Below are positions 1 through 64,000 of a stretch of 64,000 nt of DNA, in pieces; the first letter of the stretch is position 1, and each line of letters begins with the position of its first letter. The stretch is from an uncultured Actinomycetota bacterium (GTDB lineage Bacteria; Actinomycetota; Actinomycetes; Streptosporangiales; Streptosporangiaceae): assembly GCA_963787665.1 (NCBI GenBank), contig CAWBDZ010000011.1:910774-974773 (forward strand), given 5' to 3'. The notes below the pieces were generated by a model. The model saw nothing but the letters and a program-made list of their open reading frames with translations. It was not told the origin of the DNA and did no database searches. Position numbers and translations under genes: made by a program.

Positions 1-252
1 CAGCGTCAGCTGCGCCCCCAGCCCGAGCGCAGTGAGCGTTCGGGTTAGGTCCTGTTGCCAGCGCGTCGTACCGGCCTGTGTCGCGCCGTGCTCCAGATAG
101 GCCGCGGCGGCGGCCAGTCGGTGGGCCCGGTCGCTGCGCTGGTTGTGGGCTTCGACGAGGTAGCCCGCGGCCGTCGCCCCGGCGGCGAGCAGGACCAGCG
201 CGAGCACGCAGACGGCCAGCGCGACGCGAACCGAGGCGCGGAGACGTCTCAT
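1..252 (-). CDS. sensor histidine kinase, N-terminal fragment (continues past window start)
   Basis: Reverse-strand ATG at 250-252 overlaps (ATGA) the stop of the upstream response regulator. Translation MRRLRASVRVALAVCVLALVLLAAG... looks like an N-terminal TM anchor. There is no stop before the window edge, so it is absent from the ORF track. Confidence 0.5.
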   Translation of the reverse strand, partial: MRRLRASVRVALAVCVLALVLLAAGATAAGYLVEAHNQRSDRAHRLAAAAAYLEHGATQAGTTRWQQDLTRTLTALGLGAQLTL

Positions 253-979
253 CCCACGACGTTGTGCGCAAGACCGCCGTCGAACCGGTAGCCGGCACCC
301 CAGACGGTGACGATGTACCGGGGATCGGCCGGGTTGTTCTCGATCTTCTCCCGCACCCGGCTGACGTAGACCGAGACCGCGCTGCGATCACCGTGGCTTC
401 CCCACACCAGCTCGAAAAGATGCTCGCGGCTGAATACCTGGCGCGGATGCTGACGAACACCCGGAGCAATTCGAACTCGCGGGCGGTCATCCGCACCAGC
501 TTGCCGGCCACGAGGACCTCGTGCGCGCCGAGATCAACCTCAAGGCCGCCGAAGCGAAGCCGCCCCTGGCCGCGACCCGCGCTTGACCGGCGCAAGACGG
601 CTTTGACGCGGGCGACGACCTCCGCTGGGGTCACAGACTTGACGATGTAGTCGTCGGCACCGAGCCCGAGCCCGCGTAGCTTGTCGGCGTCGCCGTCGCG
701 GGCGCTCAGGAACAGGACCGGGACGTCGGAGGCGGAGCGGACGTCCCGGCAGAGGTCGAAGCCCGAGGCGCCCGGCAGCATCACGTCGAGCAGCACGCAG
801 TCCGGCGCCGTCCGGAGCGCCACTACCGCCTCTTCGGCGTCGACGGCGAGCACGACGCGAAAACCGCCCGCCTCCAGGAAATCCCGCATCAGCGCGGCGA
901 TCTCGGGCTCGTCCTCCACGACGAGCACAAGCGGCCCGGCCGAGTCCGAGACTGCGCGCACCAGCACAGTCTCGCTCAC
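249..979 (-). pseudogene. OmpR/PhoB-family response regulator with apparent 1-nt frameshift near 446-455
   Basis: Hand translation from GTG (977-979; alternative ATG at 1064-1066): VSETVLVRAVSDSAGPLVLVVEDEPEIAALMRDFLEAGGF...LLDVMLPGASGFDLC...ADDYIVKSVTPAEVVARVKAVLRR...MTAREFELLRVFV. A second frame then gives HPRQVFSREHLFELVWGSHGDRSAVSVYVSRVREKIENNPADPRYIVTVWGAGYRF and the stop at 249-251. One missing base in gtcagc(c)atccg restores the winged-helix domain. Confidence 0.75.
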
Positions 980-1256
980 CGACGCCGCCGGAACGCCGAT
1001 ATTCGCGGTTTCTTCGAAGCTCGTTCGCACTAGGTCGAACTCCCCGGCCAACCATGAAGAGGACATCGAGCACGACCGACAGCCTCAATCCACGCCGGCT
1101 ACGCGGCTTCATTGCCTCGGCTGTCGGCGGTTGGCCAGTTCCGGTGCCGGCCCATCAACAGCAGGCTGAACTCTGACGGCAAGACGACGACAGCAAGTCA
1201 AAAGGAGTAGCGATGGCACTGCTTGCAAACCTCCGGCTTGAAGGCTGCAGCCAGCG

Positions 1257-2728
1257 ATGAGTGAACACCCCTCGCTACCACGGGCCGACCATCAGATCTC
1301 CCGTCGGAGCCTGCTCCGGGGCGGAGTGGCCGCAACGGCCCTGGCGGCGCTCCCCTCCTGCGACAACGCAGGATCACCACAGAACACAGAGTCACCGCAC
1401 AGCGCAGAGTCACCGCACAGCGCAGAATCTCCGCACAGCGCAGAGTCTCCACAGAGCCCGGGACTACCAGCGGGGTCGGACCGAACGTCCGCGTCAGTCA
1501 CGACCGCTACCGGGACCATGTCGGCCCGTCGGTCGCAGTCAACCCCCGCGACCCTCGCCAGCTCCTAGTCGCCTGTCAGGCCTCACCCGCGACCCCTGAG
1601 TTGATCGTGACCTACCTCTCCTTTGACGGAGGTATGAGCTGGCAGAACGCTGGCCTGCCACCGCAGCCGGAGGCAGGGCCGGCTGGCGACGACGTGACCG
1701 CCGCCTTCGATGCCTACGGCCGCGGCTATATCTGCGCCACGCGCTCCGGTCACGGCTCCAACCTCAACCCCGCCAATCCCGACGCCAACCGCGCTGTGTA
1801 CGTCTGGCGGACCGACGACGGCGGGCGCAGCTTCCCGGCACCGGTGACCGTTGTGCAGGGACAGTATTGCGATCACCCCTGGGTGGCCACCGGCCAAGGC
1901 CAGACCTCGGCGGGCCACGATGTCTACGTCGCCTGGGGCGCCGGCGACTCGCACACGGCTCTCGACCTCGCGCGCTCCAGCGATGGTGGGCAAAGCTTCG
2001 CGCCACCGCGCAGAATCCTCGCGGAGGCCAGGGTCCCCTCGCTGGTGAGCGCAGGCCCCCAGCTCGCCACCGGACCGCATGGCCTCGTCTGCGCCGTCTG
2101 CGACTGGACAACCCAGCAGGATTCGTCCGGAGACATGGTCGGCCAGGTCGTTGCCGTCTGCTCGACCGATGCGGGACATAGCTTCGACGCGCCGGTCCAT
2201 CTGGGATCAGAATCGTCGGTCATCGCACTACCCGGCCGCGTCAGGCCCAACAGTGGCCCAACGGTGGCCGCCTCTCCCATGGGCGACGCCCTCTACGTCG
2301 CGTTCCCCAAACACCGGCCTGGAGCCACGCACTCCGACATCTTGGTAACAGCTTCCAGCGACCGCGGCCGGACCTGGAGCAAGGCAGTGGCCGCGACACC
2401 CGACGACGGGGTGATCTACTTCCAGCCCAACCTGGCCGTCGACGCGGCGGGCCGGGTCGCGATCTCCGCCTTCGCCCTGGCCAACGGCCGCATCAACGAA
2501 GTCCTGCTCCTCTCGCGGCCTCGGGAGCTCCGCTTTCGCCCACCGCTGCGGGTGACGACCGCACGCTTCGACCCCCTCGACGCGACGACGGCCTCCCGCG
2601 GGAAGTACGGCGCCTGGTGGATCGGCGACTGGCAGGGCATCGCCACCGGCGCGGGGGCCATCCATCTCGTGTGGAACGGCACCCGCACGGGGAAGCTGGC
2701 TCTCTTCGCGGCAACGGTGCGGCCTTGA
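1257..2728 (+). pseudogene. BNR/Asp-box repeat (sialidase-like) lipoprotein, frameshifted between signal/repeat region and catalytic body
   Basis: Frame 0 (1257): Tat-like signal plus lipobox (SRRSLLRGGVAATALAALPSC), then the ESPHSA repeats. Frame 2 is open from 1265 to 2728 with no start before 1601. It reads GPNVRVSHDRYRDHVGPSVAVNPRDPRQLLVACQ, then Asp-box motifs SFDGGMSW, TDDGGRSF, SSDGGQSF, STDAGHSF, SSDRGRTW. Confidence 0.75.
1389..1460 (+). repeat. 4 x 18-nt in-frame tandem repeat (gagtcaccgcacagcgca; ESPHSA x3 + ESPQSP)
   Basis: Read directly from the sequence. Units start at 1389, 1407, 1425 and 1443. Confidence 0.9.
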
Positions 2729-2800
2729 CACCGCTGTCGGCGGCACACCTGTCTGCGGCAAAGCTGTCCCTGGCACGGGGCGAACGCCACTACTTGCAGA

Positions 2801-3850
2801 TCACCACGAGTCACCGTAGAGCCGCCGCATAGCCGGCTCGCACACGCGGGTCAGTTCGCTGATCTGTTGTTGCGGCAGCGACTTCCAGCGGGGAGACCGG
2901 GGGGTTACCAGCCGCACGGCCCGATCGAGCCAGCGTGTGTCGGCGTACGGCAGATCAGCGAAGCGCGCGAGCTGCAGCAGGGCCTGCCTTGGCTCCGCGA
3001 CGAGGTCCTCGTAGCTAAGCTGGAGTACGCGCTCGGCTGGCAGGCTGACGAGAACATCAAGTGCGGGCATGATCATGTCGGACCAGAACTGCCCTGCTTC
3101 CGTCACCGGAGCCGCGAACCGCTCGAACGCCCCGCGATCGAATGTCTCGGGCATGAACGGTCGCAGATCGGGCGGCACCTGCGCTGGCGGTTTGGCATCG
3201 GCCAGGTAGAGCGACATGCCCAGGCGTGAGTACAACATCATCTCGACCGCGCCGAGCCGGTATAAGGGATGGCGGCTAAACGAGTAAGCACACTCGCGCC
3301 CGTCACGGTAGAGGTGCACGAATCTGGCATCGGGGAACGCGTCGGCGAGCTGGCTCATATACATCAGCGAGCTGCCCGAGCGCTCGACCCAGGCGCGCGC
3401 GCCGACGCGATCGCACAGCCACCCGAACAAGCGCCGGTGCTGAACTGCGGCAGAGGCTGGGGATAGGCCCGCGACGAAAGCCGCAGCCTCGTCGTAGAGC
3501 CCTTCGGGATCGTCGCTCAGATGCGGCAGCGCGGTAGTCAGGATCGGCGGGATGCCGGTAGCCGGGGTGAACCTGCTGCCCGGGCCCGGCACGTATAAGA
3601 ACTCCGGGACTCGCAAGCCGAGCTGGTATGCGTGTCTGAAGAACGTCCAGGGCTGGCTGAGCAGCCGCCAGTATCCCGCCGCGTCTAGTTCACCCGCCGG
3701 GAGGGGGTCGGGCATCAGCAGGGAGAGGAACTCCGACAAGCTCAGAACGTCCGGGTTCAGCCGGACCATGTTCGACAGCATCGTCGAGCCGCAGCGTCCG
3801 GTGGAAACGACGAACACACCCGGCCCGGCCGTCAGTGCCTCAGCGGTCAC
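2801..3850 (-). CDS. sulfotransferase family protein
   Basis: 349-aa ORF. N-terminal PAPS-binding P-loop-like motif VFVVSTGRCGSTMLSNMV, plus a later RDGRECAYS-type 3'-PB region. Confidence 0.7.
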   Translation of the reverse strand: MTAEALTAGPGVFVVSTGRCGSTMLSNMVRLNPDVLSLSEFLSLLMPDPLPAGELDAAGYWRLLSQPWTFFRHAYQLGLRVPEFLYVPGPGSRFTPATGIPPILTTALPHLSDDPEGLYDEAAAFVAGLSPASAAVQHRRLFGWLCDRVGARAWVERSGSSLMYMSQLADAFPDARFVHLYRDGRECAYSFSRHPLYRLGAVEMMLYSRLGMSLYLADAKPPAQVPPDLRPFMPETFDRGAFERFAAPVTEAGQFWSDMIMPALDVLVSLPAERVLQLSYEDLVAEPRQALLQLARFADLPYADTRWLDRAVRLVTPRSPRWKSLPQQQISELTRVCEPAMRRLYGDSW

Positions 3851-3969
3851 AGCAAAATCGCTCCTGCAGGACAGCGCGTTCCGAGAAAAGTAGCGCCGCC
3901 CTCACCCAGCATGCCGGGCGGGCACTCAAAACAGGTCCAGAATCCGTCAGCGATGTGTACGCGGCTAGC

Positions 3970-4812
3970 ATGGCTGGCGTGCCCGCCCACTGGCGCCGGG
4001 CCGCTGAGCTTGAGATAACGAGCTCGGCCAACCCCCGGATCAAGCAGCTCGTGGCGCTTCGGCGGCGCCGCGGCCGGGACCAGTCGGCCGGGACCCTGGT
4101 CGAAGGGCTCGCCGAGATCAGCCTGGCGCTCGGCGCCGGGGTACGGCCGGAGGCGCTGTATTACTGCCCGGAGCTCGTGTCGCCGGAATCGCTGGCTATG
4201 ACCACGCAGGCGGCATCGGCGGGCGCCGAGATCATCCGGGTCAGCAAGCCGGTGTTCGAGAAGATCTCCTATCGTGACGGGCCGGACGGCTGGCTCGCTA
4301 TCGTGCCGCCGGTGCCAGACCGGCTCGACCAGCTCCGGCTGTCCGCGTCGCCACTCGTCCTTGTCTGCGCGGGCCTGGAGAAACCAGGGAATCTCGGGGC
4401 CATCCTGCGGACGGCGGACGCTGCTGGCCTGGATGCCGTCATCGCGGCGGACCCGGTGACCGACTGGGCAAACCCGAACGTCGTGCGGGCCAGCAAGGGA
4501 ACGGTGTTCTCGGTGCCAGTCGCGTCGGCATCCACGCCGGACACGCTGGCTTGGATCAGCGATCACGGGCTGCAGATCGTCGCGGCGACGCCAGCCGCGA
4601 AGCAACTGGTAACCGGCGCTGACCTGACCGGTCCCACCGTCATCGCGGTCGGCGCCGAGCAGGCCGGGCTCAGTGATGAATGGCTGCGGCATGCTGACGT
4701 CAGGGTGCGGATTCCGATGTTCGGGCTGGCTGACTCGCTGAACGTGTCGACTTCGGCCGCGATCATCGCCTACGAGGCAGTGCGCCAGCGCCTGGCCGTT
4801 CGGCAACCTTAG
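3970..4812 (+). CDS. TrmH/SpoU-family RNA 2'-O-methyltransferase
   Basis: SpoU motifs LEKPGNLGAILRTADAAGLDAVI, VIAVGAEQAGLSDEWL, IPMFGLADSLNVSTSAAIIAYE. The in-frame ATG at 3970 is preferred because the track start 3835 overlaps the divergent sulfotransferase start. Confidence 0.8.
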   Translation: MAGVPAHWRRAAELEITSSANPRIKQLVALRRRRGRDQSAGTLVEGLAEISLALGAGVRPEALYYCPELVSPESLAMTTQAASAGAEIIRVSKPVFEKISYRDGPDGWLAIVPPVPDRLDQLRLSASPLVLVCAGLEKPGNLGAILRTADAAGLDAVIAADPVTDWANPNVVRASKGTVFSVPVASASTPDTLAWISDHGLQIVAATPAAKQLVTGADLTGPTVIAVGAEQAGLSDEWLRHADVRVRIPMFGLADSLNVSTSAAIIAYEAVRQRLAVRQP

Positions 4813-4826
4813 AGAGCAGGCAGCCT

Positions 4827-6095
4827 TTGCATCCGATAGATCTCACGCTCCTGCCGCTGACCACCAAGCTGAACGACAACGGCGCCGTAGACGTTGGCGG
4901 CATGGACCTTCTGACGATCGCGCGGGATTTCGGCACGCCGGTATTCGTCTACGACGTCGAGCACCTTCGGCTAAACCTGACGCGAGCCAGGGATATTTTC
5001 GGCGACGGCGTCGCCTATGCGACCAAGGCCTTCCATTGCAAGTCCCTGGCGAGGCTCGCCTATGACAGCGGAATGTCGCTCGACGTCTCAACTGCGGGTG
5101 AGTACTACGTGGCCAGGGCCGCGGGCGTGCCACCAAGCAAGCTCGTGCTCCACGGCAACAATAAGACCCGGCAGGAACTAGAACGTGCCGTAACCGAAGG
5201 TGTGCAGTGGATAGTCCTCGATAGCTTCGATGACATCAACCGCGCCGCGGCAGTAGCCGCGGAGCTCCGGAAGCCCGCCGGGGTGCTTATCCGGGTCAAT
5301 CCTGGCGTCGAGGTTCACACCCACAGTTTCCTCGCCACCGGGAACCGGGAATCGAAATTCGGCTTCCCGCTGTGGACCGGCGATGCCCAGGCCGCGGTGG
5401 ATAGGGTGCGCGAATCGCAGTGGCTTGACTTTCTCGGGCTCCACATCCACGTGGGCAGCCTGGTGTTCGCGATCGGGACCTTCCTGTCGGCGCTGGATTC
5501 CGTGCTGGACTTCGTGCTTGCGGTCGATCCCGAGATATTCGTGGTGGGTGGCGGGCTCGGCGTCCGGTACCTCGGCACAGATGAAGCGCCCAGCTTGGAA
5601 GAGTGGGGTCAGGCGATCCTGAAGCGCTGCCAGGAGGCCGGCGTTCGAGCTCGCGTGCTGGCAGAGCCGGGCCGGTCGATTGTCGCGGCCACCGCCGTCA
5701 CCTTGTACACGGTGGGCAGCGTTGCGACGAAAGACAGGACGACGTATGTCGCTGTCGATGGGGGCATGAGTGACAACCCCAGGCCGCTGCTTTATGACAG
5801 CGGCTACGAGGCCTTCCTCCCGCGCGCGCCTGAAGCGGTCCGGGACATGGCGGTTACCATTGTGGGCCGCCATTGCGAATCCGGCGATACCTTGGTCCGC
5901 GATGGCATGCTGCCGTCCTCGGTCGGCATCGGGGACATCGTCTGCACGCCCGTTACCGGCGCTTACGGCTATTCCATGGCGTCCAACTACAACATGATGC
6001 CCCGGCCCGCGGTTGTCTGGGTGGATCGCGGGCAGGCAGCTGTCGTGATACGCCGCGAGACGCTGGACGACCTGCTCAGCTGCGATCTGGGCTGA
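4827..6095 (+). CDS. lysA: diaminopimelate decarboxylase (PLP, fold III)
   Basis: 422 aa. Motifs YATKAF, HGNNK, GGGLGVRY, EPGRSIVA, DGGMSDN, GRHCESGD. C-terminus RPAVVWVDRGQAAVVIRRETLDDLLS is typical of actinobacterial LysA. Confidence 0.85.
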   Translation: MHPIDLTLLPLTTKLNDNGAVDVGGMDLLTIARDFGTPVFVYDVEHLRLNLTRARDIFGDGVAYATKAFHCKSLARLAYDSGMSLDVSTAGEYYVARAAGVPPSKLVLHGNNKTRQELERAVTEGVQWIVLDSFDDINRAAAVAAELRKPAGVLIRVNPGVEVHTHSFLATGNRESKFGFPLWTGDAQAAVDRVRESQWLDFLGLHIHVGSLVFAIGTFLSALDSVLDFVLAVDPEIFVVGGGLGVRYLGTDEAPSLEEWGQAILKRCQEAGVRARVLAEPGRSIVAATAVTLYTVGSVATKDRTTYVAVDGGMSDNPRPLLYDSGYEAFLPRAPEAVRDMAVTIVGRHCESGDTLVRDGMLPSSVGIGDIVCTPVTGAYGYSMASNYNMMPRPAVVWVDRGQAAVVIRRETLDDLLSCDLG

Positions 6096-6170
6096 GGCCT
6101 GCGGCTCGGAGGTCGCCCCTGGGTCGGCCTAAGTTGAACGAAGCGCCCTCGGTCAGGTAAGCAAGGCCTC

Positions 6171-7430
6171 ATGCCTGATCTGTCTCTGCTGCCGCCCACG
6201 GCCGCCATCGATGGCGACGACCTGCGGATCGCGGGTTGCTCGCTGACCGAGATCGCCGGGGAATTCGGCACGCCCGCCTACGTCATCGACGAGACGTCGC
6301 TGCGAGCCAGGGCCCGCGCTTACCTGACCGGCCTGGTGAGCCGCCATGCCCGCGGTCGGGTCTGCTTCGCGATGAAGTCGTTCCCGTCACCGTCGATGGT
6401 GTCTGTCCTGACCAGTGAGGACCTCGGGCTCGATGTGGTCGGCGGGGGCGAGCTCCGGCTCGGACTGGCGGGTGGCGCAGACCCGCGCGGCATTGTCATG
6501 CACGGCAACGCGAAGACCGACGCAGACATCCAGGCGGCGCTTGACGCGCGCATCGCATACATCGTGATCGACGGCTTCGACGACATTGACAGAATCGCCG
6601 CGCTGGCTCGCCGCAAGACGCCGGTGCTGCTGCGGGTCAGCCCGGGCATCGAGTCGGCGACCCATGCGGCCCTCGCGACCGGAGGGAAGTCAGCCAAGTT
6701 CGGCGTGCCGGTAGAGCAGGTCCCGGCCGCTATCGCCCGGATGCGAGCCGCGCCCATGATCGACTTGCGCGGTCTGCATGCACACATCGGATCGCAGATC
6801 CTCAACCTCGACCAGTTCGAGGCCGAGGTGGCCGCGCTCGCCGCGCTGGGCGACTTCGAGGTCTACAACCTCGGCGGCGGCCTGGGCGTTCGCTACGAGC
6901 CCGGCGACGTGGCGCCAGCCATCGATGATTACCTGGACCGGTTGGTAACGGCCGCTCATCGCCAGCTGGGCACGGGAGTCGAGCTGATAGTCGAGCCAGG
7001 CCGTTCGCTCGTCGCCCCAGCAGGCCTGACGCTGTACCGCGTCGTCACCGTGAAGCAGGCCGGGCAGTTGCATGTGGCTGTCGACGGCGGCATGGGCGAC
7101 AACCTGGAGCACTCGCTCTACGGCCAGCGCTTCACACCGCTGGTAGTCGGCCGGTGGGACCAGCCCGACGTCACCGCCGACCTGGTGGGGCGGCATTGCG
7201 AGGCAGGCGACATCGTCACGCCGCAGGTCCGGCTGAGCAGCCCTCAGGTCGGCGACCTGGTCGTGGTCCCCGTTACCGGTGCCTACTGCTTCACCATGGC
7301 CAACAACTACAACGCGGCGCTGCGGCCGCCGGTCATCTACTGTGCCGACGGTAACGCCCGCCTGGGCGTCCGCCGGGAGACGCTAGCGGAGTTGCTGGCG
7401 CGGGAGGTGGACTTGGTGACGGGCGGTTAG
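6171..7430 (+). CDS. diaminopimelate decarboxylase paralog (PLP, fold III)
   Basis: 419 aa. Motifs FAMKSF, HGNAK, HAHIGSQI, GGGLGVRY, EPGRSLVA, DGGMGDN, GRHCEAGD. Lies in tandem with the previous LysA-like gene. Confidence 0.8.
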   Translation: MPDLSLLPPTAAIDGDDLRIAGCSLTEIAGEFGTPAYVIDETSLRARARAYLTGLVSRHARGRVCFAMKSFPSPSMVSVLTSEDLGLDVVGGGELRLGLAGGADPRGIVMHGNAKTDADIQAALDARIAYIVIDGFDDIDRIAALARRKTPVLLRVSPGIESATHAALATGGKSAKFGVPVEQVPAAIARMRAAPMIDLRGLHAHIGSQILNLDQFEAEVAALAALGDFEVYNLGGGLGVRYEPGDVAPAIDDYLDRLVTAAHRQLGTGVELIVEPGRSLVAPAGLTLYRVVTVKQAGQLHVAVDGGMGDNLEHSLYGQRFTPLVVGRWDQPDVTADLVGRHCEAGDIVTPQVRLSSPQVGDLVVVPVTGAYCFTMANNYNAALRPPVIYCADGNARLGVRRETLAELLAREVDLVTGG

Positions 7431-7933
7431 CTGCCGCCGACGCCAAGCGCGGTCAGCAGGACGAAGGTTAAGGTGGCAGCCGCGAAAGCGCCGTGCGCGA
7501 TAACCACCGGCAGCGGGAAGTTGCGCTCGGGCGGTCCCTCGGTTGCCGGCCTGGTGGCGACGGCCAGGCCGCCACGCTGGTCAACCAGGCTCAAATGGGC
7601 TCTGGCCATGCCTGGCCGGCCGGCGCCCGGTACAGACCGGTAGGCCCGGTACACGCCGACCCAGCGGATCGCCATGACGATGCCGAGCGTGGCCGCGAGG
7701 CACAAAGCGACCGCTGCCGTCCAGGCGAGCCGATCCTGGTCGAAGATCAGGTAACCGGCCCATACCAGCAGGCCGCCGCCAGCCAGCAGCACGTGACTGG
7801 CCAGGACGAGCGGCGGCAGCCTGGTTGCCGACACTGACTGGAAGTCCTTGTCGTATTCGATCAGCCATATCGACAGCAGGTACAGCCCGCCGCCGGCGGT
7901 AGTGATCCAGAGGGCAATTGCGATCAGGCTCAT
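7427..7933 (-). CDS. integral membrane protein, unknown function
   Basis: Several hydrophobic helices (MSLIAIALWITTAGGGLYLLSIWLI..., LPPLVLASHVLLAGGGLLVWAGYLIF, AVALCLAATLGIVMAI, VVIAHGAFAAATLTFVLLTALGV). Internal ATG preferred over the 7984 start. Confidence 0.55.
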   Translation of the reverse strand: MSLIAIALWITTAGGGLYLLSIWLIEYDKDFQSVSATRLPPLVLASHVLLAGGGLLVWAGYLIFDQDRLAWTAAVALCLAATLGIVMAIRWVGVYRAYRSVPGAGRPGMARAHLSLVDQRGGLAVATRPATEGPPERNFPLPVVIAHGAFAAATLTFVLLTALGVGGS

Positions 7934-8084
7934 GAGGTCCCCTGTGGGCGCGACAACGGCGGCTGGCGCACCGCCGGACCGCATCGACGAGAACCGCCTG
8001 TCTCCTACACGTAGACAGCGCCCGCGTAGTTCACCACTGAAGCTCCGGATTTACCGCATCTGCGGCACGGGCAGGCCTGGCTAA

Positions 8085-9233
8085 TCACCGGCCCTGGCGG
8101 CCGAGCACGAGCACGCCTGAGGTGGCGAACATGCCCCCGTTCCCCACGATCACGCTGATGTCTGCGCCCGGAACCTGCGCGGCGGCTTCGCCCCGGATCT
8201 GCCGGACGCCCTCTTGGATAGCAAACATTCCGTACATACCGGTGTGCGTATACGACATGCCGCCGCCATTGGTGTTGAGCGGCAGAACGCCGCCCGGCTC
8301 GGTATTCCCGTCCGAGATGAAAGCGCCTGCCTCGCCTTTCGCGGTGAAGCCGAGCGCCTCCAGGGCGTAGATCGGTACATGTGCGAACGCGTCGTAGACC
8401 ATCAGGTGGCGGACGTCCGCGGTGCTGATGCCAGCCTCGGCGAACGCGGCCTGCCCGGCGAGCCGGAACGCCTGTGATTCGGTGAAGTCCACCATTTGCG
8501 AGATCATCGGCGTCTCCGCCGACTCCCCGGTGCCGAGCACGTGCACGGCCGGCTTCGGGAAGTCGGGCTCGCGGTCCGCTGACGTCACGATGAGCGCGCC
8601 GCCGCCGTCAGTGACCAGGCAGCATTCCAGCAGGTGGAACGGGTAAGCGACCAGTCGTGAGGCCAGCACGTCATCGACGGTGATCAGGTCGCGGAACATA
8701 GCGCGCGGGTTCCGGGCGGCCCATTTGCGCTGCGCCACCGCGACGTAGGCGAGTTGCTCATGAGTCAGCCCGTATTCCTTCATGTAGCGGAGCACCGGGA
8801 TCGTGAAAGCGGTGGTTGGGCCGGCCGTGCCGAACGGGGCCTCGAACTGGCCGGGAATCGACGAGGCACCACGAGGAAACGGGGTCGCGCCGACCCGGGA
8901 GCGGCCCGATTCGCCGTGTGTGATCAACACGGTCTTCACGTAGCCCGCCCGGATCGCTGCCGCCGCGTGCCGGACATGCAAGAGGAACGAGGTCCCGCCC
9001 ACACCGGTGCCGTCCATCCAGGCCGGGGTGATGCCGAGCGCGTGCGCGATCTGGACAGGGCCGGGCGCGTTGACAGTGGCGATGCCGTCGATATCGCGCA
9101 TGGTCAGCCCGGCGTCGGCGACCGTATTGACCGCGGCTTCCAGATGCAGCTGGAGAGTGGACTTGCCGGGCAGCTTCCCGATCTCGTCGGTCTCGGCGGC
9201 CCCCGCGATGATGACGCCCTGGTCCCGGCTCAT
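8085..9233 (-). CDS. SCP-x/lipid-transfer-protein-type thiolase
   Basis: 382 aa with thiolase-like fold features (GVGGTSF, CLVTDGGGALIV, NTNGGGMSY). 4-nt overlap with the upstream DUF35 gene. Confidence 0.8.
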   Translation of the reverse strand: MSRDQGVIIAGAAETDEIGKLPGKSTLQLHLEAAVNTVADAGLTMRDIDGIATVNAPGPVQIAHALGITPAWMDGTGVGGTSFLLHVRHAAAAIRAGYVKTVLITHGESGRSRVGATPFPRGASSIPGQFEAPFGTAGPTTAFTIPVLRYMKEYGLTHEQLAYVAVAQRKWAARNPRAMFRDLITVDDVLASRLVAYPFHLLECCLVTDGGGALIVTSADREPDFPKPAVHVLGTGESAETPMISQMVDFTESQAFRLAGQAAFAEAGISTADVRHLMVYDAFAHVPIYALEALGFTAKGEAGAFISDGNTEPGGVLPLNTNGGGMSYTHTGMYGMFAIQEGVRQIRGEAAAQVPGADISVIVGNGGMFATSGVLVLGRQGR

Positions 9234-9646
9234 GCGCCGGCTCCGGCGGGCGCGAACAGCGGCAGGCTTATCTCGCCGCGCTGCTCGAACGTCACCTGCA
9301 ATTCCATGTCCAGGACTAGGTCCTCCGGCGTGTTCGGGATGCCGATGATGTTCGTCATCATCCGTGGTCCCTCGGCGAGCTCGACGACCGCGATCGCGTA
9401 GGGTCCGTCGTCCTCGAAGCCGCGCGCGGGCCGGTGGTTAATGACATAGGAGTAGAGCGTGGCCCGGCCGCTGGCGGCGAACCACTCGACTTTGGTGGAG
9501 CCGCAGGCCGGGCAGACCGGCCTGGGATAGAAGTAGGGCTTGCCGCAGTCGAGGCAGCGCTGTAGGCGGAGTTCACCGCGGGCACAGCCGTCCCAGAACG
9601 GCTGGGTTTCTGGCGTTGGCTCGGGGACAGCCTTGCTTGTCGGCAT
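9230..9646 (-). CDS. Zn-ribbon/OB-fold protein (DUF35), thiolase partner
   Basis: 138 aa. CLDCGKPYFYPRPVCPACG zinc ribbon followed by an OB-fold region. Canonical pairing with an SCP-x thiolase. Confidence 0.8.
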   Translation of the reverse strand: MPTSKAVPEPTPETQPFWDGCARGELRLQRCLDCGKPYFYPRPVCPACGSTKVEWFAASGRATLYSYVINHRPARGFEDDGPYAIAVVELAEGPRMMTNIIGIPNTPEDLVLDMELQVTFEQRGEISLPLFAPAGAGA

Positions 9647-9654
9647 CGGCGCGG

Positions 9655-10548
9655 TCAGCCCTGCCTGCCGGGCTGGGGCTTGAAAGACCGCTCGACCTGC
9701 GCCGCGAGGCTATCGAGGTCCCACGGCTGCTGGCCGATCAGCCGGACCACCGGAGCCGGGTTGTTGTAGAGCGACACTTCATAGCCGGAGGAGTGCACGA
9801 TCCGGCCGGTCAGCCAGCCGGACCGCTCGCTGGCGAGGTAAGCGACGACGGTCGCGACGTTGTCAGGTGACCACTCGTCGGTGAAGGGACCGCCGCTGCG
9901 GCGACGCTCGGTCGGCACGGAGTCCGTCATCCGGGTGGCCGCGCCTGGCGAGACCGCGTTGGCCGTGACGCCGTACTTGCCAAGCGAGTTCGCGCACGAC
10001 CAGGTCAGGCCCACGATGCCCATCTTGGCGGCAGCGTAGTTCGGCTGGCCGGGCGCGCCGTGCAGCCCCGAAACGGACGTGAAGTTGATGATGCGGTTCT
10101 GCGCATGCTCCTCGCGCAGCGAGCGCCAGTGAGCGGCGGCGAACTTGGACGTGTTGAAAGTGCCCCTCAGGTGCACCCTGATGACGTCATCCCACTCCTG
10201 CTCGGACATGTTGAAGATCATCCGGTCGCGCAGGATGCCAGCCACGTTGACCAGGACGTCGAGGCGGCCGAACTCGCTGATAGCGGTCTTGATCAGGTCC
10301 TCGGCGGCCGCGTGATCAGAGACATCTGCAGCGTTGGCTATCGCCTTGCCGCCGCCGGTAGTGATCTCGGTGACCACTTGACTGGCTGGTCCGGCGTCGC
10401 TGCCCGAGCCGTCGACGTTGCCACCGAGGTCATTCACTACGACGCTCGCGCCCTCGCGCGCCAGTAGCAGCGCGGTCGACCTGCCGATGCCGCGGCCGGC
10501 CCCGGTAACGATCGCGACCCGTCCGTCCAGGCTGCTCATGCAGCTCAC
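9655..10548 (-). CDS. SDR-family oxidoreductase (3-hydroxyacyl-CoA dehydrogenase-like)
   Basis: GRVAIVTGAGRGIGRSTAL Rossmann motif, NVAGI, and a YAAAKMG catalytic YxxxK. Confidence 0.8.
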   Translation of the reverse strand: MSCMSSLDGRVAIVTGAGRGIGRSTALLLAREGASVVVNDLGGNVDGSGSDAGPASQVVTEITTGGGKAIANAADVSDHAAAEDLIKTAISEFGRLDVLVNVAGILRDRMIFNMSEQEWDDVIRVHLRGTFNTSKFAAAHWRSLREEHAQNRIINFTSVSGLHGAPGQPNYAAAKMGIVGLTWSCANSLGKYGVTANAVSPGAATRMTDSVPTERRRSGGPFTDEWSPDNVATVVAYLASERSGWLTGRIVHSSGYEVSLYNNPAPVVRLIGQQPWDLDSLAAQVERSFKPQPGRQG

Positions 10549-10580
10549 CCGACCTTCCTTCTAGTCAAGATGCCCGATAC

Positions 10581-10595
10581 TAGAACGCTCTTCTG
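10581..10595. promoter_or_regulatory. candidate TetR-type operator TAGAACGCTCTTCTG (TAGAA-N5-TTCTx)
   Basis: Lies in the SDR/TetR divergent intergenic region. Same architecture as the sites at 15334-15348 and 21819-21833. Confidence 0.45.
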
Positions 10596-10623
10596 AAATT
10601 ATCCATGCGAGGGTATCGTCCAG

Positions 10624-10661
10624 CTACGTAGATGCAATCTACGTAGACCGGATCTACGTAG
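10624..10661. promoter_or_regulatory. three copies of palindrome CTACGTAG phased every 15 bp
   Basis: Copies at 10624-10631, 10639-10646 and 10654-10661. The last copy ends 14 nt before the TetR ATG at 10675. Confidence 0.5.
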
Positions 10662-10674
10662 GCGGTGAGCCCAG

Positions 10675-11307
10675 ATGGCTGAGCCGCAGGCGCGGAGGCC
10701 AGGCAGCAACTCCTGGCAGTGGGGGCGCACTGCGCAGACACAGCGTGCGCTGCTGGACGCGGCACGCGAGGTCTTCACCCGGCAGGGGTTCGCCGACGCC
10801 AGCATCGCGGACGTGGTCGAGCGGGCCGGGTCCAGCGTAGGCAGCCTGTATCACCACTTCGGCGGCAAGAGCGAGCTGTTCCTAGCGCTCTGGCAGGAGC
10901 ATCAGCTGGCCTATGAGCAGGCTGCCAGCACAGCGGTGGCCACTGCCAGGCAGTCGGGTGTCAGCGATCCCGCCAAGCTGTTCGCGGCCGGTGCCCGCGC
11001 CTTCCTCGAGGGCAGCTGGCAGCGGCGGGACCTGGCGCTGCTGTTCTCAGCAGGCGATGGGCCACCGGGTTTTGAGGTCATGCGGCGGCAGCGCGGACAT
11101 GACTGGGTCCGCCAGAACGACGCGCTGCTGCGGCTGCCTGACACTTCGCTTGACCGGCTCTACGCGGCGGTGCTCACGTCACTAATCGCTGAAGGTGCCC
11201 GCGAAGTCGCCGCCGCGAAGACGAGGGCACAAGCCACCCGGATTATCGAGGCGGTCATCGAGTACGTGGCCCGGATGATGGCCGGCGGCCCGGCCAGGCC
11301 GGACTGA
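10675..11307 (+). CDS. TetR/AcrR-family transcriptional regulator
   Basis: 210 aa. N-terminal HTH: TQRALLDAAREVFTRQGFADASIADVVERAGSSVGSLYHHFGGKSELF. Confidence 0.85.
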   Translation: MAEPQARRPGSNSWQWGRTAQTQRALLDAAREVFTRQGFADASIADVVERAGSSVGSLYHHFGGKSELFLALWQEHQLAYEQAASTAVATARQSGVSDPAKLFAAGARAFLEGSWQRRDLALLFSAGDGPPGFEVMRRQRGHDWVRQNDALLRLPDTSLDRLYAAVLTSLIAEGAREVAAAKTRAQATRIIEAVIEYVARMMAGGPARPD

Positions 11308-11317
11308 CCTCGGTTGC

Positions 11318-11638
11318 TCAGACGGCCGGGTGCCAGCCAAGGCCGATGCACCCGACGACGCGTTCATAGGGCAGGCCGGCCCGGTCGGTGAGCACTCGGA
11401 CGCCGTCCTGCGGCCCGGCGAAGACGAAGAGCAGAACCTCGTCTTCGGGCACTAGCAGCGAGCCGAGGAACTTGACCTGGGCCAGATCCGGTTGCCCGAG
11501 TTCGGAGATGATGCGCAATCCCATCTCGGCCGCGTCGGCGGCGGTAACCCCTGGCACCAGGCACTCGGTGATGTGCCAAGCCGGGGCTGGAGCCGGATGG
11601 CCTGCGGCCGGCTCCGGCCTGGGCTTTGAGGTCGTCAT
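11318..11638 (-). CDS. small hypothetical protein (possibly DUF4242-like)
   Basis: Internal ATG gives MTTSKPRPEPAAGHPAPAPAWHITECLVPGVTAADAAEMGLRIISELG...VLLFVFAGPQDGVRVLTDRAGLPYERVV. The upstream part of the 198-aa track ORF is Arg-rich and reads out of character. Confidence 0.4.
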   Translation of the reverse strand: MTTSKPRPEPAAGHPAPAPAWHITECLVPGVTAADAAEMGLRIISELGQPDLAQVKFLGSLLVPEDEVLLFVFAGPQDGVRVLTDRAGLPYERVVGCIGLGWHPAV

Positions 11639-11664
11639 GGCGAGGCGCCGTTCGCGTCGGACTG

Positions 11665-12153
11665 CTAACCGATCGCGGTGAGCACGATGGAGTGGGCCTG
11701 GGAGCCGCTGCCGAAGTCGTCGCAGCGGAAGCTGATCGTTGCCTTGTGCTTGACAGTTACCACGGCGCTGACCACGTTCACGCCGGCTGAGGTGCCACCC
11801 GATCCGCCTACCTTCGGCGACTGGAAGGCGCTGGTGTCCAGCAGCTTGCCGCCGTTGAAGACCGAGCAGCCGACGACGATGTTCGCTGACGTACTTGGGG
11901 TGCTGTCCGCCCACATCTTGGCCGAGATCAGCCAGCGGCCTGATCCCAGTGCGAGCCTGACGAGCGTCTTGTTCGCGTTGCTTAGCTTGACCGGGCCGGT
12001 CACGTGCGCCGACTTGATCTGGACTGCACTGCTGCTTGCGTTACTGCTTGCCCCGAAGGCCGGGCTGGCCGCAAGCGATAGCGAGATGACCAATGCGGCG
12101 GCGCCGCATGCTCCGGCCGCCACGGCGGCGCGGTTCCAGCTGTTCTTGCGCAT
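11665..12153 (-). CDS. secreted hypothetical protein
   Basis: 162 aa. Signal peptide MRKNSWNRAAVAAGACGAAALVISLSLAASPAFGA, then a beta-rich body. Confidence 0.55.
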   Translation of the reverse strand: MRKNSWNRAAVAAGACGAAALVISLSLAASPAFGASSNASSSAVQIKSAHVTGPVKLSNANKTLVRLALGSGRWLISAKMWADSTPSTSANIVVGCSVFNGGKLLDTSAFQSPKVGGSGGTSAGVNVVSAVVTVKHKATISFRCDDFGSGSQAHSIVLTAIG

Positions 12154-12236
12154 ATGCGACTCCCTGAGATCTGGCCTGTTGTGCCGGACGCTCTGAGGCT
12201 AGATTTCTGGTGATCGCAGCCGCATCGGGGAAAACC

Positions 12237-15017
12237 CTACGGTTGCGGCCCGGCTTCGGGCTGAGCCGCGTGCACACCGGCGTGGCCTGCTAGCTCGGTC
12301 CTGGATCTGACACCAAGCTTGCGATAAGCCCTGGAGAGATTGGCCTCCACGGTCTTGGCGGACAAGAACAGCTTCGCGGCTATCTCCGAGTTGCGCAGGC
12401 CGCCCGCAGCCAGTTCGGCGACCAGCTGCTCGGAGGCAGTCAGTTGGCCGCCGCTGCCCCGGCGCCCGTACGCCCGCCCGAGCTCGTCGCCCGCGAGGGC
12501 CGCCCACGCGGCTGCGCCGGCCGACTCGAACTGAGTGATGGCCTGGGTCAGATAATCCTGTGCGCGGTGCCGTTCGTTTCGGCGGCGGTAGAGCCGGCCG
12601 GCCGCCAGCAGCGTGCGGCCGCGCTCGGCTGGCATGTCGAGCGACCGGTGAGCGTCCAGTGCCCGCTCGTAGTCGGCAGCTGCCCGGTCAAGCTCGCCAC
12701 GGGCGGCATTAAGCAAGCCCCGGCACCTGGCGGAGACTGCGAGGATCCACGGGCGCGGCAGCGCCTCGGCCCGCGCCTCTAGCCGCTGCACAAGTGACTC
12801 CGCGCGGCCCAGCTCTCCTAGGCCGATCACGGCCTCAGCGTGGTCGGCCTGGAACCTGTTGGTGGCCGGCTCGCGGTTGTGCATCAGGTCCTCGATCTCG
12901 TTCGCGCGAGTTAGCTGCGCATCGGCGGCGGCCAGATTGCCTTCCGACAAGGCGACCAGGCCGAGCACCGCCCTGGCCATTCCTTCCAATATCAGGTCGG
13001 GGGGCGTGCCCAGCCGCCGGAGTACCTGCTCGCAGGCCGCCCGCGCCAAGCTCAGATCTCCCGCCTGTGCGCATACATAGCCCTTCGCGCACAGGGCCAT
13101 CTGGATATATGTCTCCTGTTCGGTCTGCTCCGCGAGGTCCAGCGCCTCGTCCGCGAGCTCTTTGGCGCGTTCCATCCGGCCGGTCATCGCCTCGATCCTG
13201 GACAGATGGGTGAGGACCCCGGTGACCGTCGCCTCGTCCCCCTTCTCGCGGAAGGCCCGGAGTATGTCGCGGAACCTGGCCCGCGCCATGTCGAAGTCGT
13301 CAAAGTTCCGCGCCCAGAACGCGGGCACGGTGCTCATCTCCCAGGCCGCCACATCGTGCTGCAGCTGCATGCCTTTCTCGATCGCGGCGTGGTCCGCGCC
13401 GTGTCCTGCGTAGAGCCGGAACAGCGCGAGGTTGTGCAGCGCGAAGCAGTACAGGACCGGGTCCTCGTGCTCGTCCAGCAAGGCAAGCGCGGCCTCGCCA
13501 TGCTGCACGGCGATGTCGGCGTCGTCACTCTGGGCCGCAATACGGGAATGGATCCGCGCCCGCAGGGCGTCCGTCTCGGCTTCTGCCAGCGCCTGGGTCA
13601 TGTGCGCGATGGCCATGTCGCCCTCGCCTTGCACCCAGACCACGCTGCCCAGCTCAAGCAGGACGCGGGCCCTGTCCTGCCCAGCCGGCAGGGACCGCAG
13701 CGAGCGCTCTAGCTCATGCCGTGCGCCCGTCGGATCGCCGGCGAAATATCGGCGCTCGGCCAGCTCCAGCTGACGGCGGACCAGGTTCTCCTGGTCGTCT
13801 GCGGAGGTCAGGCGGCAGGCTAGCGCTATCAGCTCGACTGCGGCGTCGGCTGCGCCGCGGGCTCCGGCCGCCGCAGCGGCACGATCCAGTGCCTCGGCGG
13901 TTTCGCGGTCTGGCCCGTCAGCGGCAATAGCCAGATGCCTGGCTCGCTCCTCCGGGCTCGTGGCCGAGCCAGCCAGCTCGCGGTGCAGGCTCCGGCGCGC
14001 GGCCTCGGTGAGCGCAGAGTACAGAGCCGACCCGTAGAGCGGGTGGGTGAACTCGACCCTATCGTCGGACTGCACCCGGACTATCCCGGCGCGCTCGGCC
14101 GGAGCCAGCGCTTCAAGGTCCAGGTCCAGTGCAGACGCACGAGACGATGCGGCGACTATTGCGAGCACGTGACGCGTCGTCCGAGGCAGCCGCCTCAGCC
14201 GCAACTGCGCCAGTTCGCGGTGGTCGTCCGGGACCGGGAGCGGCCGGCCGGGCGCGGGCACGCCTCGGCGGATGACCTCCCGGCCGATCTCAAGGGCATA
14301 GAACGGGTTGCCGCCGGCGGCCCGGTGGATCCGGGCCAGCACCGGGCGGGCGAACGACCTGCCAAGTGCTTGTTGGAACATCTGGTGCACGGCGGCCACG
14401 GTCAGCGGGCCGACCTGCTGACGCAGCTGCGCGGCGGAATCAACCGCCGACTCAAGCAGCGGCAGCGCGCCGTCCGCACGGCTGGTGGCGGCATCGGTGC
14501 GGATCGCGGCCACTATCTGCAGCCTGGGGCTGTCGAGCCGCCGGAGTGCGAAAGCAACCGCTCGTGCGGATGCCGGATCGAGCCACTGCGCGTCATCGAC
14601 CGCGATCAGCAACGGCTGCTCTAGCACGAGCGTGCCTAGTAGCGCGGTCAGGCCGGTACCGACAGCACGCGCGTCGAGATCGCCGTTACCAGCCTCCTCT
14701 CGCAGCAGGGCAACGAGCAGCGCGCGTCGCTGCGGCGTAGGCAGCTGGAGATATGCCGCCTCAGGCAGCGGTCGCAGCAGGTCAGCGAGGCCGACCAGCG
14801 GCAGCCCGGCGTCGGACGGTGCCGGGCGGCAAGACAGGACCTGCCAGTCCAGGCGCTCGGCCCGGTCAACAGCCGCGGACCAGAGCGTCGTTTTACCGAT
14901 CCCTGCCTCGCCTTCGATGAAGAATGCGCGGGCAGGAGTGCCAGGCTGGTCTGGTTGGCAGGCATGCAACCAGGCCTCGATCTGGTGCAGCTCAGCGTGC
15001 CTACCGAGGACGGCCAT
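12237..15017 (-). CDS. large ATP-binding LuxR-family (LAL/MalT-like) transcriptional regulator
   Basis: 926 aa. N-terminal Walker A FFIEGEAGIGKTTLW, a long TPR-like helical middle, and a C-terminal LuxR HTH LTASEQLVAELAAGGLRNSEIAAKLFLSAKTVEANLSRAYRKLGV. Confidence 0.85.
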   Translation of the reverse strand: MAVLGRHAELHQIEAWLHACQPDQPGTPARAFFIEGEAGIGKTTLWSAAVDRAERLDWQVLSCRPAPSDAGLPLVGLADLLRPLPEAAYLQLPTPQRRALLVALLREEAGNGDLDARAVGTGLTALLGTLVLEQPLLIAVDDAQWLDPASARAVAFALRRLDSPRLQIVAAIRTDAATSRADGALPLLESAVDSAAQLRQQVGPLTVAAVHQMFQQALGRSFARPVLARIHRAAGGNPFYALEIGREVIRRGVPAPGRPLPVPDDHRELAQLRLRRLPRTTRHVLAIVAASSRASALDLDLEALAPAERAGIVRVQSDDRVEFTHPLYGSALYSALTEAARRSLHRELAGSATSPEERARHLAIAADGPDRETAEALDRAAAAAGARGAADAAVELIALACRLTSADDQENLVRRQLELAERRYFAGDPTGARHELERSLRSLPAGQDRARVLLELGSVVWVQGEGDMAIAHMTQALAEAETDALRARIHSRIAAQSDDADIAVQHGEAALALLDEHEDPVLYCFALHNLALFRLYAGHGADHAAIEKGMQLQHDVAAWEMSTVPAFWARNFDDFDMARARFRDILRAFREKGDEATVTGVLTHLSRIEAMTGRMERAKELADEALDLAEQTEQETYIQMALCAKGYVCAQAGDLSLARAACEQVLRRLGTPPDLILEGMARAVLGLVALSEGNLAAADAQLTRANEIEDLMHNREPATNRFQADHAEAVIGLGELGRAESLVQRLEARAEALPRPWILAVSARCRGLLNAARGELDRAAADYERALDAHRSLDMPAERGRTLLAAGRLYRRRNERHRAQDYLTQAITQFESAGAAAWAALAGDELGRAYGRRGSGGQLTASEQLVAELAAGGLRNSEIAAKLFLSAKTVEANLSRAYRKLGVRSRTELAGHAGVHAAQPEAGPQP

Positions 15018-15253
15018 CAGCGTCAGAAGTAGCAGCGGGCGTTGCCACGGCCACTCCGCGAATTGCGGGACCCAGCGACATGGGCGGTAACGGCGGCAGG
15101 CCAGGTCGGCTGCGCTTCATGCGGGCCTCCATCTGGCCGCCAGCAACGGCTTACCGAGAAGCCAATAAGCCGCTGACGCAGACTATAGCCAACAAGTCGT
15201 CCCTGAATAAGGCGTTAGTGGCCGCTTGAACAGCGGAGACTGTTCTGTATGGC

Positions 15254-15304
15254 GCGGCACTGCCTTGACGGCGGCACTGCCTTGAGGGCGGCACTGCCTT
15301 GACA
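15254..15304. repeat. 3 x 17-bp perfect-core tandem repeat GCGGCACTGCCTTGA(nn)
   Basis: Units at 15254, 15271 and 15288, in the intergenic region between the LAL regulator and the fadE operon. Each unit contains TTGAC. Confidence 0.9.
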
Positions 15305-15333
15305 GCAGCAGCGCAGCCAGGATTTCATCGGTC

Positions 15334-15348
15334 TAGAACGTGATTCTA
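15334..15348. promoter_or_regulatory. candidate TetR-type operator TAGAACGTGATTCTA (extended palindrome CTAGAA-N5-TTCTAG)
   Basis: Lies 74 nt upstream of the fadE ATG at 15422. Shares TAGAA-N5-TTCTA with two other sites. Confidence 0.5.
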
Positions 15349-15421
15349 GGATTTGTCCATCGTCCAGCAGCCGGGCCGCAGCTGCGAGCTGGGCTCAGCC
15401 GGCGAAGCCGGGGAGGTTTCA

Positions 15422-16645
15422 ATGGATCTTGACCTTGGCCCGGAGATCGCGCAGTTCCGCGCTGAGTTGCGGGACTGGATAGCCGAGCACGCCCCGGCCG
15501 GCCTTGCTGAGCTGATCGACTGGAACAACGTCGTCACCACTGGTGGCTACGGCAGCGAGCGCCGGGCCGCCGCGGCTGCGCACCCGGCCTATGCGCAGTG
15601 GGAACGCGAACTGGCGCAAGCGCGGCTGATCTGCCCGCAGTGGCCCGAGAAATTCGGCGGCAAAGGCCTGGACGCGGTTCGCACCGCAATCTTCAACGAG
15701 GAGCTTTACCGGGCCGGCCTGCCTCGGGTGGTCCGGGGCATGGGCGAGAGCCTGGTCGGTCCGTCGATCATCGTGCACGGCACCCCTGAGCAGCAGACGC
15801 ATTTCCTGCCCAGGATCATCTCTGGCGATGACGTGTACTGCCAGGGATTCTCCGAGCCGGGCACCGGCTCCGATCTGGCCGGCCTGCAAACCAAGGGCGA
15901 GATCGACGGTGACGAGATTGTCATCACCGGGCAGAAGCTATGGACGTCCGGCGCGGCCAGGGCAAACAAGATGTTCGTCCTCTGCCGCACCGACCCGGAC
16001 GCCGAGAAGCACGCCGGCATCTCCTTCGTCCTGATCGACTTCACCGATCCCAGGGTCAGCTACCAACCGGTCCGGCAGATGTCTGGCGCGGCCGAGTTCT
16101 GCGAGGACTTCCTGGACGGCGTCCGGGCCCCGCTGTTCAACGTGATCGGGGGGCTGAACAACGGCTGGCGGGTGGCCATGACCACGCTCGGCTACGAGCG
16201 CGGTGGCAGTGCCACGATCTTGCACCTGAGTTACGAGCGGGAATTCTGGGAGCTAGCCGAGACCGCGCGCAAGCGTGGCAACAACACCGATCCGCTCATC
16301 CGCCAGCAGCTTGCCTGGGCCTACAGCCACGTGCAGCTGATGAGGTTCACTGGCCTGCGCACGCTGGCGCGGCTGGCTGAGGGCCGCCAGCCCGGCCCGG
16401 AAGCGTCGATTTCCAAGCTGTTCTGGAGCGAGTACCACAAGCGGCTTGGCGAGATCGCGATGGACATCGAGGGAACCGACGGCCTGGTCCGGCCCGCTGG
16501 CGATGGATACCAGACGTCCAATTGGCAGAACGTCTTCCTGTCCAGCCGGGCGGGCACCATTTACTCGGGCACCAGTGAGATCCAGCGCAACATCATCGCC
16601 GAGCGCGCCCTTGGGCTCCCCAAGGAGCCGCGGGTGCGGGCGTGA
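15422..16645 (+). CDS. acyl-CoA dehydrogenase
   Basis: ACAD domains (YCQGFSEPGTGSDLAG, GQKLWTSGA, IYSGTSEIQRNIIAE). The in-frame ATG at 15422 (MDLDLGPEIAQFRAELRDWI) is preferred to the track start 15353. Confidence 0.85.
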   Translation: MDLDLGPEIAQFRAELRDWIAEHAPAGLAELIDWNNVVTTGGYGSERRAAAAAHPAYAQWERELAQARLICPQWPEKFGGKGLDAVRTAIFNEELYRAGLPRVVRGMGESLVGPSIIVHGTPEQQTHFLPRIISGDDVYCQGFSEPGTGSDLAGLQTKGEIDGDEIVITGQKLWTSGAARANKMFVLCRTDPDAEKHAGISFVLIDFTDPRVSYQPVRQMSGAAEFCEDFLDGVRAPLFNVIGGLNNGWRVAMTTLGYERGGSATILHLSYEREFWELAETARKRGNNTDPLIRQQLAWAYSHVQLMRFTGLRTLARLAEGRQPGPEASISKLFWSEYHKRLGEIAMDIEGTDGLVRPAGDGYQTSNWQNVFLSSRAGTIYSGTSEIQRNIIAERALGLPKEPRVRA

Positions 16646-18864
16646 CCAGCGCGGACACGACCGCGCAGGCCGCCGCCGACGGGGCCGTGCGCGCAGCGAA
16701 CGCAGGCCCGGTCGCGACCCGGGCGGCCGCGCGCGTGCTCGTCACGCCGGACCGGCTGGCAGAGTTCTTCGCGCCGCGTAGCGTCGCAATGGTCGGAGCT
16801 TCGGAGAGCTCCGGCTGGTCCAGGTTCATCGTCGCGGCGAGCAGCGCGGTCGGCTTCACCGGCCCGTTGCTGCCGGTGCACCCGCGCCATCAGAGGATCT
16901 TCGGCCGGCCAGCGGCAGCCAGCCTGCGACACCTCGCCGAGCCGGCCGACCTGGCCTTCATCCTGGCTCCGACACAGGCCGTCGCGGGAGTGATCGAAGA
17001 CGCGGCCGCCGCCGGGGTGCGGAACGTGGTCGTCCTCGCCTCCGGTTACCGGGAGGCCGGCCCGGCTGGCCGGGCATTGGAGGACGATCTGGTAGCGGCA
17101 GCGGCCGGGCACGACATCGTGGTGCTCGGGCCGAATTGCCTCGGTTTCCTGAATACCGCCGCTCGCGCCGCTCCGTACGCGCTGACCGTGCCGCTCCCGC
17201 TGACGGCTGGGCCGGTTGGCATCGCGCTCCAGAGCGGTGCACTGGCCAGCGCGTTCCTGGCGTTCGCCCGGTCGCAGGCCATCGGCGTCAGCACCGTCGC
17301 CTCACTGGGTAACGAGGCGATGATCACTACTGCCGACATGCTCGATTACCTAGTCGCAGACGAGCAGACCAAGGTCATCTGCCTGTTCCTGGAGGAGATC
17401 GGGGACCCGGCGGCATTCAGCGCGGCGGCGCTGCGAGCCGACCGAGCAGGCAAGCCGATCGTCGCGCTCAAGGCCGGCGCCAGCCCTGCTGGCCAGCAGG
17501 CGGCGCTCGCGCATACCGGGGCCGTCGCCGGCAACGACGCTATCGTTGACGCCGCGCTGCGCCAGCTCAACGTGATCCGCGTTACCAGCATCGAGGAGTT
17601 GCTGAGCACTGCGGCGTTCCTCGGATACCAGCCCTGGCCGAAGGGTCGCCGGATGGGTGTGCTCACGGCCTCCGGCGGCGCCTGCGACATCATCGCCGAC
17701 AGGGCCAGCGCTGAGGGCATCGATATTCCGCCGTTCGCGCCGGAGACGGCGCAAGCCATCGCTGCGCACCTGCCGTCGTTCGCCGCCGCCCGCAACCCGT
17801 TGGACGTGACCGGGTACGTGCTGGCCAACGCCCGCAGCTCGCCGCTCACCGCGATCGATCACGCCCTCGACGCAGCCCTTGCCGATCCCGGCCTCGACTT
17901 CGTGATATTCACCGGGTTCACGGTCCCGGATACCCGGCCGCCGGACGACGCGATGGCTGAGCTGCTGGAGTCCAGGATTGACTGGCTGGCACGACGGGTG
18001 GCGTCGGCTCCGATACCGGCTGTACCGCTCGGCATGACGTGCACGGACATCAACGGGTACGCCCGGGACTTGCTGGGCAAGCACGACGTCCACTTGGTTG
18101 GCGGGATCGAGCTTGGCACCCGGGCGCTCGGCAACGCACTGCGCTGGCTGGAGCGACGCGGCACCGTGCGACCGCTACCCGGCCGGCCGGGCAGCCAGCC
18201 CGGCCAGGCGCGCGCGTGGGCTGAATCCCGTGCCCGCGACCTGCTAACAGCGGCTGGCATTCCGGTAGTGCCGGGCCGGGTGGCCCGATCGGCCGATGAC
18301 GCCGTGGCCGCGGCTCGCGACCTCGGCGTCCCGGTGGCGGTGAAGACCGCTGCTGCCGGGATCAGCCACAAGTCAGACATCGGCGGCGTCGTCCTTGGGC
18401 TGTCCGGGGATGCGGCTGTCCGGGACGGATATGCCCGGGTGGTGGCCGCCGCCGATGGCAAGGGTAACGACGTTCTCGTCACGGCTATGCGCACCGGAGG
18501 CGTCGAGGTGCTTGCGGGCGTGACCATGGACGCCGGCCTCGGGCCGGTGCTCGCGGTCGGGCTCGGGGGCATCTGGGTCGAAGTGCTGGGCGATACCAGC
18601 CTTCGCTTGCTGCCCGCCGGACCGGGCGAGGTCCGCCGTATGCTCGGCGAGCTACGCGGTCTGCCGCTGCTGCAAGGCGCGCGTGGCGGCATCGCAACAG
18701 ACCTGGACGCGCTCGCGCAGGTCATTGCCGGCATCGGCGAACTCGCTTGCGCACTGGATGGGCTTGAGGCCCTTGAAATTAATCCGCTATGGGTGTGCGG
18801 TGATCAGATCGAGGCGCTAGACGTCCTCGTCGTCGCCGCTGACGGAACGGAGTCGGACCGATGA
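16642..18864 (+). CDS. ADP-forming acyl-CoA synthetase (acetate--CoA ligase family; CoA-binding + ATP-grasp domains)
   Basis: 740 aa. PRSVAMVGASESSG CoA-binding start, GPNCLGF, LGNEA, then a C-terminal ATP-grasp region. GTGA overlap with the upstream fadE and ATGA overlap with the downstream fadE. Confidence 0.8.
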   Translation: MTSADTTAQAAADGAVRAANAGPVATRAAARVLVTPDRLAEFFAPRSVAMVGASESSGWSRFIVAASSAVGFTGPLLPVHPRHQRIFGRPAAASLRHLAEPADLAFILAPTQAVAGVIEDAAAAGVRNVVVLASGYREAGPAGRALEDDLVAAAAGHDIVVLGPNCLGFLNTAARAAPYALTVPLPLTAGPVGIALQSGALASAFLAFARSQAIGVSTVASLGNEAMITTADMLDYLVADEQTKVICLFLEEIGDPAAFSAAALRADRAGKPIVALKAGASPAGQQAALAHTGAVAGNDAIVDAALRQLNVIRVTSIEELLSTAAFLGYQPWPKGRRMGVLTASGGACDIIADRASAEGIDIPPFAPETAQAIAAHLPSFAAARNPLDVTGYVLANARSSPLTAIDHALDAALADPGLDFVIFTGFTVPDTRPPDDAMAELLESRIDWLARRVASAPIPAVPLGMTCTDINGYARDLLGKHDVHLVGGIELGTRALGNALRWLERRGTVRPLPGRPGSQPGQARAWAESRARDLLTAAGIPVVPGRVARSADDAVAAARDLGVPVAVKTAAAGISHKSDIGGVVLGLSGDAAVRDGYARVVAAADGKGNDVLVTAMRTGGVEVLAGVTMDAGLGPVLAVGLGGIWVEVLGDTSLRLLPAGPGEVRRMLGELRGLPLLQGARGGIATDLDALAQVIAGIGELACALDGLEALEINPLWVCGDQIEALDVLVVAADGTESDR

Positions 18865-19992
18865 TCCTTGGTGTGAGTGCCGAGCAGGAGGAACTTCGCG
18901 CCGCAGTCCGCCGGTTCCTGACCGACCGGGCACCGCTCACCACGGTGCGCGAGCTGATGGAGACTACTGACGGGCTGGACGCCGGCGTCTGGCGCCAGGC
19001 CGGGGAGCAGCTCGGCCTGCAGGGCATCGCGATCCCGGAAGAGTACGGCGGCGCCGGGTTCAGCTTCGCCGAGCAGGCCATCGTGCTCGAGGAACTCGGC
19101 GCCGCATTGTATGGCGGACCGTACCTGGCCAGTGCGGTGCTGGCGGCAACGGCGCTGCTGGCCAGCCCGGACGAGGGCGCAAGGAAAGTCTGGCTGCCTG
19201 GCATCGCCTCCGGCGAGCTGATCGCCACCTTGGCGTTCACCGAGGAGGACGGGTCCTGGGATCCGGACGCCATCGGGCTGACCGCGACATTGCACGGCGA
19301 CGGCTGGCGGCTGGACGGGCGCAAGAGCTTCGTGCTGGACGGCCACACGGCCGGGCTGATCCTCGTGGTCGCGCGCGCGGACGGTCAGCTGAGCCTGTTC
19401 GCCGTGCGGGATGATGCGGCGCAATCCGGATCCGAGGGCCTGACCCGCACGGCGCTGCCTACTCTGGACCAGACCAGGAAGCTGGCCAGGCTCGACTTCG
19501 CCGCCGTCCGCGCCACGCTGATCGGCGCCGTGGGCGACGGTGCGGCCGTGCTGGATCGCACCGCTAGATGTCGCGGCTATCGCGCTGGCAGCCGAGCAAC
19601 TTGGCGGTGCGCAGCGCGCGCTCGACATGACGGTGGAGTACCTGAAGGTCCGGCACCAGTTCGGCCGCCCCATCGGCAGCTTCCAGGCGCTGAAGCACCG
19701 CTGCGCTGACTTGCTGCTAGAGGTCGAGTCATTGCGCTCCGCCGTGCAGTACGCGGCGGCCGCAGTGGCCGAGAACTCCGCGGAGATACCGGTCGTTGCG
19801 TCCTTGGTCAAGGCGTACGCGTGCGAGGTCTACTTCCACGTCGCCGCGGAGAACATTCAGATGCACGGCGGCATCGGCTTCACCTGGGAACACGACGCGC
19901 ACCTGTACTTCAAGCGAGCCAAGTCCAGCGAGCTTTTCCTCGGCGACGCCAGCTACCATCGCGAGCACCTAGCCGCCCGCATCGGCCTGTAG
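18861..19992 (+). pseudogene. acyl-CoA dehydrogenase with apparent frameshift near 19557-19563
   Basis: The N-terminal ORF (18861..) is ACAD-like up to ...GAVGDGAAVLDRT. The +1 frame then continues LDVAAIALAAEQLGGAQRALDMTVEYLKVRHQFGRPIGSFQALKHRCAD...HGGIGFTWEHDAHLYFKRA to the stop at 19992. Confidence 0.8.
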
Positions 19993-19995
19993 TCG

Positions 19996-20190
19996 TCAGC
20001 GCGGCGGGTCGTCCGGCTTGTCGGTAAGGCGCGATCGGAGCTCATCGGCGAGGCCGGTCAGGTACGGGCGCAGCCGCACGATCTCGCTCGCGATGTCGGC
20101 AGCGGGGCGCCATGGCCGCCGCTGGCCTGCTTCCGCAGACTGCCGTTCCGCTAGCTGCTCATGAGGATCGAGGCGGGAGGGATCGCTCAT
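19996..20190 (-). CDS. small hypothetical protein
   Basis: 64-aa ORF filling an otherwise gene-free gap. No recognisable motif. Confidence 0.25.
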   Translation of the reverse strand: MSDPSRLDPHEQLAERQSAEAGQRRPWRPAADIASEIVRLRPYLTGLADELRSRLTDKPDDPPR

Positions 20191-20297
20191 CGCAGCAACG
20201 TAACAAGATCAGCTCGGTTGGTCTGGCTCCGACACGTGTTCTCTGGCCTCCGTAAAGCGATCATCGCGGTAGTCGCCGGTCACGGTAGGCCCAAATC

Positions 20298-20948
20298 TCA
20301 AGAAGGTTCGAGCTGGGACCGGGTTGTCGGACGGCGGGCGTAGCGGGGTGCGTGCGGCCGGTACTCGCCGGTGATCTTGGCCTGCGCGAGCGCGGCCAGG
20401 AACTCGCCTGGACCATCGAAGTCGGGCAGCTCAACGCAGGCGGCGCCGATCCCGTCGGGGTCGTGGGCATCGGATCCGGCCGCCCCCGGCAAGCCGTACC
20501 GGGTGGCAAGGGCGGCCGCCTGCTCGTTAAGAGCCTGGTCCTCGACCTTGGCGTTGAAGACCTCGATCACATCGGCCAGGCCGTCAGCGCAGAGCCGCTG
20601 CGCCTCGGGCCCCAGGCTAGAGCGGCCCGGATCAAATGGGTGCGGCAGATAGATCAATGCGCCCTGGGCGCGGATGCGGCCGACGACCTCGGCTAGCGGG
20701 AGCACGTACGGGATCCGCTCGGTAAGGAACAGCCCGATCACGTCGCCTTCGGAAGTCCTGATCTCCTCGCCGATGATGACGCGCGCGCCGATGTCGCGCG
20801 CTGCGGCCTCGACAGCGGCGGCTGTCACGTTGTGGTCGGTGATGCAGACGACATCGAGACGCTCTGTCTGGACCCGAGCGGCGAGCTGATCGATGGTCGT
20901 GATTGCGTCCCCGGATAGTGCGGTGTGCAGATGGCAGTCCATCCGCAC
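20298..20948 (-). CDS. PHP-domain metal-dependent phosphoesterase
   Basis: MRMDCHLHTALSGDA...VVCITDHNV...YLPHPFD...GSDAH: the PHP His/Asp motifs. Confidence 0.8.
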   Translation of the reverse strand: MRMDCHLHTALSGDAITTIDQLAARVQTERLDVVCITDHNVTAAAVEAAARDIGARVIIGEEIRTSEGDVIGLFLTERIPYVLPLAEVVGRIRAQGALIYLPHPFDPGRSSLGPEAQRLCADGLADVIEVFNAKVEDQALNEQAAALATRYGLPGAAGSDAHDPDGIGAACVELPDFDGPGEFLAALAQAKITGEYRPHAPRYARRPTTRSQLEPS

Positions 20949-20966
20949 CCATCCGTGCGCGGCCCA

Positions 20967-21767
20967 TCAGGCGGATGGCAACGGGACGCCTAGCTCGGCC
21001 AGCAGCTCTTGGGAGTAGGTAACTCGCCCGGTCAGGCCCTGCGGCTCACGGTGGCACAGCATCAGGGCTGCTTCGGCCATCACCGAGGCCGGCTCGGCGT
21101 TCGGGTCGTCGTCGCCGGTCGTGAGGTGGTGGAAGATGGTCCCCGGCGTCGGTACCACCTTGGTTGGCGACAGCGCGTTCACCGCGATGTTGTCTGGATA
21201 CAACTCCGCGGCCAGGCCAGTGGAGAACCGCTCAATCGCTGCCTTGCACATCCCGTACACGGTGCCGCCGCGCCCGGCAAATGGTCCCGGCGGGATGGCC
21301 GGATGGCGCGCCGCGATCGAGGAGATGTTCAGGATCCAGCCGCGCCCGCGCCCGCGCATGCCCGGCAGCACCAGCCTGGCCAGCTGGAACGGCGCCTCGA
21401 CCTGGATTGCGAACATCAGCGCGTACCGCTTCGGGGTGAAGTTCTCGACCCTGGTGAAGTAGGTGACGGCAGCGTTGTTAACCAGGATGTCGGGCGGGCC
21501 TAGCTCGCTGATCGTCTCGGCGACCAGGCGTTCCCGGTCCTCGGCCCGGGACAGATCCGCCGGGATGGCGATCGCTGTGCCGCCCGAGTCACGGATCTGG
21601 TCGGTGGTCTCGTTGATGGTGCCGCGAAGCGGAGAGCTGCCTGGCTCAACGGTCCGTGCGACGACCGCGACCGCCGCGCCCTCGGCCGCGAATCTTCTGG
21701 CGATCTCGGCTCCGATGCCGCGGCTTGCGCCGGTCACTATTGCCGTCCGGCCGTCGAGCAGACCCAT
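20967..21767 (-). CDS. SDR-family oxidoreductase
   Basis: GRTAIVTGASRGIGAEIA, NNAAV, YGMCKAA (YxxxK). Confidence 0.8.
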   Translation of the reverse strand: MGLLDGRTAIVTGASRGIGAEIARRFAAEGAAVAVVARTVEPGSSPLRGTINETTDQIRDSGGTAIAIPADLSRAEDRERLVAETISELGPPDILVNNAAVTYFTRVENFTPKRYALMFAIQVEAPFQLARLVLPGMRGRGRGWILNISSIAARHPAIPPGPFAGRGGTVYGMCKAAIERFSTGLAAELYPDNIAVNALSPTKVVPTPGTIFHHLTTGDDDPNAEPASVMAEAALMLCHREPQGLTGRVTYSQELLAELGVPLPSA

Positions 21768-21818
21768 CCGGGACCTCCCAGTGCTTGGCTATGAATCGCA
21801 CGCTATGGAGCGAAATAC

Positions 21819-21833
21819 TAGAAGCGTGTTCTA
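21819..21833. promoter_or_regulatory. candidate TetR-type operator TAGAAGCGTGTTCTA
   Basis: Lies in the divergent SDR (start 21767) / MaoC (start 21901) intergenic region. Third copy of TAGAA-N5-TTCTA. Confidence 0.5.
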
Positions 21834-21900
21834 CTAGGCCATTGGACCCAGCCGGCCTTCAGCTGTCAATGTGGTTGGCCGACCCGCCAGGAGGTAATCG

Positions 21901-22758
21901 ATGCCGCTCAATCACAGTCTCGTTGGCGTGCAGGGTCAGCCGCAGGAACGGTCCTGGACGTCGACCGATGCGCTGCTGTACGCGATCGGGGTCGGGGCTG
22001 GCCTGGGTGACCCGCTCAAGGAATTGGAGTTCACCACCGAGAACACCGCAGGCGTGCAGCAGCAGGTGCTGCCGACTTTCGGCGTGCTACTTGCGCAGGC
22101 GAGGCCGGCTGGCAACCTCGGCGACTTCGACCGGGCCATGCTGGTACACGCCGAGCAGTCCATCGAACTGCACAAGCCGCTGCCGGTCGAGGGCACCTTG
22201 CGGACCGCCTCGATGGTGACCGGCATCTACGACAAGGGCTCCGGCGCGCTCGTGGAGTCGGAGAACCAGGCGGCGGACGCGACTACCGGCGAGCCAGTGG
22301 TGACCACCCGGGCGAGTACTTTCATCCGCGGCGAAGGCGGGTTCGGCGGCGAGCGTGGCACCAGCGAATCGTGGGAACTGCCCGACCGGGCACCCGACCA
22401 CAAGGTTGTCCAGCAGACCAGGCCGGAGCAGGCCCTGCTCTACCGGCTCTCCGGTGACCGCAATCCGCTGCACGCCGATCCAGCTTTCGCTGCGCGGGGC
22501 GGTTTCAGCAGGCCGATCCTGCACGGCCTGTGCACCTATGGCTTCACTGGCCGTGCCTTGCTGCAGGAGCTATGCGGATCGGACCCGGCCAGGTTCATCG
22601 CCATGTCCGGCCGGTTCAGCCGTCCCGTACTGCCAGGCGAGGCGTTGGTGATCTCCATCTGGCTCGGTGCCAGCGGCACGGCGCAGTTCCAGACGGCGAA
22701 GGACGACGGCACAGTCGTCATCGACCGGGGCAGCGCCAGGTTCCGCGAGGCAGCATAG
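21901..22758 (+). CDS. MaoC-family double hot-dog (R)-specific enoyl-CoA hydratase
   Basis: 285 aa. YRLSGDRNPLHADPAFAARGGFSRPILHGLCTYG hydratase motif in the C-terminal half. Confidence 0.8.
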   Translation: MPLNHSLVGVQGQPQERSWTSTDALLYAIGVGAGLGDPLKELEFTTENTAGVQQQVLPTFGVLLAQARPAGNLGDFDRAMLVHAEQSIELHKPLPVEGTLRTASMVTGIYDKGSGALVESENQAADATTGEPVVTTRASTFIRGEGGFGGERGTSESWELPDRAPDHKVVQQTRPEQALLYRLSGDRNPLHADPAFAARGGFSRPILHGLCTYGFTGRALLQELCGSDPARFIAMSGRFSRPVLPGEALVISIWLGASGTAQFQTAKDDGTVVIDRGSARFREAA

Positions 22759-22794
22759 CGAGGCCGCCGGGCATCGGTCTGGCACGCTGGGACC

Positions 22795-24282
22795 GTGGAT
22801 GGTGATCTCAGCCAGTCGGTAACGACGATCCCGGACCCGGCAGTCGTCGTGCTCGTCGGGCCATCGGGAGCGGGGAAGTCGAGCTGGGCTGGCGAGCGCT
22901 ATCTGGCCCGCGAGATCATCTCGTCGGACCAGCTCCGCTCCGTGGTCGGCAGCGGCGAGAACGACCTGGACGCATCGGCAGACGCGTTCTCGCTGCTCGA
23001 CCAGATTGCGGCGGCGCGCGCTCGCAGGCGGCTGACCACTGTGATCGACACCCTCGGCCTGGATCCTGATCGCCGTCTCAGCTATCTCGCCCTGGCCAGG
23101 CGCGCTGGGTTGCCAGCCGTCGCCGTCCTTTTCGACACCGACCCGGCGCTATGCCGCGGGCGGAACCGCGAGCGCAGCCGGCCGGTGCCAGCCGTAGTCC
23201 TCGACGCGCAGCTGCGCAAGATGCCGGACATCGCCGGCCAGCTCGCGGACGAGGGCTGGGACCTGGTAGTGCGCCCGGCCGCAGGGCCGGCTGAGCCTGT
23301 GCACTCGCCGGGCAGCCGGCAGGCGGAAAGCGACCAGCGAGCCAGGCCCGCGCAGCTGGAGTTCATCTTGCAGATCTCGCGGTTCGGCTGGGGCGATGAC
23401 CCGGTCGGCTGGCTGAAGGCTGTGACGCTTGCGGCAGCCGACGCAGGCTTCGGGGGCATCGCGCTGATGGACCATCTCATCCAGATTCCCCAGGTCGGCC
23501 GCGCCTGGGAACCAATCCCGGAGCCATGGGTCACCCTCGGCCTGCTGGCCGGACTCGACACCAGGCTCCGGCTTGGCACCCTGTGCACCCCGGTTACATT
23601 TCGCGCTCCGGGGCTGCTGGCCAAGACCGCCGCCACCTTGGACGCGCTGACCGCGGGGCGTACGTTCTGCGGCATCGGGGCCGGCTGGTGGGACCGGGAA
23701 CACGACGCGTTCGGGCTGGCGTTCCCGCCGCCGGCCGAGCGCCTCGACCGGCTTGAAATGGCGATCGAGACGATGCGAGCGCTCTGGCAGCCGGGCACCA
23801 AGGCTTACGCGGGGGAGCGGGTGAGCCTGCCCGAGACCACCTGCTATCCGCGTCCGGCCGGCCCGATACCGATCATCGTCGGCGGCAACGGAGAACGCCG
23901 CACGTTGCGAATCGCCGCAAGGCTCGGTGACGGCTGCAACCTGCCTTCGCAACTGGAGGTACTGGACCGCAAGCTGGCGGTGCTGCGCGCGCACTGCCTG
24001 GCTGCAGACCGGGATCCGGCCGAGGTCGCCGTTACCGTGCTGGACGTGCCGGTCGTCGGGAGCGATCGCGAGCAGGTCGCCCGGCTGGTCGAGGTGCTGC
24101 GCGGCCGGACCAGTGCCGCGGCGTTCGCGCGCGGTCACCACGCCGGAGTTGCGGGGGATCATGTCGGCCGTTACCGGCTGCTGGCCGAACGCGGAGTAAG
24201 CACCGTTTTCCTGGCACTGCCTGACCTGGCGGGTCCGGCGGACGTTGCCCGGCTCGCGCCGATCGTCAGCGCGTTCGGCTGA
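22795..24282 (+). CDS. fusion protein: N-terminal P-loop kinase-like (AAA_33/polynucleotide-kinase-like) domain + C-terminal LLM-class (luciferase-like, probably F420-dependent) oxidoreductase
   Basis: 495-aa single ORF. VVVLVGPSGAGKSSWA Walker A in about the first 170 aa. Then a TIM-barrel LLM region (GFGGIALMDHL..., RLRLGTLCTPVTFRAPGLLAKTAATLDALTAGRTFCGIGAGWW, IIVGGNGERRTLRIAARLGDGCN). Confidence 0.7.
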   Translation: MDGDLSQSVTTIPDPAVVVLVGPSGAGKSSWAGERYLAREIISSDQLRSVVGSGENDLDASADAFSLLDQIAAARARRRLTTVIDTLGLDPDRRLSYLALARRAGLPAVAVLFDTDPALCRGRNRERSRPVPAVVLDAQLRKMPDIAGQLADEGWDLVVRPAAGPAEPVHSPGSRQAESDQRARPAQLEFILQISRFGWGDDPVGWLKAVTLAAADAGFGGIALMDHLIQIPQVGRAWEPIPEPWVTLGLLAGLDTRLRLGTLCTPVTFRAPGLLAKTAATLDALTAGRTFCGIGAGWWDREHDAFGLAFPPPAERLDRLEMAIETMRALWQPGTKAYAGERVSLPETTCYPRPAGPIPIIVGGNGERRTLRIAARLGDGCNLPSQLEVLDRKLAVLRAHCLAADRDPAEVAVTVLDVPVVGSDREQVARLVEVLRGRTSAAAFARGHHAGVAGDHVGRYRLLAERGVSTVFLALPDLAGPADVARLAPIVSAFG

Positions 24283-24310
24283 GCTGCGGCGCTGGCCGTA
24301 CTGTAGGTAT

Positions 24311-24817
24311 ATGGCTGAGGCAGCGGACGAGCAGGCCGGCGAGCCCGAGTATGTTCTGCCGGCCATCCCGGTGTCGGCTGGTGCGCTGATCTTTGACGGG
24401 ACCGGGCGCCTGCTCATCCTGAACCCGACCTACAAATCGGGCTGGACGATTCCGGGCGGCGTCATGGAGGCCGACGGCGAGACGCCATGGCAGGCATGCC
24501 AGCGCGAGGTGCTGGAGGAAACCGGGCTGACGGTCACCGGCGCACGGCTTGCGTGCGTCGATTTCCGGCCGCCGCGCGACGGCAACCAAGGTGGGGTCCG
24601 GTTCCTGTTCGACTGCGGCGTGCTCGACGACGGGTTGCTGACCGACATAGCGCTGCAGGCTGAGGAGGTGTCGCAGTATCGGCTGGCGCCGGTGTCCGAC
24701 GCGCTGCACCTGCTGCGGGGACCTATCCGGCGGCGGGTCAGTGCGGCCCTGGATAGTGATCACCGGACCGTTTACCTCGAAGACGGGCGACCGGTGGCAG
24801 CGGTACTCGCGGGCTAG
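24311..24817 (+). CDS. NUDIX hydrolase
   Basis: Nudix box GGVMEADGETPWQACQREVLEETGL. In-frame ATG 24311 preferred to the track start 24245. Confidence 0.8.
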   Translation: MAEAADEQAGEPEYVLPAIPVSAGALIFDGTGRLLILNPTYKSGWTIPGGVMEADGETPWQACQREVLEETGLTVTGARLACVDFRPPRDGNQGGVRFLFDCGVLDDGLLTDIALQAEEVSQYRLAPVSDALHLLRGPIRRRVSAALDSDHRTVYLEDGRPVAAVLAG

Positions 24818-24852
24818 CTAGGTTGTCGCGTCAGTTACGAGCCTTTGGTGGC

Positions 24853-25455
24853 CTACCGGTGCGCGGCCGCTGCCCGATGCTTGCTGAGCGAATGCGTAAC
24901 CGAGGCGATGAGGATTGCCTTGACCGAATCCCGCCTGCGGGCGTCGCAGACCAGCACGGGCACGTCGGAATCGAGGTCAAGGGCGTCTCGGATCGTCTCG
25001 GCATCGTAGGATGGCGTGCCGTCGAACTCGTTGGCCGCGACGACGAACGGAGTTTGCCGCCGCTCGAAATAGTCGACGGAGGAGAAACAGTCGGCAAGGC
25101 GCCTGGTGTCAGCTAGCACCACCGCGCCGAGCGCGCCGACAGCTAGCTCGTCCCACATGAACCAGAAGCGCTCCTGGCCAGGCGTGCCGAACAAGTACAG
25201 CACGACTCCGCTCGGAAACGTGATGCGGCCAAAGTCCATGGCCACCGTGGTTGTTGCCTTCTGATCCACCGCGGCCGTGTCGTCGATCCCGGCTCCCGCC
25301 TCGCTGAGCAGTTCCTCCGTACGCAGTGGCCGAACCTCGCTGATCGCACCTACGAGCGTGGTCTTGCCCACGCCAAAGCCCCCCGCGATCAGGATTTTCG
25401 TAACGACCGGCACAGCCGCGGCTCCGGCCACGGCCTCATAGCGCCCGGAGTCCAT
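24853..25455 (-). CDS. cvnD: conservon small Ras-like GTPase (CvnD-type ATP/GTP-binding protein)
   Basis: KILIAGGFGVGKTTLV (P-loop), LFGTPGQERF (switch II), VVAANEFD. Last gene of the four-gene conservon. Confidence 0.8.
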   Translation of the reverse strand: MDSGRYEAVAGAAAVPVVTKILIAGGFGVGKTTLVGAISEVRPLRTEELLSEAGAGIDDTAAVDQKATTTVAMDFGRITFPSGVVLYLFGTPGQERFWFMWDELAVGALGAVVLADTRRLADCFSSVDYFERRQTPFVVAANEFDGTPSYDAETIRDALDLDSDVPVLVCDARRRDSVKAILIASVTHSLSKHRAAAAHR

Positions 25456-25807
25456 CGAGCACGCTCCTCAATACGGTTTCGTCTGAGCTGTCCGCCCCGG
25501 CCCGGCCGACGACGGTTACGACGCCTCGTTCCAGCAGGTCGCCGAGCAGCACCCGGACGACACCGAGTGGCAGGTCTATCTCGGACGCGAGATCCGCAAC
25601 CGCCGTCGGAGCACGGCACAGGCTAAGCAGGCGCCGGTGCTCAGGTCCGAAACCGCCAGCATCGACCAGGAGCGGCCCGGCCGCCGACACCTGGTCGATG
25701 AGGCTGAGCCCAGCGCCGGACGGCCGCGTCCTGCCGCGCGTCAGCGCATAGGGTCGGACGACCGGGCCGGCATCCCGGTCGAGCCACCTGTCTTCACCAT
25801 GGATCAT
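25436..25807 (-). CDS. cvnC: DUF742 protein (CvnC-type)
   Basis: 123 aa. VRPYALTRGRTRP motif and a C-terminal HTH-like LPLGVVRVLLGDLLERG. Confidence 0.75.
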   Translation of the reverse strand: MIHGEDRWLDRDAGPVVRPYALTRGRTRPSGAGLSLIDQVSAAGPLLVDAGGFGPEHRRLLSLCRAPTAVADLASEIDLPLGVVRVLLGDLLERGVVTVVGRAGADSSDETVLRSVLDGLRAL

Positions 25808-26241
25808 TCCATCAGCCGTTCCACTGCCCCCACGGCGACTGCTGCGGCCCTCGGGTTCGCGGACAAGTACTGACCAAGGCGTTTGACGAGCATGGCCATC
25901 TCATAAACGACCAGGCCATGGTCTGCCTCCGCCGGGCACAGCGCTGCAAGGCAGCTGCCCTGTCCAGCCGCCATGACGAACAGCAGCGCCGTGTCCATCT
26001 GAACAATTGCCTGGCGAGCTTCGCCGCCATGAAAGCGGAGCGCTGCGCCGCGCGCGAGGCTCTGCAGGCCGGCCGCCACGGCAGCCATGTGCTCAGCATC
26101 CTCGCGAGACAAGCCCCGCGACGCGCCGAGGGTGAGGCCGTCACGAGAGAGCAGAACTGCCTGGCTAATCCCGCTCACCCGCTGCACTAGGTCGTCGAGC
26201 ACCCAGTTCATTGTCGCCGTGAATCCCCCCTGCTCCATCAC
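25804..26241 (-). CDS. cvnB: roadblock/LC7 domain protein (CvnB-type)
   Basis: 145 aa. VSGISQAVLLSRDGLTLGAS...AAVAAGLQSLARGA is roadblock-like. 4-nt overlaps with both neighbours. Confidence 0.75.
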   Translation of the reverse strand: MMEQGGFTATMNWVLDDLVQRVSGISQAVLLSRDGLTLGASRGLSREDAEHMAAVAAGLQSLARGAALRFHGGEARQAIVQMDTALLFVMAAGQGSCLAALCPAEADHGLVVYEMAMLVKRLGQYLSANPRAAAVAVGAVERLME

Positions 26242-28862
26242 TGTCCCCCGTCGTCCTCCGGCCAGACGGTCAGGTCCGGATTTCCGGCCGGTGACGGCCA
26301 GGGCTCGCCGGCCCGCGGCGGCCAGGATTCAGCAGCGGATGCCGGCCAGGATTCGTCGACTGGCGCATCAGTCGTCTCGGCGAGTTCCAGCCCGAATTGC
26401 AAGGACTGCACGAGTGCGCGAGTGTCGGCCGGATTCGGCCCATCGGGCGCCATGCCGTCACCGTTATTGGCCTCGCTCGCGATCACCTGTGCATCTCCGC
26501 TGAGGTCGCGAACGTCGGTTTTGAGCTGTGGCGCGAGGCTGGCCTGCCGGACCCGGCGCGGTAGCCATGGCTTGTTCGACTCGGTTACCGCGCTCGTCCG
26601 CCATACCGACGAGTCCGACGAGGTGGAATCATCGTCTGCCGTGACATGGCGCGTGAGCTGGCCGTTGCCCGCAGCGGGCGCAGGCTCGGCAGTGCCGTTG
26701 GCCGGTATCTCGGTCCCCATGACATCGACAGGCTGCAGGCCTGAGTCGCTATGCCGCGCGTGGGCGTCTGCGCCAACTGGCTCTCGGCCGTTGGCAACGG
26801 TCTCATGATCGGTGCCGACGTAGTCGCGGTCGTAACCGGCAGTTTCCTGGCCACTGCCGGCGGCGAGCTCGTGACCATTGCCGGGCAGCTCCCTACCGCT
26901 GCTGATCAGCTCCCGGCCGTTGCCGACGACACTCACGTCGGGCGCGACAGTTCCGCGGCCGTCGCTCACAGCCATGATCTGATGTGGCAGCAGCACGATG
27001 GCCGAGGTCCCGCCGTACGGAGACGTCCGCAACGTGGTCCTGATGTGGTGCTTGCCGGCTATCTGGCCCACCACGAACAGGCCCAGCTGGTTGCTGTTGG
27101 CGATATCGAACTCGGGCGGGTTTGCGAGCCGCTCGTTGATCGCAGCCAGCTCCTCCTCGCCGATGCCGATGCCGCGGTCGTCGATCTCCACCGCGAAACC
27201 GTTCGCCACGCGCTCGGCCCTGATAGTGACTTCGGTACTCGGCGGCGAGCATGTCGTGGCGTTCTCTATGAGCTCAGCGAGCAAGTGAATCACATCGGCC
27301 ACCGCGGACCCGATCACTGCATCCTGCGATGCACAGATCACCGCGACGCGCTTATAGTCCTCCACCTCCGCGATCGCGCCGCGCAACACGTCCATGACCG
27401 GGACGGGCTCACGCCACCCGCGCGCGGGCGTCGCGCCCGACAAAATGATGAGGCCCTCGGCGTGCCGACGCATCCGAGTCGTGAGATGGTCGAGCTGGAA
27501 CAGTTCGTCCAGCGTCTCCGGCTCGCTCGACCTGCGCTCCATCCCGTCCAGTAGCGTCAGTTGCCGGTGCAGCAGCGACTGGCTGCGCCAGGCCAGGTTG
27601 CGGAACACCTGAGCGACGCTAGCCCGCAGCCGGGCCTGGCCGACGGCCGCCTCGACGGCGGTGCGCTGCACGGACGAGAACGCCGCAGCTACCCTGGCCG
27701 TCTCCGCGATCCGCCCTTCGGCCGGCGGCGCCGCTTCGGCAGCCAGGTCCACGTCGTCGCCACGGCTCAGCCGGGCGACCACCCGCGGCAGCCTTTCCTC
27801 GGCTAGGTCTAGGGCCGCGTGTTGCAGGCCGGTGAGATCCCGGCTGATTCGGCGCCCGAATCGCACCATGAGGAAAATCGACAGTACGACGGCGAGCAGT
27901 CCGGCACCGCCCGCCAGCCCTACCTCCAAGAGCAGGCGATTACCGATCTGCGTGCCCAGGCTGGAAAGAGCAAAGCGATCTTGTACCTCAGCGGTCTCGT
28001 ATTCCTTGAACAGGGCAGAAGCGCCCAGGCCAAATGCCAGCGCACCGGGGACGGGGCGGTTACTCCCGATGCTGTCAACTATGCCTGCCTCAAGCGCCGC
28101 GAAGCGTCGATAAGCCTGCGAGGCCTGGGCGCGCTGGAAGCCGGAGCCGAGGCTGGGGTCCAGTTCCCTGAGTGCATCAGCCATCAGATACTGCCGGGTG
28201 GCGGCGGTCTGCGCGAACAGAATGCGCTCGGTCTTGCCCATCCGGCCCCCCGACAAGATGGCGCCCGTGACGAGGGTCACCTCGCGGCTGGCCAACTCCA
28301 CCGCACGCCCGGCCTCCACGCTGGCGGCCGCCTGCAGGTAGAGCGGCGTGTCGTTGACCACGACCAGATCGGCGTAGAGATTGAACTCTGCGTCTATTAT
28401 GCCGTTATAGTCCTTAAAAGCAGTAATAGCTGGGATAGTTCCCGCTTCCACCGTACGACGGATCCCGTAGAGCAATGCAAGCTGCCGGTTGAAATCCGCT
28501 AGCGCCGGCCGGGCGGTCGGCACGATCGACGGGCCGGAGGACATGCCCGTCCGCAATGAACTGACAGCCGCGTCGGTTGCCCGTTGCTGTGCCAGGTAGG
28601 CGTGATCTGAGCCGTGACGTCCGGTGCTGAGCCAGTCATACGCTTGCAACCGCTCCTGAGCCAGCTGCGAGAAAAGGCTCTGCGCCCAGCCGCCGTAGAG
28701 GCGGTCCCCGGTATTGAAGCTGTGCTCCCGGAGAGCGTTCGACACGGTGACGCTGGCGGCAAATCCCCACAGGCCAAGCAGTGAGGCGAGCGGGACGATG
28801 AAGATAGTGGTGAGCAGGACCCGGATCGACCGCTGACGCTTCCTGCGGATCTGCGGGGACAT
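26238..28862 (-). CDS. cvnA: conservon sensor histidine-kinase-like protein (CvnA-type; nitrate/nitrite-sensing-like N-domain, HAMP, HATPase_c)
   Basis: 874 aa. N-terminal TM helix, second TM + HAMP, HATPase motifs (LLAELIENATTCSP, DDRGIGIG, GLFVVGQIAGKH), and a low-complexity C-terminal tail. Confidence 0.8.
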   Translation of the reverse strand: MSPQIRRKRQRSIRVLLTTIFIVPLASLLGLWGFAASVTVSNALREHSFNTGDRLYGGWAQSLFSQLAQERLQAYDWLSTGRHGSDHAYLAQQRATDAAVSSLRTGMSSGPSIVPTARPALADFNRQLALLYGIRRTVEAGTIPAITAFKDYNGIIDAEFNLYADLVVVNDTPLYLQAAASVEAGRAVELASREVTLVTGAILSGGRMGKTERILFAQTAATRQYLMADALRELDPSLGSGFQRAQASQAYRRFAALEAGIVDSIGSNRPVPGALAFGLGASALFKEYETAEVQDRFALSSLGTQIGNRLLLEVGLAGGAGLLAVVLSIFLMVRFGRRISRDLTGLQHAALDLAEERLPRVVARLSRGDDVDLAAEAAPPAEGRIAETARVAAAFSSVQRTAVEAAVGQARLRASVAQVFRNLAWRSQSLLHRQLTLLDGMERRSSEPETLDELFQLDHLTTRMRRHAEGLIILSGATPARGWREPVPVMDVLRGAIAEVEDYKRVAVICASQDAVIGSAVADVIHLLAELIENATTCSPPSTEVTIRAERVANGFAVEIDDRGIGIGEEELAAINERLANPPEFDIANSNQLGLFVVGQIAGKHHIRTTLRTSPYGGTSAIVLLPHQIMAVSDGRGTVAPDVSVVGNGRELISSGRELPGNGHELAAGSGQETAGYDRDYVGTDHETVANGREPVGADAHARHSDSGLQPVDVMGTEIPANGTAEPAPAAGNGQLTRHVTADDDSTSSDSSVWRTSAVTESNKPWLPRRVRQASLAPQLKTDVRDLSGDAQVIASEANNGDGMAPDGPNPADTRALVQSLQFGLELAETTDAPVDESWPASAAESWPPRAGEPWPSPAGNPDLTVWPEDDGGQ

Positions 28863-29359
28863 AACTCTCCTTCTGCGGCTTCGCCCGCGGTGATTGTGTT
28901 CCGCGTGCTAGTGCTCATCGCCGAGGTTGCCCACTGCCGCCGCCCCGCGGCGATCACGCCTGGCCTCCGGGCGAAGCGCCAGGACGCAATTGCGCAACGC
29001 AAAAATGGGCGCCACCGCTGGCCAGACGGCATTGCGCCCGATTGAGGTCTTGCCATTGCTGCACATTGCACTGGGCCATTCCGCTCATACACGTTTGGTC
29101 AGTATGGAACAGGTTGAACAGCCGCAAGAAGGCTAACACCATCTGAAAAGTCTTTTGCGTCCTTTGTTGAAGAACCAGTGACCAAACAAACACCGTCTCG
29201 CCGCGGCGCATCGTGACGGCCGGAACGCCTATACCAATGCAAAGGCTGATTTTGGCGGCACGCGTACCGCGTGAGGCAGGCGTGCGACCGCCGGTACGAG
29301 ATCGGCTCCCGGAGTAGGCGGGAACGGCGGCCAAATCCGCCCGGCGGTACCTTGTCCGG

Positions 29360-30478
29360 ATGGCCACATTCATCAGCCGGCTGCCCTACAGCGGCGACGG
29401 CATCCGGCTGGCTGTGAAGGATCTCATCGACGTGGCCGGCGTACCCACAACGGCGGGCAGCCGCGCTGTGGCGCAGGCTGCCGGGCCGGCCGAGCGGGAC
29501 GCGCCCTGCATGGCCGGCGCGCGGGCCGCGGGCGCGCTGATTGTCGGCAAGGCCAACCTGTACGAGCTGGCGTTCGGCGCGTCCGGAGTGAATGAGTATT
29601 TCGGCACTCCGGTCAACCCAGTCGGTCCGGGCCTGGTCCCCGGCGGTTCGTCGAGCGGATCCGCGGTAGCCGTCGCCGCGGGCGATGCGGACGTCGCCTA
29701 CGGCTCGGACACCGGCGGCTCGATCCGGGTGCCGGCTGCGTTTTGCGGCGTGACCGGCCTGAAGACCACGCATGGCAGAATCTCGCTCGCCGGCGTCTGG
29801 CCGCTGGCACCTAGCCTGGACACAGTCGGCCCGATGGCCCGCGACGTTGCCGGCGTCGTGACCGGCATGAGATTCCTCGAGCCGGGATTCACGCTGGATG
29901 CCGCGCCTGCCGTGCGCATCGGCCGCATCCGGCCGGACGGCTACCTAGTGGACAGTGCCATCGACGACGCGGTAGATGCCGCGCTCATGCGCACGGGCGT
30001 GGCGGTGACCGAGGCCGGTTTGCCCGGCTGGCCGGCCGCCCGAGAGACCTGCGGAGTCATTCTCGACTCGGAGGCGGTCGAGTCAAACAGGTTGCTCCTG
30101 GCCGACCCTGCCCGCAAGGACATGCTAGGCGCCGAGGTGCGGTCCAGGCTCGACGCGGCTGCAACAGTGACCGCCGGGCAGCTTGCGGCAGCGCGAGCCG
30201 CGCAGCCCCGGTGGCGTGCGGCGATGGCGGCGGCCCTGCGTCAGGTTGATGTGCTCGCGCTGCCGACGGTCCCCTTCTTCCCGCCGCCGCTAGCCGAGGC
30301 AGGCGGCCACCATTACACCGCCTTCACCAACCCCGTGAATCTCGCGGGCTTCCCGGCAATCGCACTGCCAGTCCCGAGCGGCGGCCCGCTGCCCGCGAGT
30401 CTGCAGCTAATCGGACCGCCCAATAGCGAAGCGATGCTGCTCGCAACTGCTTCCGTCATTGAGTCAGCGGTCGCTTAA
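29360..30478 (+). CDS. amidase (amidase-signature family)
   Basis: AS signature [48 protein letters not shown]. Confidence 0.85.
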
Positions 30479-31152
30479 GGCAGCTTCCAGTCCAATGGCT
30501 GCGCGCCTTGCTGCTTGAGTAGCTGGTCCGCGTGACTGAATGGCCGGGAGCCGAAGAAGCCGCGGTCGGCCGACATCGGGCTCGGGTGCGCGGACTGAAT
30601 CGTCGGCGTGCTGCCAAGCAGCGGCGCGAGATTGCGGGCGTCGTTACCCCACAAAATGGCGACAAGCGGACCGCCGCGCTCGGCAAGCGCCCGGATCGCC
30701 TGCTCCGTCACTTGTTCCCAGCCCTTCCCGCGATGCGAGCCGGGGTTACCCGGCTGCACCGTCAGCACTCTGTTCAGCAGCATCACGCCGCGCTCGCTCC
30801 ACGGGCTGAGGTCCCCGGTCGACGGTCGCGGATACCCGAGGTCCGCGGTGTACTCCTTGAAGATGTTGACCAGGCTGCCAGGAAGGCGGCGAACCTCCGG
30901 CGCGACCGAGAAGCTAAGGCCGACGGGGTGCAGAGGTGTCGGGTACGGATCCTGGCCGACGATCAGCACTCGTACGCCGGCGAGCGGCTGACGGAACGCG
31001 CGCAAGATGTTAGCGCCGGCTGGCAGGTAACTGCGGCCCGCCGCGATCTCGGCACGCAGAAAGTCACCGAGTTCAGTGATCCGGCCTTCGACCGGCTTGA
31101 GCGCCTCTGCCCAGTCCGGTGCCACGAGGTCGGTGAGGGACCGTGCCGCCAT
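30475..31152 (-). CDS. ung: uracil-DNA glycosylase (family 1)
   Basis: GQDPYPTP water-activating loop, GVMLLN, and the HPSPMSA Leu-intercalation-loop region. Confidence 0.85.
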
Positions 31153-31275
31153 GTCAGCCCACTTTAGGGGAGAGCCTCAATGGGCGGCCGGACCTTTGGG
31201 TGGCCGCGCTTGGGCACATGGGCAAATCTTGAGCTTCGCAGTTCCGACGTTCAGCATCCGTGCCAGGATTCGGCA

Positions 31276-32373
31276 ATGCGAGCGTTTACCGGACATTTTG
31301 TGAGTCAGACGGGCCAGCGGAGCGTCGCCGCGACGTTGCTCGCACTCTGCGTCGGGGGCTGCGCCATTTCGTATGCCAGCGCCACGGCGGCCCGGCAGCT
31401 GACCAAAGCGAGCGGGTCGCCCGTGCTTGCGACCCCGGTGCCAGGAGCGCCACGGTGCCCGATGTTCCCCGCGGATAATGTCTGGAATACGAACATCGCC
31501 AAGTTGCCGGTTAACAAGCACAATGCCGCCTGGCTAGCGAGCATGGACTCGGCCAGAACTTACCTGCACCCGGACTTTGGTCCTGATCCAGGCGGCTATC
31601 CGTACGGGATTCCGTACAGCATTGTCACCAGCAAGCACAGGCTGGTCAGAATCAAGTTCACCTATGCCAGCGAGAGCAACAAAGGACCGTACCCGTTTGG
31701 TCCGGATACCCGGATCGAAGGCGGCAAGAACGCGGGCGGCGACCGGCACGCGATCATGGTGAACGCCAGCACATGCACGCTCTACGAGCTGTGGGATGCC
31801 CGCTACTCGGCGAAGGGTTCCACCGCGGGGTCAGGCGCCATCTGGCACCTGAAGTCGAATGCGCTGCGGCCTGCGGGCTGGACCTCGGCCGACGCGGCCG
31901 GTTTGCCGATCCTGCCGGGATTGCTGAACTTCGCCCAGGTCCGGGCAGCGGTTCGGACCGGCCGGCCTATCACGCATGCGATCAGGTTCACCGCAGCGAC
32001 TACCAGGTCGTCTTATCTCTGGCCGGCCCGGCATCAGGCAGGCTCTGGTTTGAGCATGAGGCTGCCGCCGATGGGCGCCAGGTTCCGGCTGAAGGCAAGC
32101 TTCAAGGTGGCACGATTCTGCCGGAACTCAGCGCCGTATTGCCGTGACGCCAAGGCCGTACTGACCGAAATGAAAAACTACGGCCTGATCCTCGCCGACA
32201 ATGGCAGCAATTGGTATTTCCAGGGGAGCGCCTTTCCGCGCTGGCCGGACGCGCTCGTGTCGCTGCTCAAGGGCATCCCGGCCAGGGACTTTCAGGCAGT
32301 AGATGAATCCTGCCTCATGGCGGCGCGCAACTCCGGTGAGGCCCGGGCAAAGCCAGGCTGTCCTACCGGCTGA
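31276..32373 (+). CDS. secreted/lipoprotein-like hypothetical protein
   Basis: In-frame ATG 31276 gives MRAFTGHFVSQTGQRSVAATLLALCVGGCAISYASA (signal/lipobox-like). About 330-aa body with coding-type codon usage and no motif I can name. Confidence 0.55.
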   Translation: MRAFTGHFVSQTGQRSVAATLLALCVGGCAISYASATAARQLTKASGSPVLATPVPGAPRCPMFPADNVWNTNIAKLPVNKHNAAWLASMDSARTYLHPDFGPDPGGYPYGIPYSIVTSKHRLVRIKFTYASESNKGPYPFGPDTRIEGGKNAGGDRHAIMVNASTCTLYELWDARYSAKGSTAGSGAIWHLKSNALRPAGWTSADAAGLPILPGLLNFAQVRAAVRTGRPITHAIRFTAATTRSSYLWPARHQAGSGLSMRLPPMGARFRLKASFKVARFCRNSAPYCRDAKAVLTEMKNYGLILADNGSNWYFQGSAFPRWPDALVSLLKGIPARDFQAVDESCLMAARNSGEARAKPGCPTG

Positions 32374-32613
32374 CCAGAGGAACAACAAGGCAGGCGTCGG
32401 CCGCGTTGCCGCGGTGGCATGGGTAGTGGTTCGCGCCTGGAGTCGGGTGCGCAGCGCCGATATGTCGCGGCGCTCGACTGACTGCTCATGGTTGAGCGCC
32501 GATATCTGACGGGACGCCTTAGCCGCCTCTGAGTGCTGGACGACCGCCGTAATGATGCTGGTACCAAGGGCCGCTACCGCCAGTACGGCCACCACCGTGA
32601 GGACCTTGTACAT
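32128..32613 (-). CDS. small membrane-anchored hypothetical protein (3' end uncertain)
   Basis: N-terminus MYKVLTVVAVLAVAALGTSIITAVV plus a coiled-coil-like segment. Beyond about residue 80 the ORF runs antisense into the 31276-32373 gene, so the true stop may be missed or the gene may be shorter. Confidence 0.3.
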   Translation of the reverse strand: MYKVLTVVAVLAVAALGTSIITAVVQHSEAAKASRQISALNHEQSVERRDISALRTRLQARTTTHATAATRPTPALLFLWSAGRTAWLCPGLTGVARRHEAGFIYCLKVPGRDALEQRHERVRPARKGAPLEIPIAAIVGEDQAVVFHFGQYGLGVTAIRR

Positions 32614-32779
32614 TCTGGCCCGCCCAATTCGCCTGCAGTCGTGCTCCTAAGACGGAGCTGTCCTTTTAAGAATGGGACCGTCCCATTAGTATTCGGCCGT
32701 CACGGCGCGGCCGTTACGTCGCTGTTTGACGCGGTCCGTTCGGCGTGCCCTGGTCAGGACTGGGGGTCAGGGCCGGGGG

Positions 32780-34231
32780 TCAGGGCCGGGGACCTGGAGC
32801 GTCTCCCTGGGCGCGAGCCGCCTTCCAGGTATCAGTTCGCGCGGCGATGTAGTTCTGGAGGTCGGCCGCGGTGTGCTGATTGGCCAGCAGCGGCGCGTGC
32901 TCCAGCTGGTTCAGCGGGACCTGAAGGTCGGAGATCTGCTGGGCGTGCAGTTGAAGCAGATGCGAGACCTCGCCGGCGGCCGGGTTAGCGCCCGATGACG
33001 TGGGAGCCACGACCCCGGCTAGCGGGTCGTCGGTTCTCGGGGTGGTCAGGGTCAGAACCCCGCCGAGATCTGGCGCTGCCTGGTCGCGTGCGGTGAGGGC
33101 GGGCATTCCCCAGCGCAGCTCTATCGTCTTGAGCACGGAGGTGTGGTCGATCGGGGTGCCGCCATCCGGAATCCGGTAGATAGTGCCGGCCGGGATCAGC
33201 GGCGATACCAGCACGGCCGGCACGCGTACGCCGAACCGTTTGAAATCAAATCCGAACTCGCCGGGCGTGTTGTCTGGGGGCGTGGCACCGGCAGGCGGCG
33301 GCACGTGGTCGTAGCATCCGCCATGCTCATCGTAGCTAATGACGAGCAATGTCTGATTCCAGCCAGGACCGCTGCGAAGTGCCTGGTACACCTGCTGGAT
33401 GAATGCTTCGCCAAGCGCGACGTCATAGTTCGCATGCTGGCTGTTGCCCGTTGATCCCCAGCTCGGCTCCAGGAACGAGTAAGCGGCTAGATTCCCGGCC
33501 TGAGCATCAGCCTGAAAGTCAGCGAACTTGCCGAAGCAGGCCTCTGGCGCACTCATCGTGTCGGGGAAAGTCGCGCGAGTGAGCGCCTCAGCATCGCATC
33601 CGTACATCTTCCAGCTCACGTTGTGCGCGGCCATGAGGCCGAAGATGCTTTGCACCGTGTAAGAGCAGGTGGCGTCGTTCAAGTGGCCCTGGCTCGTGCC
33701 CGCGCAGGCGAACGCGCGGTTGGGGAAGGTCTCGGTGGGCACCGAGCTGTACCAGTGATCGCATACCGCGAAGCCGCGTGCCAACCCGGACAGGACCGGC
33801 AGAGCCGAGGGCGGGAAGATCCCCATGATCGCAGCCGGGGTCGTCCCCGCCTGGACGCTACGTCCACATCGCTGGTCGTAGCTGATCGCTGCGGCGAAAT
33901 TCGTCACGAAGCCGCCGTTGGTGGCCGCTGGCGGTACTGGCGCGCTGCCGGTGCCAAAAAGCTGCGAATTGGTATTGGCATAGCCTTCGCCTGGATCGGC
34001 GCCAGGCATGAAATAGGCACCAGGACTGGATGCGGCGATCTGGAATACGGTCACCGGCTTGCCGTCGGTGCCAATATTGAACTCGGTCCCGAGCAAGCCC
34101 TCGAAGGGCTGGCCATTCGGCCCGGTTTTGCCGGGATAAAGGAAACCCAGCATATGATCGAAGGACCGGTTTTCTAGCATCAGCTGCACGATGTGCTCGA
34201 TCTGACCGAGTTGGTTGGTTGGCATCCCCAT
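32780..34231 (-). CDS. phosphoesterase-family protein (phospholipase C / acid phosphatase AcpA-like)
   Basis: IEHIVQLMLENRSFDHMLG signature near the N-terminus and VISYDEHGGCYDHVPPP further on. In-frame ATG 34231 preferred to 34411. Confidence 0.75.
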   Translation of the reverse strand: MGMPTNQLGQIEHIVQLMLENRSFDHMLGFLYPGKTGPNGQPFEGLLGTEFNIGTDGKPVTVFQIAASSPGAYFMPGADPGEGYANTNSQLFGTGSAPVPPAATNGGFVTNFAAAISYDQRCGRSVQAGTTPAAIMGIFPPSALPVLSGLARGFAVCDHWYSSVPTETFPNRAFACAGTSQGHLNDATCSYTVQSIFGLMAAHNVSWKMYGCDAEALTRATFPDTMSAPEACFGKFADFQADAQAGNLAAYSFLEPSWGSTGNSQHANYDVALGEAFIQQVYQALRSGPGWNQTLLVISYDEHGGCYDHVPPPAGATPPDNTPGEFGFDFKRFGVRVPAVLVSPLIPAGTIYRIPDGGTPIDHTSVLKTIELRWGMPALTARDQAAPDLGGVLTLTTPRTDDPLAGVVAPTSSGANPAAGEVSHLLQLHAQQISDLQVPLNQLEHAPLLANQHTAADLQNYIAARTDTWKAARAQGDAPGPRP

Positions 34232-34573
34232 ATGCTGATGGATGTCAGCATGGATGTCAGCGTTTCTTTCAAGGATTCCGGGATAAGCGCCGCGCCATTT
34301 CCGGGCTGACCCGGATAAACCGGTGCTGGCCTGCCGCAACGCCGGGACCGGCCTGCGGGCTGTCGCCCGCGCGGCGGCTACGGTGGCCGGGCCGCCGCGG
34401 GGCATGATCACTGCGCGGGTGTCGTGGAGCTAGCATGCAGAGGGAGCAGGATGTCGCCCGTAATGAGTAAAATTGTGCGATCGGCTTGCTTGCCGGAGTG
34501 GCAGGTAGGCTGCGGAACCTGGAAGCTGACCCGCTGAGCCTGACGGCTCCAGGCAGGCAATGCGGAGGACGAG

Positions 34574-35356
34574 ATGGCGCTTCGAGAGCGGGGGCTGACC
34601 GGGCGAGCGGTGGAGTTGCCGGAGCCCTGGCGTTCGGCGGCCCTGACGATCGTGCTGCCGACCTACAACGAGGCGGCCAACCTGCCAGTGATAGTTGAGG
34701 CGCTGTTCGCGCTGCCGCTGACCGGCCTGCGGATCCTAGTGGCCGATGACAACTCGCCGGACGGCACCGGCGCCATCGCCGACGAGCTCGCAGCGAACTA
34801 TGGCGCCGACCGGATGACCGTCGTGCACCGGCCGGGCAAGCAAGGGCTCGGTCGCGCGTACGTCGATGGCATGACGCGGGCGCTGGAGGCTGGCGCGGAG
34901 TTCGTGGTCCAGATGGATAGCGACCTGTCCCACGCGCCGGAGTACCTCCCGCAGATGCTTGGCGCGCTGCTAGCCACCGACGCTGACGTTGTCATCGGCT
35001 CTCGCTACGTCTGTGGCGCCAGCCTCGCCAGCGAATGGGCGTGGCACCGCAAGGCACTGTCGGGATTCGCCAACATGTACGTGCGGGTACTGCTGCGGCT
35101 GGGCGTCCGTGACGTCACGGCCGGATTCAAGCTGTGGCGGAGCTCGGCCCTGACCGCGATCGACGTAGCCAGCGTCCGCAGTAACGGCTACAGCTTCCAG
35201 GTCGAGATGAACTACCGCAGCGTCCAGCACGGGCTGAAGATCGTCGAGGTGCCCATCCATTTCGCGGATCGGCGCGAGGGCGAGAGCAAGATGAGCCTGA
35301 AAGTACAGCTCGAATCCGCGATGATGCCGCTGTCACTGCGCCGCCGCGCCCGATAG
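34574..35356 (+). CDS. ppm1: polyprenol-phosphate mannosyltransferase (GT2, Ppm1/Dpm1-like)
   Basis: [33 protein letters not shown] (DxD region), GYSFQVE. Confidence 0.8.
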
Positions 35357-35385
35357 CGGGTCGCAGGGCTTCCCGAACCATGCCA

Positions 35386-35420
35386 GCGCCCCGGCGGTCA
35401 GGGACCGACCACCGGGGCGC
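35386..35420. terminator. GC-rich inverted repeat (GCGCCCCGG-N17-CCGGGGCGC) between convergent ppm1 and lon
   Basis: Perfect 9-bp arms at 35386-35394 and 35412-35420. No T-tract, which is common in high-GC actinobacteria. Confidence 0.35.
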
Positions 35421-35446
35421 CGCTCTAACCGCTCAGCGCAGCAGGG

Positions 35447-37831
35447 CTAAGCCGCCACGGCTGAGCGCGCTATTGCCGGTTCCAGCGCCAGCTGGAGCAC
35501 CTCGCGGACATCGGTGACCGCGTGGATGCTCAGCGCCTCGCGGACCTTCTCTGGCACATCCTCCAGATCCGGCTCGTTGCGCTTGGGGATCAGCACGGTA
35601 GAGATTCCGGCGCGGTGTGCGGCCAGCAGCTTCTGCTTCAGCCCGCCGATCGGCAACACCCGCCCGGTCAGCGAGACCTCGCCGGTCATCGCGACATCCG
35701 ACCTGACCAGCCGCCCCGAGAGCAGCGACGCCAGCGCCGTCGTCATCGTGACGCCCGCACTGGGGCCATCCTTTGGCACCGCACCGGCCGGTACGTGCAC
35801 ATGCACGCCGCGGTCCTTCAGGTCGCCAACCGGCAGCTCGAGTTCGGCACCATGCGAGCGCAGGTAAGACAGCGCTATCTGGGCCGACTCCTTCATCACC
35901 TCACCGAGCTGGCCGGTCAGGGTCACGCCGGTCGTGCCCGTCTCCGGGTCGGCCAGTGAGGCCTCGATGAACAGCACGTCGCCGCCGGTACCGGTGACCG
36001 CCAGGCCGGTAGCCACGCCGGGGACCGCGGTCCGCTCGGCCGACTCCGGCGTGTGCCGGGGATGGCCGAGGTAGCCGACCAGGTCGTCAGCGTCCACAGT
36101 GACCGGCGTCTGGGCGGTACCAGACTCAGCCTGCGCGGCGATCTTCCGCAGCACCCTGGCGACGGTCCGCTCCAGCGAACGGACGCCCGCCTCCCGGGTG
36201 TACTCCGCTGCGATCCGCCTGAGCGCATCGTCGGTGAAGGTCACTTCGTCGGCCTCCAGGCCCGCACGGTCCAGCTGGCGAGGCAGCAGGTGGCTGCGAG
36301 CGATCGTGACCTTCTCGTCCTCGGTGTAGCCGTCCAGCGTGAGTAGCTCCATCCGGTCGAGCAGCGGAGCCGGGATGGCGTCGGCCACGTTCGCGGTGGC
36401 GATGAACAGAACGTCGGACAGGTCCAGCTCAACCTCGAGGTAGTGATCGCGGAACGTATGGTTCTGCGCTGGGTCGAGCACCTCGAGCAGGGCCGCGGTC
36501 GGGTCGCCACGGTAGTCGGCTCCGAGTTTGTCGACTTCGTCGAGCAGGACCACTGGGTTCATGGATCCGGCCTCAGTCACAGCGCGGACGATACGGCCCG
36601 GCAGCGCGCCGACGTAGGTACGCCGGTGGCCGCGGATTTCCGCCTCATCACGGATGCCGCCGAGCGAGACCCGGGCGAACTTGCGACCCATTGCCCGGGC
36701 GACAGATTCACCGAGCGACGTCTTGCCCACGCCTGGCGGACCGGCCAGCGCGAGCACGGCGCCACTACGGCGGCCGCCGACCAGCGACAGACCGCGGTCT
36801 GATCGCCGCTTCCGAACGGCCAGGTACTCGACGATCCGGTCCTTCACGTCGTCCAGCCCGGAGTGATCGGCATCCAGCACGGCCCGCGCGCCGGTGATGT
36901 CGTAGGCATCCTCGGACCGGACGTTCCACGGCACTTCCAGCAGGGTGTCGAGCCAGGTCCGGATCCAGCCGCCCTCAGGCGATTGGTCAGAGCCGCGCTC
37001 CAGCTTGGCGGCTTCCTTCAGCGCTGCCTCGCGCACCTTCTCTGGCAGGTCGGCAGCCTCGATCCTGGCCCGGTAGTCCTCTTCCTCAGAGGCGGGCTTG
37101 CCGTCCAGCTCAGCCAGTTCCTTGCGGATGGCGGCGAGCTGCTGGCGCAGCAGGAACTCACGCTGCTGCTTCTCCATGCCCTCCTTGACGTCGTTGCTGA
37201 TGGTCTCCGCGACGTCAAGTTCGGCTAGGTGGTCACGAGCCCAGCCGACCAGCAGCTCAAGCCGCGTCTGCGGGTCCATTGTCTCCAGCAGCTGGCGGCG
37301 CTGGTCCAGGCTCAGGTAGCCGGCGTAGCCGGCGCTGTCGGCCAGCGCGGACGGATCGGTGATGCGCTGGACCACGTCGACGAACTGCCAGGCGCCGCGC
37401 TTCTGCAAGATTGCGGCTGCCAGGCCGCGGTACTCGCGGGCCAGCTCGGTGGCTTCTTTGCTCGGCTCGGGCTCGTCGATGACCTCGCCCTCGACCCACA
37501 GTGCCCGGCCGGGCCCGACGGTCCCGGTGCCGATTCGCACCCTGGCGATGCCGCGCACCACTGCCGCGTGCTCACCGCTGGGGAGACGGCCGACTTGCTC
37601 GATGACGGCCAGCGTGCCGACCGGGGAATAGCTGCCGTCCGGCCGCGGTACTAGGAGGATGTTCGCCTTGGCGTCGTCGCCCGCGGCGGCGGCCGCGAGC
37701 TGAGCCGCCTCGACCGCTGCCCGAGCGTCAGCCGCCGACAGGTCTAGCGGGACCACCATGGTCGGCAACACGACGTTGTCGTCCAGCGGCAGAACCGGTA
37801 GGGAAAGAGTCTCGGCCATGAAAAGGGTCAC
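35447..37831 (-). CDS. lon: ATP-dependent Lon protease (endopeptidase La)
   Basis: [18 protein letters not shown] Lon N-domain, Walker [21 protein letters not shown], and protease motif [14 protein letters not shown]. The start may instead be the ATG at 37819. Confidence 0.92.
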
Positions 37832-38059
37832 TTCCCGAAGCGTAGGGACTAGGTTGTTTACCTGATTACAGGGCTACAAGCAGGCTTGGAGCTTATTTGT
37901 TCCCCGGCTGGTAGAGCGTTCGCCGGGGCGGACACCAAGCCCGATCCCCGACACTGCGCCATATATCCGCTTTGTTACCGTTCTCAAAACGCTCTTTCCG
38001 AGCGGCCGATCACGGGCGACGATGGAGGCCAGGGTCCTGCCGCGTAGATATGAGGTCTG

Positions 38060-39322
38060 ATGGCCACCGATGTCCAGCCGCAGAATGCCCGGATCTGGCT
38101 GACCTTCCGCGAGTCGTCGTCAGCGACCAAGACCATCCTGGCCGGAGTTTTCGTGAACCGGCTGGGCGGCTTCCTGACCGTGTTCCTGGTGCTCTACATG
38201 GTGGCCAAGGGGTACTCCGTCGAGCAGGCGACGGCTGGCCTCGGCGTATACGGCGCTGGCGCAGTGGTCGGCCTGCTGATCGGCTCGATGCTCGCGGACC
38301 GGCTTGGCGCGCGGGTCGCAACCGTGATCAGCATGGGCGGCCTCGGAGTGCTGACAACCGGACTGCTGTACCTGCCCAGCTATTACCTGCTGCTGGCTGC
38401 CCTGCTCCTGAACGGCCTCGTCGGCCGCATCTACCGCCCGGCCTCGGCGACGCTGCTCTCCGACCTGACGCCGCCGGATCGCCAGGTGATGATCTTCGCC
38501 ATGTACAGGTTCGCGTTAAATGTCGGTGCCACCGCAGCGCCGCTGATCGGCTTCGCGCTGTACAGCCTCGGTCATCACGAGTTCACGCTGCTGTTCTGGG
38601 CCGACGGGATGACTTCGGCGGCTTATGCGGTGCTGGCTGCGGTCGCGCTGCCGCGCCACGAGCGCCGCGCGGCGGACGAGAAGAAGGGGCAGGTCAAGGC
38701 CAGCCGTTTCCTGATACCGAGGGACGCGCGCTACGGGCTGTACCTGATCGGAACGCTTCTCAGTGTTGCGGTCTACGTGCAGTACCAGTCGACGTTGCCG
38801 CTCGACGTGCGCGCCGCCGGAGTGGCGCTCTTCTGGTACACCCTCGTGGTCGCGATCAACGGAGGCATCGTGATCGCTCTCGAGCTGCTGGTGACCAAGA
38901 CGTCGCAAAAGTGGCCAATCCGGCTGACGATCGCGAGCTCGCTGCTCTTGATCGGGGCCGGCGTGGCTGTCTACGGCCTCCCGCTCGGCCCGGCGATTCT
39001 TATCATCGGCACCCTGATCTGGAGCCTCGGCGAGATCCTCGGCGGCCCGGCGACCTTCGCGTACGCGGCGATGGCGGGCACGGCGCAGCAGAAGAGCCGT
39101 TATATCGGCAGTTTCCAGTTCATGTTCGGCGCCGGGACGGCGCTTGGCCCGGTGGCCGGAGGTGTGCTGTTCACGCATCTGGGTCACCGAGTATGGCCAC
39201 TGATCGCGATCGCCGAAATGGTGGCACTGGCCCTCATGGCGACGGGTATCCGCAGTCCCCGGCCAGTGGCGTCGCCGGAAGCAGGCGGCGCGCTGACATC
39301 AACCGGGCCGACCCAGGCATAG
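38060..39322 (+). CDS. MFS transporter (candidate exporter of adjacent cluster)
   Basis: 420 aa, about 12 hydrophobic helices, MFS loop motif LADRLGAR. Confidence 0.8.
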   Translation: MATDVQPQNARIWLTFRESSSATKTILAGVFVNRLGGFLTVFLVLYMVAKGYSVEQATAGLGVYGAGAVVGLLIGSMLADRLGARVATVISMGGLGVLTTGLLYLPSYYLLLAALLLNGLVGRIYRPASATLLSDLTPPDRQVMIFAMYRFALNVGATAAPLIGFALYSLGHHEFTLLFWADGMTSAAYAVLAAVALPRHERRAADEKKGQVKASRFLIPRDARYGLYLIGTLLSVAVYVQYQSTLPLDVRAAGVALFWYTLVVAINGGIVIALELLVTKTSQKWPIRLTIASSLLLIGAGVAVYGLPLGPAILIIGTLIWSLGEILGGPATFAYAAMAGTAQQKSRYIGSFQFMFGAGTALGPVAGGVLFTHLGHRVWPLIAIAEMVALALMATGIRSPRPVASPEAGGALTSTGPTQA

Positions 39323-39338
39323 CTCAGCCAGCCGCTGG

Positions 39339-40395
39339 TCACCAGCCAGCTATTTCCAGAGCCCCGCGCTGGCTGGCGGCCAGTACCGTCTTGGCCGAAC
39401 TGCCAGAGCCGCCGGTGAAGGTCAGCAGCGACCTGCCCGCGCCTGGTACCGAACGCAGCGACAGGATCGGCGGGTCGCAGAAGCAATCGACAGCACTCGT
39501 CCGGGCTCGCACAGCCCCGAGGCGCAGCCGCGGGAAGCATTCGGCGGCCAGCTGGCCCGCCCGCACGTGCACGGCGGGCATAATGGCCGCGCAGCCAGCG
39601 GCCGCACCCCACTCCCTGACCGGCACGCCGAGGGTGATGCCACCGCCCGGCAGCGGCTTGCCGTAGAGCCCGGTTCGCCCGTCGGTGAAGGCAGGAGGCC
39701 GCCACGGGCCGGCGTCGTAGCTGCTGAACTGAATGGACCTGGTCCGGTAGGCCGGAGCCGGGTAGCCGATGCGGTGCAGCAGGTCGTGGTGTCCATGCGC
39801 CGGCGGCCAGTACCAGCACGTCGTGCTCGCCGTCGATATCTTCGGCCCGCCAGCGCACTCCGCCTTCAGCGCGGACGGTAGCCTCGGTCAGGCCGGCCAG
39901 CTTGACGCGAGTGCGCGGCCGGTCGACGAGGTCAGCGATGAGCGCGTCCCTGAGCCCACCGGGCGACACCGATCCGGCCTGCCGCTCGACAACTGCCGCG
40001 CCGTCGCCGCCGGCCCAGCACTGGCCGTCCGCCGTGCTGCCGAAGGCCTCGGCCGCCGACAGCACAGTTGCGGATCCCGGCAGGGCCCGCTCGATCTCGC
40101 CAACCTGATCCGTCAGGTCGGCGGCGTCGTCCCGCACATACGCGAAGCTGGCTTGCCGGAAGCCTGCCCAGCGCCGCAGCACCTGGCTGGCGAGCAGCTC
40201 GGCCATGCTCGCGATGGCCAGTTCCCGCTGCGCCGCGAGGGTCTCGTACGCCCGCACGGCACCACCAGAGGCGGAGGTTGCGTCCCTTGCGCGGTGCCGC
40301 CCGGTGACCAGATCGACGGTGATGCCAGCGAGCTGCGCCAGCCGCCACGCCAGGGCCGCGCCAGCCAGCCCGCCGCCGGCGACGCATACTCGCAT
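39339..40395 (-). pseudogene. FAD-dependent (DAO/glycine-oxidase-type) oxidoreductase with apparent frameshift near 39783-39808
   Basis: N-terminus MRVCVAGGGLAGAALAWRL (GxGxxG) ...HDVLVLAAGAWT. The neighbouring frame then continues HHDLLHRIGYPAPAYRTRSIQFSSYDAGPWRPPAFTDGRTGLYGKPLPGGGITLGVPVREWG...DCFCDPPILSLRSVPGAGRSLLTFTGGSGSSAKTVLAAS to the stop at 39339-39341. The remainder of the 403-aa track ORF is Arg-rich nonsense. Confidence 0.75.
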
Positions 40396-41852
40396 CAGGC
40401 GCCGGCCGGGTGGCCCGGGGGAGCGCCAGCAGACCCCGGTTCGGCCTCGTGGAAGCAGCAGCTGGCTGCCGCGCCACTGGTCATATTGAGTACGCCGGCG
40501 TCCAGGTCTGGCGTCCCGCGCAGCCGCATCCCGCCGTATCCGCTGGCAGCGAGGTAGGCGCCCCAGATCAGCAGCAATGGCTGCGGACCGTCGTCCGCGG
40601 GAAACAGCTCAGGAACCGGCCGGACACGCTGTTGCAAAACGAACGAGCCGGTCATCGCCGCGGCCAGCTGGCTGTCCCAGTCATCTGGGTCGGTGAGCCA
40701 GCCGGGCACCACCCCGATCCCGCCATGCAAGGCTGTGGGTTTGAGTACTAGTTCGGAACGGTTAGCGCAGGCGTATTCGGTCAGCTCGACTTGCTCGCTG
40801 TTGACGCTCACCGGTCCGGGACGCATCATTCGGGTCCAGGGCAGCAACCGGTCCAGGCTTGCCAGTTCGGCAGCGCTGCACAGATGACGGTTGGCCTCGT
40901 CCGATAGCAATGCCAGCGCCCCTTTGGATGCATAGAGCTGGGAGTCCATTGGCGTGAAGATCTGCACTTCGCCGCGTTCGGCAGCACGCAGTACTGGGTC
41001 GATGAGCGCGGGCCCGTCCGGGTCAAGCAGGTCCTCGATGAGGAAGATGCGGTAAATCACGTCGATCGGCCGCCGGCCCAGCCAGACCCGGCGATCGTGC
41101 ACTGCCAGTTCGCCCAGGTGGCACGGAACCAAGTCGATGCCGTAGCCGGCATACACCCGGGCGCTGGTGCGCAGGACGGCCTTCCAGGTGTCGATCGTGC
41201 CGGGCCAATCGACGGCGGCGATCAGCCTTCCGTCACCTGCGCTGCCGCCGGTTTCGGCGAAGATCGTCCCGGCGGTCTCCGCGAGAGTGTCTGTGTAGGT
41301 GAGGCCGTGCGCCGCAACGAACTCCGCGATCACGGGATGCGCGAGGCATGCCCGGTTGAGCATGACGTTGTCGCCGCCGCCAACCGAGCTGCCAATGTTG
41401 ACCTCCATCAGCTTGAAGCCGGTGTCGTCAAGGTAAAGGTCGCCGCGCGCCATCTTGGTCGGCGTTGCACTTTGGGTGCGCATGATGGCAGTGACCTGCA
41501 CGTCGGTCATTCCGACCGCCCTGGCGAAGGCGGCGACGTCGCCGCCGAACAGGCGCTCGGGCAGTGCCGTCAGCGCGGCGTGCAGGTTCTGCAAGTCCGC
41601 CGTTAGCCGCGTCTTCTCGGCGTAGCCGAGGAAGGACGGCCGGCTCAGGCAGCGGTCGAAGAAGGTGGTCGCGGCGAGGTCCGTTGTGCTGCGGGCTACC
41701 TCCAGCAGCTCGCCAGCCCGCATTCCTCGCCTCGCCACCTCCTTGAGATACAGCTCCACCAGCTCGTCATGGATCATGTAGTGCTGCCCTTCGCGGGAGT
41801 GTGCCTTGCGGCGCGGCAGGCCGGCAACGGCCCCGGCCGGCGTGCGGGTCAT
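40395..41852 (-). CDS. ATP-grasp-fold ligase-like protein (glutathionylspermidine-synthase / circularly permuted ATP-grasp-like), function unknown
   Basis: About 485 aa. ARGDLYLDDTGFKLMEVNIGSSVGG and SELVLKPTALHGGIGVVPG resemble pre-ATP-grasp/ATP-grasp segments. Start either ATG 41850-41852 (ATGA overlap with the upstream gene) or ATG at about 41777 (MIHDELVELYL). Its stop shares 1 nt with the start of the flavoprotein gene. Confidence 0.5.
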   Translation of the reverse strand: MTRTPAGAVAGLPRRKAHSREGQHYMIHDELVELYLKEVARRGMRAGELLEVARSTTDLAATTFFDRCLSRPSFLGYAEKTRLTADLQNLHAALTALPERLFGGDVAAFARAVGMTDVQVTAIMRTQSATPTKMARGDLYLDDTGFKLMEVNIGSSVGGGDNVMLNRACLAHPVIAEFVAAHGLTYTDTLAETAGTIFAETGGSAGDGRLIAAVDWPGTIDTWKAVLRTSARVYAGYGIDLVPCHLGELAVHDRRVWLGRRPIDVIYRIFLIEDLLDPDGPALIDPVLRAAERGEVQIFTPMDSQLYASKGALALLSDEANRHLCSAAELASLDRLLPWTRMMRPGPVSVNSEQVELTEYACANRSELVLKPTALHGGIGVVPGWLTDPDDWDSQLAAAMTGSFVLQQRVRPVPELFPADDGPQPLLLIWGAYLAASGYGGMRLRGTPDLDAGVLNMTSGAAASCCFHEAEPGSAGAPPGHPAGA

Positions 41853-43177
41853 GTCGCGGCAGCTGCTGCCGCGGTTGGCGCGGCGGCTCCGGGCCCGGAA
41901 TGCTGCCATGGCATGGCGGTCTTCGTGAGCGGCTGCCCAGCGAGCTTGACGTCGATCCGCTCGGCGAATTCCTCCAGCGTCCGCTTCACGGCGCTGAAAG
42001 ACGGGCCGATCACGATGAGAAAGCCGAGGATGTTGTTGCCATGCGGCGGCCGCAGGATGACGTCGCCAGGACTGGCGGTGATCTTCGCCATCAGGGTCAG
42101 TTCAGATTCGCTGACCTCAGGAGGCACCGAGACGAACTCCAATTCACCCTCGTCGCAGATCAGGCAGGTGCCCATCATGTGCACGCCCGTCGGCCGGTAG
42201 TGGCTGACCCTGGGCCGGACGCCGCGTGCCACATCCATGACGGCTCGGATGGGACAGTAGTCGGCAGTGGCGCGAGCGACCAGGTCAAGCCCGCCGCCAC
42301 CCGGCCGGATCGCGATCTCCAGCAGATGCGGCTCACCGTGGTGGTACCGGATCTCGGCATGCAGGACGCTTCGCCTGATGCCTTGCGCGTGCGCCGCGGC
42401 CTTGACGATCGCGTGAATCTTTGCCAGCTCACCGGCACTCAGCGAGGTGGGCGCCTGGTGCACGTCGTCGTCGAAAGTCTCGCCCTCGAGTGTGACGCGG
42501 TCTACGGCCGAGCCCAGATAGACCTCGTCGTCCCAGGCCAGCGCTTCGAACAGGTACTCCGAACCAGCCAGGAACGACTCGATCATCAGGCCGCCCGGCC
42601 CGATGTCGATGCCCTCGGCCTCGGCAAGCAGGGTGGGCATGTGCTGGATACCCTCGATCGCGTCCTGGTACCTGACAGCGAGCATGGCCTCGTCGTCCAC
42701 CCGGAAGACAAAACTGCTGGCTGCGCCGAGAGTCGGCTTCAGGACCACCGGGTAGCCGAACTCTCGCGCCGTCGCCGCCGCCTCGGCGAGGCTGGTGACA
42801 TGGCGGAATCGCGGATGGGCAGCGCCCGCCCGCTCGTGCGCCTGGCGCATGAGCAGCTTGTTGCGGCTTCGTTGGGCAGCTTCCAGCCCGACACCTGGCA
42901 ACCTCAGCGCGTCCGCAACCACCGCGACGGCGGCGACCGCGGCTTCGGCGAACGTGAAGACACCGTCGAAATGCTCTTCAGCGTGCCAAGCCCTGGCGGC
43001 CGCGACGATGTCGTCGATCCGCTGGGATCCGACGATCCTGTACCTCTCCGCCGGCCAGTAGTCCGCCTCGCCAAGGCCATTGAGCACGAACAGGTCGGCG
43101 CCAAAGTCCCTGACCTGTTCGTAGCGAGACAGATGCACGTGGCCGCGCTGGCGGGCCTCGATGGCAAGTAACTTCAT
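41849..43177 (-). CDS. ATP-grasp domain protein (L-amino-acid-ligase-like)
   Basis: RNKLLMRQAHERAG, FGYPVVLKPTLGAASSFVFRV, LMIESFLAGSEY, LLEIAIRPGGGG. ATG 43175-43177 is preceded by GGAGGGA. Confidence 0.8.
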   Translation of the reverse strand: MKLLAIEARQRGHVHLSRYEQVRDFGADLFVLNGLGEADYWPAERYRIVGSQRIDDIVAAARAWHAEEHFDGVFTFAEAAVAAVAVVADALRLPGVGLEAAQRSRNKLLMRQAHERAGAAHPRFRHVTSLAEAAATAREFGYPVVLKPTLGAASSFVFRVDDEAMLAVRYQDAIEGIQHMPTLLAEAEGIDIGPGGLMIESFLAGSEYLFEALAWDDEVYLGSAVDRVTLEGETFDDDVHQAPTSLSAGELAKIHAIVKAAAHAQGIRRSVLHAEIRYHHGEPHLLEIAIRPGGGGLDLVARATADYCPIRAVMDVARGVRPRVSHYRPTGVHMMGTCLICDEGELEFVSVPPEVSESELTLMAKITASPGDVILRPPHGNNILGFLIVIGPSFSAVKRTLEEFAERIDVKLAGQPLTKTAMPWQHSGPGAAAPTAAAAAAT

Positions 43178-43270
43178 GACTCCCTCCGCTCCGGACTGAG
43201 GCTCGGGCTCCGCTGGCATGAGCCACGCACTTGCGCGTTTGCGGCAAGCGGCGACGGCACGGCCGCCAGG

Positions 43271-43660
43271 TCAGGACGTGGCGGTGCCGTCAGCGATCGC
43301 CGACTTGTCATGACGGGTGCCGAACTGACTGGCCAGGTCGGCATCCCACCACACGCTGAAGAACTGGAAGTCGTCTGTGCCGGCGTTGATGAGCTGATGA
43401 TTGCGACCCGGCGGGAAGTGCACGAGGTCACCAGGCAGGAACGGGGCGCGCTCGCCTTCTGATTCCAGCTCGCCCTCGCCCGACACGGCAAGGAAGATCT
43501 CGTACTCGTGGTGCGCGTGCGGGTCGGTCGCGCCGCCGGGCTCGATGACGCAGAACGCTCCCTCGAACGGCGCATTGAGCGCGGCCCACGGCATCAGCCG
43601 CTGGACCTGCACGCCGTATTCGGACGGCATATTCGCGCGGTCAAGCCGGTGAATTTCCAT
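43271..43660 (-). CDS. stand-alone cupin-domain protein
   Basis: 129 aa. Both cupin motifs are intact: GGATDPHAHHEYEIFLAVSG (G-x5-HxH-x3-E-x6-G) and GDLVHFPPGRNHQLIN (G-x5-PxG-x2-H-x3-N). Confidence 0.85.
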   Translation of the reverse strand: MEIHRLDRANMPSEYGVQVQRLMPWAALNAPFEGAFCVIEPGGATDPHAHHEYEIFLAVSGEGELESEGERAPFLPGDLVHFPPGRNHQLINAGTDDFQFFSVWWDADLASQFGTRHDKSAIADGTATS

Positions 43661-43675
43661 GACATGCTCCGATGG

Positions 43676-45073
43676 CTAGGCGGTGGCGGCCGTCGCGGCC
43701 GCCGGGGCACTGGTTAAGTTCGGGCTGGCCGACTGCGGCATGGCTATCGCCGGGTCGGCCGAGGCGTGGCCGTCGCTGGCGGCGTTGCCGTTGGCGCGGT
43801 CGAGCGCGGTTTCGGCTGCCCGACGTGCGAGGATGTCATCGACTATCTCGCCCGCCCGGACGGCGAGCACGCTTATCAGCGAGTCGGCGATGCCATGCGT
43901 ATCCTCATTGACTCCCTGCAGATAGCAGCCCGCGCGCACCGATGGCGGTGTGATCATCCGGTATGCGCGGCTGACTTCGATCTCCTCGACACCGCACGCA
44001 CTGGCCGCACAGAGAGCGAGTGGCGGCATCCGTGATTCGAAGCCAGTGCCCAGCATGACCAGGTCGCACTGGTGTTCCCGGTCGGTGCCAGTCATCTGGT
44101 CACGGAGGCTGAGTACGACTTCGCCGTGCCGCATGACGGCGTCGGTTACGTCGGCCATGGTGATCATGGACAAGCGTTGCTGGCCGGTAAGCTTCTCCAG
44201 GTACATCTGCCGGAACAACGTGTCGAGCATCTCCGGGGTAACGCCCGCATAGTTGGTCTTGCGCATGGCGTGCAGTACCTGCTTCCGGACGTCAGCAGGT
44301 GCCGCGAAGAATTTATCCGTATAAGACGGGAAATAAAGCTCGTTAGTGAACTTGCTGGTCTGGTAGTAATCCAGGCCTATGGTTCGCATGACCATCGCGC
44401 ACTGCGACTTTGGCATTCGCTGGTGCGTCTCCCAGAGCATCTCAGCGGCACTCTCCGCGGCGCCGACCACGACCACGCGCAACGCCGCTTCTGGGTCGAT
44501 GTCGGCCACCCGGGCCGAGTACTCCGTGCTGTGGATGACGCGCTCAGCCGGCAGCCGGCGGAACGTTTCCGGCACGTGCGCTTCGCGGCCGGCCCCGACC
44601 ACCAACGTCTTGGCACCGATCGTCGACCCGTCAGCCATGGTGACCAGCCAGCCAGTAATCGTGTCGGCGCCAGAATTGACCGCCTCAATCCGCGCGCACT
44701 TGCGGCCGTACTGGATGCTCACCTTCTCCAGCGACTGGGCAACCCAGCTCAGGTATGCCGATATCTCTAACCGGAACGGCAGGAAGCTGGCCATGTTCAC
44801 GAAATCGTGCAGGCGGCCTTCAGAGTGCAGGTAGTTCACGAACGAGAACCTGCTCAGCGGGTTGCGCATCGTCACGAGGTCCTTGATGAAGGAGACCTGA
44901 CTCTGCGTCCAGGGCAGTAGCATGCCGCGTTGCCAGGCGACGCCATCATGCTGCTCGATGATCAGGGTGTGCTTCGCGAGATCGGCAGGAGCCATTTCCT
45001 CGATTGCGACGGCAAATGCCAGATTAGAAGGCCCGGCACCGATCGCTAGGATCTCGACTTGCTGATGATTCAC
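43676..45073 (-). CDS. L-lysine N6- / L-ornithine N5-monooxygenase family flavoprotein (IucD/PvdA/SidA type)
   Basis: 465 aa. EILAIGAGPSNLAFAVAI (FAD), VVVVGAAESAAEM (NADPH), DLVMLGTGF. Lies 15 nt upstream of the cupin gene. Confidence 0.85.
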   Translation of the reverse strand: MNHQQVEILAIGAGPSNLAFAVAIEEMAPADLAKHTLIIEQHDGVAWQRGMLLPWTQSQVSFIKDLVTMRNPLSRFSFVNYLHSEGRLHDFVNMASFLPFRLEISAYLSWVAQSLEKVSIQYGRKCARIEAVNSGADTITGWLVTMADGSTIGAKTLVVGAGREAHVPETFRRLPAERVIHSTEYSARVADIDPEAALRVVVVGAAESAAEMLWETHQRMPKSQCAMVMRTIGLDYYQTSKFTNELYFPSYTDKFFAAPADVRKQVLHAMRKTNYAGVTPEMLDTLFRQMYLEKLTGQQRLSMITMADVTDAVMRHGEVVLSLRDQMTGTDREHQCDLVMLGTGFESRMPPLALCAASACGVEEIEVSRAYRMITPPSVRAGCYLQGVNEDTHGIADSLISVLAVRAGEIVDDILARRAAETALDRANGNAASDGHASADPAIAMPQSASPNLTSAPAAATAATA

Positions 45074-45200
45074 AGCAGTAACTGCCTCTCGCGTGATGGA
45101 TTCCAGTTGCTGGGTGAGTAACTGGCGGACGGGTTCCGGGCAAGTGGCAGCCGCCCGCCTGGGCGGCGCGCCACGGCTGGGTTCGGCGGCCCGGGCAGGT

Positions 45201-46514
45201 TCATGACGACCCGCCGAGGCCGGCCACTGGTTGGTCGGCCGCCCGGATGGTCAGGGCAGCGCTCGCCGCGTCGAGCGCGTGCAGGCAATCGGCGGTTGTC
45301 TGGGCGACGGCCGTTGCCATCGCGATCCGCCCGGACATCGTGCCTTTAGGGGGCGGTGACTTCACATCGCCTGGCTTGGCGAGCACGATCGTCAGGTCGG
45401 CGGCGGGCGGCAGGCCGGCGGTGCCGAACCCGATCTCGCCGATCGTGGTGTCGTCGCTGGCCACGTAGAAGAAGCGCACGGCGCCCACCAGCTGGCGGTC
45501 GGCCTTCAGTTCTGGCCGCTGACCGCATGCCACCGCGGCCGCGGCCAGTCCGGGATCGATGCCGGTTGCGCGCATGCCGAGGTACGGGATCAGGTCACCG
45601 CCCAGCCGGGCGTTCACCTCGATGAGCATCGGCCCGTCGGGCGTGAGCCTAAGCTCGGTATGAGTCATGCCGTCGGTAAAGCCCACCGCCGCATGTGCAT
45701 CTCGCAGCACCCGCAGCAGGTCAGCGTCGGCGAGCAGCGGATCACCGGCATCGACGATGTGGCCAACTTCCTCGAAGTAAGGCGGATAGCCGATCTGTTT
45801 GCGGGCCAGGAACATCGGCAGCACCTCGCCGTCGTAGACCGCGGCGTCCACGCTGACCTCCGGGCCGGTCACGTATCGCTCGATCAGGACGCCCGCGTCA
45901 TAGCGCCAGGACCCCGGTACAGCGTTGTCCCTGACGAACGGGAACCTTGCGGCAAGTTCCTCCGGCCCGTCCGCACGCACGACGCCGAGGCTGCCGCCCA
46001 TCGCCCTGGGCTTGAGCACTACCGGGTAGCCGATCTGATCAGCGGCTGCGAGTGCCGAATCTAGCTCGGCTACCAGGACTGACGTGGGCTGGGGTGCGCC
46101 GGCCGCAGACAGCGCACGCCGGGTCAGGTGCTTATCACGGCACCGCATTACCATGTCGGGGTCGCCGCCGGGCAGACCGAGCGCGGCAGCAACCTTTGCG
46201 CTTTGCAGAATGCGTGCCTCGTCCCAGCTCAGCACGCCGCTGACGGCCTGCGCGGCGGCGAGTCGCAGCGCTGCCGCGCACATCTCATCGGCGCCGATGG
46301 TGTCGGCCATGCCGTCCAGCACGGTCCAGCCATCGACGTAGCCGAGTTCCCAGCTCGGCTCCGCGCCGAGGAACAGGTGCACGCGGTACTGCGAACTGAT
46401 GGATCGCAGCAGGTACTCACGGTAGTTCCGGCCGCCAGTAGAGATCAGTAGCAGTAGCGGGCGGTTGTCGCTCGCTGCGGTGCGCAGACCCGCCGCCTGA
46501 CTCGCCTCGGTCAT
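45201..46514 (-). CDS. ATP-grasp domain protein (L-amino-acid-ligase-like)
   Basis: In-frame ATG 46512-46514 (MTEASQAAG...) overlaps (ATGA) the upstream stop. CRDKHLTRRALSAAG, IGYPVVLKPRAMGGSLGVVRA, VLIERYVTGPEVSVD, MLIEVNARLGGD. Confidence 0.8.
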   Translation of the reverse strand: MTEASQAAGLRTAASDNRPLLLLISTGGRNYREYLLRSISSQYRVHLFLGAEPSWELGYVDGWTVLDGMADTIGADEMCAAALRLAAAQAVSGVLSWDEARILQSAKVAAALGLPGGDPDMVMRCRDKHLTRRALSAAGAPQPTSVLVAELDSALAAADQIGYPVVLKPRAMGGSLGVVRADGPEELAARFPFVRDNAVPGSWRYDAGVLIERYVTGPEVSVDAAVYDGEVLPMFLARKQIGYPPYFEEVGHIVDAGDPLLADADLLRVLRDAHAAVGFTDGMTHTELRLTPDGPMLIEVNARLGGDLIPYLGMRATGIDPGLAAAAVACGQRPELKADRQLVGAVRFFYVASDDTTIGEIGFGTAGLPPAADLTIVLAKPGDVKSPPPKGTMSGRIAMATAVAQTTADCLHALDAASAALTIRAADQPVAGLGGSS

Positions 46515-46855
46515 TGCGCGATCTCCTCGATCCGCGACACGCCAGTGTCCCCATCCAGCCGCTGCCAGTGCTCGACCAGCACGATCCGGCCATCCGGCAG
46601 CATCTCTGGCGTACTCACGCAGCCGCCGGCAATCGTCGTACCGTTGGCCGTCACCATGCAGTAGGCGGCGTCGATGACGCCATCGGGCCTGCAGGTACCG
46701 ACCAGCCGGCCAGCCCGGACCGCCGAGCCGGAGAAGTCCGCCCACACCAGGTCGCCTGCCTGGTGGTACTGACCTACCGATGTCCAGGTCCCGTCCGGGC
46801 CGGGCTGGTCGCCCGCTGGCCGGAACCAGCGTCCGCCATAGCTGATCGGTGACAT
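46511..46855 (-). CDS. small conserved beta-barrel (lipocalin-like) protein; from memory, this family is often annotated as 'N-acetylglutamate synthase'
   Basis: MSPISYGGRWFRPAGDQ...VGQYHQAGDLVWADFSGSAVRAGRLVGTCRPDGVIDAAYCMVTANGTTIAGGCVSTPEMLPDGRIVLVEHWQRLDGD. Pattern recalled from about 110-aa bacterial proteins. Start chosen at ATG 46855 because upstream codons have atypical low GC3. Confidence 0.45.
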   Translation of the reverse strand: MSPISYGGRWFRPAGDQPGPDGTWTSVGQYHQAGDLVWADFSGSAVRAGRLVGTCRPDGVIDAAYCMVTANGTTIAGGCVSTPEMLPDGRIVLVEHWQRLDGDTGVSRIEEIAQ

Positions 46856-46974
46856 GGCTACATCGCCGATTGAACCTGTCATGGCCTGCTCTGGTGCGCT
46901 GGCGTCGGCCTGCAGATCATCGTTGACCTTTCCTTCGTCCGCGTTAGTACCTGGCAACTCACCGAAAACGTCCG

Positions 46975-48345
46975 TCAGAGGCCCAACACCACCGGATCCG
47001 GTTTCCGGCCGGCCAGCGCCGCCAGCGCTGCCGAACTCGTTCCGGCCCCGGCTGCCAGGGCACCAAGTAAGCAACGGACGGCGAGCGCCGAATCGAATCC
47101 GGCCAGCTGGAGCGCGCGCTCGGCTCGTTCGAGCTCGGCGGGCGCTAGCTCTGGCGGTCGGCCCGGTCCGGCCGGCAGCTCGCCGCGAAGCAATGGTCCG
47201 ACGTACTCGCAGAAGGCCAGGTAGGACTCCCGGGTGAAGTCGCTCTCGTACCGGTCCGGACGGTCGAAGGACAAGTAGAGCCGGACGAGCTCGGGATCCT
47301 CGGTGGCCAGGAATTCATTTGCCCACAGCGCATGATTACGGCTGGTGGAGAACTTCTGGCCGTCCAGCAGGTACAGCTCGTTGACAGTTGCCCCGCGCAG
47401 CAGCGGCCTGCTGACTCCGGCGGCGGCAAGAATCGCCGGGTACAAGACCGTGAAGTAGAACGCGTTGTCGATGCCGTTGAAATGCCATACGCCGTCGACA
47501 TCATCGAAGGCCCCGATGCGTGCTGCGAGCGTGTCGGCGTCGGGCCGCAGTGCCTTGGCCGGACCGTATATGTAGCTCAGCCCCAGCTCGGTCGGGAAAT
47601 CCAGGCGCAGGCCGGCCAGGTCCTCGTCGCATTCGATGCCCCAGTTGGTGGGGTAGGCGACCGGATAATCCGGCAGCGGGTTGTCGAGGTAATGCGCCAG
47701 GAAGGCCCGGACCCTAGGCGGCAGGTCGGCCAGTTGCCACTCGGCCACAAGGTTCGCGCGGTAATCCTCGAGCGGCAGCACCGGCACGCGGAGCGTCATC
47801 GGCCGCGGGCTGCCGCCACACCATGCGCAGCTGGGATCGATCAGCAACTCGGATGAGGTGAAAGCGCCGCATGGCTCACATGAAAGGCCGTTGGCGCCGC
47901 TGCCGCAGATAGGACACTTGCCGACGACGTAGGCATGGTGCAAGGTGCGGCCGCAGTCGGCGCACTCGTGCATCGTGACCTCTCGGATCGACAGTGCGCC
48001 GCGGGCCATGAGCTCGGCCAGCATGCCGAGCGCTGCCCGTTCGAACTTCGGATCCTGCGGGTCGAGGAAGACGTCGTAGCCAATGCCCGCGAGCTCGAAC
48101 GCCGTTGCTATCTGGCCGCGGAACTTCGCGACCATCTCGACGGGGTCGACGCCAAGGAATTCCGCCTTGAGGTGCACGAAATTCGGATGGACATCAATGC
48201 CTGCCAATGTGAGCACGCGCTCCCCGCGGGATCTGGCGGCTCGGGCCGCGATGTCGGCCGCCAGATACGGACCTGACAAATGACCGATATGCAGCGGACC
48301 GTTGACTGTAGGCTGCGGGATGACGATTACAGTCACGCCTGTCAC
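46975..48345 (-). CDS. methionyl-tRNA-synthetase-like class I ligase paralog (catalytic domain only)
   Basis: 456 aa. HIGH motif (NGPLHIGHLSG), MetRS-type Zn knuckles (CADCG...CPICG...CEPCG...CAWCG), degenerate KMSKS (KFSTSRN). Too short to carry a full anticodon-binding/C-terminal domain. GTG start preceded by GGGAAGGGAGA. Confidence 0.8.
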   Translation of the reverse strand: MTGVTVIVIPQPTVNGPLHIGHLSGPYLAADIAARAARSRGERVLTLAGIDVHPNFVHLKAEFLGVDPVEMVAKFRGQIATAFELAGIGYDVFLDPQDPKFERAALGMLAELMARGALSIREVTMHECADCGRTLHHAYVVGKCPICGSGANGLSCEPCGAFTSSELLIDPSCAWCGGSPRPMTLRVPVLPLEDYRANLVAEWQLADLPPRVRAFLAHYLDNPLPDYPVAYPTNWGIECDEDLAGLRLDFPTELGLSYIYGPAKALRPDADTLAARIGAFDDVDGVWHFNGIDNAFYFTVLYPAILAAAGVSRPLLRGATVNELYLLDGQKFSTSRNHALWANEFLATEDPELVRLYLSFDRPDRYESDFTRESYLAFCEYVGPLLRGELPAGPGRPPELAPAELERAERALQLAGFDSALAVRCLLGALAAGAGTSSAALAALAGRKPDPVVLGL

Positions 48346-49054
48346 GGTGTCTCCCTTCCCGCTGCCAGGATGGCCACTGCATCCGTCCCGGCGTTGGGCG
48401 CATTAGTCGAGCCTCCATTGGCTCGTGACTTATCCCGGGGAACTAGCAAAATAAGCGCGCTTGCGCCGAACACCAAACGCGCGGGAACGGCCACGGTGGT
48501 CAGACCGTTGAACGTGGGTCACATTCGCTCGGTCAGCATGACAGCCTGTCGGGACGCCTAGCAGCACTCACGTGAATGGCAGAGCCACCACTCCCCTCAG
48601 TCGCACTTGGCGAGCGCGTCGTATTACAAATCGGTGAAGATCGAGTTCGTTTGGGAGTCTACGACGCCATTCGAGTCCTGCCAAGCCCCTGATTAGCAGC
48701 CAATCCTGTCCAGTCGCAGTGGCATCAACGGATGCATTGGTCCGATTAATTTTCTTCAGCGTCTCGTTGCCTCTTGCGGCAACGTCTGTCACAAGAGTTT
48801 GCAGACCATCTTGGCATTGCGGCGAGCAGCGACGGCGGTTAGCCTTCTCGCAGAATGGCTGCAAGGCCGGGCGTCTTGCCGTGGCCACAGCCGGTAGCGA
48901 CGCTGCTGCCCGGAAGGGGTGGTGCAGGCAACCGCCGGAGAACGGGTAGTCAAGAACGTTCGGAATGGGCAGTGACGGAATGCCGCACGGCCTGCCCTGC
49001 ACTATATCCAAGTGCTTTAAGCGCCAGCTCGCCGGAGAAGTCAAGGAGGCCTGG
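48346..49054. promoter_or_regulatory. about 700-bp comparatively AT-rich divergent intergenic region between the two cluster operons
   Basis: No ORF with genome-typical GC3. Visibly lower GC (e.g. ccgattaattttcttcagcg). Flanked by outward-facing starts at 48345 (-) and 49055 (+). Confidence 0.6.
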
Positions 49055-49771
49055 GTGAGTCACGCAGATTCGGCCCGAGACGCTGCTGCCATTCCATTGT
49101 GGAATGACGCCTACGATCAGGCTCACCTGCAGGACCATGAGAATCTGTGGGGGGACCCGCCGGTTCCGTTCGCATTGACGGCGGCGCAGTTGTTCGCCAC
49201 CGGTGCCGCTGCTGTGATTATCGACTTGCCATGCGGTGACGGCCGGAACCTGCCGCCCCTAGCCGACGGCGCACCTATTGTGCTAGCGGGCGACACCTCG
49301 GTCAAGGCGATGGTCATTGCCGAAGGCGTGACGAACCGGGCTGGCATCAGGCACAAGGTGGTCTTCACCAGGACTGACGTCTTCGCCACTGGACTGCTCG
49401 ATGATTCCGTGGATGGCGTCTTCTGCTGGGACCTGCTTGGTCATCTGACCAACGCCGCTGATGCGCTTCGCGAGCTGTACAGGATCACTCGGCCAGGCGG
49501 CTGCATTGTGGCCAACATGTGGACCATGAACGACTGCCAGACTTCCGACCCGAATATCCGGGAAATCGCGCCGAAGGAATATATCGATCATTTCGACTTT
49601 TACTGCAGGTTCTACGATCGAGACGACATTACGGGGCTACTGGCGTCGGTCGGGATGACCGCCGAGTCGGTGGCGGTGTCCGCCTGGCGGGAGCCAGGTC
49701 ACGCGGACTACCGGACGTACGAGCACGATCACGAGAGCCTGGTCTTCGTCATCAGGAAGCCCAGGATCTGA
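49055..49771 (+). CDS. class I SAM-dependent methyltransferase
   Basis: VIIDLPCGDGRN (motif I), DGVFCWDLLGHL, RPGGCIV. GTG 49055 is preceded by AAGGAGG at optimal spacing (the track start 48965 is unlikely). Confidence 0.8.
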   Translation: MSHADSARDAAAIPLWNDAYDQAHLQDHENLWGDPPVPFALTAAQLFATGAAAVIIDLPCGDGRNLPPLADGAPIVLAGDTSVKAMVIAEGVTNRAGIRHKVVFTRTDVFATGLLDDSVDGVFCWDLLGHLTNAADALRELYRITRPGGCIVANMWTMNDCQTSDPNIREIAPKEYIDHFDFYCRFYDRDDITGLLASVGMTAESVAVSAWREPGHADYRTYEHDHESLVFVIRKPRI

Positions 49772-49822
49772 AGGCCGGCGCGAAAAGGGCTGAACACTAG
49801 GCATGAGAGAAGTCTGACGACG

Positions 49823-50824
49823 GTGGGCGCGCGTGATCTCCGGCCGGCCGATGGTGACGAAGGTTATCGGACACGGCAGTTTGGCGTCGGGATCGGCTAT
49901 GCCCCGGCCCACCACGGCGAACTGCTGCAGGGCATCTTCGATGATGGTGCGGGGCACCTGCGCCGGGCGCTTGTCACCTTGCCGCAGCGGGGGCGGGGTA
50001 GCCGCGCGGTGTTCAGGCCGAGCGGGAATCACTGGGGCGTTGTCGGAACGCCGGAACTTGTGAAGGTGAGGCGCGCGGCGGTACTCGCGCTGCGCGAGTT
50101 CGCCACCCACCCGGCCCCGGTCAAGGGCGGCCAGATCGAGATCATCAGGGACTTCCCGCTGGGCGTGGGGATGGGCTCGTCGACCAGTGACGTCACCGCG
50201 ACGATCCGCGCGGTTGCTGATTTCCACGGTGTCATGCTGTCGCGCGAAGAAGTTGGCCGGCTGGCTGTGCTGGCTGAGGTTGCCTCGGACTCGATCATGA
50301 TCGATGACCGTGTCGTGCTTTTCGCCCACCGCGACGGGCAGGTACTGGAGACGTTCGGTCACCGGCTGCCGTCCATGATCGTCGTTGGTTGCGATACCCA
50401 GCCAGGATCGGTCGTCGACACTCTCGGCCTGCAGCAGGCTGACTACAGCAGCCGGGAAGTGGGAGCTTTTCAGGTCTTGCGTGGTGCGATCCGGCGAGCA
50501 ATCGCGACCGAGGATGTGGCGCTGCTGGGCCGGGTGACGACGGCAAGCGCCCGTATCAACCAGCGATTCCTGGCCAAGCCCGCGCTGGAGACCCTGCTCG
50601 AGCTGAACCTTCGGCTCGGCGGCTGCGGCATCCAGGTCGCGCATAGCGGCACTGTAGCCGGGCTGATCTTCGACTCGAGGCTGCCCGGAATCGAGGCCAC
50701 GGTCGAGCGCTGCGTCACGGGTATCAACGAGATTGGCCTCGCGATGACCGCGGTGATCAGTCCGCAGCCTGCAGCGGGCGGCAGCGCGCCGCCAGTGCCG
50801 GTCACTGCGATGGTGTCGGCGTGA
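49823..50824 (+). CDS. GHMP-family kinase (PduX/L-threonine-kinase-like)
   Basis: 333 aa. N-terminal APAHHGELLQG and GHMP motif II PLGVGMGSSTSDVTA. Confidence 0.7.
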   Translation: MGARDLRPADGDEGYRTRQFGVGIGYAPAHHGELLQGIFDDGAGHLRRALVTLPQRGRGSRAVFRPSGNHWGVVGTPELVKVRRAAVLALREFATHPAPVKGGQIEIIRDFPLGVGMGSSTSDVTATIRAVADFHGVMLSREEVGRLAVLAEVASDSIMIDDRVVLFAHRDGQVLETFGHRLPSMIVVGCDTQPGSVVDTLGLQQADYSSREVGAFQVLRGAIRRAIATEDVALLGRVTTASARINQRFLAKPALETLLELNLRLGGCGIQVAHSGTVAGLIFDSRLPGIEATVERCVTGINEIGLAMTAVISPQPAAGGSAPPVPVTAMVSA

Positions 50825-51924
50825 TGAGCATCAGAACTAGCTACGCCGAAGCCACTGACGCCTATCAGCTGCCGCGTCTGATCAGGTTGACCGCCAATCT
50901 CTATGCCGCCAGCTTCACCTTGATGAAGATGATCCCGGCCCGTTACATCCTGCGCCAGGCCGCAGCTCTCGGGACGCTGGAACCAGGCGCGGTCATCACG
51001 GAGACAACCTCGGGCACCTTCGGGCTCGCACTGGCGATGCAAGCCGTGCATATGGGCCACCCCCTGATCCTGGTCAGCGATCCCGTCATCGACGAGCGGC
51101 TTTACCGCAGGCTGACTGACCTGGGTGCAGTCGTGGACCGGGTGCCCGCCTCGGCGAGTGCGATGGCCGGCGGGTTCCAGGCCGCGCGCCTGCAGCGGCT
51201 TGCCGAGATACGCGCGGAGCACGAGCTCACTTTCTGCCCCGAGCAGTACTCGAATCCGGATAACCCGCGCTCGTACGCCACTGTCGCCGAGCTGTTCCTG
51301 GAATGCCTGGGTCAGGTCGACTGCATGGTGGGCCCGGTCGGATCTGGCGGCTCCATGTGCGGGACGGTGACCGCACTGCGATCCATCATTCCGGAGTGCC
51401 GCGCCATCGGGGTCGATACTCACGGGAGTGTGCTATTCGGACACGCCGACGGCCCGCGTGAACTGCGCGGAATGGGCATGAGCCTGATGCCAGCCAACTT
51501 GGATCACCGGGTCTTCGACAGCGTGCACTGGTGCGCGCCCGGGCCGGCTTATCTGGCCACCCGGCAGTTGCACCGCCAGCACGCGCTGTTCATGGGACCG
51601 TCCAGCGGCGCCGCCTACCTGGTGGCTCTGTGGTGGGCGAACGCCAACCCGGGTGCCGTCACCGTGGTCATGCTGCCCGACGAGGGATACCGCTACCAGG
51701 ACACCGTCTATGACGACGAATGGCTGCGGGCGCACGGACACACTGATCAGCCGCTGCCGGCCGACCCGGTGACCGTCGCCGATCCGGCCCGGCCGGAAGG
51801 CAACTGGACCGAGTACAACTGGGCACGCCGCTCATACGCCCAGGTGCTCGCAGCGCAGGCCGAGCGGTTGGGCGCTCAGATTGCCGACAGCGAACCGGTC
51901 GCGGGCCAGGTGAGCGCGCGTTGA
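50821..51924 (+). CDS. PLP-dependent fold-type II enzyme (cysteine synthase / SbnA-like beta-replacement enzyme)
   Basis: 367 aa. FTLMKMIPA (candidate PLP Lys), ETTSGTFGLALA, GPVGSGGSMCG, GPSSGAAY. Overlaps both neighbours by 4 nt. Confidence 0.75.
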   Translation: MMSIRTSYAEATDAYQLPRLIRLTANLYAASFTLMKMIPARYILRQAAALGTLEPGAVITETTSGTFGLALAMQAVHMGHPLILVSDPVIDERLYRRLTDLGAVVDRVPASASAMAGGFQAARLQRLAEIRAEHELTFCPEQYSNPDNPRSYATVAELFLECLGQVDCMVGPVGSGGSMCGTVTALRSIIPECRAIGVDTHGSVLFGHADGPRELRGMGMSLMPANLDHRVFDSVHWCAPGPAYLATRQLHRQHALFMGPSSGAAYLVALWWANANPGAVTVVMLPDEGYRYQDTVYDDEWLRAHGHTDQPLPADPVTVADPARPEGNWTEYNWARRSYAQVLAAQAERLGAQIADSEPVAGQVSAR

Positions 51925-53420
51925 CGGGGACCGGACGGCTGCTGGGTGAACTCGGGCCGTGGACCCAGCGCGTCGTCTATGGCGAGCTAACTCAGGCCGA
52001 CATCGATGCTGAACTGCCGCTGATGGTGCAGGTCGATCAGGCGCATCTGGTCATGCTCGCGGAGCAGGAGCTTATCCCGGCGGCAGCCGCTGCGGATTTG
52101 CTGCGCTGCATTGACGCGCTAGCGGCGCAGCGGTTCGCACCGCTGCTTCAACGGCCAGCGCCGCGCGGCCTCTATCTCATGTACGAGGGCTACCTCATCG
52201 AGCAACTCGGCGCCGACATCGGCGGCGTGCTGCACTCCGGCCGGTCCCGGAACGATCTGAAGGCAACGATCACGAGCCTGCGACTTCGGGCCTGGCTGCT
52301 GGGTTTCACTGCGCAGGCAGTCCGGCTCGAGGCGGTGCTGCTGTCCAGGGCCCGGGCCTACCGGGCGATCGTGATGCCTGCCTACACCCACTTCCAGGCA
52401 GCGATGCCAGTCACCTATGGCTACTACCTGCTCGGGATAGCTATCGCGCTCGGCCGTGAGATCGACGCGCTGCAATCTGCCGCGGCGGGTCTGCAGGCCA
52501 GTCCGCTCGGCGCGGCGGCTGTGGCCGGCACCGATCTGCCGATCGACGCCGGTCGCACGGCACGGCTGCTCGGATTCTCCGGCCCGCATGGCCACGCGCT
52601 GGATGCCGTGGCGAGCAGGGATGTACCGCTGCGGCTACTCGCCGCTGCCACCGGGGCGGGAATCGTGCTGAGCCGCCTGGCGACCGACCTCCAGCTATGG
52701 AGCACATTTGAATTCGGCCTGATCAGCTTTCCGGACCGGCTAGTCGGCGGCAGTTCTGCGATGCCGCAGAAGCGCAACGCTTTCCTGCTCGAGCATGTCA
52801 AGGCGAAGGTGGGTCACGCTCTTGGTGCCTGGGCCGGCGCTGCGGCGATGATGGCAGCCGCGCCGTTCACGAACTCGATCGAGGTCGGCACCGAAGCGAT
52901 GGCCGGCATCTGGCCCGGCCTGCTAGCCGCAGAGCAGAGCGTGCTGCTTGGTCAGGTGCTCGTGAGCGGCGCCCGGCCCGCTGCGGCTCGCATGATGCAG
53001 CGTGCCCAGACAGGGTTCACCACCGCGACGGCGGTGGCCAACCGCCTGGTCCGCTGCGGCGTCCCCTTCCGCACTGCGCACCACATGGTCGGTGACGCGG
53101 TGCGTCAGGCGGTGGAAGCCGGTTCGACCGAGCTGGCTGACTTCGGCCCGCCAGGCTGGCTGGACCGGATCGAGCTAGCCGATCTTGATTTGCCATCGGT
53201 TGTCCGCGCGCACGTGCACGGCGGCGGTCCGGGCGCGTTCGCTGACTTGTTCAGTAACGCTGTGCAGGCGTGGACGCATCACCATGACTGGCTGAACGCG
53301 TGGCGAGCGAACGACGTCGCGGCGGGAACGATGCTTGCCGCGGCCGTCCAGCAGTTGTCCGGCAGCCTTCTTCGATCGGCTGAGCCTGAGGTCGCCGCTG
53401 ACCGGGAGCGCGCGCGGTGA
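51921..53420 (+). CDS. argininosuccinate-lyase-like (fumarase/aspartase superfamily) lyase
   Basis: 499 aa. HSGRSRNDLKAT, MPAYTHFQAAMPVT, GGSSAMPQKRN signature, and GVPFRTAHHMVGDAV, which closely parallels the E. coli ArgH segment GVPFREAHHIVGEAV. Confidence 0.8.
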   Translation: MTGTGRLLGELGPWTQRVVYGELTQADIDAELPLMVQVDQAHLVMLAEQELIPAAAAADLLRCIDALAAQRFAPLLQRPAPRGLYLMYEGYLIEQLGADIGGVLHSGRSRNDLKATITSLRLRAWLLGFTAQAVRLEAVLLSRARAYRAIVMPAYTHFQAAMPVTYGYYLLGIAIALGREIDALQSAAAGLQASPLGAAAVAGTDLPIDAGRTARLLGFSGPHGHALDAVASRDVPLRLLAAATGAGIVLSRLATDLQLWSTFEFGLISFPDRLVGGSSAMPQKRNAFLLEHVKAKVGHALGAWAGAAAMMAAAPFTNSIEVGTEAMAGIWPGLLAAEQSVLLGQVLVSGARPAAARMMQRAQTGFTTATAVANRLVRCGVPFRTAHHMVGDAVRQAVEAGSTELADFGPPGWLDRIELADLDLPSVVRAHVHGGGPGAFADLFSNAVQAWTHHHDWLNAWRANDVAAGTMLAAAVQQLSGSLLRSAEPEVAADRERAR

Positions 53421-54676
53421 CGTCAGGCTGGTTCGTGCTCGTGGAGAGCAACACCACCGGGTCAGGCAGGCTGTTCTGCGAACGCGCTCGCAAGCTCGGG
53501 CTCGTTCCGGTCATGCTCGCTCGCGATCCGGGCAGGTATCCGTACCTACGCCGGGACGCCATCGAAGGGCGGCTAGCCGACACCGCCGACCCGGATGCGC
53601 TGCTGGCGGCCTGCGCGAAGCTCGGCGGCCGGATCGCTGGGGTCACGAGCAGCTCGGAATACTTCATCGGGATAGCGGCGCAGGTCGCCCGGTCGCTCGG
53701 GCTGCCGCACCCCGACCCGGCCGCCATCGCGTGCTGCCGGGATAAGCAAGCACAGCGAACCCGGTTCCGCCGAGCCGGCCTGCCGTGCCCGGCGTACGAA
53801 GCCGCGAGCACCGCCAAAGATGCCGTCGCCACGGCGCGCCGGATTGGGCTGCCGGTCGTGGTCAAGCCGATAGCCGGATCCGGCTCAGTGGGCGTGCGGC
53901 TTTGTGCGAGCCTGGCCGATGTCGCAGCGGCGGCCGGCCACGTTCTCGGCTCCGATGCTGCCGCGTTAGGCCTTCCGCCGCAGGGATCGGTGCTGGTAGA
54001 GCAATTGCTTGACGGGCCGGAGTATTCGGCCGAGGTGCTCGGTGGCGAACTGGTAGGCATCACCCGGAAGTGGCTGGGACCGTTGCCTTACTTCGTCGAG
54101 ATCGGCCATGACTTTCCGGCACCGCTGCTGCCTGCGGAGCAGACGCTGATCCGGCATGCTGCGCTGGCTGGGCTGCACGCCGTGGGCCTGAACTCTGGCG
54201 CTGCTCACATTGAGCTGCGACGCACTTCGAGCGGCCCGGTCATCGTGGAGATCAATCCGCGGCTGGCCGGAGGCATGATCCCGCGCGCGGTGCAGGAAGC
54301 CACCGGCATCGACATGATCCACCATGTGGTTGCGCAAGCGGCTGGTGTCACCGATCCGCCAGCGCCGACCAGATCCGCAGCGGCTTCGATCCGGTTCCTG
54401 ACCGCGCAAACAACGGGCCGGCTGGCGGCCATCACCGGGATTGAGCTGGCACGGCAGTTGCCCGGGGTCGTCGAGGTGGGCCTCACCTGCGAGATCGGGC
54501 AGCCGGTAGAGGTGCGGCACTCCTTCTCCGACCGTCTCGGATACGTGATCGCGGCGGCAGATTCCGGGCCAGCCGCGGCGCGCGCCGCCGAAGCAGGGCT
54601 GGCCGCATTGGACGCGCAGATCGCGCCGACCGACTCCGGCTACTCCCGCGCGCGGGCGCGGGCGGTGCGACCATGA
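53417..54676 (+). CDS. ATP-grasp domain protein (L-amino-acid-ligase-like)
   Basis: 419 aa. CRDKQAQRTRFRRAG, IGLPVVVKPIAGSGSVGVRL, VLVEQLLDGPEYSAEV, VIVEINPRLAGG. Confidence 0.8.
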   Translation: MTSGWFVLVESNTTGSGRLFCERARKLGLVPVMLARDPGRYPYLRRDAIEGRLADTADPDALLAACAKLGGRIAGVTSSSEYFIGIAAQVARSLGLPHPDPAAIACCRDKQAQRTRFRRAGLPCPAYEAASTAKDAVATARRIGLPVVVKPIAGSGSVGVRLCASLADVAAAAGHVLGSDAAALGLPPQGSVLVEQLLDGPEYSAEVLGGELVGITRKWLGPLPYFVEIGHDFPAPLLPAEQTLIRHAALAGLHAVGLNSGAAHIELRRTSSGPVIVEINPRLAGGMIPRAVQEATGIDMIHHVVAQAAGVTDPPAPTRSAAASIRFLTAQTTGRLAAITGIELARQLPGVVEVGLTCEIGQPVEVRHSFSDRLGYVIAAADSGPAAARAAEAGLAALDAQIAPTDSGYSRARARAVRP

Positions 54677-56577
54677 CGCGGCTCACGACGGCGCCTGTTT
54701 CGGTGGCGATCATCGGCCTGGGCTCGCGCGGGCTCAGCGTGCTCGAGCGGATCGTGACGCTTGCCCGGCTGGGCGGACTGGCGCCGGGCCAGGTCCAGGT
54801 CGAGGTCATCGACCCGGCCTGCACCGGCGCGGGTGTGCATGATCTCAGCCAGCCCGACTATCTCCTGCTCAACACCACTTGCTCGCAGGTTTCGATGTTT
54901 CCCGATTCGTGCACGGTGGGAGCAGACACCGGTTCGGCCGGGCCGAGCCTGCATGCCTGGGTTGCCGAGCGGGGACTCCGGCTGGCAGCAGACGGCTATA
55001 CGGTCGGCCAGACCGGCCGGCCGATCAGGCCGACCGACTTCCTGCCGCGCCGCCTGCTCGGCGAATATCTCAGCTGGTTCTTCGGCCAACTGCGCGCGCA
55101 GGCGGCCGGCCACGTACTGCTGAACATGCACGCAGCGACCGCGGTTGACCTTTCGCCTGCAGCTGACGACAGGCTGTTGGTCAGCTTGTCGGACGGCAGC
55201 TGCGTTCAGGCGAGCCAGGTGTTCCTCACCACCGGTTACACGCCGAACAGCACTGCGCGTGGTCGGTCCGCTCCTCCGCGCCTGATCGCTGAGCCGTACC
55301 CGTTGCCTGAGCGCCTTGCTGGCCTGGCAGCTGGCCAGCCGGTCGCCGTCGCCGGATTCGGCCTGTCGGCGATGGACGTGATGTCGTGCCTGACCGTCGG
55401 CCGTGGTGGTCGATTCGTCAACCGCGACGGCAGCCTTGAATACCTGCCAAGCGGGCACGAGCCCGCGCTGCTGATGTACTCGCGCTCTGGCATACCGTGC
55501 CGGGCCAGGCCGCAGGTTGTCGAGTTCGGGCCGAAGTATGAGCCGCTGGCTTTCACGTCGGCCGGCATCGATGCCGTGCGGGCCCGGCGGCGCGGCCCGC
55601 TCGATTTCGATGCTGACGTGCTGCCCCTGATTCTCGCTGAAATGCGGATCGCCTATCGCCGGTGCCAGGCGCGATGCGCGGGCGGCGACGCCGAGGTGGC
55701 TCTCGACCGAGCGCTCGGCCGGGCAAGTGGCGGTACGGACCTGGCCCGGCTGACGGCCGCGCTCGACGAGATGGACGCGCGGCTAGGGAGATTCGACGCG
55801 GCCGCCACATTAGACGGATCAGCCGGGATGGACCTGGCCGACGCGGCGGCCTATCAGCGCTGGCTGTCGGGCTATGTGTCGGCCGACCTGGCCGAGGGCC
55901 TGTCTGGATTCGCGGGCAGTCCGGTGAAGGCGGCCCTGGACGTGCTGCGGGAGCTGCGCGACACATTCCGGTACGCGGTGGACTTCGGCGGTCTGACGCC
56001 AGCGTCGCTCGACGAGTTCACCAGGCGCACGATACCGGCAGTGAACCGGGCGGTCGTCGGGCCACAATATGAGCGGCATCTTGAGCTCCTCGCGTTGCTA
56101 GCGGCTGGAGTTGCCCGCGTGCCGTTCGGCCCGGCACCTGAGGTAAGGCTGAATCGTGACGCGTGCCGCTGGACGATCCGCGCGACGCGGCTGCGCTCGG
56201 CGTACTCCGCCGAGGTTGACTGGCTCGTTGCAGCCCAGGTCCCGCTGCCGGCGGTTGCCTCATCTGCGAGCCCGCTGCTGGCCTCGCTGCATCGCAAAGG
56301 CTGGATCCGGCCGCACCGGGCGGATAGCACTCTGGTGCGCGGCATCGATATTGACCGCGACCAGCATCCCATTGACGCGGGCGGCGTCCCTGACCACCGG
56401 ATCTGGGTGCTGGGGCCGCTCTGCGAGGGAGCCACTTTCTACAACAACCTGGTCCCATCGCCGAAGATGGCATCGCGGCCGGTCTTCGACGCGCACCGTT
56501 GCGTGAATGCCATGCTCACGGCCAGCCAGTGGCAGCCCGACCGGAAGAGCGACGCGCTCCGCCAGCCCATCGGGTGA
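54673..56577 (+). CDS. FAD/NAD(P)-binding flavoprotein (PF13454-type; possible amine/aspartate N-oxygenase)
   Basis: 634 aa. N-terminal VAIIGLGSRGLSVLERIV dinucleotide fold and a second Rossmann segment VAVAGFGLSAMDV. ATGA overlap with the upstream ATP-grasp gene. Confidence 0.65.
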   Translation: MTRLTTAPVSVAIIGLGSRGLSVLERIVTLARLGGLAPGQVQVEVIDPACTGAGVHDLSQPDYLLLNTTCSQVSMFPDSCTVGADTGSAGPSLHAWVAERGLRLAADGYTVGQTGRPIRPTDFLPRRLLGEYLSWFFGQLRAQAAGHVLLNMHAATAVDLSPAADDRLLVSLSDGSCVQASQVFLTTGYTPNSTARGRSAPPRLIAEPYPLPERLAGLAAGQPVAVAGFGLSAMDVMSCLTVGRGGRFVNRDGSLEYLPSGHEPALLMYSRSGIPCRARPQVVEFGPKYEPLAFTSAGIDAVRARRRGPLDFDADVLPLILAEMRIAYRRCQARCAGGDAEVALDRALGRASGGTDLARLTAALDEMDARLGRFDAAATLDGSAGMDLADAAAYQRWLSGYVSADLAEGLSGFAGSPVKAALDVLRELRDTFRYAVDFGGLTPASLDEFTRRTIPAVNRAVVGPQYERHLELLALLAAGVARVPFGPAPEVRLNRDACRWTIRATRLRSAYSAEVDWLVAAQVPLPAVASSASPLLASLHRKGWIRPHRADSTLVRGIDIDRDQHPIDAGGVPDHRIWVLGPLCEGATFYNNLVPSPKMASRPVFDAHRCVNAMLTASQWQPDRKSDALRQPIG

Positions 56578-56586
56578 TGTCCGGGA

Positions 56587-56648
56587 CTGGCCACTGCCCT
56601 GCTGGCCACTGTCCCTGCTGGCCGCTGTCCCTGCTGGCAGCAGTCCTG
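56587..56648. repeat. 4 x 15-16-bp imperfect tandem repeat CTGGCCACTG(T)CCCTG
   Basis: Units at 56587, 56602, 56618 and 56634, in the gap between the flavoprotein stop (56577) and the HipA-like start (56696). Confidence 0.85.
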
Positions 56649-56695
56649 GCCGGCTGGCACCCGGCGTAAGCTGCGGCCTTGTGCTTCCCCAAGTG

Positions 56696-57517
56696 ATGGC
56701 GACCAGGTATGTGACGCCGCTGCGCGAGGGCGGGTCGCTGCCGGCGGTGATGGAAGCCGACGACCTTGGCACCTACGTGGTGAAGTTCCGCGGGGCTGGT
56801 CAGGGCTTGAAGGCCTTGATCGCGGAGATCATCTGTGCGGCACTGGCGCGAACCTGCGGCCTGCCGGTCCCAGATCTAGTCACGGTTGAGCTGGATCCGG
56901 CGATGGCGCCTGGGGAGCCGGACCAGGAGATCCAGGACCTGCTTCGGGCCAGCGGCGGCCTGAACCTGGGCGTGGACTTCCTGCCTGGTGCGCTGGACTT
57001 CGAGACTGGCGCCGAGACCGTGGCAGCTGGCCTTGCCGGGCAGATCATGTGGTTCGACGCCCTGGTCGGCAACGCTGACCGGTCGTGGCGTAATCCGAAC
57101 ATGCTGCTCTGGCACGGCAGGCTTTACCTGATCGACCACGGCGCGACGCTAACCTTCCAGCACCGGTGGGCCAGCGCGGCATCGGCGGCTGCCCGGCCCT
57201 ACGACGTTTCCGAGCATGCCCTGCTCGGCTGCGGGGCGCTGGTTGCCGACGCCGATGCCAGTCTTGCGCCGCGGCTCACCGAAGCGGCCTTGCGCTCGGC
57301 CGTGCACCAAGTGCCCGACGACTGGCTGACCGGAGAACCGGGCTTTGCCGATGCCGCGGCGCTGCGCAAGGCCTATGTCACGCAGCTGCGAGCGCGGCTA
57401 GCCGCCCGGCCCAGCTGGCTGCCGCCGCTGGCGGCGGCGGCGGAAGCTGGCCTGCGGGGCCCGGGCACCGGCCGGAGCGGCGGACCGGCCCGGCTGACTG
57501 GCGGAGCAGGCCTGTGA
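56696..57517 (+). CDS. HipA-like serine/threonine kinase-fold protein
   Basis: MATRYVTPLREGGSLPAVMEADDLGTYVVKFRGAGQG...FDALVGNADRSWRNPNMLLWHGRLYLIDHGA (kinase catalytic-loop/DxG-like). In-frame ATG 56696 preferred to the track start 56507. Confidence 0.6.
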   Translation: MATRYVTPLREGGSLPAVMEADDLGTYVVKFRGAGQGLKALIAEIICAALARTCGLPVPDLVTVELDPAMAPGEPDQEIQDLLRASGGLNLGVDFLPGALDFETGAETVAAGLAGQIMWFDALVGNADRSWRNPNMLLWHGRLYLIDHGATLTFQHRWASAASAAARPYDVSEHALLGCGALVADADASLAPRLTEAALRSAVHQVPDDWLTGEPGFADAAALRKAYVTQLRARLAARPSWLPPLAAAAEAGLRGPGTGRSGGPARLTGGAGL

Positions 57518-57906
57518 CCGGCCAGCATCCATTCGAATACGCGGTCCTGCGCGTTGTGCCGCGGGTCGACCGCGGCGAGGCGATGAACGCCGGAATACTC
57601 CTTTACTGTCGGCCGCTGCGCTACCTGAAGGCATGGATCGAGCTGGATACCGACCGTCTTCAGGCGCTCGACCCAGCCGCGGACGTCGACGGCATCGAGC
57701 GGGCGCTGGCCGGCATCGTCGCGGTCTGCTCGCAGGATCCGGCGGCTGGCCAGGCTGGGCTGCAGGACATCGGGCGCAGGTTCGGCTGGCTCACGGCGCC
57801 GCGCAGCACGGTGGTGCAACCGGGGCCCGTTCACACAGGGCTGACCAGCGACCCCGACGCCGCCGCAGAGAGCCTGTTGCGCGCGCTGGTACGGCGGCCT
57901 GGCTGA
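57514..57906 (+). CDS. DUF3037-like protein
   Basis: GTG 57514 overlaps (GTGA) the upstream stop. FEYAVLRVVPRVDRGEAMNAGILLYC resembles the DUF3037 N-terminal signature as I recall it. Confidence 0.5.
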   Translation: MTGQHPFEYAVLRVVPRVDRGEAMNAGILLYCRPLRYLKAWIELDTDRLQALDPAADVDGIERALAGIVAVCSQDPAAGQAGLQDIGRRFGWLTAPRSTVVQPGPVHTGLTSDPDAAAESLLRALVRRPG

Positions 57907-58111
57907 ACGGGACGCTAACCACCGCCTACCGAAGTCCGCAAGATGGGCGGCGACCTCGCAGTACAGCACCGCCCCATGGGCCAGGACCGAGGGCCGGCTC
58001 CGCGCGCGCATCGCTAAGCTTGGACAACGTAACGGCCCTGGCAGTCAGCGAGGTCAGCTCACTCGCTGACGGCTTTCCCCCGCCGGGGTGGGTGGAGGGG
58101 AGCAGGCTGCG

Positions 58112-59464
58112 ATGCAGGAAACGAGCGCGCCGGACAGAGGGCAGCCGGTAGCCAGGGTGCGCGGCGGCGGCGATCGCGAGCCACTGAAGGTGGCACTGCT
58201 CGGATGCGGAGTCGTCGGGTCGCAGGTGTACCGGCTGCTGACCGAGCAATCGGCCGACCTGAAGGCCAGAGCTGGCGCGCCGCTGGAAATCGTAGGCGTG
58301 GCAGTTCGGGATCTTGACGGGGCCCGTGCCGTGCCAGTGGCGCCCGGGTTGCTAACTACCGACGGCCTAGAGCTGGTAACCAGGCCGGACGTCGACATCG
58401 TGATCGAGCTGATTGGCGGCATCGAGCCCGCCAGGACGCTGCTGCTGGCGGCGCTCAGCGCGGGTAAGTCGGTCGTCACCGCCAACAAGGCGCTGGTTGC
58501 GTCGGATCGCGCCGTGCTGCACAAGACGGCGAGCCAGGCGGGCGCCGACCTGTACTACGAGGGCGCGGTGGCGGGGGCGATACCGCTGTTGCGCCCGCTA
58601 CGCGAGTCGCTGGCGGGCGACGAGGTCAAGCGGGTGCTTGGCATCGTCAACGGCACGACGAACTTCATTCTCGACAAGATGGATACATCCGGCGCGGACT
58701 TCAGCACCGCGCTGGCTGAGGCTCAAGCGCTGGGCTATGCCGAGGCTGACCCCACCGCGGACGTCGCTGGTTTCGATGCAGCGTCCAAGGCGGCCATCCT
58801 GGCCAGCATCGCGTTCCACACCGAGGTCACCGCCGACGACGTGTACAGGGAGGGCATCCTGTCGGTCACCGCGGCCGATATCGCCAGCGCGAGGGCCCTG
58901 GGCTGCGTGGTCAAGCTGCTGGCCATCTGTGAGCGGGCCAACGGCGGCATCTCGGCCAGAGTGCACCCGGCCATGATCCCGCGTACGCATCCGCTCGCGG
59001 CCGTGCGCGAGGCCTACAACGCAGTCTTTATCGAGGCGGAGTCGGCTGGCAGGCTTATGTTCTACGGGGCTGGGGCAGGCGGGCAGCCGACCGCCAGCGC
59101 TGTCCTCGGCGACATCGTCGCGATCGCCAGGAACCTGCTGGCCGGGCTGCGCGGTCCCGACTCCTCCACCTACGCGCAGCTGCCGCTGGTTCCGATCGGT
59201 GACGCCCGCACCAGCTACTACGTGCAGCTGGACGTGGCCGACCGGCCGGGCGTGCTGGCGCCGGTCGCGGATGCGTTCGCCCAGCAGGGCGTGTCGATAA
59301 AGGCGGTCAGGCAGGAAGGCCGGGGCGAGGACGCGAACCTCATCATCATGACGCACGTGGCCAGGGAGGCTGCGCTGGCCAAGACCGTGGCATTGCTCGG
59401 CGCGATGGAGGCGGTGCGGAACGTTGACAGCGTGATGCGCGTCGAGGCGCTGGAGGGCGAGTGA
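58112..59464 (+). CDS. hom: homoserine dehydrogenase
   Basis: [18 protein letters not shown] fold, [26 protein letters not shown], and a C-terminal ACT domain. ATG 58112 follows GGAGGGGAG. Confidence 0.9.
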
Positions 59465-60537
59465 ACGGCGCGATGACCAGGTCCAAGCCCTGGCGGGGCG
59501 TCATCGCCGAGTACCGGTCCAGCCTCCCGGTCCCCGACGGGGTGCCGGTCGTCTCACTCGGTGAGGGCGGCACGCCGCTGCTGCCCGCGCCAGTGCTCTC
59601 GGAGCTGACCGGCTGCTCGGTGTACCTGAAGGTCGAAGGGATGAACCCCACCGGATCCTTCAAGGACCGAGGCATGACGGTGGCGGTCACGCTGGCGGCC
59701 AGCCGGGGGGCGACCACGGTGATCTGCGCGTCCACTGGCAACACCAGCGCGAGCGCGGCCGCTTACGCGGCCAGGGCCGGCCTCGCCTGCGCGGTACTTG
59801 TGCCCAAAGGCAGCGTGGCGGTTGGCAAGCTGGCCCAGGCGCTCGCCCACGGGGCGCGCTTGCTCCAGGTCGACGGCAACTTTGACGATTGCCTGGAGCT
59901 AGTACGGAAGATCGCGGCCGACTACCCTGTCGCGCTGGTGAACTCGGTGAATACCGAACGGCTGCAAGGCCAGAAGACGGCTTCGTTCGAGATCGTGGAC
60001 GCGCTCGGCGACGCTCCGGATGTGCATTGCCTCCCAGTGGGCAACGCGGGCAACATCGCCGCATACTGGCTCGGTTACCGTGAATACCAGGTCGATGGCA
60101 AGACCCCGAAGACGCCGCGAATGCTCGGCTTCCAGGCAGCAGGCGCCGCCCCGATCGTGGCCGGGCGCCCCGTGGTTGACCCCGTTACCATCGCCACGGC
60201 TATCAGGATTGGTAACCCGGCGTCATGGCATCTGGCCGAGGAAGCGCGCGCAGAATCCGGCGGGCTGATCGGCTCGGTGACCGACGAGCAGATCCTGGCT
60301 GCCTACCGGCTGCTCGCCCAGCGAGAAGGCGTGTTTGGCGAGCCCGCCTCGGCCGCCGGCGTGGCTGGCTTGCTGCAGGCGCGCGCCGAGGGCAGCGTTG
60401 CCGCCGGTTCAGTAGTTGTGTGCACCATCACCGGGCACGGGCTGAAGGACCCTGATACCGCGGTCGCGGGCGTGACCGTTCCGGCGACCGTAGCGGTCGA
60501 CGTAGGTGCGGCAGCGGCGGCGCTGAACTTGCGATGA
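59461..60537 (+). CDS. thrC: threonine synthase
   Basis: [17 protein letters not shown] (PLP Lys), [20 protein letters not shown]. 4-nt overlaps with hom and thrB. Confidence 0.9.
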
Positions 60538-61553
60538 CCAATGGGGAGACCTGGCGCGACGGGCCCGTCACGATCCGTGTCCCAGCCACGAGCGCGAACC
60601 TCGGTCCCGGCTTCGACTCGCTGGGCCTGGCGCTGAGCCTGCACGACACCGTGCAAGCGCAGGTGCTGCCGGGTGGCCTCGATGTGCAGGTGGCCGGGGC
60701 AGGCGCCGGCGAGCTAGACCGCGGCGAGCGCCACCTAGTGGTTAGGGCCATGCGGGCGGCCTTCGCCGCGATCGGCGCTAAGCCGCCTGGCCTTTCGGTC
60801 CGCTGTCAGAACACGATCCCGCAGGGCTACGGCCTTGGCTCATCGGCGGCGGCGATCGTGGCGGGCCTGATCGCCGCTCGGACACTCGCCATCGGCGGCG
60901 AGAAGGCTGAGGTACTGCCGGACCAAGCGCTGTTCGAGTTGGCCTGCGAGCTGGAAGGCCATCCGGACAACGTGGCCGCGTGCCTATACGGCGGGCTAAC
61001 CGTCGCCTGGGAACCGGGCACCGACGGCAGCGGCAGCAGCAGTTTCAGCGGCCGCGGCGTCAGGGCCATAAGGCTGGTGCCGGTAGCCGGGCTCGCTCCG
61101 GTGCTCTGCATCCCGGCGGAGCCACTGCCGACGGTGGCAGCCCGGCAGGCGTTGCCCGCAGAGGTACCGCACGCCATCGCGGCAGACAACGCGGCCAGGG
61201 CGGCACTGCTGATCGCGGCCCTGACAGGCCGGCCGGACCTGCTGCTCGCGGGTACCGAGGACTTCCTGCACCAGCCTTATCGGGCCGCCTCGATGCCGGC
61301 CACCGCAGCGTTGATCGACCGATTGCGGGCGGCAGGGCTCGCGGCAGCCGTGTCGGGTGCCGGACCCGCCGTGCTGGTGCTCACCATGGCGGATCAGCGA
61401 CCCGGTGCCGCCGACGTGCGGACGCTCGCTGCGGAAACGGGTCCGGCCTGGCAGGTGCTGCCGCTGGCGGTTGACGCGGTCGGCGCAACTGTGCTGTCCG
61501 GTCCCGCAGGCCCCGGTCCCGCTCACGGCGCCAGCGGTCCCCCTCTCATCTGA
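60534..61553 (+). CDS. thrB: homoserine kinase
   Basis: [16 protein letters not shown] and GHMP motif [17 protein letters not shown]. Confidence 0.9.
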
Positions 61554-61627
61554 CAGCTTCTGTCGGCGGACGGCCATTGCGGCAGTCTCCCGCGTCAGTG
61601 GCAGCCGCCAGCCGCGATGATGGCGTC

Positions 61628-62926
61628 ATGTCTGCCAGTGGGCCGCACGGTACGGACGGCGCCGCCGCGCCACCTGAGCCAGCTCCACGGGTGTCGATCC
61701 CGGTTATCGCGCGCGAGTGGGGCCGGATCGGCATCACCGGCTTCGGCGGCCCGCCTGCCCACATTGCCCTGCTGCGAGAGCTTTGCGTGCGGCGCCATCA
61801 CTGGCTGGCAGAATCCGAGTTCGAGGACGGCATAGCGGCCACGTCCCTGCTGCCCGGGCCAGCCTCGACTCAGCTGGCGATCTTCTGCGCCTGGCGGCTG
61901 GCCGGCCCGCTGGGCGCGATCGTCGGCGGGCTGTGCTTCATCCTTCCCGGCCTGGTCATCATCCTTGGCCTGTCGGTGCTGTTCCTGGCGAAGTCACCGC
62001 CGGCCTGGGTGCGCGGGGCGGCAGCCGGAGCGGGCGCGGCGGTTCCCGCCGTCGCGATCAGCGCGGCAGTCGCGCTCATGCCCGCGAGCTGGCGGCGTGC
62101 CGGGCCGGTCTCGACGGCGCGATCCCGGTGGATTTGTTATCTGCTGGCCGGGGGCGTCGCGGCGAACCTGGCCGGCGAGTTCCTTGTCGCTGTGCTGCTG
62201 GCTTGCGGCCTGGCGGAATGGCTGGCCAGCCGCTCGTCGCCGTCCGCCAAGGCCAGGGCCAGTGGCGCTCCAGGCGCGGCCGAGCAGGCTGGCCAGTCCG
62301 ATACCGGGCCGGACAGCGGCGACGGCAGCGGCCGCGCCAGCGGGCGCATCGGCGGATTGCTGCTGCCACTGGCCGCGGGTGGCGCAGTAACCGCTGGCGT
62401 GTTCGGCTCGCTTGCCTGGGTCGCGATTAAGGTCGGAGCGCTGTCGTTCGGGGGCGGATTCGTGATCATCCCGCTGATGCAGCACGACGCTGTCCACACC
62501 TACCACTGGATGACCACCGCGCAATTCCTGAGCGCGGTGGCGCTCGGCCAGGTGACGCCCGGTCCCGTGGTGCAGACCGTGGCCGTGGTCGGCTATGCGG
62601 CCGCCGGACTGGCTGGCGGGCTGCTCGCCGCGGCCATCGCGTTCGCGCCGTCCTTTGTGTTCGTGCTGGCGGGCGGCCCGCGGTTCGACCGCTTCCGGCG
62701 TAGCGCGGCTGCTCAGGCGTTCCTTAGCGGCGCGGGCCCGGCAGCGGTCGGCGCGATCGCGGGCGCCGCCGTCACCTTGGGCCTGGGGCTGACCCAGCTT
62801 TGGCAGGTGGTAGTGCTGGCAGCTGTTGCGTGCTGGCTGCTACTGCTGCGGCGCGGTGTGGTCACCGCGATTCTGACGGCCGCCGGCATCGGCACCATCG
62901 TCGCGCTCGCCGGCGGCCTCACCTAG
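61628..62926 (+). CDS. chrA: chromate transporter (ChrA, two CHR domains)
   Basis: IGITGFGGPPAHIALLRE...LLPGPASTQL in the first half and SFGGGFVIIPLM...LGQVTPGPVV in the second. A TTG start at 61577 is also possible. Confidence 0.8.
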   Translation: MSASGPHGTDGAAAPPEPAPRVSIPVIAREWGRIGITGFGGPPAHIALLRELCVRRHHWLAESEFEDGIAATSLLPGPASTQLAIFCAWRLAGPLGAIVGGLCFILPGLVIILGLSVLFLAKSPPAWVRGAAAGAGAAVPAVAISAAVALMPASWRRAGPVSTARSRWICYLLAGGVAANLAGEFLVAVLLACGLAEWLASRSSPSAKARASGAPGAAEQAGQSDTGPDSGDGSGRASGRIGGLLLPLAAGGAVTAGVFGSLAWVAIKVGALSFGGGFVIIPLMQHDAVHTYHWMTTAQFLSAVALGQVTPGPVVQTVAVVGYAAAGLAGGLLAAAIAFAPSFVFVLAGGPRFDRFRRSAAAQAFLSGAGPAAVGAIAGAAVTLGLGLTQLWQVVVLAAVACWLLLLRRGVVTAILTAAGIGTIVALAGGLT

Positions 62927-63023
62927 GGCCGACTCTCCACACCGAAATTCCACGGCTGCGGCGGGTACGAGTCCGACAAATAGGGCGCTCAACGCCGCCG
63001 CCGGCGTGGAAAGTGGGAAATGA

Positions 63024-63710
63024 TCATGCTTCATACTCGTCGTGCAGACGCAGCCAGCTCATCGTCGGATCCTGCGGCCAGCCGTCGGGGGAATCCTCCC
63101 ATTGCTCCTGCCGACCGTACGGCGTCAGGTCTAGCAGGTTGAAGTCGAGCCTGAGCCGGTCAACCCCGCGTGCCGTGGTGAAGTAGGTGCGGAACACCTC
63201 ATCACCGTCCCGTAGCAGCACGCTGAGCCCGAAGGCGCTCAGGCCCATGTCGTCGTTGAAGTCGGTGCCGTCGCAGGAGTACCACGGCACGCCCCAGCCC
63301 ATTCGCTGGCGAAGCGGCTGGATCTCCCGCTGCGGCGCCGGCGCCATCAGGATCAGCCGGGTATTGCGCGCGCTGAGGTGCGGCTGCGCCTGGTTGTCCA
63401 GGTTGTCGGTGAAAGTGCAGCAGCCCCCGCACAGCCAATCCTGCCCGGGTTCGAGCATGAAGTGGTAGATGATCAGTTGCCGGTGGCCGTCGAACAGGTC
63501 CGCCAGTCCGACCTGGCTGCCGTCTGGCGCGGTGAACCGGTATTTGGCGGTGTCGAGTGCCACCATCGGCATCCTGCGCCGCTGCGCCGCGAGCGCGTCC
63601 AGCGCACGGGTGTGCTCCTTCTCCTTTACTAGCAGGGCCGAGCTGGCGGCTTGCCACTCCGCCGCCGAGACGACCGGTGGCCTGGTCATGCTGGTCGCGT
63701 GCTCGCTCAT
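63024..63710 (-). CDS. DUF899 thioredoxin-like protein
   Basis: 228 aa. WQAASSALLVKEKEHTRALDALAAQRRRMPMV and LIIYHFM...CGGCC are typical of DUF899. Confidence 0.7.
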   Translation of the reverse strand: MSEHATSMTRPPVVSAAEWQAASSALLVKEKEHTRALDALAAQRRRMPMVALDTAKYRFTAPDGSQVGLADLFDGHRQLIIYHFMLEPGQDWLCGGCCTFTDNLDNQAQPHLSARNTRLILMAPAPQREIQPLRQRMGWGVPWYSCDGTDFNDDMGLSAFGLSVLLRDGDEVFRTYFTTARGVDRLRLDFNLLDLTPYGRQEQWEDSPDGWPQDPTMSWLRLHDEYEA

Positions 63711-63746
63711 GGTGCTGTCTCCTTGGTCATAGTGCTCGCCCCCAGA

Positions 63747-63793
63747 GTTCCTTCAGGGAACCGACGCTACCACGGTTAGTTTCTTCAGGGAAC
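63747..63793. promoter_or_regulatory. two 15-bp palindromic boxes GTTCCTTCAGGGAAC / GTTTCTTCAGGGAAC, 32 bp apart
   Basis: Boxes at 63747-63761 and 63779-63793, in the DUF899/HxlR divergent promoter region. Confidence 0.45.
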
Positions 63794-63815
63794 CCAATGC
63801 GGTAGACTCGCTCAA

Positions 63816-64000
63816 ATGCAGCGCACAGACTTCGGTGAGATGGCCTGTTCGATCGCCCGGACGCTCGATGTGATCGGTGAGCCGTGGTCACCGTTGATCT
63901 TGCGGAACGTCTACATAGGGATTAGCCGGTTCGACCAGTTGCAGCAGAGCCTGGGCATTTCCCGCAAAGTGCTCGCGGAGCGGCTGAGGTGGCTGGTCCA
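63816..64000 (+). CDS. HxlR-type (MarR-like) transcriptional regulator, N-terminal fragment (runs off window end)
   Basis: MQRTDFGEMACSIARTLDVIGEPWSPLILRNVYIGISRFDQLQQSLGISRKVLAERLRWLV. CSIARTLDVIGEPWS is the HxlR signature. Confidence 0.75.
   Translation, partial: MQRTDFGEMACSIARTLDVIGEPWSPLILRNVYIGISRFDQLQQSLGISRKVLAERLRWLV

Follow-up and report, generated by a model that had tools for sequence, protein, structure and literature searches.

A probable dabABC-type diamino-acid cassette with a split DabC, coupled to a CreE-superfamily flavoprotein beside actinobacterial hydrazine genes

In the DNA of an uncultured actinobacterium, genes for an ArgH-like lyase, an ATP-grasp protein and a large PF13454-type flavoprotein lie next to a putative hydrazine-forming gene set, which raises the question of what nitrogen chemistry the three serve. 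The first-pass annotation of this stretch (64 kb, hereafter the window) had offered two readings. In one, the ATP-grasp would ligate aspartate and the lyase would eliminate fumarate, thereby installing a nitrogen; in the other, flavoprotein and lyase would act like CreE and CreD and serve as a source of nitrite. From homology and gene context, on which the assignments at this locus rest, we consider it likely that the lyase and the ATP-grasp together represent DabC, split here into two proteins, that they form a dabABC-type cassette with a kinase and a PLP enzyme encoded upstream, that the flavoprotein is a non-aspartate N-oxygenase, and that the product feeds the hydrazine set, no nitrite being made.

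The three genes had been described as translationally coupled; they are, and the coupling extends upstream of 51921. All three ORFs are on the plus strand, and the lyase/ATP-grasp and ATP-grasp/flavoprotein junctions are 4-nt overlaps (GTGA and ATGA). The end of an SbnA-like PLP enzyme gene overlaps the lyase start in the same manner (TTGA), as does the end of a GHMP kinase gene the start of the PLP enzyme gene (GTGA), so that 4-nt overlaps join five genes in one chain. Because of these upstream overlaps the functional unit spans at least 49823-56577, and it probably begins with a methyltransferase gene at 48965. The six genes are the following.

48965-49771, plus strand: SAM-dependent methyltransferase, first gene of the conserved operon (Pfam Methyltransf_11/25)
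49823-50824, plus strand: GHMP-family kinase, DabA-like, predicted L-Thr or L-Ser O-kinase (Pfam GHMP_kinases_N/C)
50821-51924, plus strand: cysteine-synthase/SbnA-like PLP enzyme, putatively DabB-like (Pfam PALP)
51921-53420, plus strand: ArgH-like lyase of 499 aa, putative equivalent of the DabC C-terminal domain (Lyase_1 and ASL_C2)
53417-54676, plus strand: L-amino-acid-ligase-type ATP-grasp of 419 aa, predicted equivalent of the DabC N-terminal domain (Pfam ATP-grasp_4 and LAL_C2)
54673-56577, plus strand: predicted PF13454 class-B-type flavin N-oxygenase of 634 aa, CreE superfamily, non-aspartate clade (from its 8CP2 match and signature residues)

The order methyltransferase-kinase-PLP enzyme-lyase-ATP-grasp-flavoprotein recurs, at 57-90% protein identity, in seven other distinct places and is not due to chance. 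These places correspond to eight records (L001-L005 and L019-L021, L002 and L003 being one sequence) from MAGs and one isolate genome, and include Longispora, Jatrophihabitans, Frankiaceae and Streptosporangiaceae. The methyltransferase gene is syntenic in L001-L005 (68-89% identity), and in L019-L021 such a gene was called in the corresponding place.

The link to a characterized system was made through the fused 890-aa NCBIfam model NF002563/PRK02186 and the published description of Burkholderia thailandensis DabA, DabB and DabC (PMC10906522). The ATP-grasp matches positions 3-396 of the model (369 bits) and the lyase positions 410-885 (420 bits); together they cover it end to end. DabA is a GHMP-type Thr kinase that makes O-phospho-Thr, DabB is a cysteine-synthase-like PLP enzyme that condenses O-phospho-Thr or O-phospho-Ser with L-Asp in vitro, and DabC, composed of an N-terminal ATP-grasp domain and a C-terminal ASL-like domain, yields Dab or Dap plus fumarate; in other Dab operons the DabC domains are found as separate proteins (PMC10906522). 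The best NCBIfam match of the window PLP enzyme is the SbnA family (TIGR03945; 199 bits, below the cutoff of 350). The same four genes are grouped in two Streptomyces natural-product clusters (35-62% identity), among NRPS genes in one (L017) and MbtH and ketosynthase genes in the other (L018), and an Azospirillum plasmid carries them with just an exporter. Identities to the L017 and L018 counterparts are, respectively, 35% and 45% for the kinase, 62% and 49% for the PLP enzyme (compared with the PLP genes adjoining ASL-like genes), 56% and 44% for the lyase, and 48-49% for the ATP-grasp in both. The ATP-grasp catalytic motifs are invariant in 10 cassettes, that of Azospirillum included; this protein is a constant member of the cassette and apparently a catalytically competent one.

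On the dabABC model, the kinase would phosphorylate L-Thr, or L-Ser, on its oxygen; the PLP enzyme would then expel phosphate and attach L-Asp through its amino group, which yields N-(1-amino-1-carboxyprop-2-yl)-aspartate; and the lyase would expel fumarate from this N-(amino-carboxyalkyl)-aspartate intermediate, leaving (2S,3R)-2,3-diaminobutyrate, or L-Dap from Ser. Given this three-step route, aspartate would be the nitrogen donor. The PLP enzyme's product is the expected lyase substrate because the synthetic adduct ACPAA, fed to DabC-expressing cells, gives a Dab-derived product (PMC10906522). The first of the two earlier readings thus appears right in outcome, since kinase, PLP enzyme, lyase and ATP-grasp match the published system: aspartate would give the nitrogen and the ArgH-like lyase would expel fumarate, the C-N bond coming from the PLP enzyme and not, as had been proposed, from the ATP-grasp. 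A PurC/PurB-type scheme, in which the ATP-grasp ligates L-Asp to the carboxylate or carbonyl of an intermediate and the lyase removes fumarate, independently of or in addition to the PLP step, would agree with the fusion of ATP-grasp and ASL-like domains in the PRK02186/DabC family and with the retention of all ATP-grasp catalytic motifs across distant cassettes; moreover, DabC was not assayable in vitro and the function of its N-terminal domain was never demonstrated (PMC10906522). We nevertheless hold this scheme to be quite unlikely, as DabB alone makes the Asp adduct from either phospho amino acid in vitro, the ACPAA feeding result speaks against it (PMC10906522), and in the Streptomyces and Azospirillum cassettes the lyase and ATP-grasp pair is always accompanied by the kinase and the PLP enzyme.

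The lyase had been called clearly ArgH-type, and its translation indeed contains the motifs SGRSRNDL and GVPFRTAHHMVGDAV and shares 32% identity with M. tuberculosis ArgH (E 5e-40). The solved structures nearest to it are those of genuine ArgH enzymes (E 4.5e-60) and the genome pipeline labels such genes argH, as would be expected if it were the host's housekeeping argininosuccinate lyase, located here by chance. There is next to no likelihood of this, however. The protein scores 270 bits against TIGR00838 argH, below the equivalog cutoff of 279.5, and has PFTNSIEVGTE where ArgH has PLAYNRDLQEDKE (motif YNRDLQEDK), a replacement that the cassette lyases have in common (PF(T/S)N(S/A)I(E/A)VGTE). 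In addition, its gene is overlap-coupled to non-arg genes, its orthologues occur on Streptomyces plasmids, within natural-product clusters, and no other arg genes were found among the window ORFs examined.

In the nitrite reading, the flavoprotein would oxidize L-Asp to nitrosuccinate, the lyase would split this into nitrite and fumarate, and nitrite would join the hydrazine pathway as in triacsin. What speaks for it is that the only PDB match of the flavoprotein is the L-Asp N-hydroxylase 8CP2 (full length, E 2e-65), that it keeps N62 and four active-site arginines, and that the operon encodes a fumarase-superfamily lyase two genes ahead of it, with hydrazine genes adjacent. Neither protein, however, compares well with its nitrite-pathway counterpart. 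The lyase matches ScCreD, SdCreD, FzmL and AzpD, which are 60-68% identical among themselves, only marginally (E 1e-2 to 1e-4, partial alignments). The earlier placing of CreD/FzmL on the CMLE/adenylosuccinate-lyase branch was borne out, since ScCreD shares 41.5% identity with P. putida CMLE, and its match to M. tuberculosis ArgH is only marginal, at 66 residues. The window lyase lacks H253 and R341 (replaced by V and N), two of the five positions of the nitrosuccinate-lyase fingerprint; both are essential in CreD, where the mutants H253N and R341A/K are inactive (PMC13411527). It also keeps the T-H general acid of ArgH, which is absent from CreD. The flavoprotein is 32% identical to ScCreE and 35% to 8CP2, and over 150 clusters defined at 50% identity lie nearer to it than CreE. 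It has H/K/D/Y/S in place of W51/R276/N413/V571/R577 of both bona fide enzymes and thus none of the five aspartate-site residues; W51H, N413D/E, V571Y and R577S are present in 118-119 of 119 orthologues, R276 not being conserved. Its N413D is comparable to N413E, a mutant with no Asp hydroxylation (PMC10404684). No further CreD-, CreE- or ASL-like gene was found elsewhere in the 64-kb window, and the known dabABC system accounts jointly for lyase, ATP-grasp, kinase and PLP enzyme. With a flavoprotein so distant from CreE and devoid of the aspartate-binding residues, a nitrite source is unsupported and, in our estimation, very improbable; likewise, the suggested co-occurrence of hydrazine and nitrite pathways finds no support, as both proteins fail these comparisons. 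Of the claim that the flavoprotein is CreE-like, the superfamily resemblance stands and the aspartate site does not.

Judged by its sequence, the flavoprotein belongs to the CreE superfamily as an NADPH/FAD N-oxygenase and is not an aspartate oxidase. It very probably catalyzes NADPH/O2-dependent N-oxygenation of the same type, because the architecture, N62 and the arginine cluster R13/R266/R409/R412/R416 are common to CreE-type enzymes. Its substrate, which we take to be the diamino acid or a derivative, is the weakest step of our proposal. An acidic residue occupies position 413 in most of the wider family (102 of 122 representatives), and more distant relatives lie in unrelated gene neighbourhoods (sulfotransferase, aminocyclitol-type genes, NRPS, PEP mutase); for these reasons the residue pattern is stronger as evidence against aspartate than as evidence for a diamino acid. 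A diamino-acid substrate would be consistent with two ATP-grasp-flavoprotein fusions (P0086 and P0121) and with an Arenibaculum MAG in which a 38%-identical relative has the Dap-synthesis genes SbnA/SbnB and a set for hydrazine synthetase as its neighbours. The flavoprotein would then N-hydroxylate the diamino acid or a close derivative at an amino group, or take the oxidation further, and the methyltransferase may next modify the N-oxidized non-canonical amino acid.

The hydrazine machinery that had been reported beside the lyase operon is real, with MetRS-like, Lys/Orn N-monooxygenase, cupin and DAO-type genes, all on the minus strand.

46975-48345, minus strand, divergent: stand-alone MetRS-like protein, putative adenylating half of a hydrazine synthetase (Pfam tRNA-synt_1g)
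45201-46745, minus strand: ATP-grasp ligase 2 (Pfam ATP-grasp_4; 5' end of the listed ORF probably over-extended)
43676-45073, minus strand: Lys/Orn-type N-monooxygenase (Pfam PF13434, E 3e-85)
43271-43660, minus strand: cupin, putative N-N bond-forming half of the hydrazine synthetase (Pfam Cupin_2, E 2e-16)
41849-43219, minus strand: ATP-grasp ligase 3, L-amino-acid-ligase type (Pfam ATP-grasp_4 and LAL_C2)
40395-41909, minus strand: conserved protein with no match in Pfam or NCBIfam; sister cluster L020 has a 446-aa counterpart at 50% identity
39184-40395, minus strand: DAO-type FAD oxidoreductase, Spb39/FuzF-like, putative hydrazino acid release (Pfam DAO)

The operon is kept beside cupin, MetRS-like, DAO, Lys N-monooxygenase, ATP-grasp and MFS transporter genes. 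The MetRS-like gene is syntenic in L001-L005 (69-90% identity), ATP-grasp ligase 2 is kept in L004 and L005 (72-88%), and L019-L021 and L008 have DAO-type genes in their hydrazine sets. The Jatrophihabitans place (L002/L003) retains the operon and the MetRS-like gene, but cupin, Lys N-monooxygenase and DAO genes are all missing within 10 kb. This combination of flavoprotein and MetRS-like genes with no PF13434 monooxygenase nearby is what one would expect if the flavoprotein acted on the hydrazine branch, either oxidizing a hydrazino acid or hydrazide (e.g. to a hydrazone, diazo or azoxy group) or supplying the MetRS-like/cupin enzyme with an N-hydroxy amine as N-N donor instead of N6-hydroxylysine. 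The embedding of the Arenibaculum relative in a hydrazine synthetase set points the same way, and there is a precedent in the hydrazine synthetase Apy9, which uses an N-hydroxylated diamino acid from a dedicated hydroxylase (PMC11705231). We regard such a role as unlikely, however, since five of the six other sister places have their own PF13434 monooxygenase (none lies within the flank of L005, compared by tblastn only) and the flavoprotein is coupled to, and sometimes fused with, the cassette ATP-grasp, not the hydrazine genes. As the cluster architecture suggests, the diamino-acid-derived residue would instead pass to the lysine-based set for hydrazine synthesis and to the additional ATP-grasp ligases, the product being a small peptide of the hydrazide or hydrazine type, much as fuscazine is made, with no nitrite involved.

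Compared with known systems, the cassette would have the same four activities as dabABC of B. thailandensis, to which the friulimicin, pacidamycin and napsamycin operons are related (Li et al. 2024, PMC10906522): aspartate would be the amine donor and fumarate would be released, and split DabC halves have already been described. It differs in lying in an NRPS-free cluster, in its coupling to a PF13454 N-oxygenase with a methyltransferase in front, and in having the lyase gene before the ATP-grasp gene. The SbnA/SbnB route to L-Dap similarly uses an O-phospho amino acid and an amino-acid amine donor before the diamino acid is released, but SbnB (NAD-dependent) releases 2-oxoglutarate, whereas here the donor would leave as fumarate via an ASL-type lyase.

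With the L-aspartate N-hydroxylases CreE/FzmM (8CP2; Rotilio et al. 2023, PMC10404684) the flavoprotein has in common two dinucleotide-binding domains and a helical substrate domain, the alignment spanning about 600 residues. It differs in its 32-35% identity, compared with 55% between two true members, in W51H, R276K (variable among orthologues), N413D, V571Y and R577S, and in having no CreD-type partner. The lyase has the aspartase/fumarase superfamily fold, the SS-loop (GSSAMPQKRN) and the expected fumarate product of the nitrosuccinate lyases CreD/FzmL/AzpD (PMC13411527), but it belongs to the ArgH branch rather than the CMLE branch, lacks H253 and R341, and has the general-acid His needed for protonating an amine leaving group.

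Finally, the whole cluster, itself uncharacterized, seems related to that for the hydrazide peptide fuscazine in Microbispora fusca (Fuz; Millar et al. 2026, PMC13149037). Going by the cluster description, both have a cassette of Lys N-monooxygenase, cupin, MetRS-like protein and flavin oxidoreductase, two ATP-grasp ligases, no NRPS and an enzyme set for a non-canonical amino acid, in a host in or near the Streptosporangiaceae. An AlaX-type tRNA deacylase, a further likeness, is frequent in the sister clusters (L002, L019, L021) and absent from the window itself. In Fuz, the non-canonical amino acid comes from one Fe/2-oxoglutarate arginine hydroxylase (PMC13149037), whereas here this role would fall to the four-gene diamino-acid cassette together with the N-oxygenase and the methyltransferase.

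The lyase, ATP-grasp and flavoprotein genes named by the first-pass annotation are present and coupled by overlaps, and the coupling reaches further upstream, to a PLP enzyme and a kinase. The operon lies in high-GC actinomycete DNA (window GC ~68%) and reads as follows.

Genes of the plus-strand operon
48965-49771, plus strand: methyltransferase, first gene of the operon
49823-50824, plus strand: GHMP kinase (GHMP domains), in GTGA overlap with the PLP enzyme gene
50821-51924, plus strand: SbnA-like PLP enzyme (PALP domain; SbnA family as top match), in TTGA overlap with the lyase gene
51921-53420, plus strand: ArgH-like lyase, 499 aa (Lyase_1 and ASL_C2)
53417-54676, plus strand: ATP-grasp protein, 419 aa (ATP-grasp_4 and LAL_C2)
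54673-56577, plus strand: flavoprotein, 634 aa (PF13454)

The lyase/ATP-grasp and ATP-grasp/flavoprotein junctions are 4-nt overlaps (GTGA and ATGA, respectively). Two readings had been proposed for these last three genes: either aspartate serves as a nitrogen donor by PurC/PurB or ArgG/ArgH logic, or the flavoprotein and the lyase act as CreE and CreD and provide nitrite. The lyase and the ATP-grasp protein matched two parts of a single 890-aa fusion model, NF002563/PRK02186, the lyase on positions 410-885 with 420 bits, its top NCBIfam match, and the ATP-grasp protein on positions 3-396 with 369 bits, all other ATP-grasp families scoring at most 75 bits. Their summed score exceeds the model's cutoff of 625, and PRK02186 is equated here with DabC by the domain description in a published study of Burkholderia thailandensis (PMC10906522, Li et al. 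2024). That study describes an L-Thr kinase of GHMP type, DabA, and a PLP enzyme resembling cysteine synthase, DabB, which joins L-Asp to O-phospho-Thr or O-phospho-Ser. In DabC an ATP-grasp domain at the N-terminus is followed by an argininosuccinate-lyase-like domain at the C-terminus, and the enzyme sets fumarate free, leaving (2S,3R)-2,3-diaminobutyrate or L-Dap; in other Dab operons the DabC domains are separate proteins or are joined to DabB (PMC10906522). From the fusion-model match and this description we read 49823-54676 as a dabABC-type cassette consisting of the kinase, the PLP enzyme, the C-terminal half of DabC and its N-terminal half. The cassette is predicted to form an aspartate adduct and then to release Dab or Dap and fumarate. 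Thus, the entry of nitrogen from aspartate and the departure of fumarate survive from the nitrogen-donor reading, but the maker of the C-N bond would be the PLP enzyme, as in DabB, rather than the ATP-grasp protein.

The nearest solved structures to the lyase are true argininosuccinate lyases (E 4.5e-60), and its identity to M. tuberculosis ArgH is 32% (E 5e-40). A bona fide ArgH was rejected because the score against the TIGR00838 argH equivalog, 270.2 bits, falls below the cutoff of 279.5 and because the ArgH motif PLAYNRDLQEDKE is replaced in the window lyase by PFTNSIEVGTE, which is common to the cassette lyases (consensus at this site, PF(T/S)N(S/A)I(E/A)VGTE). Kinase, PLP enzyme, lyase and ATP-grasp protein also occur together in two Streptomyces plasmid natural-product clusters, at 35-62% identity to the window proteins. 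One of these, L017, lies with NRPS genes and contains a PLP enzyme, an 'argH', an ATP-grasp, an adenylation protein and a kinase; the other, L018, lies with MbtH and ketosynthase genes and contains a kinase, a cysteine synthase, an ATP-grasp and an 'argH'. With the corresponding proteins of these two cassettes, the window PLP enzyme shares 49-62% identity and the GHMP kinase, a putative Thr kinase, 35-45%. An Azospirillum oryzae plasmid (L023; NZ_CP054617.1, 2702-8500) carries a kinase, a cysteine-synthase-like enzyme, an ATP-grasp, a DMT transporter and an 'argH' behind an Lrp/AsnC regulator, with other biosynthetic genes absent, which suggests production and export of the diamino acid in free form by some bacteria. 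On these matches the lyase and ATP-grasp part of the operon is a further member of a known system, which pipelines misname argH.

The DabC assay was not achieved in vitro by Li et al., and the role of its ATP-grasp half was therefore left open (PMC10906522). Since the catalytic motifs KP..GSGS.G and E.NPRLAGG of the ATP-grasp protein are invariant in 10 of 10 cassettes, it probably performs real ATP-dependent chemistry. We also considered an FzmQ/FzmR-type hydrazinosuccinate route, in which the ArgH-like lyase would act on a Lys-N6-N-succinate adduct by analogy of chain length with argininosuccinate; it was set aside because the dabABC precedent accounts for all four genes.

The nitrite reading requires a separate comparison with the nitrosuccinate lyases, for which the sequences of ScCreD, SdCreD, FzmL, AzpD, CMLE, FlcC, ADSL, M. 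tuberculosis ArgH and ScCreE came from the supplementary material of PMC13411527. Identity among the four nitrosuccinate lyases is 60-68%, and they share 41.5% with CMLE; BLASTP of the window lyase against ScCreD, SdCreD, FzmL and AzpD gave only partial matches with E values of 1e-2 to 1e-4. With the lyase matching the ArgH branch and CreD standing near CMLE, the caveat already attached to this reading, that the lyase is ArgH-type and CreD/FzmL belong to another branch, was correct. The nitrosuccinate-lyase fingerprint is E49/H118/D125/H253/R341, CreD lacks the usual general-acid His, and the CreD mutants H253N and R341A/K are inactive (PMC13411527). At these positions the window lyase has D/H/D/V/N, so that H253 and R341 are missing, and it retains the T-H general acid in MPAYTHFQ. 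Such an enzyme is suited to protonating an amine leaving group and not to expelling nitrite. Besides the ArgH-type lyase, no CreD-like sequence was found in the 64-kb window, and a second CreE-, CreD- or ASL-like gene is absent from it.

We assign the flavoprotein to the CreE superfamily. Its sole PDB match is 8CP2, the L-Asp N-hydroxylase of Streptomyces sp. V2 (~600 residues, E 2e-65), and alignment to 8CP2 over the full length shows the three-domain fold, the FAD and NADPH motifs and the catalytic N62; R13, N62, R266, R409, R412 and R416 are retained. In the 8CP2-type enzyme aspartate is bound by R13, R276, N413, R416 and R577, W51 packs on the flavin, and an N413E mutation abolishes Asp hydroxylation (PMC10404684, Rotilio et al.). 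We aligned 244 sequences, namely the window protein, 119 orthologues (at least 60% identity), 122 distant-cluster representatives, ScCreE and 8CP2. At positions 51/276/413/571/577, ScCreE and 8CP2 read W/R/N/V/R whereas the window flavoprotein reads H/K/D/Y/S. Among the orthologues this pattern is nearly fixed (H51 in 118/119, D/E413 in 119/119, Y571 in 119/119, S577 in 118/119), position 276 not being conserved, and not one of the 241 relatives carries more than two of the five CreE signature residues. Identity is 55% between 8CP2 and ScCreE and 32-35% between the window protein and either of them. The signature residues and this distance argue against aspartate as the substrate. With a lyase that lacks H253 and R341, a flavoprotein that lacks the aspartate site, and just one CreE-like and one ASL-like gene in the window, the nitrite reading is refuted at the level of sequence for both proteins. 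A cycloserine-like route (N-hydroxy-Asp as O-nucleophile, then cyclisation by lyase and ATP-grasp) was rejected, since the flavoprotein has no aspartate site and the ATP-grasp protein belongs to cassettes without a flavoprotein.

What the flavoprotein acts on instead can be narrowed less well. Two aspartate-site arginines (R276 and R577) are lost and an acidic residue at 413 is invariant, a pattern that would fit a substrate with one carboxylate less and one ammonium more than aspartate, such as a 2,3-diamino acid. The flavoprotein gene is overlap-coupled to the cassette ATP-grasp gene, and in two relatives (P0086 and P0121) the two are fused. In a proteobacterial cluster of an Arenibaculum sp. 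MAG (L008, 3033-11833), a 38%-identical PF13454 flavoprotein lies directly 3' of SbnA/SbnB, which serve Dap synthesis, together with a cupin, a MetRS-like protein, a DAO and a Lys/Orn-oxygenase fragment; here the SbnB route to a diamino acid, other than the ASL route, stands in a like hydrazine context. Against a diamino-acid substrate, D/E413 is the majority state over the whole flavoprotein radiation, and the distant relatives (L007, L009-L012, L024-L026) lie in unrelated contexts with no common theme. We hold it doubtful, if possible, that the flavoprotein is a CreE-superfamily N-oxygenase of new specificity whose substrate is a 2,3-diamino acid in free form (oxidised, for instance, at the beta-amino group of 2,3-diaminobutyrate), in which case a stand-alone hydrazine synthetase and the ATP-grasp ligases would receive from the operon a diamino acid that is N-oxygenated and methylated. 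As judged from residues, the evidence rules out aspartate better than it pinpoints the actual substrate.

The N-oxygenases of this flavoprotein family form a broad radiation. An exhaustive HMMER search returned 602 clusters (50% identity) at E < 1e-30, and the best 150 of the 602 all score above 225 bits, the score of 8CP2. More than 100 close relatives (at least 60% identity) are present in public data, mostly in actinomycete MAGs; exact-sequence look-up of the window flavoprotein gave no match, and a 98%-identical protein is present in an ENA metagenome. Some relatives are fused to other domains: homoserine O-succinyltransferase (P0167), NUDIX (P0257), or NUDIX, PEP mutase and HAD (P0269), the last an architecture that we take to resemble FrbG/FrbI-type phosphonate N-hydroxylation. 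In P0213 the flavoprotein region occupies residues 2638-3238 of 5,264, and the protein may, guessing from its length alone, be an NRPS.

The order methyltransferase-kinase-PLP enzyme-lyase-ATP-grasp-flavoprotein recurs in seven further distinct places at 57-90% identity. The seven places are covered by eight records (L001-L005 and L019-L021), as L002 and L003 share a single sequence; their sources are MAGs plus a single isolate genome, with Longispora, Jatrophihabitans, Frankiaceae and Streptosporangiaceae among them. A scan of genome contigs with one protein gave 12 loci, most too distant for context. A MetRS-like gene adjoins the operon in 7/7 places, and in 5/7 a cupin, DAO or PF13434 N-monooxygenase is nearby, accompanied by an MFS transporter and by one or two more ATP-grasps. 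In 3/7 an AlaX-like (tRNA_SAD) gene stands between the ATP-grasp and flavoprotein genes.

AlaX-like (tRNA_SAD) genes in sister loci
L002/L003, 9216-9956
L019, 9270-10004
L021, 9210-9953

By the marker idea of PMC13149037, these genes suggest that the pathway yields a free amino acid liable to tRNA mischarging.

Several neighbours of the operon deserve mention in their own right. Downstream, a HipA_2-like kinase ORF followed by a DUF3037 protein (56507-57906, plus strand) lies 3' of the flavoprotein gene; as listed, the HipA_2 ORF overlaps the flavoprotein 3' end by ~70 nt, so its actual start probably lies further downstream. A HipA_2 gene has this position in L005 too and not in the remaining sister clusters. 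A housekeeping-looking hom-thrC-thrB operon (58088-61553, plus strand) comes immediately after a cassette for which the use of threonine is predicted; the adjacency is seen also in L004, and its lack in L001, L002 and L019-L021 makes coincidence probable. On the other side, a sensor histidine kinase of 874 aa (26238-28862, minus strand) carries a NIT (nitrate/nitrite-sensing) domain and might tempt one to a nitrite reading. It lies ~10 kb past the MFS end of the cluster and 20 kb from the plus-strand operon, with Lon, a glycosyltransferase, a phosphoesterase and other genes in between, and the sister loci showed no such gene. The ORF at 22795-24282 (plus strand) joins AAA_33 kinase-like and luciferase-like monooxygenase domains in an unusual fusion.

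The "hydrazine machinery" that had been noted beside the operon is borne out by the domain content of 39184-48345 on the minus strand.

Minus-strand hydrazine gene set
46975-48345, minus strand: MetRS-like protein
46514-46858, minus strand: avidin-like small ORF, hidden within two listed ORFs, 45201-46745 (ATP-grasp) and 46511-47074
45201-46745, minus strand: ATP-grasp protein (ORF probably over-extended at its 5' end)
43676-45073, minus strand: Lys/Orn N-monooxygenase
43271-43660, minus strand: cupin
41849-43219, minus strand: second ATP-grasp protein of this set
40395-41909, minus strand: 504-aa conserved protein, with no Pfam/NCBIfam match, 50% identical to a 446-aa protein of sister locus L020
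39184-40395, minus strand: DAO-type flavoprotein

The set of Lys N-monooxygenase, cupin, MetRS-like protein, flavin oxidoreductase and two ATP-grasp ligases is also found in L019-L021, and the 504-aa protein is a putative component of the pathway. The avidin-like ORF is 89% identical to a PF26421 gene of L004, and in L019 and L020 avidin-like genes adjoin the gene for the Lys N-monooxygenase. Negamycin was considered for its N-methyl-hydrazinoacetate and the methyltransferase of the present cluster; its genes, CreE/CreD/CreM-like with a separate beta-lysine region, bear no resemblance to the set seen here.

For the most part, these results are a correction, in which a reading of nitrite plus hydrazine gives way to a known aspartate-dependent diamino-acid cassette, one tied to a CreE-like N-oxygenase clade whose active-site residues appear to rule out aspartate. 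What is new is the fixed coupling of that cassette to a non-aspartate CreE-superfamily N-oxygenase in an NRPS-free hydrazine cluster; a literature search found no description of this cluster family. The new specificity, if true, would mean an undescribed family of peptides with N-N and N-O bonds from diverse, mostly uncultured soil actinomycetes. The cluster family is also a convenient system in which to learn the role of the DabC ATP-grasp half, which the original study could not settle.

A known parallel to the cluster as a whole is the Fuz pathway of Microbispora fusca, where a non-canonical amino acid made by the cluster becomes an alpha-hydrazino acid through a Lys-based hydrazine synthetase, a pair of ATP-grasp ligases assembles a hydrazide tripeptide, and translation is protected by a deacylase of AlaX type (PMC13149037). 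An AlaX-type tRNA deacylase, looked for within the window, is absent from it. By description, the architectures otherwise match: both have a Lys N-monooxygenase, a cupin, a MetRS-like protein, a flavin oxidoreductase and two ATP-grasps, without an NRPS. By analogy with fuscazine, the operon at 48965-56577 would supply the non-canonical amino acid, here a 2,3-diamino acid that may bear N-oxygenation and a methyl group. The N-oxygenase clade and the conserved NRPS-free cluster together point to an undescribed family of hydrazine or hydrazide peptides related to fuscazine.
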